A stretch of 51,206 nucleotides of DNA from Bacteroidales bacterium (lineage in GTDB: Bacteria > Bacteroidota > Bacteroidia > Bacteroidales > WCHB1-69), in NCBI GenBank assembly GCA_017544105.1, contig JAFYEU010000031.1:1-51206 (forward strand), written 5' to 3'. Below, one piece after another: positions 1 through 51,206 of the stretch. Numbering within the stretch: the stretch's first letter is position 1; each line of letters starts with the position of its first letter. The position numbers were made by a program, and so were the translations under genes. The notes below the pieces were generated by a model. It worked only from the letters and a program-made list of their open reading frames with translations, ran no database searches and had not been told where the DNA came from.

Positions 1-146
1 CGAGCTACACCCCGCCTTCTGCCAGACAACCCAATACCGTTTCAAAACCATATTCCGAAGACATGGGCGAACTCATGAGTGTCGAAGAATATTTTGACAA
101 ATTGTGGTCGGCAGTGGAATTGAAGTATGAAAATCTACAGAGTTAG
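1..146 (+). CDS. Putative antitoxin, copy 1 (5' end outside window)
   Basis: The frame starting at nt 3 reads SYTPPSARQPNTVSKPYSEDMGELMSVEEYFDKLWSAVELKYENLQS* (TAG 144-146). It is a paralogue of 545..751 and overlaps the downstream toxin start by 20 nt. It is not in the ORF track because it is truncated. Confidence 0.7.
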   Translation, partial: SYTPPSARQPNTVSKPYSEDMGELMSVEEYFDKLWSAVELKYENLQS

Positions 147-435
147 GATTTCCCCGACTGCTTTAGCAGACATTGACCATTTATCCGATTATCTGGTGTC
201 TATCATGTCCCTAGAAGGTGCTTGGCGGTATAAGGAGGCCATGCGTCAAGAAATAATGTCTTTATCAGTTTTTGCGGACCTCTACAAACCGAGCCGCTCC
301 GAATTTTTGCAAAGCATTCACCCGAAAGCCCGCAGAATGCTGTCCCACAACCGCAAATGGAATTACGTTTATCATATTGTGGAGGATATGGCGGTGGTGG
401 ACCGAATTCTTCCATCCAAAATCATTGCGAAATAA
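127..435 (+). CDS. Type II toxin, RelE/ParE superfamily, copy 1
   Basis: 102 aa with an N-terminal YRVRISPTALADIDHL..Y pattern and a C-terminal YVYHIVEDMAVVDRIL strand pair typical of the ParE/RelE fold. Lies downstream of, and overlaps, a small acidic ORF. Confidence 0.75.
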   Translation: MKIYRVRISPTALADIDHLSDYLVSIMSLEGAWRYKEAMRQEIMSLSVFADLYKPSRSEFLQSIHPKARRMLSHNRKWNYVYHIVEDMAVVDRILPSKIIAK

Positions 436-512
436 AAGATCCGCAAAAATACTTGTGATCCGAGGCGGAAATAATCTCCGCGGATAGCACGAATCTACTC
501 GTTTTTTTTTTG

Positions 513-520
513 TATTTTTG
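513..520 (+). promoter_or_regulatory. Bacteroidota sigma70 -7 box (TATTTTTG) for TA copy 2
   Basis: Matches TAnnTTTG about 25 nt upstream of ATG 545; preceded by a T10 tract (502-511). Confidence 0.6.
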
Positions 521-544
521 CAAACTCATATCAAATCAAAAACA

Positions 545-751
545 ATGAAAAGTAAAAAGAACCAAGAAAACGAAGAACCAAGAGTTTGCGAGCCGGCTGC
601 GAGCTACACCCCGTCTTCTGCCAGACAACCCAATGCCGTTTCAAAACCATATTCCGAAGACATGGGCGAACTCATGAGTGTCGAAGAATATTTTGGAAAA
701 CTAAGAACCATGGTGAACGAATATTATGACAACATACAAAGTCTTGATTAA
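545..751 (+). CDS. Putative antitoxin, copy 2
   Basis: 68 aa from ATG 545, after an A-rich leader and a -7 box (the TTG at 518 lies inside the promoter). Contains a VCEPAASY motif and an acidic helix MSVEEYF; overlaps the toxin by 26 nt. Confidence 0.7.
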   Translation: MKSKKNQENEEPRVCEPAASYTPSSARQPNAVSKPYSEDMGELMSVEEYFGKLRTMVNEYYDNIQSLD

Positions 752-1034
752 AAAGTCTGCATTGGCGGACTTGGATCATCTTTTGGACTTTCTGAAAACA
801 GTCATGTCCCGGGAAGGAGCAAATCGTTATATTGATGTTTTAGTCTCGGAGGTGCAATCTTTATCAGTTTTTGCGGACCTCTACAAACCGAGCCGCTCCG
901 AATTTTTGCAAAGCATTCACCCGAAAGCCCGCAGAATGCTGTCCCACAACCGCAAATGGAATTACGTTTATCATATCGTGAAGGATATGGTGGTAGTGGA
1001 CCGAATCCTCTCATCCAAAACTATTGCGAAATAA
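726..1034 (+). CDS. Type II toxin, RelE/ParE superfamily, copy 2
   Basis: 102-aa paralogue of 127..435 (YKVLIKKSALADLDHL...YVYHIVKDMVVVDRIL). Confidence 0.75.
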   Translation: MTTYKVLIKKSALADLDHLLDFLKTVMSREGANRYIDVLVSEVQSLSVFADLYKPSRSEFLQSIHPKARRMLSHNRKWNYVYHIVKDMVVVDRILSSKTIAK

Positions 1035-1075
1035 AAGATTCCTGTAAATCTTCCAGATTCGTGGCGCCAAGGATC

Positions 1076-3160
1076 TTAGAACTGGAGGTAGGCCTTTAAA
1101 CGGAATCCCGCCCCCTGCATGGGATAGTTTCGCACGATCTCGTAGTTTTTGTCGGAGAGATTTAACAGCTCGAATTTGAAGCCAAGGGTGCTGCCTTTGA
1201 TGATGGACTCGTGCTGGATGGACAGGCTGTGGTCGGCATATCCGGAAACCAAGTTGGCAGGGATGTTCTCTCCCAAGGCATAGCGATCCCCACATAACAT
1301 TACCGCATAGGAGACGGAGATGAAAGGCAACCGGATGGTGGCGGATGCGGAACCCGACCAGCGTGGGGTGTAGGGAATCTGATGCCCATAGGTGGGGCTG
1401 TCCGCATCGGTACGGTCCACGGCATGCTGGTAGGTGACGTTGCCCTGGAAGATCAGATGGCAATCGCGATGGAAGGTATAGATGGCCTTGGCGGTCAGCT
1501 CGGCCCCGGCAATATGCACTACCCCGTAGTTGAGCATGCTCCAGGAGAACAGGTTGCGCGTGGGGAAAGCCACAATCTTGTCGCGTACAATATTATAATA
1601 CCCATCCAACGTGACCGCCATGTTGAAGGTGCCCCGCCATAATTTCGGAGTCTCCATCACCAGGCCCAGATCCCACTGATGTGTCTTTTCCGGTTTCAGC
1701 CGAAGATTGCCCACCTCCCGATAGTAGAGGTCGTTGAAGGTCGGCATCCGGAAGATGTCCTTATAGAATGCCCGCAGCTGGACATGCTTGTGCGCCCGCC
1801 AGGAGATGCTTAGGGCGGGGGAGAGGTGCAAAAAGGTCTTGCCGACCGCCGTGTCCTGGGCTATGTTGTTGACCGTGGTGAAGAGCAGATTGCCGTTGAT
1901 GGTCACGGGCCGGCTGTCGTAACGGGCACTCAAGGCGGTCAGCGTGGTGAAACGGGCAGGATGCTCATAGTCGATATTGTCCGACTCCAGCTGGTTGTAG
2001 AACAGGTCGTTGGCAAGGCCAAACAGGAGGTCGTGGCGCAATGCCTGCCCCGGCTCTTCACCCTTTTTGTGCAAGGGGGCAAAGCTGAACGCATTGGAGA
2101 CATAGCCTTCATATTGTTCATACGTGTTGTCCAGCCGGTGCATGTCATTGAGATAGTCAGGGTCCACATAATGGGTGTAGTCATAGTTGAACTTGGCATT
2201 CAGGAGATAGCTCCAGCGATTGTTAAACATCTTCCGATAGCTCATTTGTCCAAATCCGTTACGGTTGGAAAGCCTTTGTCGGTTATTAAGATTGTAGAAG
2301 ATGGTCGCGCTGGGCAATCCTCGGTCGGAGGTGTAATAATAGCCTTTGACGGAGAGTTGCTCACCCTGCCTCAGTTGCCACAAGGCATTCAGCTCCGTGG
2401 AGTAGGTGGAGATGTCCGTGTTCTGCCGTATCTCGTGCGACACGCTGTCTGTCGAGCTGCCATAGTGCAGCAGGAACGGGTAGTTGCCTTCCGACTGCAA
2501 GAACTGGGCATGGATGCCCCAAAGAAGATATCGCTGTGGCAGTTTTTTGCTCTTTACCAGTTGGGTGAACTGCACCATCGGGCTATAGAGCTGGTAGGGC
2601 CCCATGGTGAAGGAGGCTTTCAGCTGTACGGGTTTGAGGGGAAGGGTGTGAAAAGTGCTGATTTTGATGAGGTTGCTGTAGGAGTGCGCCCGGGCGGGCA
2701 ACAGGACATGCTCGTCGGTGCCGACGGTGAGCTCGATGGCGGAGACATTCTCCAGCGAGAGCTTTCCGAGGTCGATCTGGCCGGTCTGACAGTCGGTGAG
2801 CGGGATGCCGTCGTAGAGCACGCCAGTGTGCTGGGAGCCGAGTCCGCGCACGGAAACGGTCTTCAGACCTCCAATGCCGCCGTAGTCTTTGACCACCACG
2901 CCCGACATGAACTTCAGCGCATCGGAAAGCTGCAGGGTGGGGAGATGCTGAATCTCTTTGGTGTTGAGGGTCTGCACCGCCGCTGTGGAGAACGGCACCA
3001 ACGACTCATGTTCGCCGTACCCCTGGATGAGCACCTCGTTGAGCTGCATGGACTGGGTGGTGTCCTGTTGGGCTGTCATGTCTGATAACACAACAAACAA
3101 GAGGATGCCAACCATTAGCATCCTCGTTATGAACCGATATGGGAAAGAGCCCCAACGCAT
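1076..3160 (-). CDS. TonB-dependent outer-membrane receptor, BtuB-like (cobalamin/iron class)
   Basis: Signal peptide, TonB-box-like LNEVLI, plug motif YGGIGGLKTVSVRGLGSQHTGVLYDG, FRMPTFNDLYY...NLRLKPE, C-terminal Phe. The true start may be ATG 3121. Confidence 0.85.
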   Translation of the reverse strand: MRWGSFPYRFITRMLMVGILLFVVLSDMTAQQDTTQSMQLNEVLIQGYGEHESLVPFSTAAVQTLNTKEIQHLPTLQLSDALKFMSGVVVKDYGGIGGLKTVSVRGLGSQHTGVLYDGIPLTDCQTGQIDLGKLSLENVSAIELTVGTDEHVLLPARAHSYSNLIKISTFHTLPLKPVQLKASFTMGPYQLYSPMVQFTQLVKSKKLPQRYLLWGIHAQFLQSEGNYPFLLHYGSSTDSVSHEIRQNTDISTYSTELNALWQLRQGEQLSVKGYYYTSDRGLPSATIFYNLNNRQRLSNRNGFGQMSYRKMFNNRWSYLLNAKFNYDYTHYVDPDYLNDMHRLDNTYEQYEGYVSNAFSFAPLHKKGEEPGQALRHDLLFGLANDLFYNQLESDNIDYEHPARFTTLTALSARYDSRPVTINGNLLFTTVNNIAQDTAVGKTFLHLSPALSISWRAHKHVQLRAFYKDIFRMPTFNDLYYREVGNLRLKPEKTHQWDLGLVMETPKLWRGTFNMAVTLDGYYNIVRDKIVAFPTRNLFSWSMLNYGVVHIAGAELTAKAIYTFHRDCHLIFQGNVTYQHAVDRTDADSPTYGHQIPYTPRWSGSASATIRLPFISVSYAVMLCGDRYALGENIPANLVSGYADHSLSIQHESIIKGSTLGFKFELLNLSDKNYEIVRNYPMQGAGFRLKAYLQF

Positions 3161-3177
3161 CGGGAGTCTGTTTGTGT

Positions 3178-4272
3178 TTATACGTACTTGTTGCCGAAGT
3201 CTGTCTGCACGTCTGTGACAAACTGGCGGATTTGCTGTTCGTCAGACTTCTGACAGATCAGAAGCACATCGTCCGTGTCCACGACAATATAGTCTTCGAG
3301 ACCTTGTATGACGGCCACCTTTTTGTCGGCCATTTGGATGATGCATCTGGAACTGTCATAGAGGCGCACGCGGGAGCCTTTGACGCTGTTGAGTTGGGCA
3401 TCTTTTTTGCTCAATTCATAGAGGGACCCCCAGGTGCCCACATCCGACCAGCCGAAGTTGGCGGCATATACGCGCACGTTGCTGGCTTTCTCCATGATGC
3501 CGTAGTCGATGGAGATGTTGCGGCACACTTGGTATATCCTGTCGATGAAGGCTTCCTCTTCCGGGGTGTTGTATAGGCCTTCGCCCTCTTTGAACAGGTC
3601 GTTGATGTCGGGCAGGAAGGTCTCGAATTGTTGTTGGATGGTGGGCAGGGACCACATGAAGATGCCGGCATTCCAGAGGAAGTCGCCGCTCTCCAGGAAG
3701 CTCTTCGCCATCTCCAGTTCCGGTTTCTCCGTAAAGGTCTTGACCTTGTAGATGGAGTTGTTGTGGGGATAGACTTGCTCCTCGTCATATTGGATATAGC
3801 CGTAGCCCGTGTTGGGCGAGGAGGGGCGGATGCCGATGGTGAGCAGACAGCCGTCTTCGGTAGCAGCCTGCATGCCCTTGGTGATGACATCCTTGAACAC
3901 ATCTTCTTTCAGAATCAGATGGTCGGAGGGAGCCACCACGATGGTAGCGTTCGGGTTCTTGGTCTTGATTTTATAGTTGGCGTAGGCAATACAGGGCGCG
4001 GTGTTGCGACGGTAGGGCTCCAGCAGGATGCGGTCCTCCGATACGAGCGGTAACTGTTCCTGTACCAACTGCTTGTATGCTTTGCTGGTGACGATATAGA
4101 TATTTTCGGGCGGACAAATCTGGACGAACCGGTTGAAGGTCTTTTGGATCATCGTGGTGCCGTCACCAAAGATGTCGAGGAATTGTTTGGGGAGTGCGCT
4201 GGAACTCATGGGCCAGAAACGGGCTCCGATGCCGCCGGCCATGATCACACAATAATAATTCGGATTGAGCAT
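3178..4272 (-). CDS. manC: Mannose-1-phosphate guanylyltransferase
   Basis: MAGGIGARFWPMS...PKQFL, EPYRRNTAP, PSDHLI, GYGYI, FTEKP, WNAGIF, SIDYGIME and WSDVGTW motifs. Confidence 0.93.
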   Translation of the reverse strand: MLNPNYYCVIMAGGIGARFWPMSSSALPKQFLDIFGDGTTMIQKTFNRFVQICPPENIYIVTSKAYKQLVQEQLPLVSEDRILLEPYRRNTAPCIAYANYKIKTKNPNATIVVAPSDHLILKEDVFKDVITKGMQAATEDGCLLTIGIRPSSPNTGYGYIQYDEEQVYPHNNSIYKVKTFTEKPELEMAKSFLESGDFLWNAGIFMWSLPTIQQQFETFLPDINDLFKEGEGLYNTPEEEAFIDRIYQVCRNISIDYGIMEKASNVRVYAANFGWSDVGTWGSLYELSKKDAQLNSVKGSRVRLYDSSRCIIQMADKKVAVIQGLEDYIVVDTDDVLLICQKSDEQQIRQFVTDVQTDFGNKYV

Positions 4273-4347
4273 AAGCTTTTTAAATAGTTCAACAATAACA
4301 AATTAACGTCCACCATCATCGCAATGGCGGAGCGTTCTATTTTTCGG

Positions 4348-4355
4348 CAAATATA
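4348..4355 (-). promoter_or_regulatory. -7 box (TATATTTG) upstream of manC
   Basis: Reverse complement of caaatata matches TAnnTTTG, about 75 nt upstream of the start. Confidence 0.55.
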
Positions 4356-4792
4356 CGCTTTTTTCGGGAATAAAAGGTAGGCAAGAAGGAAGGAAATGCT
4401 GCAGAATCCTTTCCAGTATTTTTTATATTTTTGCTTTTAGCATATGACAAAAATGTGAAATTTTATCCTAACGTATTTATATTTAGCGAGTTACCAACAA
4501 ATTTTATTGGTAACTTTCTTGTTTTGTTCCTGATAAAGTGATTGATTTTCAATATTTTATGAGCAAAAAACTTCCACATTTAGGCTCTATGAGAATCAAT
4601 CACAGCAGCGAAAAAAACGAATTGTCCGACACGTTGAGCTTTTTTTTAGAAAAAAATGCGACTATGTCAGTATGCCGAAATTTTTCAGGGAAAAACCAGT
4701 TTTATGCCGAAATTATGCTGAAATTTTCGAGTGCCTTTTGAGGAAAAGAGGATGAGTGATGAATAAACGGGGTGGATTTCGGAGGACTTTGC

Positions 4793-5371
4793 TCAACGTT
4801 TGAGCCACTCGGGATGGGCGTAGGGCTTGTCCTCCAGGTTGAAAAGCCCTTTTCTCCAGCCTCTCATGCCATAGTAGTATTGCAGGATCTCTTCGATATC
4901 TTTGTCATAATCCCCTGTGGGATAGAAGATCTTGCCCACTCCCATGGTGCGGCTTACATAGTCGATGTGGCTGCAGAAGATGGGCACACCGGCCCCCATG
5001 GCGATGTGATAGAAGCCCTTTTTCCAGTTCTCCACACGCTTGCGGGTGCCCTCTGGACAAATCAAGAAGGCTACCTCTTCCCGCTCTTTGATCAGGTCCA
5101 CGGCGTATGAGACGAAGTTGGTGGCGTGCTTGCGGTCCACGGGCACGCAGCCGATGCGTTTCAAGAAGCCTTTGATAGGGAACACGAAGAACTCTTTCTT
5201 CATGACCATGGCCATCTTGAGCCGTAGCCATCGGATGCAGATCATGCCGTAGAAGAAATCGATGATGCTGGTATGCGGTGCCATCAGGATGACGCACTTT
5301 TTGACGGGGATCTGCTCATACCCGACGGGGCGGAAGCGGAACAGCCACATGAGGAAACGGTAGAATTTCAT
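4793..5371 (-). CDS. 1-acyl-sn-glycerol-3-phosphate acyltransferase (PlsC-like)
   Basis: HTSIID (HxxxxD) and PEGTR motifs. Start placed at ATG 5371 because a TACGTTTG -7 box lies at about 5392-5399 on the minus strand. Confidence 0.85.
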   Translation of the reverse strand: MKFYRFLMWLFRFRPVGYEQIPVKKCVILMAPHTSIIDFFYGMICIRWLRLKMAMVMKKEFFVFPIKGFLKRIGCVPVDRKHATNFVSYAVDLIKEREEVAFLICPEGTRKRVENWKKGFYHIAMGAGVPIFCSHIDYVSRTMGVGKIFYPTGDYDKDIEEILQYYYGMRGWRKGLFNLEDKPYAHPEWLKR

Positions 5372-5437
5372 TGCGATAAGGTTTTGATTGGCAAACGTAC
5401 ACAAAATATTGGTATGCCGAGTGCAAACGGATAATTT

Positions 5438-6355
5438 TTATGAGTGCATGTCGGTCTGGATGCTCACCACCTCGCTTTCAGAAGCCTGTATGGTGATCGG
5501 GCATCCCATCCGGATGGCGCGGTTGTCAGGCAGATGGCCGGCGGGGAAGTTAAAAAACAAGGGGAAGTCATACTCGGCGCAGCAGTCGGCCACGATCTCC
5601 TCGGCCGTGTGCCCGAAGGGGACGGGGTTGTCGTGCATATCACTGAGATGTCCCACCAACAATCCTGCAATGCCATCCAACCTGCCGGACCGTTTCAGGT
5701 TGTACATCATCCGGTCGATGTGGTAGAGGTATTCGTCGAGATCTTCAATGAAGAGTATCTTCCCTTCGGTCTGAACGTCGGAGCGGGAGCCGGTCAGGGA
5801 ATAGAGCATGGAGAGGTTGCCGCCGACGATGGGGGCGGTGACGTCGCCGGGCCGGTTCAAGGGGTGCGTGGGGAATGCATAGCGCAGTTCCTTGCCGCGC
5901 AGGGCGTCCAGCATGGTGGTGACGGCCATGTCTGGCAGCGTGTTGTCGGTGATGTTGACGGGCATGGTGCAGTGCAACGAGGCCATGTCGCAGCAGGTGT
6001 GGAGGTGCGCATGAAAGACCGTGATGTCGCTGAATCCGCAGAGCCACTTGGGATGCTTGCAGAGCCCGCTGAAGTCGAGGCGGTCAATGATGCGGACGGA
6101 GCCATAGCCACCCCGCACGCACCAGATGGCCTGGATGTCGGGGTTGTCGAGCAGCGACTGGATATAGGCAGCTCGGTATTCGTCGGAGCCGGCAAACCAG
6201 TGCTCTTGGGCGAAGAGGCGCTCGTCGTAATAAATGTTAAATCCTTCGTCTCTGAGCATGTTGAAGGCTGGGGTCAGCGCCTGCTCGTCCATGCGGCGGG
6301 CGGGGGCGACAATGCCAATGGTGTCTCCAGCTTTCAGATAGGGTGGGATAATCAT
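5438..6355 (-). CDS. LD-carboxypeptidase (peptidase S66, LdcA-like)
   Basis: RGGYGS, GFSDIT (Ser), GGNLS, FIEDLDE (Glu) and AGH (His) triad motifs. Confidence 0.9.
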   Translation of the reverse strand: MIIPPYLKAGDTIGIVAPARRMDEQALTPAFNMLRDEGFNIYYDERLFAQEHWFAGSDEYRAAYIQSLLDNPDIQAIWCVRGGYGSVRIIDRLDFSGLCKHPKWLCGFSDITVFHAHLHTCCDMASLHCTMPVNITDNTLPDMAVTTMLDALRGKELRYAFPTHPLNRPGDVTAPIVGGNLSMLYSLTGSRSDVQTEGKILFIEDLDEYLYHIDRMMYNLKRSGRLDGIAGLLVGHLSDMHDNPVPFGHTAEEIVADCCAEYDFPLFFNFPAGHLPDNRAIRMGCPITIQASESEVVSIQTDMHS

Positions 6356-7209
6356 AGGAGGATGTTCTTTTCTCGCAGTTTCTGTTCCGTGACCCGGATG
6401 AGTAACTCCCGGTTGGCGATATTGTGATAGAATCTCTTCTTGGGCTTTTTCACCTTCTGCTTCTTGAAATAGCAGCCAGTCACCCCTTCAAACTCAGGAT
6501 TCAGCGCGGCGGCCAGCATGGTGGCGGCACCCTGCTCCGGGGTGTTGATGAGGGGGCGGAAGAACCAGTCGCATAGCTTGTCCACCACGACATTGCCCTG
6601 GCGGATGATGCCGGTGCTCACGATGTCAGGGTCGGCCACGTTAATGCAGATGCCACGATCTTTCCATTGTTCCGCCGCGTGCAGGGTGAAGTAGTAGAGA
6701 GCCCGCTTGGAGCTGCCGTAGGCGGTGAACCGGTTGAACTTCCGGTCGTCGGTGGGGGAGAGGAAGTCCTCCCCGATCTTGCCCATGATGTAGGCGATGG
6801 AGACCATGCTGACCACGCGCGTGCCCGGCCCCATGATGGGCAGCAGGGCGTTGGTCAGCGTGTAGTGGCCTAGGTAGTTGACCGCCCGGGTGTATTCCAC
6901 GCCATCCACACTGTTCTTGGCCTTGTGGCACAAGACGCCGGCATTGTTCAACAGGATGTCGAGGCGACTGAAATGGCTCTTCACCTCGTCGGCGAAGCGG
7001 ATGATGTCGTGCAGATTGCCCAGGTCCACCTGCATCAGATGCAGGGTGGCTCCGGTTTCTTTCCCGATGGCTTCCCACACGGGCTTTGCCACCTCCGCGT
7101 CGTAGCAGGCCATGATGACCTCGTACCCCTCTTTTGCTAAAGTGCGGGTGTGGATGGAGCCCATGCCCCCATCCGCACCCGTCACTAATGCGATGCCTTT
7201 GTTGTCCAT
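6352..7209 (-). CDS. SDR family NAD(P)-dependent oxidoreductase (retinol-dehydrogenase-like)
   Basis: TGADGGMG, NNAG, VNYLGH and YGSSK (YxxxK). Confidence 0.9.
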   Translation of the reverse strand: MDNKGIALVTGADGGMGSIHTRTLAKEGYEVIMACYDAEVAKPVWEAIGKETGATLHLMQVDLGNLHDIIRFADEVKSHFSRLDILLNNAGVLCHKAKNSVDGVEYTRAVNYLGHYTLTNALLPIMGPGTRVVSMVSIAYIMGKIGEDFLSPTDDRKFNRFTAYGSSKRALYYFTLHAAEQWKDRGICINVADPDIVSTGIIRQGNVVVDKLCDWFFRPLINTPEQGAATMLAAALNPEFEGVTGCYFKKQKVKKPKKRFYHNIANRELLIRVTEQKLREKNILL

Positions 7210-7221
7210 TCCGTCACGCGC

Positions 7222-9024
7222 TTATTTGTTCTCGGCAACGGTATGGCCGAAAATCTCTTCCAGCATCGGCTCGTATTTCTTGATCAGCTTGGCGCGTTTC
7301 AGCTTCAAGGTCTGGGAGAGTTCGCCGGTGAGCGGGGACCAGGAGGCGATGATCCAGCGGCAGTTTTTGAGCTTTTCATGCGCGGCCAGGTTGGCGTTCA
7401 CCTTGTTGATCTCCTCTTGCAGACGGGCTTGCACCTGCGGGTTCTTCAGGATGTCCTCGTCGGTCTCATACGGGATCTTGTGCTTGTTGCACCAGTAGTG
7501 CAGGCCGTTCACGTCGGCGGTGATGATGGCGGAGGCAAAGTCCTCGTTGGAGCCCACCACCATGCAGTTGTCGATGAACAATGACTCGCGCAGCTGGTTT
7601 TCGATCACCTGCGGAGCGATGTATTTGCCGATGGAGAGTTTGAAGATCTCTTTCTTGCGGTCGGTGATCTTCAGGTATTTGCCGTCGATCAGCTTGCCGA
7701 TGTCGCCGGTATGGAACCAGCCCTCTTCGTCGATGACCTGTTTGGTGTACTCAGGGTCTTTGTAGTAGCCCATCATGAGGCAGTCGCCCTTGGTGAGGAT
7801 CTCGCCATCGTCGGCCAGCTTGGCCTCGATGCAGGTCATGAACTCACCGACGGTGCCGATGTGCAGTTCGTTCTTCATCGGGTTGTTGACGGCGATCACG
7901 GGGGAGGTCTCGGTCATGCCGTAGCCTTCATAGGCATACAGGCGGGCGGCGGTGAAGAGCTTCAAGACCTTGGCTTGGATGGAGGAGCCGCCGGACACGA
8001 CGATCATGTCCTCGCCACCGAGGGCATTACGCCATTGGGAATAGACGAGCTTGTCGGCCAACGCGATTTTCTTGCGGTAGAACCATCCTTGATTATAATA
8101 TTGGTAGTTGGTGCCCAGGTTGAAGGCCCAGAAGTAGATCATCCGTTTGATGCCTTTCAAGGACTTGCCGGTGTTGTAGAATTTGTCGTACATGCTCTCC
8201 AGCACGCGCGGCACGGCGCAGAAGCCTCTGGCGTGGATGTCCTTCAGGTCGCGGGCGATGGTGTTCAGTCCCTTGGCATAGTACATGCTGGAACCGATGA
8301 CCTGGTACATATAGTTGATGACGCGCTCATAGACGTGGCACAACGGAAGGAAACTCAAGATGTTGGCCGTGTGGTCGTTGGTCATCATGTTGACCAGTGT
8401 CAGGGCGTTGGTCAAGAAGTTCTTGTGGGACAGCATCACGCCCTTGGGCAGGCCCGTGGTGCCGGAGGTGTAGATGATGGTGGCCAGCTCTTCGGGCTTG
8501 ACCTCTTGTTTGGTCTGCTCGATGACGGGCGCCCATTTCTCGCGGTTGTCGCGACCCATCTGCAGCAATTCGCTGAAGTTGCGTTGCCCTTCAATGTTGG
8601 CGATGGTGAAGATGAAGGGGTTGTGGATGAGGTTCGGGAAGGCAGGGGACACTCTCTTATAGATGGACTCGATGCCGATGACGATGCACTTGGCATCGGA
8701 ATGGTTGAGAATATGGTTGTATTCTTCCAAGCTGAGGGAGGGATAGACGGGCACATGCACCATGCCGGCCAGCATGACGCCCATGTCCATGAAGTTCCAT
8801 TCGGGACGGTTGTTCATGATGGTGATCACCTTGTCGCCCTTCTGAAGGCCCAGCTCCAGCATGGCGGAGGCGATGGCATAGGAGTGCTCGATATATTCGT
8901 CCACGCTGTATTTGCGCCATTGTCCGTTCTGCTTGCCGCAGAGGATGTCCGGCTTGTTGCGGTTTGTCTTCAGATGGTCCAGGATGTCAAATAATCTAGT
9001 AATGTGTGAAGTATCCATACTCAT
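7222..9024 (-). CDS. Long-chain fatty acid--CoA ligase (AMP-dependent)
   Basis: IIYTSGTTGLPKGVMLSH, EGYGMTETSP, GWFHTGDIG, ITDRKKEIFK. Confidence 0.92.
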   Translation of the reverse strand: MSMDTSHITRLFDILDHLKTNRNKPDILCGKQNGQWRKYSVDEYIEHSYAIASAMLELGLQKGDKVITIMNNRPEWNFMDMGVMLAGMVHVPVYPSLSLEEYNHILNHSDAKCIVIGIESIYKRVSPAFPNLIHNPFIFTIANIEGQRNFSELLQMGRDNREKWAPVIEQTKQEVKPEELATIIYTSGTTGLPKGVMLSHKNFLTNALTLVNMMTNDHTANILSFLPLCHVYERVINYMYQVIGSSMYYAKGLNTIARDLKDIHARGFCAVPRVLESMYDKFYNTGKSLKGIKRMIYFWAFNLGTNYQYYNQGWFYRKKIALADKLVYSQWRNALGGEDMIVVSGGSSIQAKVLKLFTAARLYAYEGYGMTETSPVIAVNNPMKNELHIGTVGEFMTCIEAKLADDGEILTKGDCLMMGYYKDPEYTKQVIDEEGWFHTGDIGKLIDGKYLKITDRKKEIFKLSIGKYIAPQVIENQLRESLFIDNCMVVGSNEDFASAIITADVNGLHYWCNKHKIPYETDEDILKNPQVQARLQEEINKVNANLAAHEKLKNCRWIIASWSPLTGELSQTLKLKRAKLIKKYEPMLEEIFGHTVAENK

Positions 9025-9041
9025 TAATTTTTTTTAACGCG

Positions 9042-9049
9042 CAAAAATA
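9042..9049 (-). promoter_or_regulatory. -7 box (TATTTTTG) for the acyl-CoA ligase/SDR/LD-carboxypeptidase operon
   Basis: Reverse complement of caaaaata, just upstream of start 9024. Confidence 0.55.
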
Positions 9050-9186
9050 ATATTTTTTCCCAATCAAACAACAAGGGTGTTTTTTAGCCTGCCCAGGTAC
9101 GGGGAAGGTCACTCTGCGTAGGTGCTTTCGGAATGTTGAGGGACGGAGCCTGGAATAAAAGATTTTCATATTGTCCAAAAAATGAC

Positions 9187-9194
9187 TACCTTTG
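9187..9194 (+). promoter_or_regulatory. -7 box (TACCTTTG) for nadD-rlmD
   Basis: TAnnTTTG match 24 nt before ATG 9218. Confidence 0.6.
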
Positions 9195-9217
9195 CCCGCT
9201 TTTTTGAAAAGGACAAT

Positions 9218-9796
9218 ATGCGAAAGACAGGATTGTTTTTTGGATCATTCAACCCGATACATGTGGGCCATCTTATTGTGGCCGAGTATATGCTGGAGCA
9301 TTCCGACCTGCAGGAGATGTGGTTTGTGGTGTCGCCCGCGAACCCCCTGAAGCGTCGGGCCACGCTGCTGGATGACCGCCAGCGTTGGTATATGGTGAAC
9401 CTGGCTATCGGCGACGATCTCCGCTTCCGGGTTAGCGATGTGGAGTTCGGCCTGCCCAAGCCCTCCTACACCTGCCACACGCTCGTGCACCTGCAGGAAA
9501 AGTACCCCGACCGCGAGTTCGCGCTGATCATGGGCGCCGACAACCTGCAGACTTTCCACAAATGGCTCAACTACGAGTGGATTCTGGAGCACTTCGCGCT
9601 CTATGTCTATCCCCGCCCGGGTTATTTGTCCGAGAATCCCTATCCCGAGGCCCGCATCACCTTCGTGGACGCCCCGCAGATAGAACTCTCCTCTACCGTC
9701 ATCCGGGAGAATATCCGTCAACATATCCCCGTCCGCTATATGCTCCCCGAAAAGGTCTATGAATATATAGACGAGATGGGTTTTTACAAAAATTAA
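9218..9796 (+). CDS. nadD: Nicotinate-nucleotide adenylyltransferase
   Basis: GLFFGSFNPIHVGH (HIGH-like), PSYT, IMGADN, LSST. Start moved to ATG 9218, downstream of the promoter box. Confidence 0.95.
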   Translation: MRKTGLFFGSFNPIHVGHLIVAEYMLEHSDLQEMWFVVSPANPLKRRATLLDDRQRWYMVNLAIGDDLRFRVSDVEFGLPKPSYTCHTLVHLQEKYPDREFALIMGADNLQTFHKWLNYEWILEHFALYVYPRPGYLSENPYPEARITFVDAPQIELSSTVIRENIRQHIPVRYMLPEKVYEYIDEMGFYKN

Positions 9797-9817
9797 GAAT
9801 TTTAACAAGAAGAGAAT

Positions 9818-11224
9818 ATGGGATTTAAACGCTATACCATTGAGGATTTGGAGATCCTGTCGGCAGGTGCCGAAGGGAAAGCGGTGGCCAAGACCGCCGA
9901 AGGACTGACCGTCTTTGTGCCCTATGCGGTGCCGGGAGATCATGTCGATGTGGAGGTTTTCAAACGTAAACACGGCTATGCGGAGGCTAACCTGTTGCAG
10001 GTGCGCCAGCCTTCACCCGACCGCGTGACCCCGCCATGCCCCCACTTCGGGGTCTGCGGAGGCTGCAAGTGGCAGATGCTCGACTATGCCAAACAGCTCC
10101 AATACAAGCAGAGACAGGTGGAGGACAATTTCCGCCATCTGGGCAAGTTCGAGTTTCCGCCCGTCACGCCCATCCTCGGCTCCGAGAAGATCTATTACTA
10201 TCGTAACAAGCTGGAGTTCACCTTCTCCAATATGCGCTGGCTCTCGTACGAGGATATGGCTCGTTGCAAGGCCGGGGAGGAGTTTGAACGTCGCTGTGCC
10301 GGATTCCACATCCCCGGTATGTTCGACAAGATCCTCGACATCGACCACTGCTGGCTGCAGGGCTCCAAGAGCAACGAGATCCGCCTCTTCTGCAAGCAGT
10401 ATGCGATTGAGCACGACATCACCTTCTACGACCCCCGGGCCCGCGAAGGACAACTGCGCAATATCATCATCCGCACGGCCTCTACCGGCGACCTGATGGT
10501 GGTGCTCATCGTCTCCCTCTACGACGAGAAGGCCGAAGCCATGCTGACCGCCCTCGCTGAGGCGTTCCCCGAGATCACCTCCCTGATCTATATGGTCAAC
10601 ACCAAACTCAACGACACGGTCTTCGACCTGCCCTTCCATCTCTTCAAAGGCCAAGACCATATCATGGAGCGCATGGAGGATCTCTACTTCAAGGTGGGGC
10701 CCAAGTCGTTCTATCAGACCAACAGCGAGCAGGCCTACACGCTCTACAAGGTGGCGCGCGAGTTTGCCGACATCCATCCGGACGAGGTGGTCTATGACCT
10801 CTTTACCGGCACGGGCACCATCGCCAACTTCGTGGCGCACCAGGCCAAGAAGGTCATCGGCGTGGAGTATGTGGATGCCGCCGTGGAGGACGCCCGCGAG
10901 AACGCTGCCCGCAACAAGATCACGAATACCGAGTTTGTGGTGGGCGACATGGCCAAGATCTTCACCGACGACTTCATCACCCGCTACAGTCGCCCGGATG
11001 TCATCATCACCGATCCGCCGCGCGCCGGCATGCACCCCAACGTCATCGCCCAGCTGCTCAAGTTGGAGGTGCCGCGCATGGTCTATATCAGCTGCAACCC
11101 CGCCACCCAGGCCCGCGACCTCACTCTGCTTAACGCTAAATACAAAGTTGTCAAGGTGCAACCCGTGGATATGTTCCCCCACACCCAGCATGTGGAGAAT
11201 GTGGTGAAATTGGAACTTAGATAA
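9818..11224 (+). CDS. rlmD: 23S rRNA (uracil-1939-C5)-methyltransferase
   Basis: TRAM-like N-terminus, Fe-S motif CPHFGVCGGC, SFYQTN, DLFTGTG, DPPRAG, YISCNPATQARD, DMFPHTQHVE. Confidence 0.93.
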   Translation: MGFKRYTIEDLEILSAGAEGKAVAKTAEGLTVFVPYAVPGDHVDVEVFKRKHGYAEANLLQVRQPSPDRVTPPCPHFGVCGGCKWQMLDYAKQLQYKQRQVEDNFRHLGKFEFPPVTPILGSEKIYYYRNKLEFTFSNMRWLSYEDMARCKAGEEFERRCAGFHIPGMFDKILDIDHCWLQGSKSNEIRLFCKQYAIEHDITFYDPRAREGQLRNIIIRTASTGDLMVVLIVSLYDEKAEAMLTALAEAFPEITSLIYMVNTKLNDTVFDLPFHLFKGQDHIMERMEDLYFKVGPKSFYQTNSEQAYTLYKVAREFADIHPDEVVYDLFTGTGTIANFVAHQAKKVIGVEYVDAAVEDARENAARNKITNTEFVVGDMAKIFTDDFITRYSRPDVIITDPPRAGMHPNVIAQLLKLEVPRMVYISCNPATQARDLTLLNAKYKVVKVQPVDMFPHTQHVENVVKLELR

Positions 11225-11238
11225 GACATCCTCCTTCT

Positions 11239-11904
11239 TTATTTGAAGAGAATAATCCTGAATTCTTCTTTTCCCGGCTTATACTTTGCCTTCTTGGCCT
11301 CCCGGATGCACTGTTGCTGGATGTAGGTGTTGGTGATAGTAGTCCGCCCTTTGCTATTGTTTACGATGCGGGCTTCGCTGACTGTCCCGTCGGCCATCAC
11401 ATGCACCTCCACGGCCACCTGCCCTTCCTCAGAAATTTCAGTGTTGATTTGTTTGACAAGACCGCGGGACCCCGTGCCATATCCGATGCCACCGCCACTG
11501 CCGGAACCCTCACCGGGCCCCAGCCCTGAGCCTGTACCCGTGCCGATGCCGCTACCGCCTTTACCCCCTTTGAACATGGCATTTTGGTTCACGGTAGGGG
11601 TGGTAGAAGTCGTGTTGTCTTTGACAATGGTGTCGTGCACTACCTTCACCACGGTCTTGTACACAGTGTCGGGGGAGGCCTTCTTTTTCGGGGAGGCGCT
11701 GGTGCTTTTTGCCTTCTGGTCATCCGCAGGATAGCCTGTCGTAGGCTCTTCGGGATAGCAGATAGAGTCGGTCTGCGTGCTGTCGGGGGCGGCAAGTGCA
11801 GGTCCTTCCGGCGTTTTGCCATGAGGGAAGGTGCGGGCGACCAGCAGGATCAGCATCGCCAAGATAGCGGCCAACAGCGCGAATACCGTGCCAACTCCTC
11901 GGGC
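11239..11904 (-). CDS. Membrane-anchored protein with Pro/Thr/Gly-rich linker and TonB-C-like C-terminal domain (probable 3' half of a broken gene)
   Basis: The frame is open from about 11908 (SGARGVGTVFALLAAILAMLILLVA, a TM helix) without a good start codon. Gly-rich GGKGGSGIGTGTGSGLGPGEG segment; EEGQVAVEVHVMADGTVSEARI...EAKKAKY resembles TonB_C. Confidence 0.55.
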   Translation of the reverse strand, partial: ARGVGTVFALLAAILAMLILLVARTFPHGKTPEGPALAAPDSTQTDSICYPEEPTTGYPADDQKAKSTSASPKKKASPDTVYKTVVKVVHDTIVKDNTTSTTPTVNQNAMFKGGKGGSGIGTGTGSGLGPGEGSGSGGGIGYGTGSRGLVKQINTEISEEGQVAVEVHVMADGTVSEARIVNNSKGRTTITNTYIQQQCIREAKKAKYKPGKEEFRIILFK

Positions 11905-12191
11905 TCCAGATCATCTTCGGACATGTCAAATTCGATATGTATTTCTTCCAGATGAACAAAATGTTGTGCCTGACGTAGGTGCTGCAATGCCGTATTGACC
12001 GTGACGCGCCGCATCCAAGCCTCAAAACTGCCAAGTCCCTTGAAGGTGTCCGCTTTTTCGACGCACTGCAGAAACGCCTCATGCGCAAGGTCTTCAGCCT
12101 CCTGTTTATCCGATACATAACGTAGGCAGAGAGCTATCATCTTGCCGATATTCTGTTGGTATTTCTCAACCCAAAAATCCTGACTGAACAT
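11850..12191 (-). pseudogene. Truncated ECF sigma-70 factor (region 2 only)
   Basis: LCLRYVSDKQEAEDLAHEAF...FEAWMRRVTVNTALQHLR is sigma region 2. There is no region-4 HTH, and the C-terminus runs out of frame into the next ORF. Confidence 0.65.
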
Positions 12192-12261
12192 AGCGTGATT
12201 TTTATAGTATGATGCAAAACTTTTGAAAGGGGCAAAATTATTAAATATTCATCGTTTTTTG

Positions 12262-12269
12262 TATCTTTG
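12262..12269 (+). promoter_or_regulatory. -7 box (TATCTTTG) for the hutH operon; a divergent TAATTTTG box at 12233-12240 (minus) serves the ECF gene
   Basis: TAnnTTTG matches in both directions in the 12192-12313 intergenic region. Confidence 0.55.
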
Positions 12270-12313
12270 CCCGCTTATTATCTTTAGGAGTATAATATCA
12301 AAATATCATCTAT

Positions 12314-13810
12314 ATGACACGTCACAAAATCTCTACTAAGTTTCTCAGTATTGAGAAGATTGAAAAAATTATCGAACGTAAACAGAAGATAGAATTGTCG
12401 CAGGAGGCCATCGATGCCATCCAGAAATGCCGCGCCTACCTGGACAAGAAAACGGACACCGAGAAGGAGCCCATCTACGGGGTGACTACCGGCTTCGGTT
12501 CCCTTTGCAACCGCAGCATCTCCAAGGAGGATCTCTCTACCTTGCAACGCAACCTTGTCATCTCCCATGCCTGCGGGGTGGGGGAGGAGGTGCCCCAAGA
12601 GATCGTGCAGCTGATGTTGTTGATGAAGATTCAGTCTCTCTCCTACGGCCATTCCGGCGTGCAGCTGGCTACCGTGCAACGTCTGATTGACTTCTACAAC
12701 AAGGGGGTTTATCCCGTGGTCTATCAGCAGGGTTCACTGGGCGCTTCCGGTGACTTGGCCCCGTTGGCTCACCTCAGCTTGCCCATCATCGGCATGGGCG
12801 AGGTGTACTATCGTGGTAAGAAGTACCCCGCCGCCACCATCAACGAGAAGTTCGGCTGGGAGCCTATCACCCTCCAGTCCAAAGAGGGTCTGGCCCTGCT
12901 CAACGGTACCCAGTTCATGAGTTCCTACGCTGTCTGGTTGCTCATCAAGGCCAAGAAGCTCTCCTGGCTGGCCGACATCATCGGCACCGTCTCCCTGGAG
13001 GCGTTCGATGGCTGTCTGAGTCCTTTCAACATCAACGTGCACCTTGTGCGCCCGCATGCCGGCCAGATCATCACGGCCACACATATCTACAACATGCTGC
13101 AGGGCTCTGAGATCATCTGCCAGCATAAGGAGCATGTGCAGGATCCCTACTCCTTCCGCTGCATGCCGCAGGTGCATGGCGCCAGCAAGGATGCCATCTC
13201 CCATGTGCAGGATGTGGTGGAGACCGAGATCAACTCCGTGACCGACAACCCGACGGTCTTCCCCGATGAGGATCTGGTCATCTCCGCTGGCAACTTCCAT
13301 GGTCAGCCTCTGGCCTTGGTGCTCGACTTCCTGACCATCGCGGTGGCCGAGCTGGGCAATATCTCCGAACGCCGTATCTATCAACTCATCTCCGGCAAAC
13401 GCGGTCTGCCCTCTTTCCTTGTGAAGAACCCCGGCCTCAACTCCGGCTTCATGATCCCGCAGTACGCCGCTGCCTCCATCGTCAACCAGAACAAAGCCTT
13501 CACGATGCCTTGCTCTACCGACTCCATCGAGTCGTCCCAAGGTCAGGAGGACCATGTCAGTATGGGTGCCAATGCCGCCACCAAGTGCTATCTGGTGGTC
13601 AACAACCTGGAGAAGATCCTCGGCATTGAGCTCTTCAACGCCGCCCAGGCCCTGGAGTTCCGCCGCCCGCTGAAGTCTTCACAGTTTATCGAGGACTTTG
13701 TGGCAGCCTTCCGCCAAGTGGTGCCTTTTGTGGAGAACGACACCTATATGCATGAGCTGATTCAGAAGTCTATCGACTTTGTGAATGGCGTGAAAGTGTT
13801 GATGGACTAG
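12314..13810 (+). CDS. hutH: Histidine ammonia-lyase
   Basis: YGVTTGFG, SHACG, GASGDLAPLA (MIO-forming ASG), KEGLALLNGT, QDPYSFRC, GNFHG, QEDHVSMG. Confidence 0.95.
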   Translation: MTRHKISTKFLSIEKIEKIIERKQKIELSQEAIDAIQKCRAYLDKKTDTEKEPIYGVTTGFGSLCNRSISKEDLSTLQRNLVISHACGVGEEVPQEIVQLMLLMKIQSLSYGHSGVQLATVQRLIDFYNKGVYPVVYQQGSLGASGDLAPLAHLSLPIIGMGEVYYRGKKYPAATINEKFGWEPITLQSKEGLALLNGTQFMSSYAVWLLIKAKKLSWLADIIGTVSLEAFDGCLSPFNINVHLVRPHAGQIITATHIYNMLQGSEIICQHKEHVQDPYSFRCMPQVHGASKDAISHVQDVVETEINSVTDNPTVFPDEDLVISAGNFHGQPLALVLDFLTIAVAELGNISERRIYQLISGKRGLPSFLVKNPGLNSGFMIPQYAAASIVNQNKAFTMPCSTDSIESSQGQEDHVSMGANAATKCYLVVNNLEKILGIELFNAAQALEFRRPLKSSQFIEDFVAAFRQVVPFVENDTYMHELIQKSIDFVNGVKVLMD

Positions 13811-13819
13811 TCTGTCACG

Positions 13820-14314
13820 ATGAAAGCCAGGCTTTGGATTGTCGGTTTATGTCTGCTCGCTTTGACAGGATGCGGCCGTCGGGAGGTCTTTCCCGTCGAG
13901 CCGCACATCGAGTTTGTCCGTATCGATAAAATCGACAACGGCACGGGCGTGGACAACCAAGCCGACCTCGTCGTCTATTTCGAGGACGGGGATGGAGACA
14001 TCGGACTTAATGAAACCGACACCGACTCGATCTTTGCAATTGGCTCCCCTTATTATTACGACTTCTTTATTCATTATTACGAGAAGCAAAATGGCGTTTG
14101 GACGGAGGTGGAGCTCCCCACGCCGTTGCATGCCCGCCTGCCCCATCTGAGTGATAATGTGCCGGAAGCCATCAAAGGCGAGATCACCATCACCACTTTC
14201 ATCAACAACTATACCTCACCCTATGATACCATCATGCTCTCTTGCCAGCTCGTGGACCGGGCCCTGCACGAGAGCAATATCATCACAACCCCTGAAATAA
14301 TCGTACAAAAATGA
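13820..14314 (+). CDS. Hypothetical lipoprotein
   Basis: Lipobox LALTGC and a FEDGDGDIGL motif; overlaps the nadC start (ATGA). Confidence 0.7.
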   Translation: MKARLWIVGLCLLALTGCGRREVFPVEPHIEFVRIDKIDNGTGVDNQADLVVYFEDGDGDIGLNETDTDSIFAIGSPYYYDFFIHYYEKQNGVWTEVELPTPLHARLPHLSDNVPEAIKGEITITTFINNYTSPYDTIMLSCQLVDRALHESNIITTPEIIVQK

Positions 14315-15162
14315 ACATCGACGAACATATTCGGCAACTGATCGCCATGTCTCTGGCTGAAGATATCGGCAACGGAGACCATTCCTCCCTTTCCTGCATT
14401 GATGCGGGGGCGCAAGGGGAGATGAAACTGCTGGTCAAGCAAGACGGCATCCTCTGCGGTGTGGACGTGGCCGCGGAGATCGCCCGTCAGGTGGATGCGC
14501 GGATCACGATGGAGCGCTTCATGGACGACGGAGCCCAGATCAAAAAGGGCGACATCGTCTTTATCCTGCGCGGACCCGCCCAGAAGATGCTCACCGCTGA
14601 GCGCACCATCCTCAACTATATGCAACGGATGAGCGGCATCGCCACCACCACCCATGCCTACGTGGAGATGGTGAAAGGCACCGGCGTGACCCTGCTCGAT
14701 ACCCGTAAGACCACCCCCAATATGCGCTACTTTGAGAAATATGCCGTCAAGACCGGTGGGGCTGAAAACCATCGCATTGGCCTTTTCGACATGATCATGC
14801 TCAAAGACAACCATATTGACTTTGCCGGCAGCATCGAGAAGGCTATTGATCTGGCAAACAACTACCTTCAGACCCATCACATGGATCTTAAGATAGAGGT
14901 GGAGACCCGCTCCCTCGAGGATGTACGACGGGTGATGGAGCATGGTGGAGTGCACCGGATTATGTTCGACAACTTCACGCCCGAGATGATAAAGGAGGGC
15001 GTCAAGATGGTCAATCACAAATACGAAACAGAAGCTTCCGGTGGCATCACCGATGAGACCCTTCGCGACTATGCCGCCACCGGTGTGGACTTTATCTCTG
15101 TGGGCGCTTTCACCCATCATATCAGCAGCCTCGACTTGAGTCTGAAGACTATCATCCTATAA
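14311..15162 (+). CDS. nadC: Nicotinate-nucleotide pyrophosphorylase (carboxylating)
   Basis: AERTILN, SGIAT, DTRKT, HRIGLFD, KDNH, IEVE, DNF, EASGGI. Confidence 0.95.
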   Translation: MNIDEHIRQLIAMSLAEDIGNGDHSSLSCIDAGAQGEMKLLVKQDGILCGVDVAAEIARQVDARITMERFMDDGAQIKKGDIVFILRGPAQKMLTAERTILNYMQRMSGIATTTHAYVEMVKGTGVTLLDTRKTTPNMRYFEKYAVKTGGAENHRIGLFDMIMLKDNHIDFAGSIEKAIDLANNYLQTHHMDLKIEVETRSLEDVRRVMEHGGVHRIMFDNFTPEMIKEGVKMVNHKYETEASGGITDETLRDYAATGVDFISVGAFTHHISSLDLSLKTIIL

Positions 15163-15224
15163 GCCTATGAACGATGCGGCATAACGACTACTCATCCCCA
15201 GAAAAACCTTTGCGATAATCGCCT

Positions 15225-16214
15225 ATGCTCTTGGATTTTAAGAAGATAAGTGATCAAATCCATGCGTGGAGCGAGGATATGGAACAGATTCCGGTACTCG
15301 GCAAGCTGATCCGTAAGTCCAAGACGCTCACGTTACCGGGCTTTCAGAAGATGCCCCTCTATGACGTGATGCGCTTCTTCATGCAGTCGCTCGGCAAGGG
15401 GGTTGTCTTCCAACGCGCCGCCGCCATGACGTACCGCATCTTCGTGGCCCTGATCCCCATCATCATAGGACTCTTCACGGTGGTGGCCTATCTGGGCGAA
15501 GGCATCCAGCTGACTCTGATCGATTTTCTGGAGTCGGCAGTCCCTACCTACGTGTGGCCCGCCATCCAGAATATGATCACCGAGGTGATTACCCGCCAAT
15601 ATGGGGCCCTGACCTCCGTGATGTTCGTAATCGGCATTTACTTTACCATCTTGCTGATTAACTCCATGTTGGTAGCCATGAACACCTCCTACTTCAACGA
15701 CGCACGCCGTAGTCTATGGAAACAGATCCTGCTAAGCGTGATGATCATGCTGATCGCCTTCGGGGTCATCCTCGTGGTGATTGCCCTGTTTATTGCCGCC
15801 TCTCTGATTATGAAGTACGTGCATACCCATATCTTCGGCACCAATACGGGCTATTTCCTAACTGTCCATGGTATCAAGTGGATCCTGACGTATGCTGCTA
15901 TATACTTCTTGATCAGTGTATTATACTATTTGGCCCCCGTGGAGAAATCGAACTACCGCTTCTTCTCGGCCGGCTCCTCCTTGGCAACCATCTCCATGGT
16001 GATCCTGCTGTGGATACTGAATGTCTATTTCTCCAATTTCTCCAACTATAACCTGATCTATGGGTCTTTGGGTGCTATCTTTGCCGTCTTGTTGTGGATC
16101 AACTGGAGTTGTATTATCTTTCTGGTAGGCTATGAACTGAACGTTAGTATTGCCCGGGCGAAGGTGGAAATTATAGACCAACATTCCTCTAAAGAAAATG
16201 TAAATGTAACATAA
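15225..16214 (+). CDS. YihY/virulence factor BrkB family membrane protein
   Basis: RAAAMTY..F, multiple TM helices, YNLIYGSLGAIFAVLLW..G.ELN. Confidence 0.88.
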   Translation: MLLDFKKISDQIHAWSEDMEQIPVLGKLIRKSKTLTLPGFQKMPLYDVMRFFMQSLGKGVVFQRAAAMTYRIFVALIPIIIGLFTVVAYLGEGIQLTLIDFLESAVPTYVWPAIQNMITEVITRQYGALTSVMFVIGIYFTILLINSMLVAMNTSYFNDARRSLWKQILLSVMIMLIAFGVILVVIALFIAASLIMKYVHTHIFGTNTGYFLTVHGIKWILTYAAIYFLISVLYYLAPVEKSNYRFFSAGSSLATISMVILLWILNVYFSNFSNYNLIYGSLGAIFAVLLWINWSCIIFLVGYELNVSIARAKVEIIDQHSSKENVNVT

Positions 16215-16235
16215 TTATATATACAATAATAAGAT

Positions 16236-16649
16236 ATGAAAGACATACTCATATTCCTTGCCGTGATGGCGCTTTCGCTGATACCGACGCTCTTGAAATC
16301 CCTCAAAGAGAGCAATGACAAGAATGCGCAAAAGCCCGCTCCGAAGGTCAAGCCGGACCCCTATTTCCCCGATGCCGACCAGGCGCCGAGGCCCCGGTAT
16401 GCGACAAGCAGACCAACGGTGTAAGGCTCTGCGAATGACGATTACTTCACTTATGAGACGGTTGAGGATCCTCAGTCACGAAGGACAGCCTCGGATCAAG
16501 GATCGCAAAAACCGTCCGCTCCGGAAGCACCCGCATCCCGCATGGAAATCAAACAAGAAGGAAAGCCAAAAGTCGAACTTTCTTTGGAAGAAGAGGAAAT
16601 TTATAAAGGTATCATCTATTCTGAAATTTTAAAAAGAAAATATATATAG
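16236..16649 (+). pseudogene. Small N-terminally anchored membrane protein interrupted by in-frame TAA (16422-16424)
   Basis: After the stop the same frame stays open for 74 codons (GSANDDYFTYETVED...EEEIYKGIIYSEILKRKYI*). It ends in an IIxSEILxRKY-type motif that I recall from Bacteroidales hypothetical proteins. Confidence 0.7.
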
Positions 16650-16770
16650 TTGAAAGATAGGGTTTTGAAATAAAATCAAAAACTTGTTGGTTGCATTAAT
16701 AAATTTCTTATTTTAGCCCCCTCCAAAATAGTATGCAAAAAAGTTTAATGTTTAATATAAAAAAAAGGCT

Positions 16771-19700
16771 ATGATTAAAAAATTACTCTTAACTCTTGGA
16801 GTGATCCTTCTTTTCACAACCATGGCATTTTCACAGACTTCCACCATTAAAGGTGTGGTCAAGGACCAAACTGGAGAGCCCTTGGCCTACACTTATGTCT
16901 ATTTGATGACAGGTGACAAGAATGTGAACTACTCTATGACGGATGAAAAAGGAGAGTATCAGATTTTCGGTGTTGAAGTCGGTACTTACGACATGCTTGC
17001 CGATGCAGAAATGACCTGCAAAAAGAAACAGAAAATCGCCAACGTCCAAGTCCCGTCCGGACAGGTCGTGTTCATCGACTTTTCCATTGACTGTGCGGGT
17101 GAGCTTGACATTGTCGATATCGTTTACGAACCGCAAGTGTTTGATGTCGGTAGCACCTCATCTTCCACCCGTATCACAGGTGAAAACCTGCGTACCACCC
17201 CCGGTCGTTCCGTGACTGGCGCCTTGTCCGCTTTGGAAGGTGTAACCGGTATTGACGGTTCTATGAGCTCTGTCCGTGGTAACCGTTCCGATGGTCAGAA
17301 AACCATCGTCGATGGTGTGACCATCCGAGGTAGCAGCAGCGTCTCCATGTCTTCTATTGAGGAAGCCCAGTTGATCCAGGGCGGTATCCCGGCTGAGTAT
17401 GGTGACGGTACCTCCTTCACGGTCATTACCACCAAGTCGGCTCCTCGTGACTTCCACGGTTCCCTTGAGTTGCGTGGCTCCATCGATGGCTACAACAACT
17501 TCCTGGGTGCTGTTTCCCTTTCCGGTCCTATCTTGAAGGGCAAGAAGAAAACAGATCCTGCCCGTATCGGCTTCCTCTTCAGTGGTGAGGTTTCTTATGA
17601 CCATGACGCCTCTCCTGCCCGTGGCGGTACTTGGATGGCCAATGACGATGTGATCGAATATTTGATTCAAAATCCCTTGCGTTACAGTAATACTGAATAT
17701 GGTGCCCAATATCAAGAGGCCTGCTACCTGACCAGCGAGTCCTTCCACAAGGAGCGTGTCAGAAAGAATGCCGGCACTTGGGATTACCTCGGACAGTTGA
17801 AGTTCGACTTCATGTTGGGTAAAACCCACAACATGAAACTCTCCCTCGGCGGTTCCTATGAGTACGCCAAAGGCAAATCCTGGAGCACTACCCAAGCATT
17901 GTTCAACAATGCCAACAACCCGACTTCCGAGCAGTCCACCATGCGTTTCAACGCCCGTTTGAACCACCGTGCTTTCACGGATACTTCCACCACGGCTGTG
18001 TTGAAGAACATCATGTACGACATCAACGTCAACTACACCCGTATCAATGGTCGTTCCTATGCCACCGAGCATAAAGACAGATTGTTCGAATACGGTTATA
18101 TCGGAAAGTTCGAGACCCAGAAGACTAGAAGCTACACCTTTGTGGATGAGTTGACTTTGCCTGGTGACAGTCTCACTGGCCCCATTGATTTGTACGATGT
18201 GTATGAATTCAACGGTTGGTATGACTCTGTCGTGACTTTCAGCGTCAATCCTAATTTCAACGTCAACCCTATCCTCTCCCAATATACTCTTAACTTCGTA
18301 AACCAATTCCCTGTCGAGGATATCTATCGTAACTTCTACGAGGGCTTCCCGTATGACCTGACCCTGTATCAGACCTTTGGCGCTCTGCGTAACGGTGACC
18401 AGCCCAGCTCTGTATATTCCATGTATCAGTCTCCGGGCGTTGTCTATAATGGTTACAGCAAGTCCCAAACCGAGCAGTTTGGTGTGAAGGCCAGCATCTC
18501 CATGGCTCTCAAGAACCATGAGTTGAAGTTCGGTTATGACTTCGAAAAACTGACTTACCGTGGCTACGGTATCGGACCGGTCGGTCTCTGGACCCTCATG
18601 AGAAACGAGGCCAACTATCATATCTCTGAGTTGGATAAGGACAATCCTATCATTTGGAATAACGGTGAAAGCTTCTATGTGGATTACAACCGTTTGGTCA
18701 GCCTCAACGACCAGACCGCTTTCGACCGCAACCTCCGTACCTCTTTGGGCTTGAACCCTGATGGCGACGATTGGTTGGATATCGACAGCTATGACCCGAA
18801 TGTCTTCAGCGTGGATATGTTCTCCGCCGAAGAGCTCCTGCTTGGTACCTCTTCCGGTGAAAGCCCAATGGTCAGCTACTATGGTTATGACTATACTGGC
18901 AAGATCAACAAGAAGAAAACTACGATTGACGACTTCTTCAACGGTATTGGCAGCGATGGTGAGAAGACCTACTCCATCGGAGCTTACGAGCCGGTTTATA
19001 TGGCCTTCTATCTCCAGGATAAGTTCTCCATCAGAAGCTTGCTCTTCAACATCGGTTTGCGTGTTGACCGTTTCGACGCTAACCAGTCCGTGTTGAAAGA
19101 CCCCTACCTCTTCCGCGAAGCCTACACAGTTAAAGATATCCGCAACCTGAATAGCAACATCAACTTCGTCGGCAATGCCGAAGACAACTGGGTTGTTTAC
19201 TATCAAGGTTCCGACACCTACATGAGCGAAGCCGACATCCAAGGCGATGTGTTCAACAGCTCCTCCATCATCGGTTATCGTAATGGAGACACCTGGTACA
19301 ACGCTGCCGGTCAAGAGGTCACTGACCCTGAGGCTCAGCTCTCCCTCTACGTAAACGGTCCTATCTTGAAGAATGAGATCGACCTGATCAACTCCATCAC
19401 CAAGGTGGAATCCTCCGCCTTCACCGATTACAAGGCACAATGGTCTGTCATGCCTCGTATCTCCTTCTCCTTCAACGTGAACGACAACTCCTTGTTCTAC
19501 GCTCACTATAACATCATCACTTCTCGTCCTACCAACCTGCAGATTTCTCCGGTGGACTACCTCTTCATCTCCAAGAGAAACTCCGCTAGCGATATTATCT
19601 CCAACCCGAACATGAAACCGCAACAGAGTATCGACTATGAAATCGGTTTCCGTCAGAAAGTTGGTAACAAGTCTGCTATCGGTATCAGCGCTTACTATTC

Positions 19701-20565
19701 TGAGAAACGTAATCAGATCCAAGCTTACCGCTTCTCCGGTGCTTATCCGAACACCTATTATTCTTATCAGAACATTGACTTCGGTACGGTTCAAGGTTTC
19801 ACCTTCTCTTACAGAATGAACAGAACGAAGAATCTGACCCTTTCTGCTAACTACACGTTGCAGTTTGCCAAAGGTACGGGTTCCGGTAGTACTTCTCAGT
19901 TGAACATTCTGGCCGCTGGTCAGCCTAACTTGAGAACCCTGACGAACCTCTCCTTCGACCAAAGACACAGAATTGGTGTGAACTTGGACTATCGTTTCGA
20001 CGCCGGTACTGCTTATGACGGCCCGAAAGGCAAGAAGACCATCATGGGTGCCGATGGCACTCCGACCACCAAAGAGATCCAATGGTTGGCCAACACCGGT
20101 TTCTCCTTGCTCTTCACCGCTGCTTCCGGTACTCCTTACACACGTTCCAGCACTCCGTACTCCACGATCGTAGGCGGTACTTCTTCCCGCCTCGCCGGTA
20201 CTATCAACGGTTCCAACACGCCGTGGCAGTTCCAGGCTGACTTCCGTATCGACAAGACCTTCATGTTCACCTTCAACAAGAACGCCAAGGATGCCGATGG
20301 CAATGCCAAGAAGACGAAACCTGGTTACCTGACTATCTACGTGGATATCCAGAACCTCTTCAACTTCAAGAACGTGATTTCCGTGTATGACTACACCGGC
20401 AACCCGGATGATGATGGATACCTCTCTGCCGCTGAATATCAGCAGGCTATTAACAGCCAGGTATATGTTGACTCCTATATCAACTACTACTTGATGCGTG
20501 TTAAGAATCCATACAACTATAGCCGTCCTATCCGTGCAAGTTTAGGTATTCAATTTTCTTTCTAA
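16771..20565 (+). CDS. Large TonB-dependent receptor-like OM protein with N-terminal carboxypeptidase-regulatory-like domain
   Basis: Signal peptide; TIKGVVKDQTGEPLAY...TDEKGEY N-domain; plug SVRGNRSDGQKTIVDG...IQGGIPAEYGD; barrel motifs FYLQDKF, NIGLRVDRFD, MPRISFSF, NPNMKPQQSIDYEIG, NLFN; C-terminal LGIQFSF. Confidence 0.88.
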   Translation: MIKKLLLTLGVILLFTTMAFSQTSTIKGVVKDQTGEPLAYTYVYLMTGDKNVNYSMTDEKGEYQIFGVEVGTYDMLADAEMTCKKKQKIANVQVPSGQVVFIDFSIDCAGELDIVDIVYEPQVFDVGSTSSSTRITGENLRTTPGRSVTGALSALEGVTGIDGSMSSVRGNRSDGQKTIVDGVTIRGSSSVSMSSIEEAQLIQGGIPAEYGDGTSFTVITTKSAPRDFHGSLELRGSIDGYNNFLGAVSLSGPILKGKKKTDPARIGFLFSGEVSYDHDASPARGGTWMANDDVIEYLIQNPLRYSNTEYGAQYQEACYLTSESFHKERVRKNAGTWDYLGQLKFDFMLGKTHNMKLSLGGSYEYAKGKSWSTTQALFNNANNPTSEQSTMRFNARLNHRAFTDTSTTAVLKNIMYDINVNYTRINGRSYATEHKDRLFEYGYIGKFETQKTRSYTFVDELTLPGDSLTGPIDLYDVYEFNGWYDSVVTFSVNPNFNVNPILSQYTLNFVNQFPVEDIYRNFYEGFPYDLTLYQTFGALRNGDQPSSVYSMYQSPGVVYNGYSKSQTEQFGVKASISMALKNHELKFGYDFEKLTYRGYGIGPVGLWTLMRNEANYHISELDKDNPIIWNNGESFYVDYNRLVSLNDQTAFDRNLRTSLGLNPDGDDWLDIDSYDPNVFSVDMFSAEELLLGTSSGESPMVSYYGYDYTGKINKKKTTIDDFFNGIGSDGEKTYSIGAYEPVYMAFYLQDKFSIRSLLFNIGLRVDRFDANQSVLKDPYLFREAYTVKDIRNLNSNINFVGNAEDNWVVYYQGSDTYMSEADIQGDVFNSSSIIGYRNGDTWYNAAGQEVTDPEAQLSLYVNGPILKNEIDLINSITKVESSAFTDYKAQWSVMPRISFSFNVNDNSLFYAHYNIITSRPTNLQISPVDYLFISKRNSASDIISNPNMKPQQSIDYEIGFRQKVGNKSAIGISAYYSEKRNQIQAYRFSGAYPNTYYSYQNIDFGTVQGFTFSYRMNRTKNLTLSANYTLQFAKGTGSGSTSQLNILAAGQPNLRTLTNLSFDQRHRIGVNLDYRFDAGTAYDGPKGKKTIMGADGTPTTKEIQWLANTGFSLLFTAASGTPYTRSSTPYSTIVGGTSSRLAGTINGSNTPWQFQADFRIDKTFMFTFNKNAKDADGNAKKTKPGYLTIYVDIQNLFNFKNVISVYDYTGNPDDDGYLSAAEYQQAINSQVYVDSYINYYLMRVKNPYNYSRPIRASLGIQFSF

Positions 20566-20591
20566 CATCATAAGAAATAAATATAGCAACA

Positions 20592-23500
20592 ATGAAAAAT
20601 ATAATCAAAGTTCTCAGTTTGACACTCCTTCTGGTTTGTATGGTGTTTAACACCATGCAGGCTGAGAAATACAAAGGAGACACAAGGAAATCTTCTGCAC
20701 CCAAGGACGAGTCAGCTACCTGTCTTCCGGCTAGTAGCTCCAACGAACTTACGGTGAACAACGTACGTGCGTACATTGAGACCGGCGGTACCATGTGGTT
20801 TAAAGAGACTGCTGAATATGAGGTTCCTATCGGATCTGGTAAGACCTCCATGTTCTCAGCCGGTCTGTGGATTGGTGGTTATGATGTCAATGGTATGTTG
20901 AAGTTGGCCGCCGTCCGTTTCAGACAAGTCGGTGACGACTATTGGCCCGGCCCCTTGAAAATTACAGGTGCCAGTACCACACAGTCTGAATGTCTTAAAT
21001 TTGACAAGCACTTCAGAATCACTCGTGCCGAGGTTGACCAGCATATTAGCGGTTATAATACCTCCGGTTATGTGATGCCTGCTGACATTGCCAACTATCC
21101 TGCTCATGGCGACGAGGGTTATTCATACTATCTCGCCCCCTTTAAGGATGTGAACGAAAATGGCGAGTACGATCCTGAAAATGGTGACTATCCGTACTAT
21201 GATGTCAACAATGACCTCTGCCCCTGGACCGAGGATAACCTTGCCCTCGCTGCCCAGCACGCTCTTCCCAGAACTCCTGAAGATTTGATGTATTATGGTC
21301 CCGATTGGCACAACTCCAACGGTATGATCTATGCCGACCATGTGCTCAAAGGCGATGAGACCCTCTACTGGATTTTCAACGATAACGCCGGCCCTCACAC
21401 CGAGTCCCAAGGTGCTCCCATCGGTCTGGAAATCCGTGGCCAGTGCTTCGGCTTCTCCACCAACGATGATTTGAACAACATGACGTTCTATTCCTATGAG
21501 ATTATCAACCGTTCTACCTATACCCTGACCAACACCTTCTTCTCCCAGTGGGTTGACCCTGATTTGGGTTATGCTAACGATGACTATATCGGTTGCGATG
21601 TGGGTCGTGGTTTGGGCTACTGCTACAATGGTTCCAACGTGGATGGTACCGGCCAAATCTGGGCTTATGGTGACCAACCCCCTGCGGTAGGTGTGGACTT
21701 CTTCCAAGGTCCCTACATGGATCCCGATAACCGTGACAACCCCAAATTCCATGCTGACAGCGCCCAATACGCTGGCTATTGCGACAAGTTCCTCAAGAGC
21801 CAGTATGAATTGGACCAGATGGCTATCAATGGCGTGAACTTCGGCGATAGCATTATCGATAACGAGCGTTTCGGTATGAGAAGATTCGTTTATCATGATA
21901 ACTCTGACGCTTACAATGGTGACCCGAGAGTGGCTTTCGAGTATTACAACTATTTGAGAGGTATCTGGCGTGATAACACTAAGATGCGTTACGGCGGCAA
22001 CGCTCACCAATCCACTGGTGGTAACGGTCCTGAGTGCGACTTCATGTTCCCTGCTCTCACCGACGTTTGTAACTGGGGTACCCAAGGCGTGGATCCTAAT
22101 CCCACCCAATACGGTGCTGAAGGCTGGACCGAAGCTAACGTGAACAACCAACCTTATGACCGTCGTTTCCTCGAGTCTGCTGGTCCGTTCACCTTGAAAC
22201 CTGGTGCCGTTAACTACATTACCGTTGGTATTCCTTGGGCACGTGCTACCCAAGGCGGTGCATGGGCTTCTGTGGAACTCCTGAAGGTGGCCGATGACAA
22301 GTGCCAATCCCTCTTCGAGAACTGCTTCAAGACCCTGGATGGTCCCGATGCTCCTGATGTCACGATCCGCGAGCTCGAGAATGAGTTGATCATCTACCTC
22401 TCCAATGATGACAAGAACAGCAACAACTATCACGAGACCTATGAGGAGCTTGATCCGCAAATCCAGAAGACGATCGAGACTATCACTTTGGTTGAGGCCC
22501 TCGACTCTATTCAAACTTATACATCTAATGGCGAAGACACGACCATTTATTTCACCACTTCTCACAATGAAACTAGAATCGACACCCTCTCCCAAGAGGA
22601 TCGTTCCTATAAGTTTGAAGGTTATCAAATCTATCAATTGTCCTCCGCTTCTGTCAGCGTTACCGACCTCGGCGATGCCAGCAAGGCTATCCTGATTGCC
22701 CAATGCGACATCAAGAACGGTGCTGGACAACTTGTCAACTGGATTTACAACGACGCTATCGGAAGCTCCGTTGCTACCGAGATGGTGAACGGCGGCGATG
22801 AAGGTATCTCTCACTCTTTCCGTGTGACGGAAGACAAGTTTGCCACGGGTACCAATAAGAACCTGGTGAACCACAAAGAGTACTACTTCCTCGTCTTGGC
22901 ATACGGTTACAACCAGTACAAAGAATTCAGCATGGATGCCGATCACTTGGACGGTCAAATGACTCCGTATCTTGCCGGTCGTCGTAACATCCATACCTAC
23001 ACGGCTATTCCTCACAAACCGGTTGAGCAACTTCTCAATGCCAACTATGGCGACCAGCCTATGATCACCCGTATTGAGGGTCAGGGCAACGGCGGTTTCT
23101 TCTTGGATCTGACCGATGAGTCTGTGGAGAAGATTCTGGCTAACAACGTTTACAATGAGGTACAATATAAGAATAACTATGGTCCTCTGAACATTAAGGT
23201 CGTGGATCCGTTGAAGGTGAAACCTTTTGACTACACGATTAAGTTGTTACCGAACGAGACTTCCAATGACGTGAATGACGATACTGAATGGCAACTGATC
23301 ATCTCTGACGAAGTTTCTGATGAAGAGTTGGCTGAAATGGGTCTCGAAAGAGTGACTACCGCTGCCATGCCAATCAGTATGACCAACGAAGAGCTCTTCT
23401 TGGATCTGGGTATCTCCATCGCCATTATCAATGACAACTTCAAGATTTATCAGAAAGATTTGGATGATTATGTGAAGGGTCTGCCCGCAGGCTATTCCTA

Positions 23501-25298
23501 TGCTAACCTCTCCAAATATGCTCAGGTGGATGCCGTTGGTTCATCTATCGAATATGATGGTGACGATGTATGGCTCTCCGGTGTTGCTGACATGGAAGGT
23601 GACTATCCTGCCAACTGGATTCACGCCGGACAGCAAGCTTCCGCTGCTTGGCATGATGCTCCTCCCACACAGGAAGGTGCCGAGGCTAACTATATGAAAT
23701 GGCGTTCTGAAGACTTTTTCATTGTCATGCCACAAGGTACCTTGAACGAAAATTGGAAAACCAGAGGATTCTCTGATCCTAACCAGCAATTCGAGAGTAT
23801 GGTGAATGGATTATGGTCTCCGTATGTGCTGTCATCCCCGTATGATGGCGGTCCTAAGGCTAAATACTTCCAAGCTGATGACCAATATATCGAAGATAAG
23901 AATGGTCCTGCTAACGCTGCTTTCGTATTCCAGGATATTGCCACAACCCCTGCCAATCCTGGTTACAATCAGACCTTGACCAACCTCTATTCTGTTGATA
24001 TCGTCCTCACTCCTGATACTAACCTCTGGTCCAGAGCTTTGGTACTTGAGTCTGGTAGTAGCGCTTCTGCCGACAACTACTATGTGGATCAACATTTCAA
24101 CGGTCAGACCTACAAGAACCTGCGTCATGAACCCAAGAAAGCTCCTTCTGTGGATAAGAATGGTAATCCTGACAATTCCGGCACTACTGGTTTCGGTTGG
24201 TTCCCGGGTTATGCCATCAACGTGGAGACGGGCGAGCGCTTGAACATCATGTTCGCTGAAAACTCCAATGATGAGTTGAACAATGGTAATGATATGCTCT
24301 TCAACCCGACCAACGTCTATGCCTATTACAAGAACCCGCAAACGGGTGAGTTGATCTTGGACGAGGTGACGGGTGAGCCTATCGCTATGGGCATTACGGC
24401 ATACAATAACTATCGTGAAGTCTATAGTGTTACCTTCGGTGAGCCTTTGAATGGCGGTCGTCACTATGTCTATGTTTGCAGCAGTTCCGGTAATACTTGT
24501 AGTATGTTCTACAGAAACTCTGCCAGACAGCGTAACTACAATGACAACGAGACTACTACTACCTCCAACAGCATTTCTCACGGTGGTTCCTTCGAGTACA
24601 ATGGTAGATACTATCCTTGGTACGAGTGCGGTGCTTACGATGGTTGCGAATGGCTGAACGCCAAGTTCAATCAGGTGAATAATTCCAGCTCGAATCTTAC
24701 CAACAGAGGTCGTCAGCAGCTCAAGATGCAGTTGTTCAACAACGTGATGTGGACCAGCATTCCAATGCCGGCCATGAATCAGGAGAGCAAATGGATGGCT
24801 TGCGATGCCAAGATCAAACTGCGTGTTTCCCGTCCGTACATGAGATATTCTTCCCGTTGGTACAATGATCCGGCTACGGCTCCTTATGCAAGCCAGAACG
24901 GCGGTTACCCGATGTACACCTTCACCACGAAGAACATCGCTCCTACCAAGATCGAGACTTCTGAAGAATTCCAGACTGTATTGGATGAGATCAACATTGT
25001 TCCCAACCCGTACTATGGATTCTCCAACTATGAGTCCACTGCTCTGGAGACCTACGTTCGCATAGTGAACCTCCCGGCCAAGTGTACTATCTCCATCTAC
25101 ACCGTTAACGGTACTCTGATTAGAACCCTTACGAAAGGTGATGCTTCAACTTCATTTGTTCAGTGGGATCTGAAGAACCATGCCAACATTCCGATCGCCA
25201 GCGGCGTGTATATCATCCACGTGAAGGCCGACGGTATTGGTGAGCGTACGCTCAAGTTCTTCTGCACGATGCGTCCTACCGACTTGAATGGTTTCTAA
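20592..25298 (+). CDS. Large secreted protein with T9SS type-A-like C-terminal domain, function unknown
   Basis: Signal peptide; Asn/Gly/Tyr/Asp-rich beta-type body; FN3-like segment (GPDAPDVTIRELENELIIYL...FEGYQIYQ...YYFLVLAY); CTD INIVPNPY...ISIYTVNGTLIRTL...WDLKN..ASGVYIIHV...TLKF. Confidence 0.85.
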   Translation: MKNIIKVLSLTLLLVCMVFNTMQAEKYKGDTRKSSAPKDESATCLPASSSNELTVNNVRAYIETGGTMWFKETAEYEVPIGSGKTSMFSAGLWIGGYDVNGMLKLAAVRFRQVGDDYWPGPLKITGASTTQSECLKFDKHFRITRAEVDQHISGYNTSGYVMPADIANYPAHGDEGYSYYLAPFKDVNENGEYDPENGDYPYYDVNNDLCPWTEDNLALAAQHALPRTPEDLMYYGPDWHNSNGMIYADHVLKGDETLYWIFNDNAGPHTESQGAPIGLEIRGQCFGFSTNDDLNNMTFYSYEIINRSTYTLTNTFFSQWVDPDLGYANDDYIGCDVGRGLGYCYNGSNVDGTGQIWAYGDQPPAVGVDFFQGPYMDPDNRDNPKFHADSAQYAGYCDKFLKSQYELDQMAINGVNFGDSIIDNERFGMRRFVYHDNSDAYNGDPRVAFEYYNYLRGIWRDNTKMRYGGNAHQSTGGNGPECDFMFPALTDVCNWGTQGVDPNPTQYGAEGWTEANVNNQPYDRRFLESAGPFTLKPGAVNYITVGIPWARATQGGAWASVELLKVADDKCQSLFENCFKTLDGPDAPDVTIRELENELIIYLSNDDKNSNNYHETYEELDPQIQKTIETITLVEALDSIQTYTSNGEDTTIYFTTSHNETRIDTLSQEDRSYKFEGYQIYQLSSASVSVTDLGDASKAILIAQCDIKNGAGQLVNWIYNDAIGSSVATEMVNGGDEGISHSFRVTEDKFATGTNKNLVNHKEYYFLVLAYGYNQYKEFSMDADHLDGQMTPYLAGRRNIHTYTAIPHKPVEQLLNANYGDQPMITRIEGQGNGGFFLDLTDESVEKILANNVYNEVQYKNNYGPLNIKVVDPLKVKPFDYTIKLLPNETSNDVNDDTEWQLIISDEVSDEELAEMGLERVTTAAMPISMTNEELFLDLGISIAIINDNFKIYQKDLDDYVKGLPAGYSYANLSKYAQVDAVGSSIEYDGDDVWLSGVADMEGDYPANWIHAGQQASAAWHDAPPTQEGAEANYMKWRSEDFFIVMPQGTLNENWKTRGFSDPNQQFESMVNGLWSPYVLSSPYDGGPKAKYFQADDQYIEDKNGPANAAFVFQDIATTPANPGYNQTLTNLYSVDIVLTPDTNLWSRALVLESGSSASADNYYVDQHFNGQTYKNLRHEPKKAPSVDKNGNPDNSGTTGFGWFPGYAINVETGERLNIMFAENSNDELNNGNDMLFNPTNVYAYYKNPQTGELILDEVTGEPIAMGITAYNNYREVYSVTFGEPLNGGRHYVYVCSSSGNTCSMFYRNSARQRNYNDNETTTTSNSISHGGSFEYNGRYYPWYECGAYDGCEWLNAKFNQVNNSSSNLTNRGRQQLKMQLFNNVMWTSIPMPAMNQESKWMACDAKIKLRVSRPYMRYSSRWYNDPATAPYASQNGGYPMYTFTTKNIAPTKIETSEEFQTVLDEINIVPNPYYGFSNYESTALETYVRIVNLPAKCTISIYTVNGTLIRTLTKGDASTSFVQWDLKNHANIPIASGVYIIHVKADGIGERTLKFFCTMRPTDLNGF

Positions 25299-25328
25299 AA
25301 TTATTAATACCGTAAAACTGTCAAGAAT

Positions 25329-26513
25329 ATGAAAAACTTATATAAATCATTAATAATTTGCACATTAGTTGCTCTTATATCTGTCAGTACGTCCTATAAC
25401 GTACTGGCAGGTAACAGAGACCGTTCCGGCCAGGCTGGCGCTTCCCATCTTATGATTGACCCGTGGGCTCACACCAGTGGCTTTGCCAATGCAGGTGTGG
25501 CCGAGATCCGCGGTCTTGAATCCGTCTATTCTAATGTTGCCGGCCTCTCTTTCGTCAAGAAAACGGAGTTTGCCTTCAACCGTACCCAATATCTCGTTGG
25601 TTCCAACTGCGGTATCAACATCAATGCCATGGCATTTGCCCAACACCTGGGCCGTGCCAAAGATTTTGGTACGATAGGTCTCTCTTTCTTCTCTATGGGT
25701 TTTGGTGATATCGAGCGTACGACCGTCGGTCAGCCTGAAGGTGGTCTGGGTACTTTCAGTCCTAGCCTTACCTATATCGGTATCCACTATGCCAAGAAGT
25801 TCAACCACTTCATCCAAGGTGGTGCTACGGTCAAGATTATCAATGAAAGCATTTCCGATGCTCATGCCATGGGCTTCGCCATCGATGCCGGTATCCAATA
25901 TACGGCTGGTGCTTTCGATAACTTCAGAATTGGTGTCACCTTGAAGAACATCGGTCTCCCCATGAGCTATAAGGGTGACGGTCTTGCTGCCAGAGGTGTA
26001 GCAGTAGGTACAAGCTTTGAGCAGACCCTCCAATCCCGTTCTGCTGAATTCGAAATGCCTTCCCTGTTGACGGTGGGTGTTTCCTATGACTTCCTCTTCT
26101 TCGGAGGCGAGTATGCAGAGATGTCCAAGGATGACAGAAAAGAGATGGGTCTCACCCGTGACGAGGCTATGCACAGAATCACCCTGATGGGTGCTTTCAC
26201 CGCCAACTCTTATTCTCGCGATATCTTTGCCGTAGGTCTTGAATACGCTTTCATGAATTACTTCATGGTTCGTGGTGGCTATTCTCTGGAAAGCTTCACC
26301 AAGAAGACCTCTACCGATTATACTACTAATGAGGTGGTCTCCACGATTCTCGTCAATGGTGACTCCTTCTTCTTGGGACCTTCTGTCGGTGCTACCGCAG
26401 TTATTCCTTTGAAGAAAGGCAACACCGGCGCCAGAATCTATCTCGACTACGCCTACCGCTTCACCAGCAAATGGCGTGGCAACCACTTGATGGGTATCAA
26501 GATTACTTTGTAA
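25329..26513 (+). CDS. PorV/PorQ-family (FadL-like) outer-membrane barrel
   Basis: GASHLMIDPWAHTSGFANAGVA...SVYSNVAGL resembles the PorV N-terminal motif; GATVKII, FAIDAG, IGVTLKNIG, VGLEY, VRGGY, LDYAY strands. Confidence 0.82.
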   Translation: MKNLYKSLIICTLVALISVSTSYNVLAGNRDRSGQAGASHLMIDPWAHTSGFANAGVAEIRGLESVYSNVAGLSFVKKTEFAFNRTQYLVGSNCGININAMAFAQHLGRAKDFGTIGLSFFSMGFGDIERTTVGQPEGGLGTFSPSLTYIGIHYAKKFNHFIQGGATVKIINESISDAHAMGFAIDAGIQYTAGAFDNFRIGVTLKNIGLPMSYKGDGLAARGVAVGTSFEQTLQSRSAEFEMPSLLTVGVSYDFLFFGGEYAEMSKDDRKEMGLTRDEAMHRITLMGAFTANSYSRDIFAVGLEYAFMNYFMVRGGYSLESFTKKTSTDYTTNEVVSTILVNGDSFFLGPSVGATAVIPLKKGNTGARIYLDYAYRFTSKWRGNHLMGIKITL

Positions 26514-26538
26514 AACCAATTATTCTTTTATATCAAAA

Positions 26539-26568
26539 AAAGAAGAGGCTGTAAAAGGCCTCTTCTTT
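26539..26568 (+). terminator. Rho-independent terminator closing the TBDR-cargo-PorV operon
   Basis: aaagaagaggc-tgtaaaag-gcctcttcttt: 11-bp perfect stem with A-rich 5' and T-rich 3' flanks. Confidence 0.8.
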
Positions 26569-26588
26569 GTGTAATATTAATTCAAAAA

Positions 26589-27062
26589 ATGGAAGACATT
26601 AAATACTATACTCAAGAAGGCTTGGATGCTTTGAAACAAGAACTCGTTCAACTCGAATCCGTTGAGCGGCCTAGAATTTCACAGGCCATCGCTGAGGCCC
26701 GCGACAAGGGCGATCTCTCTGAGAACGCCGAATATGATGCAGCAAAAGAGGCTCAAGGTCTGCTCGAACTCAAAATAGCCAACCTCCGGAACCTTATCGC
26801 GAAAGCCCGTATCATCGATGAGTCCAAAATCGACATCAGCAAGGTGCTGATTTACTCTATTGTGACGGTACGGAACGTGAAGACTAAGGCGCAGATGACC
26901 TATACCATCGTGCCGGAGTCTGAATCCGATCTCAAGGCTGGAAAGATCTCCGTATCCAGTCCGCTGGCAAAAGCCCTGATCGGCAATGCCAAGGGCGATG
27001 TTGTCACCATGCAGGCCCCCGCAGGCGCCATGGATTTTGAAATTTTAGATGTTTCCCGTTAA
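26589..27062 (+). CDS. greA: Transcription elongation factor GreA
   Basis: EARDKGDLSENAEYDAAKE; GKISVSSPLAKALIG. Confidence 0.96.
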   Translation: MEDIKYYTQEGLDALKQELVQLESVERPRISQAIAEARDKGDLSENAEYDAAKEAQGLLELKIANLRNLIAKARIIDESKIDISKVLIYSIVTVRNVKTKAQMTYTIVPESESDLKAGKISVSSPLAKALIGNAKGDVVTMQAPAGAMDFEILDVSR

Positions 27063-27079
27063 TTATAATTCCTTCAAAG

Positions 27080-27481
27080 ATGGAAGAGACTATTTTCACT
27101 AAGATCGTCAAAGGGGAAATCCCCTGTTACAAAATCGCAGAAGATGAGCATTTCTTCGCTTTTTTGGATATCTCCCCGATTGCCAAAGGCCATACGCTGG
27201 TCATCACTAAACTCCAGAACGATTACATCTTTGACCTGCCCGACGACCTGCTCGGCAAGATGATGGTGTTCGCCAAGAAGGTTGCCCGCGGCATCGAGAA
27301 GGCCATCCCCTGCAAGAGGATCGGTGTTGCCGTGATCGGCATCGACGTGCCCCACAACCATATCCATCTGGTTCCCATCAATGGCGTTGGTGACCTCGAC
27401 TTCAAGGGGGAGCGTGTGCAGCTGACGAAAGAGGAGTTTGCCGATATTGCCCAGAAGATCTCCGCTTCAATAGAATTTTAA
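27080..27481 (+). CDS. HIT family nucleotide hydrolase
   Basis: IFTKIVKGEIP, AFLDISP..KGHTLV, VPHNHIHLVP (HxHxH). Confidence 0.92.
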   Translation: MEETIFTKIVKGEIPCYKIAEDEHFFAFLDISPIAKGHTLVITKLQNDYIFDLPDDLLGKMMVFAKKVARGIEKAIPCKRIGVAVIGIDVPHNHIHLVPINGVGDLDFKGERVQLTKEEFADIAQKISASIEF

Positions 27482-27500
27482 CATTCAACATATCAACATT

Positions 27501-28343
27501 ATGGAAATTAAAGAATTAGAATCCATTGCGGCTCAAGTCCGCAGAGATATCATCCGGATGGTACATGGTGCCCAGTCCGGTCACCCGGGCGGCTCATTAG
27601 GCTGTGCAGACTTTATGACTGCGCTCTATTTTGAGATCATGAACATCCATCCCGAAGCATTTGCCCAAGACGGTGCTGGCGAGGACATGTTCTTCCTCTC
27701 CAACGGCCATATTTCACCCCTCTTGTATAGCGTGATGGCTCGCAGGGGATACTTCCCGGTTTCAGAGCTCTCCACCTTCCGCAAGCTGCACACCCGCCTT
27801 CAAGGCCATCCCACGCCCGTGGAGGGCCTTCCCGGTGTCCGTGTGGCTTCCGGCTCCCTAGGACAGGGCGTTTCCGTGGCCATCGGCGCTGCTCTGGCCA
27901 AAAAGGCTAACCAAGACCCTAACCTGGTCTTCGCGCTCACCGGCGACGGCGAATTGGAAGAGGGCCAGATGTGGGAAGCCTTCATGTTCGCCCCGAACAA
28001 CAAAGTGGATAACCTCATCGTCACAATCGATTATAACGGCAAGCAAATCGACGGTCCTGTGGACTCTGTCAACAGCCTCGGCAACCTGCGTGCCAAACTG
28101 GAGTCCTTCAACTGGCTGGTGCTGGATATGAATGGTAACGACATGAAGTCCTGTGTGATGACGCTGAAGCTGGCCAAGAAGCTAGCCCGCAAAGGGAAAT
28201 CCATCGCTATCATCATGAAGACCGAGATGGGACAAGGAGTTGACTTTATGATGGGCACTCACAAATGGCACGGCACCCCGCCCAACGATGAGCAGGCTGC
28301 CGCCGCTCTCGCCCAGCTCCCTGTGACGCTCGGAGATTACTAA
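27501..28343 (+). CDS. Transketolase, N-terminal (TPP-binding) subunit
   Basis: SGHPGGSL, LSNGH, LQGHP, GSLGQG, GDGELEEG...N; 280 aa. Confidence 0.9.
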   Translation: MEIKELESIAAQVRRDIIRMVHGAQSGHPGGSLGCADFMTALYFEIMNIHPEAFAQDGAGEDMFFLSNGHISPLLYSVMARRGYFPVSELSTFRKLHTRLQGHPTPVEGLPGVRVASGSLGQGVSVAIGAALAKKANQDPNLVFALTGDGELEEGQMWEAFMFAPNNKVDNLIVTIDYNGKQIDGPVDSVNSLGNLRAKLESFNWLVLDMNGNDMKSCVMTLKLAKKLARKGKSIAIIMKTEMGQGVDFMMGTHKWHGTPPNDEQAAAALAQLPVTLGDY

Positions 28344-28358
28344 TCTAATGGTCCGACT

Positions 28359-29825
28359 GTGAAGATTATAGACCGTTATCTGTGCAAGAACTTCTTGGGC
28401 CCCTTTGTCCTGACATTCTTCGTGGCCCTCTTCGTCCTCTTGATGCAGTTTTTGTGGAAGTGGGTCGATGAGCTTGTGGGTAAGGGTCTTGAGGTGGGCG
28501 TCCTCTTGAAGCTGCTCTTCTACGCCTCTATCACCCTGTCCTCCATGGCCTTCCCGTTGGCTGTGCTGTTGGCTTCCCTGATGACCTTCGGTAACATGGG
28601 TGAACGGTCCGAGATAGTGGCGCTCAAGTCGGCGGGCATCTCTACTCGGCGGATGATGATGCCCTTGGCTATCATGGCCACCCTGATCGGCGGCCTGGCC
28701 TTCGAGGTATCCAATGATATCATCCCACGCGCCTCCGTCAAGCTGAGGATGCTGCTCTTCGACATCCAAGAGCAAAAACCTGCCCTCAATATCACAGAAG
28801 GGGTCTTCTATACCGATATCGACAACTACGCCATCCGCGTGGGCAAGAAAATGCCTGATGGGGTGACCATCAAGGATATTCTCATCTATGACCATTCCAA
28901 AAGGCAAGGGAACATCAGTGTGACCAGCGCCGAAGAGGGTACGATGGTGGTGACTCCCGATAAGCATTACCTGCTCTTCACGCTCTATAACGGGTCCACA
29001 TGGGACGAATCATCCATTACGCGTGGCTCTTACGATACCAAGGTCCATTATCCCTTGATGCGCACCACCTTCAGCAAGCAGTATAAACGCTTCGACATGT
29101 CGGACTTCTCCGCTCAGAATGTGGATGCCAGCTTCTACGAGAACCACTCCACCGCCCTGTCCATCAGTCAGCTGAATGACAAGATAGATACGGCCAAGCA
29201 TTATATCCAAACGCAGAATATGAATGCGGCGGAAGTCTTCTTCGGCTGTCTCTATTTCTTCAACCAGAAGGTGAAAGACAACAACAGCCTGGATACGGCC
29301 TCCTTGGAGCATCTGCGTAAGCCTGCCGACTATGGAGAGGAACTACAGGCACGGGTGCTGCAATTGGCTGAAAATGGGGCGCGGAACACCTCCTATGCGA
29401 TCAATTACAACTTCCAGGATGTGAATTTCCGCACTCACCAAATGTGGAACTATCAGATAGAGTTCTATCGCAAGTTCACGCTCGCCGTAGCTTGCCTGCT
29501 CTTTTTCTTCATTGGCGCCCCACTGGGCTCCATCATCCGCAAGGGTGGCATCGGCATCCCGTTGGTGATCACGGTGGTCTTCTTTACATTCTACTTCGCT
29601 ATTTCCATTATTGGCGAGAAATTGTCAAAAAGCAGCCCGCTGCCCGTCTGGTTCGGAATGTGGCTCTCCTCCATGGTCCTGCTGCCCATCTGCGTCTTCC
29701 TCACGTATCATGCTACCACAGACTCTTCAGTTCTCTCCCCCGATACGTATGCCAAATTTATCGAGAATTTTAAAAACTTGAAGATATTTAAGAAACGAAA
29801 TGAAAATACTGCAACTGTGTCATAA
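28359..29825 (+). CDS. LptF/LptG family LPS export permease
   Basis: MKIIDRYL, ERSEIVALKSAGIS, RKFTLAVACLLFFFIGAPLG..RKGG; GTG start. Confidence 0.88.
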   Translation: MKIIDRYLCKNFLGPFVLTFFVALFVLLMQFLWKWVDELVGKGLEVGVLLKLLFYASITLSSMAFPLAVLLASLMTFGNMGERSEIVALKSAGISTRRMMMPLAIMATLIGGLAFEVSNDIIPRASVKLRMLLFDIQEQKPALNITEGVFYTDIDNYAIRVGKKMPDGVTIKDILIYDHSKRQGNISVTSAEEGTMVVTPDKHYLLFTLYNGSTWDESSITRGSYDTKVHYPLMRTTFSKQYKRFDMSDFSAQNVDASFYENHSTALSISQLNDKIDTAKHYIQTQNMNAAEVFFGCLYFFNQKVKDNNSLDTASLEHLRKPADYGEELQARVLQLAENGARNTSYAINYNFQDVNFRTHQMWNYQIEFYRKFTLAVACLLFFFIGAPLGSIIRKGGIGIPLVITVVFFTFYFAISIIGEKLSKSSPLPVWFGMWLSSMVLLPICVFLTYHATTDSSVLSPDTYAKFIENFKNLKIFKKRNENTATVS

Positions 29826-31005
29826 ACCGCCCTTTCCGCTGGTAGATGGCGGCTGTGTCGCTATCCATAATGTCACCGACATGCTGCTGAATAGTGGTCA
29901 GGAGGTGAAAGTGGTCGCCTTGGAGACCCCTAAGCATCCGGTCAATATGAGCGCGTTTCCCAAAGACTATCTCCAACGAACCCGTTTTGAGTCGGTCTTT
30001 GTGGATACCACTCCTCGACTGAAAGATGCCCTGAAATCCTTGTGCACCCATACTTCCTACCATATCAACCGCTTTTACTCCAAGCAGATGGTGTCTCTCC
30101 TGACACAGATCCTGAAAAGGGAAACCTTCGATATTGTCCATGTGGAGTCTATCTATATGATGGCCTACATCCCCGTTATCCGCAAGTATAGCAAAGCCAA
30201 GGTGGTGATGCGCATGCACAACATTGAGCATGAGATCTGGGAACGACTGGCTCAGAACGAACGCAACCTCCTGCGCAAATGGCTCTACCGTACCAATGCC
30301 CACCAGCTGGAGAAGGTGGAACGCCGCATCCTGCAGTCGGTAGATGGCTATCTGACAATTTCAACCCCCGACTATCAGTTCTTCCAAGCCCTTTCCCCTG
30401 AAACCAAGGGGGAAGTCTTGACCTTTGGCATTGACATGGACAAATATGAGGACGAGGACGACTATATTCCTTCCGACGAGCCCTCCATCTTCCATCTAGG
30501 CAGCATGAACTGGGCCCCTAATGTGGAAGGCATCGAATGGTTTTTGGATGAGGTATGGCCTGTAATCCTGAAAGAACAGCCGGAACTCACCTTTACCATC
30601 GCGGGGCATCATATTCCCGAGTCCTTCTATCAACGGCATGACCAAAATGTGATATTGGCCGGTTCTGTGCCAGATGCCAATGAGTTTATGCTGCAGCACG
30701 ATATCATGGTGGTGCCCCTGCTCGCCGGTAGTGGCATCCGCGTGAAGATCATCGAAGGAATGGCGTTGGGGAAAGTCGTGATTACCACCTCTGTGGGTGC
30801 GCAAGGCCTGGAGGTGGAGAATGGGAAACATCTCTTCATTGCCAATACCCCGGAGGAGTTCGCCGCTGCCATCCATAAGTGCGTGGCCACGCCCGACCTC
30901 TGTTCCATCATCGGTGAGAATGCCCGCGAGTTTATCTCTGTACACCATAATAGTGCCCTGATCAAGGACCAACTGATATCTTTCTATAAGAGCTTGTTAA
31001 GTTAA
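29800..31005 (+). CDS. Glycosyltransferase family 4
   Basis: PFPLVDGG, HNIEHEIW, GSMNWAPNVEG, GSGIRVKIIEGMALGK. Confidence 0.88.
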   Translation: MKILQLCHKPPFPLVDGGCVAIHNVTDMLLNSGQEVKVVALETPKHPVNMSAFPKDYLQRTRFESVFVDTTPRLKDALKSLCTHTSYHINRFYSKQMVSLLTQILKRETFDIVHVESIYMMAYIPVIRKYSKAKVVMRMHNIEHEIWERLAQNERNLLRKWLYRTNAHQLEKVERRILQSVDGYLTISTPDYQFFQALSPETKGEVLTFGIDMDKYEDEDDYIPSDEPSIFHLGSMNWAPNVEGIEWFLDEVWPVILKEQPELTFTIAGHHIPESFYQRHDQNVILAGSVPDANEFMLQHDIMVVPLLAGSGIRVKIIEGMALGKVVITTSVGAQGLEVENGKHLFIANTPEEFAAAIHKCVATPDLCSIIGENAREFISVHHNSALIKDQLISFYKSLLS

Positions 31006-32912
31006 TGGATATGTCGTATTTGGATCAGATTCGGACGCCTGAGGATCTACGTAAGCTTTCGCTGGAGGAGCTGCCGGCTCTCTGCCAGGAGCTTCGCCGC
31101 TATATCATTGAGCAGACAGCTGAGAACCCTGGCCATCTAGGTTCCAGCCTTGGTGTGGTGGAACTGACAGTAGCCCTGCATTATGTCTTTGACACTCCGT
31201 ATGACAAGTTGGTGTGGGATGTGGGTCACCAGGCCTACTGCCACAAGATCCTGACAGGACGTAAGGAGATGTTCCACACCAATCGTCGCTATGGCGGTAT
31301 CAGCGGCTTCCCGCGCCGTGAGGAGAGCGAATATGATGCCTTTGGCACAGGACACTCCTCCACCTCCATCTCCGCCGTTTTGGGCATGGCGTTGGCCTCC
31401 AAGCTGAATGGCGACAAGGAACGCAACCATATCGCCGTCATCGGTGATGGTGCCATCGGGGGCGGCATGGCCTTTGAGGCCATGAATCAGGCTGCCTACC
31501 GCGATGTCAATATGTTGGTCATCCTCAACGACAATAAGATATCTATTGACCAGAGCACGGGTGCCATGAGCAAATATCTGCTCACCCTGACGGCCTCGCC
31601 TGCTTATAACCGGTTCAAGAACCGACTGTGGAACATCTTCACTTTCAAGTCGAAGAGTTCTAATGCCATCACCCGCTTTTTCAGCCGGCTCGGCAATGGC
31701 GTCAAGGGTTATCTGCTGGGTGGCAGCAACCTGTTCCAAAGCCTTGGATACCGTTACTTCGGCCCGGCCGACGGTCACGATGTGATCTATCTGGTCAAGA
31801 CGCTCCAAAGCCTGAAACGGCTTCCCGGGCTCCAGTTGCTGCATGTGATCACCGTCAAGGGCAAGGGCTTGGATGTGGCAGAGCAGAACCAGACCACCTA
31901 TCACGCGCCGGGGAAGTTCGATCCCGACACCGGCCAGATCATCAAGCCGGAGAGCGGCAACCAGCCGCCTAAGTTCCAGGATGTCTTCGGCCATACATTG
32001 CTGGAGATCGCCCGACAGGATGAGAAGGTGGTGGGTATCACGCCGGCGATGGCAACAGGCTGCTCCATGACCATCATGGATGCTGAATTTCCTGAGCGTG
32101 TCTTCGATGTCGGTATTGCCGAGCAGCATGCCGTCACCTTTGCCGCCGGCATGGTGGCCGATGGCCTGACGGTCTTCTGCAACATATACTCCTCATTTCT
32201 CCAGCGCGGCTATGACCAAGTGATCCACGATGTGGCGCTGCAGAAACTGCCCGTCATCTTCTGCATTGACCGCGCCGGATTGGTGGGGGAGGATGGCGCC
32301 ACGCATCAGGGTGCCTTTGATTTGGCATTCCTGCGTGCGATCCCAGACCTTGTCATCGCCTCGCCGCGCAATGAGCATGAGTTGCGACATCTGATGTGGA
32401 CGGCCTATCATCAGTCGAAGGGAAATAATGGCCTGCCCTTCGTGATACGCTACCCCCGCGGGCGCGGCGTGCTCACGGATTGGCATAACGAACCCCAAGA
32501 CCTCCCCATTGGCCAAAGCGAACTGCTCCAAGATGGACAAGACCTGCTTGTCCTCTCCCTCGGCCCCCTCGCCTCGAAGGTGACAGAGGCTATCCGTCAG
32601 ATGCAGGCACAGGGCATGAACCCTGCCCATCTCGATGTCCGCTTCTTGAAACCGCTCGACGAACAACAACTGCTGACCTTGTCTAAGCGCTTCCCTGTCT
32701 GGATGACCGTCGAGGACGGCACCGAGAAGGGCGGACTCTTCTCCGCTGTGGCTGAGTTCCTGGAGGAACATCAGATGAATCATATCCACCTTCATCACGT
32801 TGCCCTGCCCGATCGCTTCATCTCCCACGGAGATATCCCTTCTCTGTACAAAGAGGTGGGCTTTGATGTGGAAAGTCTGGTGAAGAAGATGAAGGAGGCA
32901 CTGGCGGATTAG
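31005..32912 (+). CDS. dxs: 1-deoxy-D-xylulose-5-phosphate synthase
   Basis: GHLGSSLGVVEL, WDVGHQAY, GHSSTS, GDGAIGGGMAFEA, LNDN, IAEQHAV, DRAGLVGEDGATH. Confidence 0.96.
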   Translation: MDMSYLDQIRTPEDLRKLSLEELPALCQELRRYIIEQTAENPGHLGSSLGVVELTVALHYVFDTPYDKLVWDVGHQAYCHKILTGRKEMFHTNRRYGGISGFPRREESEYDAFGTGHSSTSISAVLGMALASKLNGDKERNHIAVIGDGAIGGGMAFEAMNQAAYRDVNMLVILNDNKISIDQSTGAMSKYLLTLTASPAYNRFKNRLWNIFTFKSKSSNAITRFFSRLGNGVKGYLLGGSNLFQSLGYRYFGPADGHDVIYLVKTLQSLKRLPGLQLLHVITVKGKGLDVAEQNQTTYHAPGKFDPDTGQIIKPESGNQPPKFQDVFGHTLLEIARQDEKVVGITPAMATGCSMTIMDAEFPERVFDVGIAEQHAVTFAAGMVADGLTVFCNIYSSFLQRGYDQVIHDVALQKLPVIFCIDRAGLVGEDGATHQGAFDLAFLRAIPDLVIASPRNEHELRHLMWTAYHQSKGNNGLPFVIRYPRGRGVLTDWHNEPQDLPIGQSELLQDGQDLLVLSLGPLASKVTEAIRQMQAQGMNPAHLDVRFLKPLDEQQLLTLSKRFPVWMTVEDGTEKGGLFSAVAEFLEEHQMNHIHLHHVALPDRFISHGDIPSLYKEVGFDVESLVKKMKEALAD

Positions 32913-33065
32913 TTCTTCTCAAGAGAAGGACACGTACTTGCAGCCTTTCGTGACGGACGTCTCGTACCATTATGGGCATGATAGCACGTACGACCCCAAA
33001 GATGCGGTGAAGGGTTCGCCTGCTTATACAATATCTTCGATGGCAATGTTTGATTCAGTTCAAAG

Positions 33066-33752
33066 TCAGCGTGTGACTATGACGTTCTTGCCGTCACAAT
33101 ACAAGGGTTGGGCCTCCTTGATGCGGGGCAACATCTCTGCTTCTTCAAATTCATATACGCGCATAGAGACAGAAGAGGGAAATCGGTTGAAGTAAGGGTC
33201 TGTTGAATAATACCATTTTATTTCGATGATCTCTCCACTCTTGAACATGCTGTTGTGAAAATATAACACTCGACTTCTGATGCGAGGGACGACTTTTACG
33301 TATTTTCTTCCTGATTTATGTGTCAGTATGGCGAAAATATGCTTTTTAGGCTTGGAGTTCTCATCTTGCTTCCATTCAACTTTCGCACCTTTGTGTGAGA
33401 TGGTGATGTGCCGCCCATAAGTGTCGTTGAAATATTGCATCATCTGCCTGAAGTGCGGACCATGGGGCGTCTTATCTTGGAGTTGATTAGCGTAAAGATA
33501 GTAATGGATCATCTCATGTAGAATAGTGTCCTCCAACTCCTGCTCGCTGAGCGCTATCCGCGTGTTGATACGCATGGTGAAATCGTAGTATTCCCATTGA
33601 CCGAAAAACTTTCTGCGACGTTTGAAGGAGATGTTCCCTACATACGATTTGGTGTTGCTCAGTTTGATTGGGATGGGCGCAAGCTTGTCCTGAAAATAGA
33701 GGTGGTTGAACTCATGGAATTTCTGTCTGATATAGTCAAGGGTAGGGACCAT
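33066..33752 (-). CDS. SprT-like zinc-dependent metalloprotease domain protein
   Basis: FHEFNHLYF, TILHEMIH (HExxH), PHGPHF. Confidence 0.8.
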   Translation of the reverse strand: MVPTLDYIRQKFHEFNHLYFQDKLAPIPIKLSNTKSYVGNISFKRRRKFFGQWEYYDFTMRINTRIALSEQELEDTILHEMIHYYLYANQLQDKTPHGPHFRQMMQYFNDTYGRHITISHKGAKVEWKQDENSKPKKHIFAILTHKSGRKYVKVVPRIRSRVLYFHNSMFKSGEIIEIKWYYSTDPYFNRFPSSVSMRVYEFEEAEMLPRIKEAQPLYCDGKNVIVTR

Positions 33753-33816
33753 TTTTTGAGCGTAAGCGGAATGATAGTTTTTAAGAATGCTTTTTGAAGA
33801 GTCGTGCCCTATAAAG

Positions 33817-35460
33817 CTAATCGGATATTTGAACCCTTCTCAAGTCCAGCATGTTGACCGGGTTGATGCCCAAGCCGGTGACCTCTTTGCGGGTGAAACG
33901 CACGACCTTGTCATAGTAGAGTACCACAACAGGTGCATCCTCCATCAGCAGGGAGTCCATACGGATATAGTATTCATTTCGCCTGGCCTCATCGGTGCAG
34001 CGCTGGGAGGCTTCGTAGAGCTTGTCGAAGGCCTTGTTCACATAGTGGGTGTAGTTGGATCCCACAGGCTGCAGATTCTTGGAGTAGAAGAGGGCCAGGT
34101 AGTTTTCCGCGTCGAGGTAATCGCAGATCCAGGATCCCCGGAAGAAGGGCAGCTGGTAGTTGCGCATCATCTCACGCTGCTGCGCCCCCTGGGTGATGTC
34201 CAGACGGAGGTCGATGCCAATCTGTGATAGCTCATGCTGGATATATTGGCAGAGGTCGGCATAGTTGGCCGACACAGCCACGCTGATGGGCGGGAGCCCT
34301 TTGCCGTTCGGATAGCCCGCCTCCGCCAGCAGCGCTGCGGCCTTCTTCGGGTTGTAATCATATCCCTTGACTCGCTCCGCGTCGAAAGCGGCCATGCCCA
34401 TCGGGATGAAACCCGCCGTGCCCGCATAGCCTACATTGTTGCGCAGGAACTTCATCATCTTCTCCCGATCGAAGCCATAATTGATGGCCTGCCGGATCTT
34501 TTTGTTGAGCAATGGGTTGCCATTGCCCTTGTCTTGAAGCATGAATCCCAGGTATTCCGTGTTCAGGTAGGGACCGGTCAACAAGGTGATCTGATCCTTG
34601 TATTCGGGGTTCAACAGCCCCTCTTTGGTCAAGAGCGCGTCCTTGTAACAAGCCTCTACTCCCGACATGAAGTCTATGCTCCCCTTCATGAACTCCATGA
34701 AGACCGACTGCTTGTCCACGATAAAGGAGATCGCCACCGCGTCCAGATAGGGCAGGGGAGTGCCTTGCTCGTCACGTTCGAAGTAGTCGGGGTTCTTGCG
34801 CAATACCATCTTGACCCCTTCCTGCCACAGCTGGAACTTGAAGGGCCCTGTGCCTACGGGATGGTTGCGGAAGTCTTTGCCGTAATGCTCCACTACCTCA
34901 TGGGGTACCACGGAGCAGTATTTCATCGTCAGGATGCCTAAGAAGGGCGGGAAGGGCTCCGACAGGGTGATCTGGAAGGTGGTGTCGTCCAGCGCCTCAA
35001 AACAGGGCCTGCTGTCGGCATCGCGTTTCACCTTTTGAAAAACCCACGCACCCGGGGAGGCCACCTCTCCATCCAAAATCCTGCCGAAACTGTACACGAA
35101 GTCGGCCGCCTTGACATACCGCTTCCCTTCGAATGGGAAAAAGTCGGTGTTGTGGAAGGTGACGTCCGATCGCAGGGTGAAGGTGTACGTCCGTCCGTCC
35201 TCGGAGATGGTCCAGCTCTTGGCGATGGATGGGACGATGCGCATGGAGTCATCTAGCTCCACCAACCCGTTGTAGAGTTGGTTGCAGGCCCAGATGACGG
35301 CCTGGCCCGAGGAGTAGGCAGGGTCCAAGGTCTGAATGCCTCCTGACTCGTTGTAGTGGAAGATCATCTTGTCGCTGTTACGCCCCTTGGTTGAGCAGGC
35401 AAGGCACAAGAAGGACAAAAGGACTGGAAACAAAAGGTGTAAAGGTCGCAATATCTTCAT
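33817..35460 (-). CDS. ABC-type peptide/nickel substrate-binding lipoprotein (family 5)
   Basis: Lipobox LCLAC; TLDPA, PSIAKSWTISEDGRTYTFTLR, PVGTGPF, IRQAINY. Confidence 0.88.
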   Translation of the reverse strand: MKILRPLHLLFPVLLSFLCLACSTKGRNSDKMIFHYNESGGIQTLDPAYSSGQAVIWACNQLYNGLVELDDSMRIVPSIAKSWTISEDGRTYTFTLRSDVTFHNTDFFPFEGKRYVKAADFVYSFGRILDGEVASPGAWVFQKVKRDADSRPCFEALDDTTFQITLSEPFPPFLGILTMKYCSVVPHEVVEHYGKDFRNHPVGTGPFKFQLWQEGVKMVLRKNPDYFERDEQGTPLPYLDAVAISFIVDKQSVFMEFMKGSIDFMSGVEACYKDALLTKEGLLNPEYKDQITLLTGPYLNTEYLGFMLQDKGNGNPLLNKKIRQAINYGFDREKMMKFLRNNVGYAGTAGFIPMGMAAFDAERVKGYDYNPKKAAALLAEAGYPNGKGLPPISVAVSANYADLCQYIQHELSQIGIDLRLDITQGAQQREMMRNYQLPFFRGSWICDYLDAENYLALFYSKNLQPVGSNYTHYVNKAFDKLYEASQRCTDEARRNEYYIRMDSLLMEDAPVVVLYYDKVVRFTRKEVTGLGINPVNMLDLRRVQISD

Positions 35461-36422
35461 TAGGACAAGGATTGGTTGACCTTCCGGGAGGATTCGAGGA
35501 TGGCATTGTACTCCTCCGGAGTGATGTCGCTGTAGAAATAATAGACGGGATTGACGCGTTGTCCGCCCTTGATGACTTCATAGTGCAGGTGGGATCCTGT
35601 GGCCATGCCGGTGGTTCCCACATAGCCGATGACCTGTCCGCGCTTGACATGCTGGCCGGGCCTGACCGTTTTCTTGGACATGTGTGCGTAGAGGGTCTTG
35701 TAGGTGTAGCCGTGGTTGATGACCACGCAGATGCCGTAGCCGCCGCCCGGATTCTCTCCCGACACCACCCCGTCGGCAGTGGCATAGATGGGCGTCCCCT
35801 TGGGTGCGGCAATGTCCACCCCCGTATGGGAACGCAAAGTCTTCAAGACAGGGTGATAACGCCGCCCGAAACCGGAAGTGACACTGTACATGTTCTTCAA
35901 TGGACGGATTGCCGGAATGCAGGTAAGCATGTCTGACTTCTTGTCGGCGATGCGCTCCAGCTCATCCAAGGACTTGGACTGCGCCGCCAGCCGGACCATC
36001 AGCTTGTCGGCCTTCTTGTTGGCCTCTTTCAGGAGGGCACTGGCTTCGGAACGCGAGAGACTGTCATTGCCGGGGCGCTCTGCCAGCAGAGGATATCGCT
36101 CTGACGCCGGGATGGGATCCGCCTCCAAGATGGTGCGATATACGTTGTCATCCAGGTCCTCAATGTCTAAAAGCACTTTCGACATCAGATCTATTCTGCT
36201 GTTGAGTTCCTCCACTTCTGCCTTCAACTCGTTGTTTTCCTGCTCCAGCAGCTTCTCTTTGGGCGAGTCAATGACGTAAAAGCCGATCCAGATGAAGATG
36301 AGTGCAAAGGCTATGCCGCTGAGAAATACCCACACCATCCTCTTAGCGATGTGCCTGAAACCGAGCTTCGCTTTCTCAAAGGAGAGGGTCTTGGGGTTGA
36401 ACTTGTAAAATCCGCTGGGCAT
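35460..36422 (-). CDS. M23 family peptidoglycan endopeptidase
   Basis: N-terminal TM plus coiled coil; HTGVD (HxxxD), YAHMS, GSHLHYEV. Confidence 0.92.
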   Translation of the reverse strand: MPSGFYKFNPKTLSFEKAKLGFRHIAKRMVWVFLSGIAFALIFIWIGFYVIDSPKEKLLEQENNELKAEVEELNSRIDLMSKVLLDIEDLDDNVYRTILEADPIPASERYPLLAERPGNDSLSRSEASALLKEANKKADKLMVRLAAQSKSLDELERIADKKSDMLTCIPAIRPLKNMYSVTSGFGRRYHPVLKTLRSHTGVDIAAPKGTPIYATADGVVSGENPGGGYGICVVINHGYTYKTLYAHMSKKTVRPGQHVKRGQVIGYVGTTGMATGSHLHYEVIKGGQRVNPVYYFYSDITPEEYNAILESSRKVNQSLS

Positions 36423-36441
36423 AGCTGATGGCTTTTAGGGT

Positions 36442-37704
36442 CTATTTGCAGCCGATGCAGATACGGTCGCCAATGCCGTAGCTGCTGATGGCTCCACTAT
36501 TGCGTTTGATGATGATCTTGAGCTGGATGCCGTACTTCTGGGCAATGAAACGATAGGTGTCACCCGCAGCAAGCGTATGGTATTCCACCGGTGATTTGGT
36601 GCTCTTCATCTCCAGATAGACCACCTCATCTTCAATGGGCTCGGAGTCGTCATAGACATCATTGTAGGCACGCAGGTTCTTCTCCGACATCTGCATGGCG
36701 GCTGCCAGTCTGGCATAAGTGTCGCCACGCTTGGCGATGATGAAGCGGGTCTTGTTGTTTTCGTACACCGGGCGGCTGGTGTAGGGATAGTAGGCCTGCT
36801 TGAAAGGGACGGAGTAGGGGTCAAGGATGAAGATGTTCTTCCCTTCTACAGATGCCGCCTTGGGTAACGTGTTGGGATAGGTCTCCGTGGTGGTCGCTGC
36901 TGGAGGCGTCTCCACCTTGGTCTCCTTCGGCGCGGTGGTCGTCACAGGCTCACTCTTTGCCGGCTTTTCCACAGGCTTGGCTTCCGGCTTCTTCTCTTCG
37001 GCCTTCGGCTGCGGCTTCTCCGTGATGGTGGTCGTGGTGCTGACCGCCGGAGCCGGCTTCACCACTGGCTCAGCCTTCGGGGTGGCGACCGCTACTGCCG
37101 GCTGGCTCTTCGGAGCTGTCGTGACCATCTCCGGGGATGGAGCGTCCACCTTCTTCAAGGCAAGGGTGTCGCCTAACTTCTGCGCCACCTTGCGATCGTA
37201 GTGCATCAGATAGTATTTCTCAATGATGGAGATCAGCGTGTCCGCATAGCGCGGATTGCCCGAATAGCCTGCCTCCTTCAGCCCGTAAGCCCAAGACTTG
37301 TAATCCGTGATAGGATAATAGAAGAGCTTCACGTAACGGCTCCGCTGCGACAAAAACAAGGAATGGTCGCGGTAAGAGTCCTCTACCGTGGCATATTTGC
37401 GGAAACAGAACTCACGGCTGTGGTTCTCCGTCTCATAAAAGGTCTCCCCTTTCCATTCATCCGTGTGGCACATGATGCCGAAATGGTTGTTGGCCTCCAT
37501 TGCCACCCGGTTGGTGCCCACCTTGGAGGCGTAGATGGCTTGGGCCAACGTGATGCTAGCCGGCACCTTGTATAACTCCATCTCCCTCATCGCCAAGTCT
37601 TTGTATTGGTCGATGTAGTCGTAAATCCGGTCTTCCATCGTGTATTGCGAAAAACCGGCCATCCAGACTAACAGCAATGCTGCGATGGTAAATGTCCTTT
37701 TCAT
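36442..37704 (-). CDS. GH73 glucosaminidase-like + LysM protein, probably catalytically impaired
   Basis: PASITLAQAIYAS (Ala in place of the catalytic Glu), NNHFGIM, FRKY, GYSGNPRY; long P/T/K/E-rich linker; two LysM-like repeats. Confidence 0.8.
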   Translation of the reverse strand: MKRTFTIAALLLVWMAGFSQYTMEDRIYDYIDQYKDLAMREMELYKVPASITLAQAIYASKVGTNRVAMEANNHFGIMCHTDEWKGETFYETENHSREFCFRKYATVEDSYRDHSLFLSQRSRYVKLFYYPITDYKSWAYGLKEAGYSGNPRYADTLISIIEKYYLMHYDRKVAQKLGDTLALKKVDAPSPEMVTTAPKSQPAVAVATPKAEPVVKPAPAVSTTTTITEKPQPKAEEKKPEAKPVEKPAKSEPVTTTAPKETKVETPPAATTTETYPNTLPKAASVEGKNIFILDPYSVPFKQAYYPYTSRPVYENNKTRFIIAKRGDTYARLAAAMQMSEKNLRAYNDVYDDSEPIEDEVVYLEMKSTKSPVEYHTLAAGDTYRFIAQKYGIQLKIIIKRNSGAISSYGIGDRICIGCK

Positions 37705-37716
37705 AGTTTGATATTT

Positions 37717-38754
37717 TTAATGCCTTAATAAAATCTGGTCACCAGGATGTATAATCGATTTTTCATTCAAATTATTGTATTTGAAGATATATTGAAGCTG
37801 AACACCATAACGCTGCGCAATGTAGCGGAGGGTCTCACCCGCCACCACGATGTGGATCTTGGCGGGATTGTTCTTGGCTTTGGCCTCTATATAAACGATC
37901 TCGTTCTCCATCGGCTGCATGTCGCTGTCGGCATCGTTGAAGGCGCGGATGCTGGCCGCCGATACCTGCACGTCGCCTGCAATGGTCTCGTAGGTGTCGC
38001 CTTTCTTCGCAATGACAAAATAGGTCCTGTTGTTTTCAAAGACCTTGCGGTAGGTGAACGGACTGCTTCCCATGGGATACTCGCTGCCCAGCGCCGTGAA
38101 GACCTTCTTCTCGACGGGTTGTGCCGGCACGACGGGCGTCTGGCTCTGCTCAGCGGCGGAGGCGCCCGGAGAGGTGTTGTCCGCTGCCAGCGGCTGGTGT
38201 AAGGCCCCCTCGCCTAACATGGCAATGGTGTCCAGACGGGCTAGCTGAAAACGCTCGATCAAGCCGGTGAGCAACTCCGGATATTTGGGGTTGGTGGCAT
38301 AACCGTCCGCTTTCAACGTCTGCGCCCAGGCCGTATAGTCCAGGATGTTCAACTCAAAGAGGTTGGCATACCGTTTCCGGGTTTTCAGAAACAATGAGTG
38401 GTCGTTGTAGGAGTCCGCCGCACTCGCATATTTGCGGAAACATTCCTGCAACTCGTCATCGTCCACCAGGATGGTGTCACCCTCCCAGTTCTCATGACAC
38501 TTGATGCCGAAATGGTTGTTGCCTTCCGTGGCCAGACGACTCATCCCACAGGCACTCTCCAATATGCCCTGCGCCAAGGTGATGCTCGCCGGGATCCGAT
38601 GCTCCTGCATCTTTGTCATCGCCACCTCCTTGTATTGCTCGATGTATGCGCGGATGTCCCGCTCCGTATATTGCCCGAACATCATCCCCGGCATACAGGC
38701 CAGAGCGGCGAAACAGGTGATAGTCTGTAAAAATAGCGTGATTCTCTTTTTCAT
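37717..38754 (-). CDS. GH73 glucosaminidase + LysM peptidoglycan hydrolase
   Basis: PASITLAQGILES (catalytic Glu66), NNHFGIK, FRKY, GYATNPKY; C-terminal LysM HIVVAGETLRYIAQRYG. Confidence 0.9.
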   Translation of the reverse strand: MKKRITLFLQTITCFAALACMPGMMFGQYTERDIRAYIEQYKEVAMTKMQEHRIPASITLAQGILESACGMSRLATEGNNHFGIKCHENWEGDTILVDDDELQECFRKYASAADSYNDHSLFLKTRKRYANLFELNILDYTAWAQTLKADGYATNPKYPELLTGLIERFQLARLDTIAMLGEGALHQPLAADNTSPGASAAEQSQTPVVPAQPVEKKVFTALGSEYPMGSSPFTYRKVFENNRTYFVIAKKGDTYETIAGDVQVSAASIRAFNDADSDMQPMENEIVYIEAKAKNNPAKIHIVVAGETLRYIAQRYGVQLQYIFKYNNLNEKSIIHPGDQILLRH

Positions 38755-38775
38755 GCGTGAAGGTTGGATTTGATG

Positions 38776-39762
38776 TTATGACTGGGGGAGAGCCTCCATG
38801 GCCAGCCGTGTATAGAAGTCCGTCAGGTCCAATTGTTTAAATTTGACCTGATCAGGAATGATGCTTAAAGCTGTCTGTCCAGGAATGGTGTTGATTTCCA
38901 GGAAATAAGGCTTTCCGTCATCTTCCGATATGATGAAGTCAACACGCACAACTCCTTTGCAGTCGAGGTTGTGGAAGATGCACTCGCTGTACTTTCTCAA
39001 GAGCGCCTCATCCTCCGGCCGGATGGCGGCGGGCGTCAGCAGTTTGTGCCCCACCGCGGAGTATTTGGCATCGTAGTCGTAAAACTCGTTGCTGGCCACT
39101 ACCTCCGTGACGGCGAGGGTCTGCACCGATCCGTAAACGGACGTCACACCGCAGGTCATCTCGCGCCCCCGCACGAACTTCTCCACCATCAACTGGTTGT
39201 CGTATTTGAACGCCTCCGCAAAGGCCCCCGCCAGCTCTTCGGCACTGTGCACCTTGGTGACGCCCACACTGGAGCCCGAGTTGCACGACTTGACGAAGCA
39301 CGGATATCCGCATACCGCCTCAATCTGCGCATAGTCGACAGGGTCGGTATGGTAGAAATGCAGCGATGGCGCAATCGGGATGCCTAATGCCGCTACCGCC
39401 AAGTTGCAGTAGTATTTGTTGAAGGTGAGCGCCGAACAGAAACTGCCACAGCCCGTGTAGGGAAGCCCTAACATCTCCAGATAACTCTGTAGCTTGCCGT
39501 TCTCTCCCGGCGTGCCGTGAATGGCAATGAAGACGATGTCAAAGGTGATCTTCTCCCCCGCTACCTTCAGCGAGAAATCATTCTTGTCGATGGGGTACAA
39601 ACTCCCGTCATTGCCTTTCCAGGTCCATTCAGAGCCCTTGAAATGAATAAGATACGGCTTAAAAAGATTCTTGTCCAGCATCTGGAAAATGTTGTCAGCC
39701 GTCCGTAAGGAGACTTCATATTCTCCAGAATCACCGCCTGCGATAAGTGCTATATTATACAT
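38776..39762 (-). CDS. ddl: D-alanine--D-alanine ligase
   Basis: GGDSGEYEVS, HGTPGENG, GSSVG, YDYDAKY, RVDF, EINTIPG. A -7 box TATATTTG lies at 39787-39794 (minus). Confidence 0.95.
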   Translation of the reverse strand: MYNIALIAGGDSGEYEVSLRTADNIFQMLDKNLFKPYLIHFKGSEWTWKGNDGSLYPIDKNDFSLKVAGEKITFDIVFIAIHGTPGENGKLQSYLEMLGLPYTGCGSFCSALTFNKYYCNLAVAALGIPIAPSLHFYHTDPVDYAQIEAVCGYPCFVKSCNSGSSVGVTKVHSAEELAGAFAEAFKYDNQLMVEKFVRGREMTCGVTSVYGSVQTLAVTEVVASNEFYDYDAKYSAVGHKLLTPAAIRPEDEALLRKYSECIFHNLDCKGVVRVDFIISEDDGKPYFLEINTIPGQTALSIIPDQVKFKQLDLTDFYTRLAMEALPQS

Positions 39763-39893
39763 ATTAACATATTTTTAGACAAAGTGCAAATATAGCCATT
39801 CTCCGACAATAAACAGACCCTGCGGCGCTGTTTTTTGAACACCGTTTTGTGTAAAAAAATGAAGCAGAATGGGCGTTGTTGCGGGTGCCTCAC

Positions 39894-40559
39894 CTATTGA
39901 TGCTCCCAGCGGACCTCTTGCTTGAGAATGGTGGGCGGATTGCCACCAATGACTTGGTTCTCGCCTTCAAAGGCGCTCTTCAGCAGCGTGCCAGCCGCCA
40001 GCACGCAGTGGGAGGGCACCGACGCCCCCTTCAGCAGCAAGCACTTGCAGCCAATCCAGACGTGATCGCCTAAACGGATGGGCTTGTCGGGATTGATGCG
40101 CACCCCCTCCTGGTCGTATAAAGGGTGCTCGTCCGTGTCCATCATGAGGGTGTCCCAGCCCACCAGGCAGTCGTGGCCGATGGTGATGCGGTGCGCACAG
40201 ACAATGGTACTCTCCGCGGTCATATTGAAGCCGGCCCCGAGGTCCAGATGCCCGCGTACCGACAGCTTGGAGCCGTGACCGATACTGGCTTTGCCGCCGA
40301 AGCTGACCGTGCCGCTCACCTGCCAGATGCTGCGGGAACGCTTGCGGTCGTAGTGGCCCACATCGCCGAATCCGATCCTGATCATGGCCGTCTCCACCTG
40401 CCCGGGCAGCACAACCTGTCCGTGCAACTCTCGCAAGAAGGTGCGATGCGAGACGAAGACAGGCAGCTTCAAGGCAGTCTTCAACGGGAAATAATGAAGG
40501 TTGAAGCGCAAAGTCTTCGGGATGGAGAAGAGAATATTACAAAAGTCAAAAGCGGTCAT
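39894..40559 (-). CDS. Left-handed beta-helix acyltransferase (hexapeptide repeat)
   Basis: ITIGHDCLVGW, DTDEH, IRLGDHVWIG, IGGNP. Confidence 0.82.
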   Translation of the reverse strand: MTAFDFCNILFSIPKTLRFNLHYFPLKTALKLPVFVSHRTFLRELHGQVVLPGQVETAMIRIGFGDVGHYDRKRSRSIWQVSGTVSFGGKASIGHGSKLSVRGHLDLGAGFNMTAESTIVCAHRITIGHDCLVGWDTLMMDTDEHPLYDQEGVRINPDKPIRLGDHVWIGCKCLLLKGASVPSHCVLAAGTLLKSAFEGENQVIGGNPPTILKQEVRWEHQ

Positions 40560-40663
40560 TGTTGTCTTTTTTATGCAAAGATGTCGGGAAGCATCATTCC
40601 CGGCAGCAAAAATAACTATTTATCGTATATGATGGACCATCAACCGTCGTTTCTTCTCCTAAA

Positions 40664-41524
40664 CTACGTGCAGAGCACATACAGGTCGTCGCGCTGGTTG
40701 ATGCAGAGCACCGGCAATGATTGCGGGTTGCCGATGATCTTCTTCTCCCTTCGGCCTGTCAGCAGGTCTCCCAACGTGACGTATCGCGTCATCATGATGA
40801 CTGTCAGGGAGGCCCCGATGGTGGGCGCGTATTCGATGGAGTAACGGTCTATATCCTGGTTTACCGACACACTGTCCAGCTCATACTTCACCTCCAAATT
40901 CTGATAGAGCTTCTCGACAAAGGCGATGTTGTCGTTCACCTGTCGCTTTAGCCCGGCATCTTTGTAGTCGTTGTGCAGGATGTGGATGGTGGACTGGTAG
41001 AAGCGGCTGAAGTAGCCGGCCCACAAGGCCTTCTCCTTGGCTTGGCGCTCAATGTCGATCGGCAACATCACATGCTGATATATCTCCTTGTCGGGCAGCG
41101 TCTTGCCCACAGTCATCACGGGCAACCGAGACCCCTTGATGAAGCGTAGCGCCTTGCTAAGACTGAAGAATCCCTCGCCTCCCGACTTGTCCACCCCGAT
41201 GACGTACATGATGGTGTTGGTCTCCTCCGCATATTGGTAAAGGGTCTCCGGGAAATAGTAGTGGGGTAGCATGATGGTCTCAATGTTGTGGTCCACCACC
41301 TTCTGTGCATATAGCAGCCAGGCGTCACCATCAGCACGGGGCGTGTGGTCCTCGTAAGCAAACCCGAATTTGGAGACGATGGTCAGGGAACCGGAGAAGA
41401 CGGCAGCCAGCATGGCCCCGTGGCATACCGCTGCACGACCGTAGTCGGAATCGTCGGCGATGGCGAGGATATTCAGCTTTTTCTTCTGATCTACCGGCTC
41501 TTGTATGGTGATGTTCTCCTCCAT
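40664..41524 (-). CDS. Universal stress protein-like (tandem USP domains)
   Basis: NILAIADDSDYGRAAV, SRLPVMTV, HVMLPID, PVLCIN pattern of two USP folds. Confidence 0.65.
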   Translation of the reverse strand: MEENITIQEPVDQKKKLNILAIADDSDYGRAAVCHGAMLAAVFSGSLTIVSKFGFAYEDHTPRADGDAWLLYAQKVVDHNIETIMLPHYYFPETLYQYAEETNTIMYVIGVDKSGGEGFFSLSKALRFIKGSRLPVMTVGKTLPDKEIYQHVMLPIDIERQAKEKALWAGYFSRFYQSTIHILHNDYKDAGLKRQVNDNIAFVEKLYQNLEVKYELDSVSVNQDIDRYSIEYAPTIGASLTVIMMTRYVTLGDLLTGRREKKIIGNPQSLPVLCINQRDDLYVLCT

Positions 41525-41527
41525 GGC

Positions 41528-42247
41528 TTAGCTGTTGGGATGCAGTCCTTTGACCACCGGCTTGGCAGCCACGTACTCTTTCAGGTAGAAGGGCTCGAAG
41601 TAGGCCGTGTCGGCGAACGCCTGTGCCTTCCACTTCTTCAAGGCAGGCACCAGCAGGGAACGGGCCGAGAGGGGGGCGTCCACGAAAAGGGCATGGGGGT
41701 GCTGCGACAACAGCTCTTTGCACTTGGGCATCCCATTGCCACAGAATACGACACGCTGCTGCGCCAATAATGCTTGGAAGGCATCCTCATCCACAATAAC
41801 GGCGGAAGGGGTGCCCACCTCCTGCAACTGGGCATCGTACTGGGCGGCGAAGACCTCCATGCGGCGCGCGTCAATCATCGGCACATAATACGGTGCAGAC
41901 AGGCCGTCCGGGACCCATTGCGCTGCCGCCCCATAGGCCATGCTCTCCAAGGTGCCCACCGTGATGACCGGCTTGCCCAAGGAGTAGGCGATACCCTTGG
42001 CCGTGGAGGTGCCAATGCGCAAGCCCGTGTAGGAGCCCGGACCGATACTGACCACCACACCGTCCAACTCTTCCATGCGCCGCCCGGCAGCCTGCATGAG
42101 CCGGTCAATGAAGGGTAACAGATTTTTGGAGTGGGAGTTGCCATCGGAACTCTCCTCCACACCGATGATCGCCGGGCCCTTGGATAAGGCTACCGAACAA
42201 ATCTCCGTGGCAGTTTCAATATGCAGTAACAATGGTTCTGTGGTCAT
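41528..42247 (-). CDS. tsaB: tRNA threonylcarbamoyladenosine biosynthesis protein TsaB
   Basis: LHIETATEICSVAL, GPGSYTGLRIG, IDARRMEV, EPFYLK. Confidence 0.95.
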   Translation of the reverse strand: MTTEPLLLHIETATEICSVALSKGPAIIGVEESSDGNSHSKNLLPFIDRLMQAAGRRMEELDGVVVSIGPGSYTGLRIGTSTAKGIAYSLGKPVITVGTLESMAYGAAAQWVPDGLSAPYYVPMIDARRMEVFAAQYDAQLQEVGTPSAVIVDEDAFQALLAQQRVVFCGNGMPKCKELLSQHPHALFVDAPLSARSLLVPALKKWKAQAFADTAYFEPFYLKEYVAAKPVVKGLHPNS

Positions 42248-42259
42248 AAACGTGGATCA

Positions 42260-45151
42260 TTAGTGGTTTAAGAGGCCCTCATAGATCAACTCGTGGGCTT
42301 TAAGACGTATTCTGCTCTGTGATAACTTGTTGGGATAACAATCTGGATAGACGCGGTTGGAGAGGAAGATGTAAAGCAGCCCACTGTCGGGGTCGCACCA
42401 GACCACCGTGCCCGTGAAGCCCTGGTGCCCAAAAGTCCTGGTGCCTGCTTTGGCGGGAAGGATAGAACTGCTGCCACTGGCTTTTGGAGTGTGGAACCCT
42501 AAGCCACGCTCCTGACAGCCGTGCATCTTGTACACGGAGGTGAATAGCCGGACCGTCTCCTCCGACAAATAACGATGCCCCTGATAGAGCCCTCCGTTGG
42601 AAACCATCTGATAGATAGCCCCTAATTCAGCAGCCGTGGTGAAAAGCCCCGCATTGCCCGCATTGCCGTAGAACAACGCGGAGGTCTGGTCGTGCACATA
42701 GCCCTGCACCACCTGCTTGCGGAAGGTCTTGTCCATCTCCGAAGGGGCAATGTCCTGCTTGCGGTAACCATGACTCAGCGGGTTGAAGGAGGTGCGCTTC
42801 AGCCCCATGGGATCATAGAAGTTTTCTCTCAGAAAATCTTCCATGGGTTGACCGCTGATCTGTTCCACCATCTCCTTTAACAGTAGAAAGTTGAGGTCAC
42901 TGTACTCGTATTGCTTGGCCTTGAGCTTGCTGTGCGCGATGATGCGGCGCATGGTGTCAGGATAGTCGTTGCGTAGATACAGATGGTCAGCCACTTGGAT
43001 GCTGAAGTTGGTGGAGTGATAACGGCGGAGATACTGCTCATCACCTTGTATCTTGGTGTAGAAGGGGATGAAGGCCGTAAGCCCGGAGGTGTGCGTCAAC
43101 AGTTCCGCAATGGTGATGTTGGCCTTGTCGGTGCCTTTCAGGTAAGGCAGATACTGCCCGATGGGGTCTGTTAAGGCAAACCGATGGTCATCATATAACT
43201 TCATCACCGCCAAGGTGGTGGCTGCGGTCTTGGTGACCGAAGCGATGTCGTACATGGTCTGCACTGTCACCTTGTCCTGTTTGTCGTATGTGAAATGTCC
43301 GAAGGCCTTGTGGTACAATATCTGTCCGTCTTTCATGGCCAGCACGACGCAGCCTGGATAGATCTTGTCGTTGATGCCCTTCTGGAGCATCTGGTCCAAC
43401 TGCTTCACGATGGTGTCGGGAAGCAGGGAGGTCTTCCTCTCAAATTGCCGGGAGGGCGCAGTGCCCGAGCCCGCGGGGAAGTGCGTGGTGCTGACGGGCA
43501 GGAAACCCTCGCAGGCCTGTCGCCCGAAACAAGCATCTACGGCACAACGCAAAGTGTTCGGTGTGAACTGGTAGGCAACCAGCACCGCCTTAACGGCATC
43601 CAACGACGGGAACTGGTTGAGTGCGTAGGGGTTGCCCAGGTGGATCAACACTACCTCTTTGCTCCTGGCCAGCTCCTGGATGAACGACACAGTCTTGGGG
43701 TCCACATCGTAGTTCTTGTTGGCCAGCTGGTTGGAACCGCCGTAGGCAATGACTACCTTCTGATAGGGAGCCAACGCTTGCCGGATCTCCTGCTGCTGCT
43801 GGGTGGTGGGGGCCTTCGACTTGTACAAGGAGAAGAAATGGTAATCTTTCAGTTGCTCTTGATACTCTTTGTGCAGGTTGTCGCGACCTAAGCAGAGAAA
43901 AGCAACGGTGTTGTCGTCGGTCAGTGGGAGCAATCGCTCATTCTTGACCTCGGTGATGGCAAATCGCTCGATCTCATCGTTGATGCGTTGTGCTTCCGGA
44001 GTGTTCAACTGGGCTTGCAAGTGCTGGATGTTGATGGGCCTGGGCGTACGCAACAGCCCTTTGGCTCCTTTAAATTCCAAGACACGCAGACAGCGCTCGT
44101 TGATGAGCTCCTCAGGGATGATGCCGTCATCCACAGCTTTCTTGATGGCTTGGATGATGACCCCCGTCTCGTAGTCGGGCAGCAACAAAAGGTCTACCCC
44201 CGCCAGCAAAGCCTTGATCTCAATCTCGCCATCGTATTGTTTATACTTCTGGACTCCCTTCATCTCCAGTCCGTCGGTGATGATGAGGCCGGTGTAGCCG
44301 AATTCTTTCTTTAATAGCTCGGAGATGATAGGGTAGGAGAGAGAGGATATGGAGTTAGGCGACGGATCCAAGGCGGGAATACTGAGGTGCCCCACCATGA
44401 TCATGTCGGGGTTGAGATCCATCAACTGACGGTAGGGATAGAGCTCCAACTCGTCCAACTCGATACGGCTTTTCTTGATGACCGGCAGGCCTAGATGAGA
44501 GTCTGTCTCGGTGTCGCCATGACCGGGGAAGTGCTTCAGACAGCCGATGATGCCGCCATCCTGCATGCCCCGCAGGTAGCGCGCCCCTTTCTCGGTGACC
44601 TTGTCGCGGTTCTCGCCGAAGGAGCGGCTGTTGATGACCGGATTCTTGGCGTTGTTGTTGATGTCAACTACCGGCGCGAAGTTGAGGTTGATGCCGACAG
44701 CCTGGCATTGCTTGGCAATCTCGACTCCCATCTGATATATTAAAGTATCATGTCTGGCAGAGAGCGCCCCTAAGGTCATCTGCCGCGGGAAGGCGATACA
44801 ACTGTCTAATCGCATCGCCGGGCCCCACTCGCCATCAATGGAGATGAACAAGGGCACCTTGCTCACCGCCTGGATGCGGTTGGTGAGGATGGCCTCCCGC
44901 ACCGGTCCGCCCTTGAAGAAACATACTCCCCCGACTTGATACTGCTCAATCTCCGCAATCTTGCTCAGATTGTAAGACTCCGTCTCCGTGGAGCTGATGC
45001 GGATGATCATCAGCTGCGCGATCTTCTCCTCCAAGGTCATCCGTGACAAGATGGCAATGGCACGGCTCTTATGAGGCGGCACCGTGGTGAAACTGCTGAA
45101 AATTGTCAGAATGACCAGGCACCACAAACAGGAATATAGGAACCTTCTCAT
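42260..45151 (-). CDS. GH3 beta-N-acetylglucosaminidase (NagZ-type) fused to a beta-lactamase-like serine hydrolase
   Basis: DGEWG, APVVD, RSFGE, KHFPGHGDTETDSH (NagZ signature), TDGLEM; C-terminal ASVTK (SxxK), LLTHTSG, YSD, FGHQGFTG. Confidence 0.9.
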   Translation of the reverse strand: MRRFLYSCLWCLVILTIFSSFTTVPPHKSRAIAILSRMTLEEKIAQLMIIRISSTETESYNLSKIAEIEQYQVGGVCFFKGGPVREAILTNRIQAVSKVPLFISIDGEWGPAMRLDSCIAFPRQMTLGALSARHDTLIYQMGVEIAKQCQAVGINLNFAPVVDINNNAKNPVINSRSFGENRDKVTEKGARYLRGMQDGGIIGCLKHFPGHGDTETDSHLGLPVIKKSRIELDELELYPYRQLMDLNPDMIMVGHLSIPALDPSPNSISSLSYPIISELLKKEFGYTGLIITDGLEMKGVQKYKQYDGEIEIKALLAGVDLLLLPDYETGVIIQAIKKAVDDGIIPEELINERCLRVLEFKGAKGLLRTPRPINIQHLQAQLNTPEAQRINDEIERFAITEVKNERLLPLTDDNTVAFLCLGRDNLHKEYQEQLKDYHFFSLYKSKAPTTQQQQEIRQALAPYQKVVIAYGGSNQLANKNYDVDPKTVSFIQELARSKEVVLIHLGNPYALNQFPSLDAVKAVLVAYQFTPNTLRCAVDACFGRQACEGFLPVSTTHFPAGSGTAPSRQFERKTSLLPDTIVKQLDQMLQKGINDKIYPGCVVLAMKDGQILYHKAFGHFTYDKQDKVTVQTMYDIASVTKTAATTLAVMKLYDDHRFALTDPIGQYLPYLKGTDKANITIAELLTHTSGLTAFIPFYTKIQGDEQYLRRYHSTNFSIQVADHLYLRNDYPDTMRRIIAHSKLKAKQYEYSDLNFLLLKEMVEQISGQPMEDFLRENFYDPMGLKRTSFNPLSHGYRKQDIAPSEMDKTFRKQVVQGYVHDQTSALFYGNAGNAGLFTTAAELGAIYQMVSNGGLYQGHRYLSEETVRLFTSVYKMHGCQERGLGFHTPKASGSSSILPAKAGTRTFGHQGFTGTVVWCDPDSGLLYIFLSNRVYPDCYPNKLSQSRIRLKAHELIYEGLLNH

Positions 45152-45156
45152 GACGG

Positions 45157-45390
45157 CTAAAAGAGACGGGGTACAAAATAGCCCTTCTCATCAATGGTGA
45201 TGAACTCGGCAATGCTGAACTGCTCGTAGGAGGCATCCATCTTGCCGGGACTGTCGATGACAATATCCTCTTTTTCCCAGTTGATGCCAACAACAATATC
45301 CGTAGGATAGTCCAGATGATGGGCTAGATAGTTCTTGGTGACGCTGTACAGCTTGTCGCCAATGGCGTGAAATCTTTCCTGATTTTCCAT
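45157..45390 (-). CDS. Small acidic hypothetical protein
   Basis: 77 aa with ATG start, a -7 box TACTTTTG at 45419-45426 (minus), and a 5-nt gap to the GH3 gene. Confidence 0.6.
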   Translation of the reverse strand: MENQERFHAIGDKLYSVTKNYLAHHLDYPTDIVVGINWEKEDIVIDSPGKMDASYEQFSIAEFITIDEKGYFVPRLF

Positions 45391-45480
45391 AGGTCAGAAT
45401 GGTTTGTTAGATAGGCCGCAAAAGTACACAAAATTGTTGAAACATATTTTTTGCCAAAAATATTTATCTTTGCCGCCGAT

Positions 45481-45969
45481 ATGGATATTGTCCTGATAAT
45501 TTTGGGAGCTCTTTGTCTGCTGGCCGGCTTGGTGGGCTGCATCCTGCCCATCCTCCCCGGGGTGCCGCTGGCTTATGGCGGACTGTGGCTCCTTCAGGCT
45601 ACCGACAAGGTGCAGTTCAGCTGGAGGTTTTTGATTATTTGGGGCGTCGTGACGGCTGTGGTGCAAATCCTCGATGCCATTGTCCCCGTATGGGGCACCA
45701 AGGTGCTGGGTGGTACCAAGTCCGGTGTCTGGGGCAGTACCCTGGGCCTTGTCGCCGGCCTCTTCTTCGGCCCGTGGGGCATCGTGCTCGGCCCCTTCAT
45801 AGGAGCGGTCGCGGGCGAGATGCTGGCCCATGGCGTCCATGACGGAATGACCCTGCCACAAGCCCTGAAAGCTGGTGCAGGCTCCTTCGTCGGCCTGATG
45901 ACCGGCACCGTCCTCAAGCTGGTCTGCGTCGGCCTGATGATCTACTACTTCATCGCCGCCATCGTGTGA
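45481..45969 (+). CDS. DUF456 family membrane protein
   Basis: GCILPILPG, GGTKSGVWGS, GIVLGPFIGA..GE. Start at ATG 45481, downstream of TATCTTTG (45465-45472). Confidence 0.85.
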   Translation: MDIVLIILGALCLLAGLVGCILPILPGVPLAYGGLWLLQATDKVQFSWRFLIIWGVVTAVVQILDAIVPVWGTKVLGGTKSGVWGSTLGLVAGLFFGPWGIVLGPFIGAVAGEMLAHGVHDGMTLPQALKAGAGSFVGLMTGTVLKLVCVGLMIYYFIAAIV

Positions 45970-46154
45970 TGCTCCCCTGCCAAGCCAAGCCTTATCCCGC
46001 AGTATTTGTTTCCAATCGGTTGACGATGTGCGAAATTTGTGTACATTTGCCCCCTCTTTTAGCTGCCAGAAACTCAAGGCAAATATGGGTTGTAATGTCT
46101 GAATAACCTCCTCTAGTCCCTAGTCAAAGTTCATCGTCAAAGTTCAAAGTCATC

Positions 46155-47507
46155 ATGTCCACAAATCCCACCCCAAGAGGCTTTACCTCCAACATTGGCG
46201 CAATCCTCGCAGCCGCCGGCGGCGCAGTCGGACTCGGTAATATCTGGCGTTTTCCCTATATGCTTGGCCAGAATGGCGGCGGCGCCTTCCTGCTCATCTA
46301 CATCATCTTTGTCGTGCTGATCGGTATCCCACTCATGATGACCGAGTTCATCATCGGACGCCGCTCCCAACGCAATGTGGTGGGAGCCTACAAGGCCCTC
46401 AGCGGAGGCCGTAAAGGATGGGTCGTGCTCGGCATCTTTGGCATCGTGGCCGCCTTCCTCATCTATGCCTTCTATAGCGTGGTGGCTGGCTGGACCCTCA
46501 ACTATATTGTCTTGTCCGGCAGCGGTCGCCTCGCAGGTCTGGAACCCGATGCCGTGGCCAACGTTTTCGCTAATTTCACCCAAGGCTCTTTATTGCCGCT
46601 GCTGTGCCAACTGCTCTTCTTGGCCCTGACCGGCATTGTCATCACGATGGGCGTCCAGAAAGGAATCGAGAATGTCGGCAAAATCCTGATGCCCATCCTC
46701 TTCCTGCTCCTGATCCTCATGTGCGTGCGATCCCTCACCCTCTCCGGCTCCCAGGAAGGCATGAAGTTCCTCTTTAAACCTGACTTTAGCAAATTGACCG
46801 GCCAAAGTGTGCTCTCCGCCCTCGGACAGTCGTTCTTCTCCCTCAGCATCGGCATGGGCGCCATGGTGACCTACGGCTCCTATATCCGCAAGGAGGACCG
46901 TCTCTTCAAGACCAGCATCTGGATCGCCCTCTGCGACCTGATAGTGGCCGTGCTCGCCGGCGTGGTCATTTTCCCTGCTGTCTTCGCCTTTGGCATGGAT
47001 CCCGCCAGCGGTCCGGAACTTGTCTATGTGGTGCTCCCTAACGTCTTCAACAATATGCCCGCCGGCACCCTCTTCTCCCTCATCTTCTTCCTCCTGCTCG
47101 GCATCGCCGCCCTCACCTCCACCATCTCCCTGCTCGAAATCATCGTGGCCTTCGCCGTCGAAGAACTCCACTGGAAACGCACCACCGCCTCCCTCGTCAG
47201 CACCCTGCTCGTCTTCGTCGTGGGCGCCTTCTGCACCCTCTCTTTCGGCCCCCTGCAGAACGCCAAGCTCTTCGGCCGTACCATCTTCGACCTCTTCGAC
47301 CTCATCACCGCCTCCTATCTGATGCCTATCGGTGCCCTCCTGATGACCATCTTCCTCGGATGGTGCTACCCGAAAGTGGAGGTCAAAGACGAACTGTCTA
47401 ATAACGGGACCCTCAAAGTCCGCGCATTTGAACTCTATTACATCATCTTGAGATATATAGCCCCTCTGGCTCTGGTCATCATCCTTATCTCCGGTATCAT
47501 CGGTTAA
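46155..47507 (+). CDS. Sodium-dependent transporter, NSS/SNF family
   Basis: GGAVGLGNIWRFPY, NGGGAFL, GQSFFSLSIG, TYGSY; -7 box TACATTTG at 46042-46049. Confidence 0.93.
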   Translation: MSTNPTPRGFTSNIGAILAAAGGAVGLGNIWRFPYMLGQNGGGAFLLIYIIFVVLIGIPLMMTEFIIGRRSQRNVVGAYKALSGGRKGWVVLGIFGIVAAFLIYAFYSVVAGWTLNYIVLSGSGRLAGLEPDAVANVFANFTQGSLLPLLCQLLFLALTGIVITMGVQKGIENVGKILMPILFLLLILMCVRSLTLSGSQEGMKFLFKPDFSKLTGQSVLSALGQSFFSLSIGMGAMVTYGSYIRKEDRLFKTSIWIALCDLIVAVLAGVVIFPAVFAFGMDPASGPELVYVVLPNVFNNMPAGTLFSLIFFLLLGIAALTSTISLLEIIVAFAVEELHWKRTTASLVSTLLVFVVGAFCTLSFGPLQNAKLFGRTIFDLFDLITASYLMPIGALLMTIFLGWCYPKVEVKDELSNNGTLKVRAFELYYIILRYIAPLALVIILISGIIG

Positions 47508-47570
47508 AATCCCATTAAACTTTCCCGGAAAAACACTATCTTTGCACCTCGTTTTTAAAAGAAGACCAAA

Positions 47571-49328
47571 ATGTTAAGAACAACCTGTATCTTATTGATA
47601 TCTCTATTGTTGTGCTTCTCCTCCCTGCAGGCACAAAATCCCAACAAAAACTATCAGCCCAACAAGGTGAAGATGGACCAACTCCTGAATGCCATCAACA
47701 CGATGTATGTCGACACGGTCGATTTTGACCCCCTGGTGGATAAGGCGGTGGTGTCCATGCTCAAAGAACTGGATCCGCACACTTCTTACATCGCCAAGAA
47801 GGATGTGGCCGCGATGAACGAGCCTCTGCAAGGCTCCTTTGATGGCATCGGCGTCACCTTCCAGCTGATTAAGGATACCATCAACGTGATGGAGGTCATC
47901 ATCGACGGACCTGCCGAGAAGGTCGGCCTTATCGCTGGCGACAAGATCGTGCGCGTGGATGACACCGTGGCCTGTGGCGACAAGATCACCAACGACTGGG
48001 TGCGGAAACACCTCCGCGGCAAGAAAGGTACTAAGGTGAAGGTGGGCGTCATCCGTGGACATAACCCCGAAATCCTTGACTTCACTATCACCCGTGGCGC
48101 CATCCCCATGTATAGCATCAACGTGAGCTTCATGGTTAACGAGACCACCGGCTACGTGAAACTCGAACGCTTCGCAGCCACCTCTACAGACGAACTTATC
48201 AAAGCAGTTAACAAGCTCAAAGCCGAAGGCATGAAGGATCTGATCCTCGACCTTCGCGGCAACGGCGGCGGCTACCTCAACACCGCCTTCGAGATCTGCG
48301 ACCAGTTTATAGCCGGCGTCAAGACTATCGTCTATACCGACAACTTCCGCAAGACGGGTGAGAAGTTCACCTCCGGCAAGACCGGTGTCTTCGAGGAGGG
48401 TCGTCTGGTGGTGCTGGTGGACGAGAACTCCGCCTCCGCCTCGGAGATCACCTCCGGCTGCGTCCAAGACTGGGACCGCGGACTCGTCATCGGCCGACGC
48501 ACCTTCGGCAAGGGCCTCGTCCAGAAACCCCTGAACCTGACCGACGGCTCACAAGTGCGCCTCACCATCTCCCACTACTATACCCCTACCGGCCGCTGCA
48601 TCCAGAAACCCTACGACGACGGCCTCGACTCCTATTTCAAGGACCTCCAACAGCGCGCCAACCACGGCGAGCTCTATACCGCCGACAGCATCAAATTCCC
48701 CGATTCGCTCAAATATAAAACCCCGCGCGGCCGTGTCGTCTACGGCGGTGGCGGCATCATGCCCGACATCTTCGTGCCCCTCGACACCACCCGCTATTCC
48801 ACCCTCTATAACGAGATCGTGCGCAAAGGCATCTTCGGCTCCTATACCGCCGACTACCTCGACAAAAACAGAGAATCCCTCAAGAGACAATATCCTACCT
48901 TCGAGGACTTTGAAAAGAACTTCACCATCTCCGACGCCCAATATGCCGACTTTATGGCCTTCGCCAAACGTGAAGGGGTGAAAGATAGCGCCGCGTTCAA
49001 GTTTTCCAGCTACGCCGAGGCCTTCCTCAAGACCAATAAGGAGGAACTGGATTCCCTGTTTACCTCTGCCCATTTCGACATGCAGACGCTGGATACCATG
49101 TTCCAGAACTATGTGGACAAGAACTACAACGAAGCCATGCGCCTGCGTAACGAAGACCATGTGGCTGAATATGTCAAGGACTATATGCGCTTCGAGATTG
49201 CCCGCGGACTCTATGGCTATGGCGACGCCTACCGCATCTTTCTGGAAACGGATGATACCTTCCTGAAAGCAGTCGAGGTGATCGGCAACAAGAAAATATT
49301 CAAACAATTCAAGGTGGATACCAAGTAG
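47571..49328 (+). CDS. S41 family C-terminal processing peptidase
   Basis: LDPHTSY, PDZ (GIGV), DLRGNGGG, SASASE (Ser), TFGKG (Lys); -7 box TATCTTTG at 47537-47544. Confidence 0.93.
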   Translation: MLRTTCILLISLLLCFSSLQAQNPNKNYQPNKVKMDQLLNAINTMYVDTVDFDPLVDKAVVSMLKELDPHTSYIAKKDVAAMNEPLQGSFDGIGVTFQLIKDTINVMEVIIDGPAEKVGLIAGDKIVRVDDTVACGDKITNDWVRKHLRGKKGTKVKVGVIRGHNPEILDFTITRGAIPMYSINVSFMVNETTGYVKLERFAATSTDELIKAVNKLKAEGMKDLILDLRGNGGGYLNTAFEICDQFIAGVKTIVYTDNFRKTGEKFTSGKTGVFEEGRLVVLVDENSASASEITSGCVQDWDRGLVIGRRTFGKGLVQKPLNLTDGSQVRLTISHYYTPTGRCIQKPYDDGLDSYFKDLQQRANHGELYTADSIKFPDSLKYKTPRGRVVYGGGGIMPDIFVPLDTTRYSTLYNEIVRKGIFGSYTADYLDKNRESLKRQYPTFEDFEKNFTISDAQYADFMAFAKREGVKDSAAFKFSSYAEAFLKTNKEELDSLFTSAHFDMQTLDTMFQNYVDKNYNEAMRLRNEDHVAEYVKDYMRFEIARGLYGYGDAYRIFLETDDTFLKAVEVIGNKKIFKQFKVDTK

Positions 49329-49331
49329 TAT

Positions 49332-51206
49332 ATGGCGAAAATATCGCAGCGGACGATCGACGAGATCTATGCCTCGATGAAAATCGAGGAGGTGGTCGGT
49401 GACTTTGTCTCCCTCAAAAGACAAGGCAGTGGCTTCGTGGGCATCTGCCCTTTCCATGACGACCGCAACCCCTCCATGCACGTCACGCCGCGCCTCGGCA
49501 TCTACAAATGCTTTGTCTGTGACGCCAAAGGCAATGCCATCAACTTCCTGATGGAGCACGAGAAGATCTCCTATCCCGAAGCCCTTGAATACCTGGCCAA
49601 GAAATACAGCATCGCCATCGAGTACGAACGGCCCGAGACCGATACCGAACGAGAACAACGCACCGAGCGCGAAAGCCTCTACCTAGTCAACGAGTTCGCG
49701 GAGAAGTTCTTCATGGACCAGCTGCGCAATACCGAGGAAGGACAGCTGATGGGTATGTCCTACTTCAAGGAGCGCGGTTTCAAAGACAGTACCCTCGACC
49801 AGTTCCATCTCGGATACTGCCCCGAAGCTTGGGATACCTTTACCAAGGAGGCCCTGAAACAAGGCTATCAGGAGGAGTTTCTCCTGAAACTAGGACTGTC
49901 CCATAAAGCCTCTAATGGCAAACTGTACGACTTTTACCGTGGGCGCGTCATCTTCCCCATCCATAACGTCTCCGGCAAGGTGATCGGCTTTGGCGGCCGT
50001 GTGCTGAAGAAGGATGAGAAGACAGCCAAGTACTATAACTCCCCCGAAAACGAGATCTATCATAAGCGCGAGACCCTCTACGACATCTACTTGGCGAAGA
50101 AGGCCATCCGCGCGGCCGACAATATCTACCTCGTGGAGGGCTATACCGATGTCATCTCCATGTTCGAGTCCGGCATCGAGAATGTGGTGGCCTCCTCCGG
50201 CACCTCGCTGACCGAGGAGCAAATCCATATTCTATCCCGCCAAAGCAAGAACATCACCGTCCTCTATGATGGCGACCGCGCCGGCATTAAGGCCTCCCTC
50301 CGCGGTATCGACCTGCTGCTCAACAAAGGCATGAATGTGAAGGTGTGCCTCCTGCCCGATGGCGAAGACCCCGACTCCTTTGCCAAAAAACATCGCGACA
50401 GCGAACTGAAGGAGTACCTGGAACAGAACACTACCGACTTCCTGCTCTTCAAGGCCCAGATCCTGTCGGAAGAGGCGGGCAACGACCCCGTCAAGCGCGC
50501 CGCCATGGTCTCCGATATGCTCAAGTCTATCGCCGGCATCCAGGACAATATCGTCCGCGCCTTCTATGTGAAAGAGTGCGCCCGTCTGTTCAGCCTTCCC
50601 GAGGAGACCCTCAATACCGAACTGAAAAGAGTGGTGTGGGCTAATATGCGCTCCGCCAAGAACAACCCCGCAGCCCCTGCCCCGGAAACGACACCCCCTC
50701 AGAACCCGTTCCCCAATCTCACTATCACCGCCCCGAAACAAGCTGAGCCCCATAGCAATAAGCTCTATGAGTCTGAGAAAAATCTGGTGCTCCTCCTGCT
50801 GCAATTCGGCTGCTATGAAATCCATATCGAACAGGACGGGGAACCAATGCCTGTCCGCGTGGACCAGTTCGTGTGCGATGAGCTTTTTAAAGACAATATC
50901 ATCTTGCAAAGTCCTGTGCTCTCCCGTACCTTCGACCATTATGTGCAGAGTGCTGAACTGCTGAAAGACCAGAATGCCATCCAACGGGCCCTGCTGATGT
51001 GCGAGGATGAGGAGGTGCGTAATTTCGTCCTCGAAAATCTTCCTACCGAGATTCCTTCCGTGAGCCCTAATTGGAAAGAAAAGTTCGAGGTCCTGATCTC
51101 ATCCATGCACGACAACGTGCTGGTGCTCCAGCAAGAAGTCCAGAACGTGCTGCTGAACCTGAAACTGAGAGTGGTGGAGGATACCATCAGCTATATCGAG
51201 AAACAG
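49332..51206 (+). CDS. dnaG: DNA primase (3' end outside window)
   Basis: Read by hand from ATG 49332: MAKISQRTIDEI...GICPFHDDRNPS...YKCFVC (CHC2 zinc finger), FGGR, KYYNSPE, VEGYTDV, YDGDRAG (TOPRIM), DPDS. Absent from the ORF track because there is no stop in the window. Confidence 0.95.
   Translation, partial: MAKISQRTIDEIYASMKIEEVVGDFVSLKRQGSGFVGICPFHDDRNPSMHVTPRLGIYKCFVCDAKGNAINFLMEHEKISYPEALEYLAKKYSIAIEYERPETDTEREQRTERESLYLVNEFAEKFFMDQLRNTEEGQLMGMSYFKERGFKDSTLDQFHLGYCPEAWDTFTKEALKQGYQEEFLLKLGLSHKASNGKLYDFYRGRVIFPIHNVSGKVIGFGGRVLKKDEKTAKYYNSPENEIYHKRETLYDIYLAKKAIRAADNIYLVEGYTDVISMFESGIENVVASSGTSLTEEQIHILSRQSKNITVLYDGDRAGIKASLRGIDLLLNKGMNVKVCLLPDGEDPDSFAKKHRDSELKEYLEQNTTDFLLFKAQILSEEAGNDPVKRAAMVSDMLKSIAGIQDNIVRAFYVKECARLFSLPEETLNTELKRVVWANMRSAKNNPAAPAPETTPPQNPFPNLTITAPKQAEPHSNKLYESEKNLVLLLLQFGCYEIHIEQDGEPMPVRVDQFVCDELFKDNIILQSPVLSRTFDHYVQSAELLKDQNAIQRALLMCEDEEVRNFVLENLPTEIPSVSPNWKEKFEVLISSMHDNVLVLQQEVQNVLLNLKLRVVEDTISYIEKQ

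Follow-up and report, generated by a model that had tools for sequence, protein, structure and literature searches.

Several described outer-membrane systems bear on the locus analyzed here. In SusC/SusD (RagA/RagB), the gene for a TonB-dependent barrel whose N-terminus bears a CarboxypepD_reg-type domain lies beside the gene for a surface-exposed partner, and SusD itself is a TPR lipoprotein of ∼550 aa. In the PorQ–PorZ and PorV–PorU pairs of Porphyromonas gingivalis, a barrel of the PorV/PorQ family holds the uncleaved C-terminal domain (CTD) of one exported protein, and a review of type IX secretion proposes that cognate PorV-like barrels shield such domains from cleavage (PMC10202324). [quoted passage not shown] BtuB–BtuG and other pairs of a TonB-dependent transporter with a surface lipoprotein, like BamG–BamH, combine a barrel with a large extracellular protein cap, which in each case is a lipoprotein; in the BAM machinery of Bacteroidota, BamG, a barrel of FadL/PorV-like type, is described as binding a surface protein (PMC12578637). 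Finally, Oar of Myxococcus xanthus is reported to be a TonB-dependent transporter needed for secretion of the protease PopC (PMC6434023).

The window (the whole stretch of DNA analyzed, 51,206 nt) carries three adjacent genes on the plus strand, which we call T, C and V. T (16771–20565, 1264 aa) encodes a barrel resembling TonB-dependent receptors, C (20592–25298, 1568 aa) a β-rich secreted surface protein belonging to a large family without a name, and V (25329–26513, 394 aa) a barrel of the PorV/PorQ family. The ORF coordinates give gaps of 26 and 30 nt, as reported in the initial annotation, and both gaps have a GC content of about 23%. Given that full-length homologs number in the thousands, the frames of 1264 and 1568 aa are not products of chance. 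The region 16633–16770 on the plus strand is indeed the AT-rich leader that had been described (GC content 0.23 versus 0.52 for the window), and its composition and the starts of RNA contigs mark it as a probable promoter region. Contigs from RNA libraries X1 and X3, which belong to two studies, start at 16737 and 16735, approximately 35 nt upstream of the ATG of T, a weak hint at the transcript start. No Rfam family matches the leader, which thus contains no riboswitch. RNA-library contigs span the T–C junction in three runs from three studies and the C–V junction in one run; such contigs may stem from DNA carry-over and do not prove a single transcript. One operon comprising T, C and V is the best explanation of the layout.

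A hairpin with an 11-pair stem, five of the pairs being GC, is located at 26539–26568, 26 nt beyond the third stop codon. The hairpin claimed earlier is thus real. RNA contigs from X1 (25279–26626) and X4 (26309–27126) traverse it. A terminator scanner called the element on the minus strand owing to the longer T run on that side. On the plus strand only TTTGTG follows the stem, so that termination in this direction is plausible but not proven; the hairpin is likely a leaky or two-way terminator.

The assignment of the first gene to the TonB-dependent receptors is borne out by three domains above their Pfam cut-offs. T contains CarboxypepD_reg at residues 25–104 (39.2 bits, cut-off 32.3), Plug (PF07715) at residues 128–214 (26.1 bits, cut-off 23.9), covering profile positions 5–103 of 107, and TonB_dep_Rec_b-barrel (PF00593) at residues 886–1082 only (42.4 bits, cut-off 27). 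Among 91 aligned orthologs, the C-terminal residue F is invariant and the RG and DG motifs of the plug are conserved. Ahead of the plug, where a TonB box would be expected, residues 112–124 are moderately conserved, with Q122 present in at least 90% of orthologs, which falls short of establishing such a box. There are 12 Plug matches in the genome bin, and T (30.8 bits in the genome-wide search) is the only giant: its copy lies on contig C115 in a frame of 1284 aa, against frames of 721–854 aa for the remaining ten. At E ≤ 0.01, T has no match to the SusC/RagA NCBIfam model and matches only two weak generic models of TonB-dependent receptors.

C had been described as a large protein lacking a recognizable catalytic motif, and we found neither a Pfam family above cut-off nor a catalytic fold in it. 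The protein begins with a signal peptide, MKNI...TMQA/EK, read by eye only. AlphaFold2 models of residues 240–1250 and 1120–1568 have pLDDT values of 82.9 and 82.4, respectively, yet Foldseek returned no convincing match for the core; the best hits (E = 2.2e-3) are β-sandwich parts of GH94/GH116-type enzymes with an rmsd of 8–12 Å, and we recognized neither a ligand-binding or catalytic fold nor a binding site. The family is large: 5216 of 8000 scored candidates match at E ≤ 0.001, as do 6120 cluster representatives at 50% identity, and a sample of 301 high-quality Bacteroidota genomes includes 162 with a match. They are β-rich proteins of 1050–1700 aa with a Sec signal and a T9SS CTD but without a lipobox. 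Identity to C is 73–98% within the genus and 40–60% across the order.

The CTD-coding part of C (24987–25295, plus strand) corresponds approximately to residues 1466–1568, which are predicted to bind V. Over residues 1489–1548, the model TIGR04183 for T9SS type A sorting domains gives 20.5 bits (cut-off 23), and PF18962 is absent from the Pfam listing of C, in which the only entry is FlgD_ig at 19.1 bits (cut-off 27). The sequence thus does not show a strict type A domain, and the more cautious wording "type-A-like" chosen by the initial annotation is appropriate. Structure comparison of the model confirmed that the extreme C-terminus adopts, as predicted, the T9SS CTD β-sandwich fold, with Foldseek matches to PorZ (5m11, 1.1e-5), the CTD of NucA in the SprA complex (8glk_D, 7.8e-4), PorU (6za2, 1.7e-3) and again a substrate CTD in SprA complexes (2.0e-3). 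In addition, the profile of the C family matches the PorZ CTD at 9.5e-4, and the CTD part of a PorU model matches residues 1453–1546 of C at 7.8e-5. As judged from the alignment of 72 orthologs, the CTD is unusually conserved: within the last 200 aligned residues, seven columns are invariant and 15 more are nearly so. PorZ and PorU have the CTD folds nearest to that of C and both retain their CTDs; by analogy, the CTD of C would be retained in uncleaved form.

V and the C-terminal part of C (residues 1428–1568) were modeled as a complex, as had been suggested. The predicted interface has an ipSAE of 0.88 in all three runs, whereas the best of three controls reached 0.00; contact agreement is at least 90%, the partner pLDDT is 73–74 and the interface residues lie at C 1466–1563. 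Of 80 solved complexes, 58 attain the ipSAE mark, as do 2 of 110 mismatched pairs; these counts apply only approximately here because own alignments were used. The model may pass by memory of solved PorV–CTD complexes. Moreover, near relatives of the real partner can score equally well, so the result does not set V apart from the canonical PorV as the partner of C.

V scores 123 bits against the PorV/PorQ family model NF033709 (cut-off 90). We rejected it as PorV, PorQ or PorV2 proper, given scores far below the equivalog cut-offs (57.1 versus 250 bits for NF033710, 59.6 versus 220 for NF033711 and 44.7 versus 325 for NF052325, respectively) and the presence of all three elsewhere in the genome: PorV on contig C133 (486 bits), PorQ on C18 (331 bits) and PorV2 on C68 (478 bits). 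The profile of the V family retrieves PorV of F. johnsoniae (6h3i_F) at 1e-21, followed by TodX-type FadL barrels; no chain named BamG is among its six PDB matches. Other core T9SS components, SprA (2427 bits), PorU (1206) and GldM (308), also score above cut-off. V is therefore not the only or canonical PorV of this organism, as had been surmised, and the profile scores make it a fourth, putatively dedicated paralog of the PorV/PorQ family. The expectation that porV lies beside porU failed in this assembly, where contig C133 carries porV and contig C38 porU.

The idea that the triad is conserved and co-evolves held up well. Of 80 named Bacteroidales/Bacteroidota loci, 73 have T, C and V in the same order and on the same strand (median gaps 26 and 34 nt); in the remaining seven, a contig end interrupts the unit or the cargo gene is split. 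A phylum-wide set of 20 loci, taken from 19 genomes, includes 17 with the T-C-V arrangement, and the other three are extra cargo copies. FastTree phylogenies of T, C and V share the same deep split and paralog groups with SH-like support of 99–100, indicating that the module duplicates and diverges as a unit. The lengths of T and C covary (Spearman 0.60, n = 90), with the caveat that points from related sequences are non-independent. Five genomes of other classes contain two to six modules each, and 14 of 19 regions fetched from multi-module genomes are canonical (five are variant). In other classes, a GWxTD-domain protein is often encoded after the module.

The window's clade is single-copy, follows taxonomy and is sister to a paralog clade that has members in sugar loci. 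Upstream of the triad are hutH, nadC and a BrkB/YihY gene, and downstream are greA, a HIT gene, the N-terminal part of a transketolase gene and lptF/G; greA is downstream in 62 of 90 loci and the HIT gene in 58 of 90. With these housekeeping flanks, the window's triad adjoins no SusD, hydrolase or regulator, just as the initial annotation stated, and its neighbors include no inner-membrane transporter or sugar-related gene. The surroundings of paralogous modules are different. One locus of mannan type comprises genes for LacI, a CBM4_9 protein with a CTD, T, C, V, a sugar ABC binding protein and two permeases, two GH130 enzymes and a six-hairpin glycoside hydrolase, with a MalK-like ATPase gene nearby. 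Other paralog loci contain CBM9 with a CTD, a GntR-type sugar regulator and GHL10, or CBM4_9 with a CTD, or CBM20/DUF5689. Since the sugar loci belong to the sister paralog clade and not to orthologs, a function can be transferred to the window copy only by shared architecture.

The genome encodes TonB_C proteins, three of them above cut-off, and SusD (PF07980, PF14322) has no match anywhere in this 90%-complete genome. Paralogs in sugar loci and the absence of SusD from this genome lend indirect support to a role in uptake, and the substrate class suggested below is taken from the paralogous modules rather than from the window copy. In the phylum-wide draw, SprA is present in 161 of 162 cargo-positive genomes, including all 161 solid ones. 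Conversely, 76 of 237 SprA-positive genomes do not have the module, which is thus not a core part of the T9SS. Nor is it simply a replacement for SusD, because the two coexist in many genomes; of the 49 genomes of one family (f40), 48 have SusD and 35 have the cargo.

We propose, with a probability of roughly 0.6, that T, C and V form a SusD-independent uptake module with a T9SS-delivered surface component tethered by a cognate PorV paralog. C would be exported by Sec and then by the T9SS via its CTD. The uncleaved CTD would be held by V, a barrel dedicated to one cargo, as in PorQ–PorZ and PorV–PorU, and this tether would place the β-rich protein of ∼170 kDa on the cell surface. There, C would act as the partner of T, binding a large substrate, in the likeliest case an oligo- or polysaccharide, and handing it over to T for import powered by TonB and the proton-motive force. 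The proposal builds on the operon, the family assignments, conservation and co-diversification, the presence of T9SS and TonB, the CTD fold and the predicted V–CTD interface, all of them observed or computed; retention of the CTD, contact between C and T, the direction of import and the substrate class are what we infer. A broader and more tentative reading, which we hold with somewhat less than even confidence, is that T-C-V represents a second general nutrient-capture architecture in Bacteroidota and relatives, parallel to SusC/SusD: a three-protein, two-barrel complex in which the transporter lid is a giant, T9SS-delivered non-lipoprotein, tethered by its uncleaved CTD to a private PorV-type barrel.

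Our literature searches found no published description of the T-C-V module and, in agreement with the initial annotation, no functional characterization. Similarity to SusC/SusD extends to the presence of several copies per genome and to paralogs near regulators, CBM proteins, glycoside hydrolases and inner-membrane sugar importers. However, T does not match the SusC/RagA model, the gene next to it is C, with a T9SS CTD and no lipobox, in a genome without a detectable SusD, and T and C are always accompanied by the third gene, for the PorV-type barrel. Unlike PorQ–PorZ and PorV–PorU, V falls outside the equivalogs, C lacks peptidase C25 and PorZ-like domains, and the C–V pair is coupled to a TonB-dependent receptor. 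The module also differs from SprF/PorP barrels with their type B CTD adhesins, because V belongs to the PorV/PorQ family, the CTD is type-A-like and a TonB-dependent transporter is part of the unit.

C and V could instead form a T9SS-delivered, barrel-anchored complex of a non-nutritional kind (for instance in adhesion, as a surface-layer or envelope-maintenance protein, or in sensing contact), with which T is associated without importing anything captured by C. This is unlikely, although it would suit the single-copy, taxonomy-tracking window clade among housekeeping genes, the high conservation of C for a surface protein, its core without a recognized ligand-binding or catalytic fold and the GWxTD-domain proteins encoded next to the module in other classes. 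T retains the plug, barrel and C-terminal F of working transporters, sugar loci containing paralogs also encode ABC importers together with glycoside hydrolases or phosphorylases, and expansion into several diversified copies is characteristic of uptake systems.

It is still less probable that T works outward and helps to export or assemble C on the surface, with V receiving the CTD. Oar provides the precedent of a CarboxypepD_reg-bearing TonB-dependent transporter needed for protein secretion (PMC6434023), and by its description it resembles T as a large protein tied to one secreted protein; T and C invariably lie side by side and diversify together, and their lengths covary. Nevertheless, as described there, Oar involves no T9SS, CTD or PorV-like barrel and its proposed direction is export, whereas SprA is present in every solid cargo-positive genome of the draw and the CTD of C has the fold handled by SprA and PorV, which makes a second export route unnecessary. 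A folded β-rich protein of 170 kDa would hardly pass through a 22-strand barrel, and the sugar-locus context favors import. Mere inherited synteny, with T an ordinary transporter, C an ordinary substrate of the canonical PorV and V a spare paralog, is already disfavored and very improbable. The complex model cannot separate V from canonical PorV, but the three genes retain their order, strand and spacing from class to class amid completely changed flanks, and the same paralog groups recur in all three trees.

The cargo family makes up a large part of outer-membrane biology that has gone unannotated and is not the curiosity of one genome. If T, C and V indeed form a SusD-independent uptake module, TonB-dependent glycan import and type IX secretion, both hallmarks of the phylum, would be joined in one machine, and the idea of the cognate PorV-like barrel would extend from PorZ and PorU to a transporter subunit. 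Annotators could then spot utilization loci that are missed by SusD-based predictors of polysaccharide utilization loci, and the paralogs beside GH130 and sugar ABC genes in some organisms make the hypothesis directly testable. Should the broader reading of a second architecture hold, the T9SS would be a biogenesis route for transporter subunits, and the module would account for how SusD-poor lineages, this SusD-less gut Bacteroidales among them, forage on glycans.

The window is contig C139 of its genome bin (G000), which comprises 2.0 Mb in 145 contigs and is 90% complete with 3.6% contamination. Three open frames on the forward strand encode T, a 1264-aa TonB-dependent-receptor-like barrel (16771–20565), C, a 1568-aa protein with a type IX secretion system (T9SS) C-terminal domain (CTD; 20592–25298), which we refer to as the cargo, and V, a 394-aa PorV/PorQ-family barrel (25329–26513). 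The T–C and C–V gaps are 26 and 30 nt long with a GC content of about 23%, T is preceded by a 138-nt leader of 23% GC, and a hairpin of 11 pairs (26539–26568) lies 3' of V. The triad is flanked by housekeeping genes: hutH, nadC and a BrkB/YihY gene upstream, and greA, a HIT gene, the N-part of a transketolase, lptF/G and a glycosyltransferase downstream. A scan for leader RNAs and riboswitches returned none at E ≤ 1, its sole match being a chance one to a snoRNA model within C, and a sigma-70 promoter scan was uninformative (23 sites versus 17.3 ± 3.9 expected).

Contig C115 of the same bin (20.4 kb) is colinear over its entire length with window positions 12248–30268, at approximately 72% nucleotide identity. 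It holds a second copy of the whole locus, with triad proteins 71–74% identical to those of the window; it probably derives from a related species and was binned into G000, and does not represent a true duplication. Directly 5' of T lies a small gene (16236–16632, forward strand) whose product has an N-terminal membrane helix and ends in ...YSEILKRKYI. This gene carries an in-frame TAA at about 16422–16424 in the window and is intact in C115; 25 of 90 triad loci have a homologue of about 163 aa at −1. The window also contains, about 5 kb upstream, a 211-aa frame (11239–11874, reverse strand) that matches TonB_C weakly (21.3 bits; cut-off 24.6) and, at its start, a second TonB-dependent receptor of ordinary size (1076–3160, reverse strand; 694 aa, Plug 61 bits).

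At least 17 RNA-recorded runs contain part of the stretch. We compared four metatranscriptome runs from three studies (X1–X4) with the window, as assembled contigs in which DNA carry-over is possible and of which uncovered parts and depth were left uninterpreted. Contigs bridge the T–C junction in X1, X3 and X4 and the C–V junction in X3, and those of X1 and X4 cross the hairpin into greA. Contigs start at 16737 (X1) and 16735 (X3). Together, the contigs would agree with a single transcript that begins about 35 nt 5' of the ATG. An X4 contig has a 9-nt insertion at 16240, within the small gene 5' of T.

The CarboxypepD_reg, Plug and TonB-dependent-receptor barrel domains of T all score above Pfam cut-offs, its C-terminal residue is an invariant Phe, and it is not among the SusC/RagA model matches. 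The bin has 12 Plug matches, of which T and its C115 copy, with a frame of 1284 aa, are the only giants; the frames of the remaining ten span 721–854 aa. No Pfam family matches C above cut-off, and its orthologues have ordinary signal peptides with no lipobox in 40 N-termini read by eye. V passes the PorV/PorQ family model (123 bits, cut-off 90) and lies below the PorV, PorQ and PorV2 equivalog cut-offs by wide margins. A search of the PDB with single-sequence phmmer gave no match for T, C or V, whereas profiles did. We considered BamG as an identity for V and dropped it, because the profile of V hits PorV and the PDB matches listed include no BamG chain.

The bin encodes PorV (contig C133, 486 bits), PorQ (C18, 331 bits), PorV2 (C68:16896–17993, reverse strand, 478 bits), PorU (C38, 1206 bits), SprA (C24, 2427 bits) and GldM (C14, 308 bits), all above cut-off. 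Since PorV, PorQ and PorV2 are separate genes, V is a fourth paralogue; this supports the proposal that V is a dedicated barrel and not the only PorV of the genome, with canonical PorV and the core T9SS genes elsewhere in the bin. The usual placement of porV beside porU, cited in the initial annotation, does not apply to this assembly, where the two genes are not adjacent (C133 versus C38). PorV2 (NCBIfam ‘putative type IX sorting system protein PorV2’) adjoins deoC and an rRNA methyltransferase, a context that gives no clue to its cargo. Among control genomes, none of which matched SprA, Bacteroides thetaiotaomicron scores above the cut-off of the PorV/PorQ family model, so that PorV-family barrels occur outside T9SS-bearing genomes too; this match may be the BAM subunit BamG.

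We predicted structures with AF2 from an alignment of 55 rows and compared them using Foldseek. Residues 240–1250 of C are mostly beta (pLDDT 82.9, pTM 0.74) and have no match in the PDB at E ≤ 0.001; hence, no function can be read from the core. For residues 1120–1568 (pLDDT 82.4), the best matches all fall in the last ~100 residues and comprise PorZ (1.1e-5), the CTD of NucA bound in the SprA translocon (7.8e-4) and PorU (1.7e-3). The cargo family profile also matches the PorZ CTD (9.5e-4). Although C scores below threshold against the T9SS type A sorting domain (20.5 bits, cut-off 23), these matches agree with the initial description of its CTD as type-A-like. The last 200 residues of the family contain 7 invariant and 15 nearly invariant columns (72 sequences), more than is usual for a leader-like domain and in keeping with a conserved protein interface.

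A complex model of V with residues 1428–1568 of C scored 0.88 in each of three runs, compared to 0.00 for the best of three controls, with contacts agreeing by at least 90% between runs and a partner pLDDT of 73–74. Of 80 solved complexes and 110 mismatched pairs, 58 and 2, respectively, reach the pass mark; these counts are only rough because our own alignments were used. The model supports binding of the CTD of C by V; since PorV–CTD complexes have already been solved, the pass may reflect memory of a similar complex. Thus, pairing of the PorV-like barrel with the CTD is predicted as proposed, but the model does not separate V from canonical PorV.

The cargo family is very large: at E ≤ 0.001 it takes in 5216 of 8000 scored candidates (the best 120 mostly full-length) and 6120 cluster representatives at 50% identity, 1074 of them at 1e-30 or better. 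Within the genus, the cargo was found in all 18 genomes and, beyond it, in 5 of 12 families from the same order. Among 301 genomes drawn evenly across the phylum, with a minimum completeness of 90%, 162 have a match, and the weak ones among these matches may be partial. SprA is present in 237 of the 301 and, when the two tables are compared, in 161 of the 162 cargo-positive genomes; the lone exception, from family f33, which lacks SprA, has only a weak cargo match (E 8.9e-4). Since 76 SprA-positive genomes are without the cargo, the module draws on the T9SS as an accessory and does not belong to its core.

Scanning species-representative genomes yielded at least 599 stretches matching the cargo, and the 80 loci kept come nearly all from uncultured Bacteroidales/Bacteroidota bins, including Lentimicrobiaceae and Prolixibacteraceae. 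T, C and V have the same order and strand in 73 of these 80 loci (contig ends truncate five of the other seven, and the cargo is split in the remaining two) and form the triad in 17 of 20 regions from 19 genomes across the phylum, the other three being extra cargo copies. The triad is therefore conserved, as the initial annotation had suggested. Its flanking genes are not kept between distant lineages: greA lies 3' of the triad in 62 of 90 loci, four distant loci (L049, L054, L055 and L057; five genes) have in its place a protein with a GWxTD domain (PF20094) of unknown function, and in distant lineages another CTD (Por_Secre_tail) protein of ~600 aa is often found 5'. The single GWxTD protein of G000 sits elsewhere (C49:6069–6413), and the term GWxTD retrieved zero papers. 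Some genomes of the genus (G009:C81, G017:C47 and C68, G014:C44) encode a second cargo-like protein of ~1330–1360 or 2661 aa, in which the matching segments are reordered (825–1450, then 49–203, then 253–569), which suggests a domain-permuted paralogue. Atlas searches added only generic names and a few tentative taxon leads (Fidelibacterota, Rhodothermota, Cloacimonadota and Ignavibacteriota).

A search with the V profile detected numerous full-length copies in five genomes from other classes, each with two to six modules. The 19 regions around these copies include 14 canonical T–C–V modules and five variants, in which T adjoins V and a shorter CTD protein lies upstream. FastTree phylogenies of T, C and V (SH-like supports only, midpoint root, two long cargo branches flagged) show the same deep split, with the window and a monophyletic group of the same class in one clade and the expanded paralogues in the other. 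The paralogue groups are identical across all three trees, with supports of 99–100, so the three genes duplicate and diverge as one unit. The window copy belongs to the single-copy, taxonomy-tracking clade and is therefore not orthologous to any expanded paralogue.

The neighbours of the paralogous modules are those expected for glycan uptake. In genome G113, the gene order is a LacI regulator, a CBM4_9+CTD protein, T, C, V, a sugar ABC binding protein, two permeases, an unknown protein, two GH130 phosphorylases and a six-hairpin glycoside hydrolase, with a MalK-like ATPase nearby; for such a paralogue beside GH130 and sugar ABC genes, the cognate glycan is predicted to be beta-mannan or manno-oligosaccharides. 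Other modules are accompanied by CBM9+CTD, a GntR-type sugar regulator and GHL10, by CBM4_9+CTD upstream and a SurA-like PPIase downstream, or by CBM20/DUF5689 downstream. Next to several modules lies a SurA-like protein with PPIase domains of the PPIC type, upstream at L149, L156, L160, L162 and L165 and downstream at L161 and L164; the assignment is Pfam-confirmed at L156, L161 and L164 and, at the other four, deduced from how large the adjacent frame is and where it lies. This neighbour may be a chaperone that connects the modules to the biogenesis of barrels or of the T9SS.

G000 encodes three TonB_C proteins above cut-off. SusD (PF07980, PF14322) was not found in the bin, which at 90% completeness means ‘not found’ and not ‘absent’. 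In the phylum draw, 164 of 301 genomes have SusD, often alongside the module. Cargo-rich but SusD-poor families are f32, f34, f37, f41 and f43, with the reverse in f19–f22 and f27; strict complementarity was rejected, as both co-occur in f40, f30, f23, f35, f38 and f39.

The best-supported reading is that the module is a SusD-independent uptake system. C would be exported via Sec and then the T9SS, V would hold its uncleaved CTD so that C stays at the surface, as PorQ does with PorZ, and C would hand substrate to T for import powered by TonB. Fold, family, genome content and the complex model point to the export and tethering steps, while gene linkage, co-diversification and paralogue context suggest that C may feed T. 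The main rival is a non-nutritional surface complex, which would suit the housekeeping setting of the window's triad, the single-copy vertical inheritance of its clade and a C without recognisable binding fold; the glycan-uptake neighbours belong to the expanded paralogues. T might instead have an Oar-like role in export, or the linkage of the three genes might be mere synteny; both are much less likely.

The module resembles SusC/SusD in layout and context but differs in being without SusD and in T having no SusC-model match. Its anchoring would resemble that of PorQ–PorZ, but V fails the PorV, PorQ and PorV2 equivalogs and C is without the domains of PorZ and PorU. The module therefore belongs to neither system. 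We found no published description of the triad in full-text literature outside subscription journals and supplements, where the term ‘PorV PorQ family’ likewise retrieved nothing. Cognate PorV-like barrels shielding CTDs have already been proposed in a review (PMC10202324). The new element is that a CTD protein and its cognate PorV-like barrel are coupled to a TonB-dependent transporter, in a unit that is conserved and can expand.
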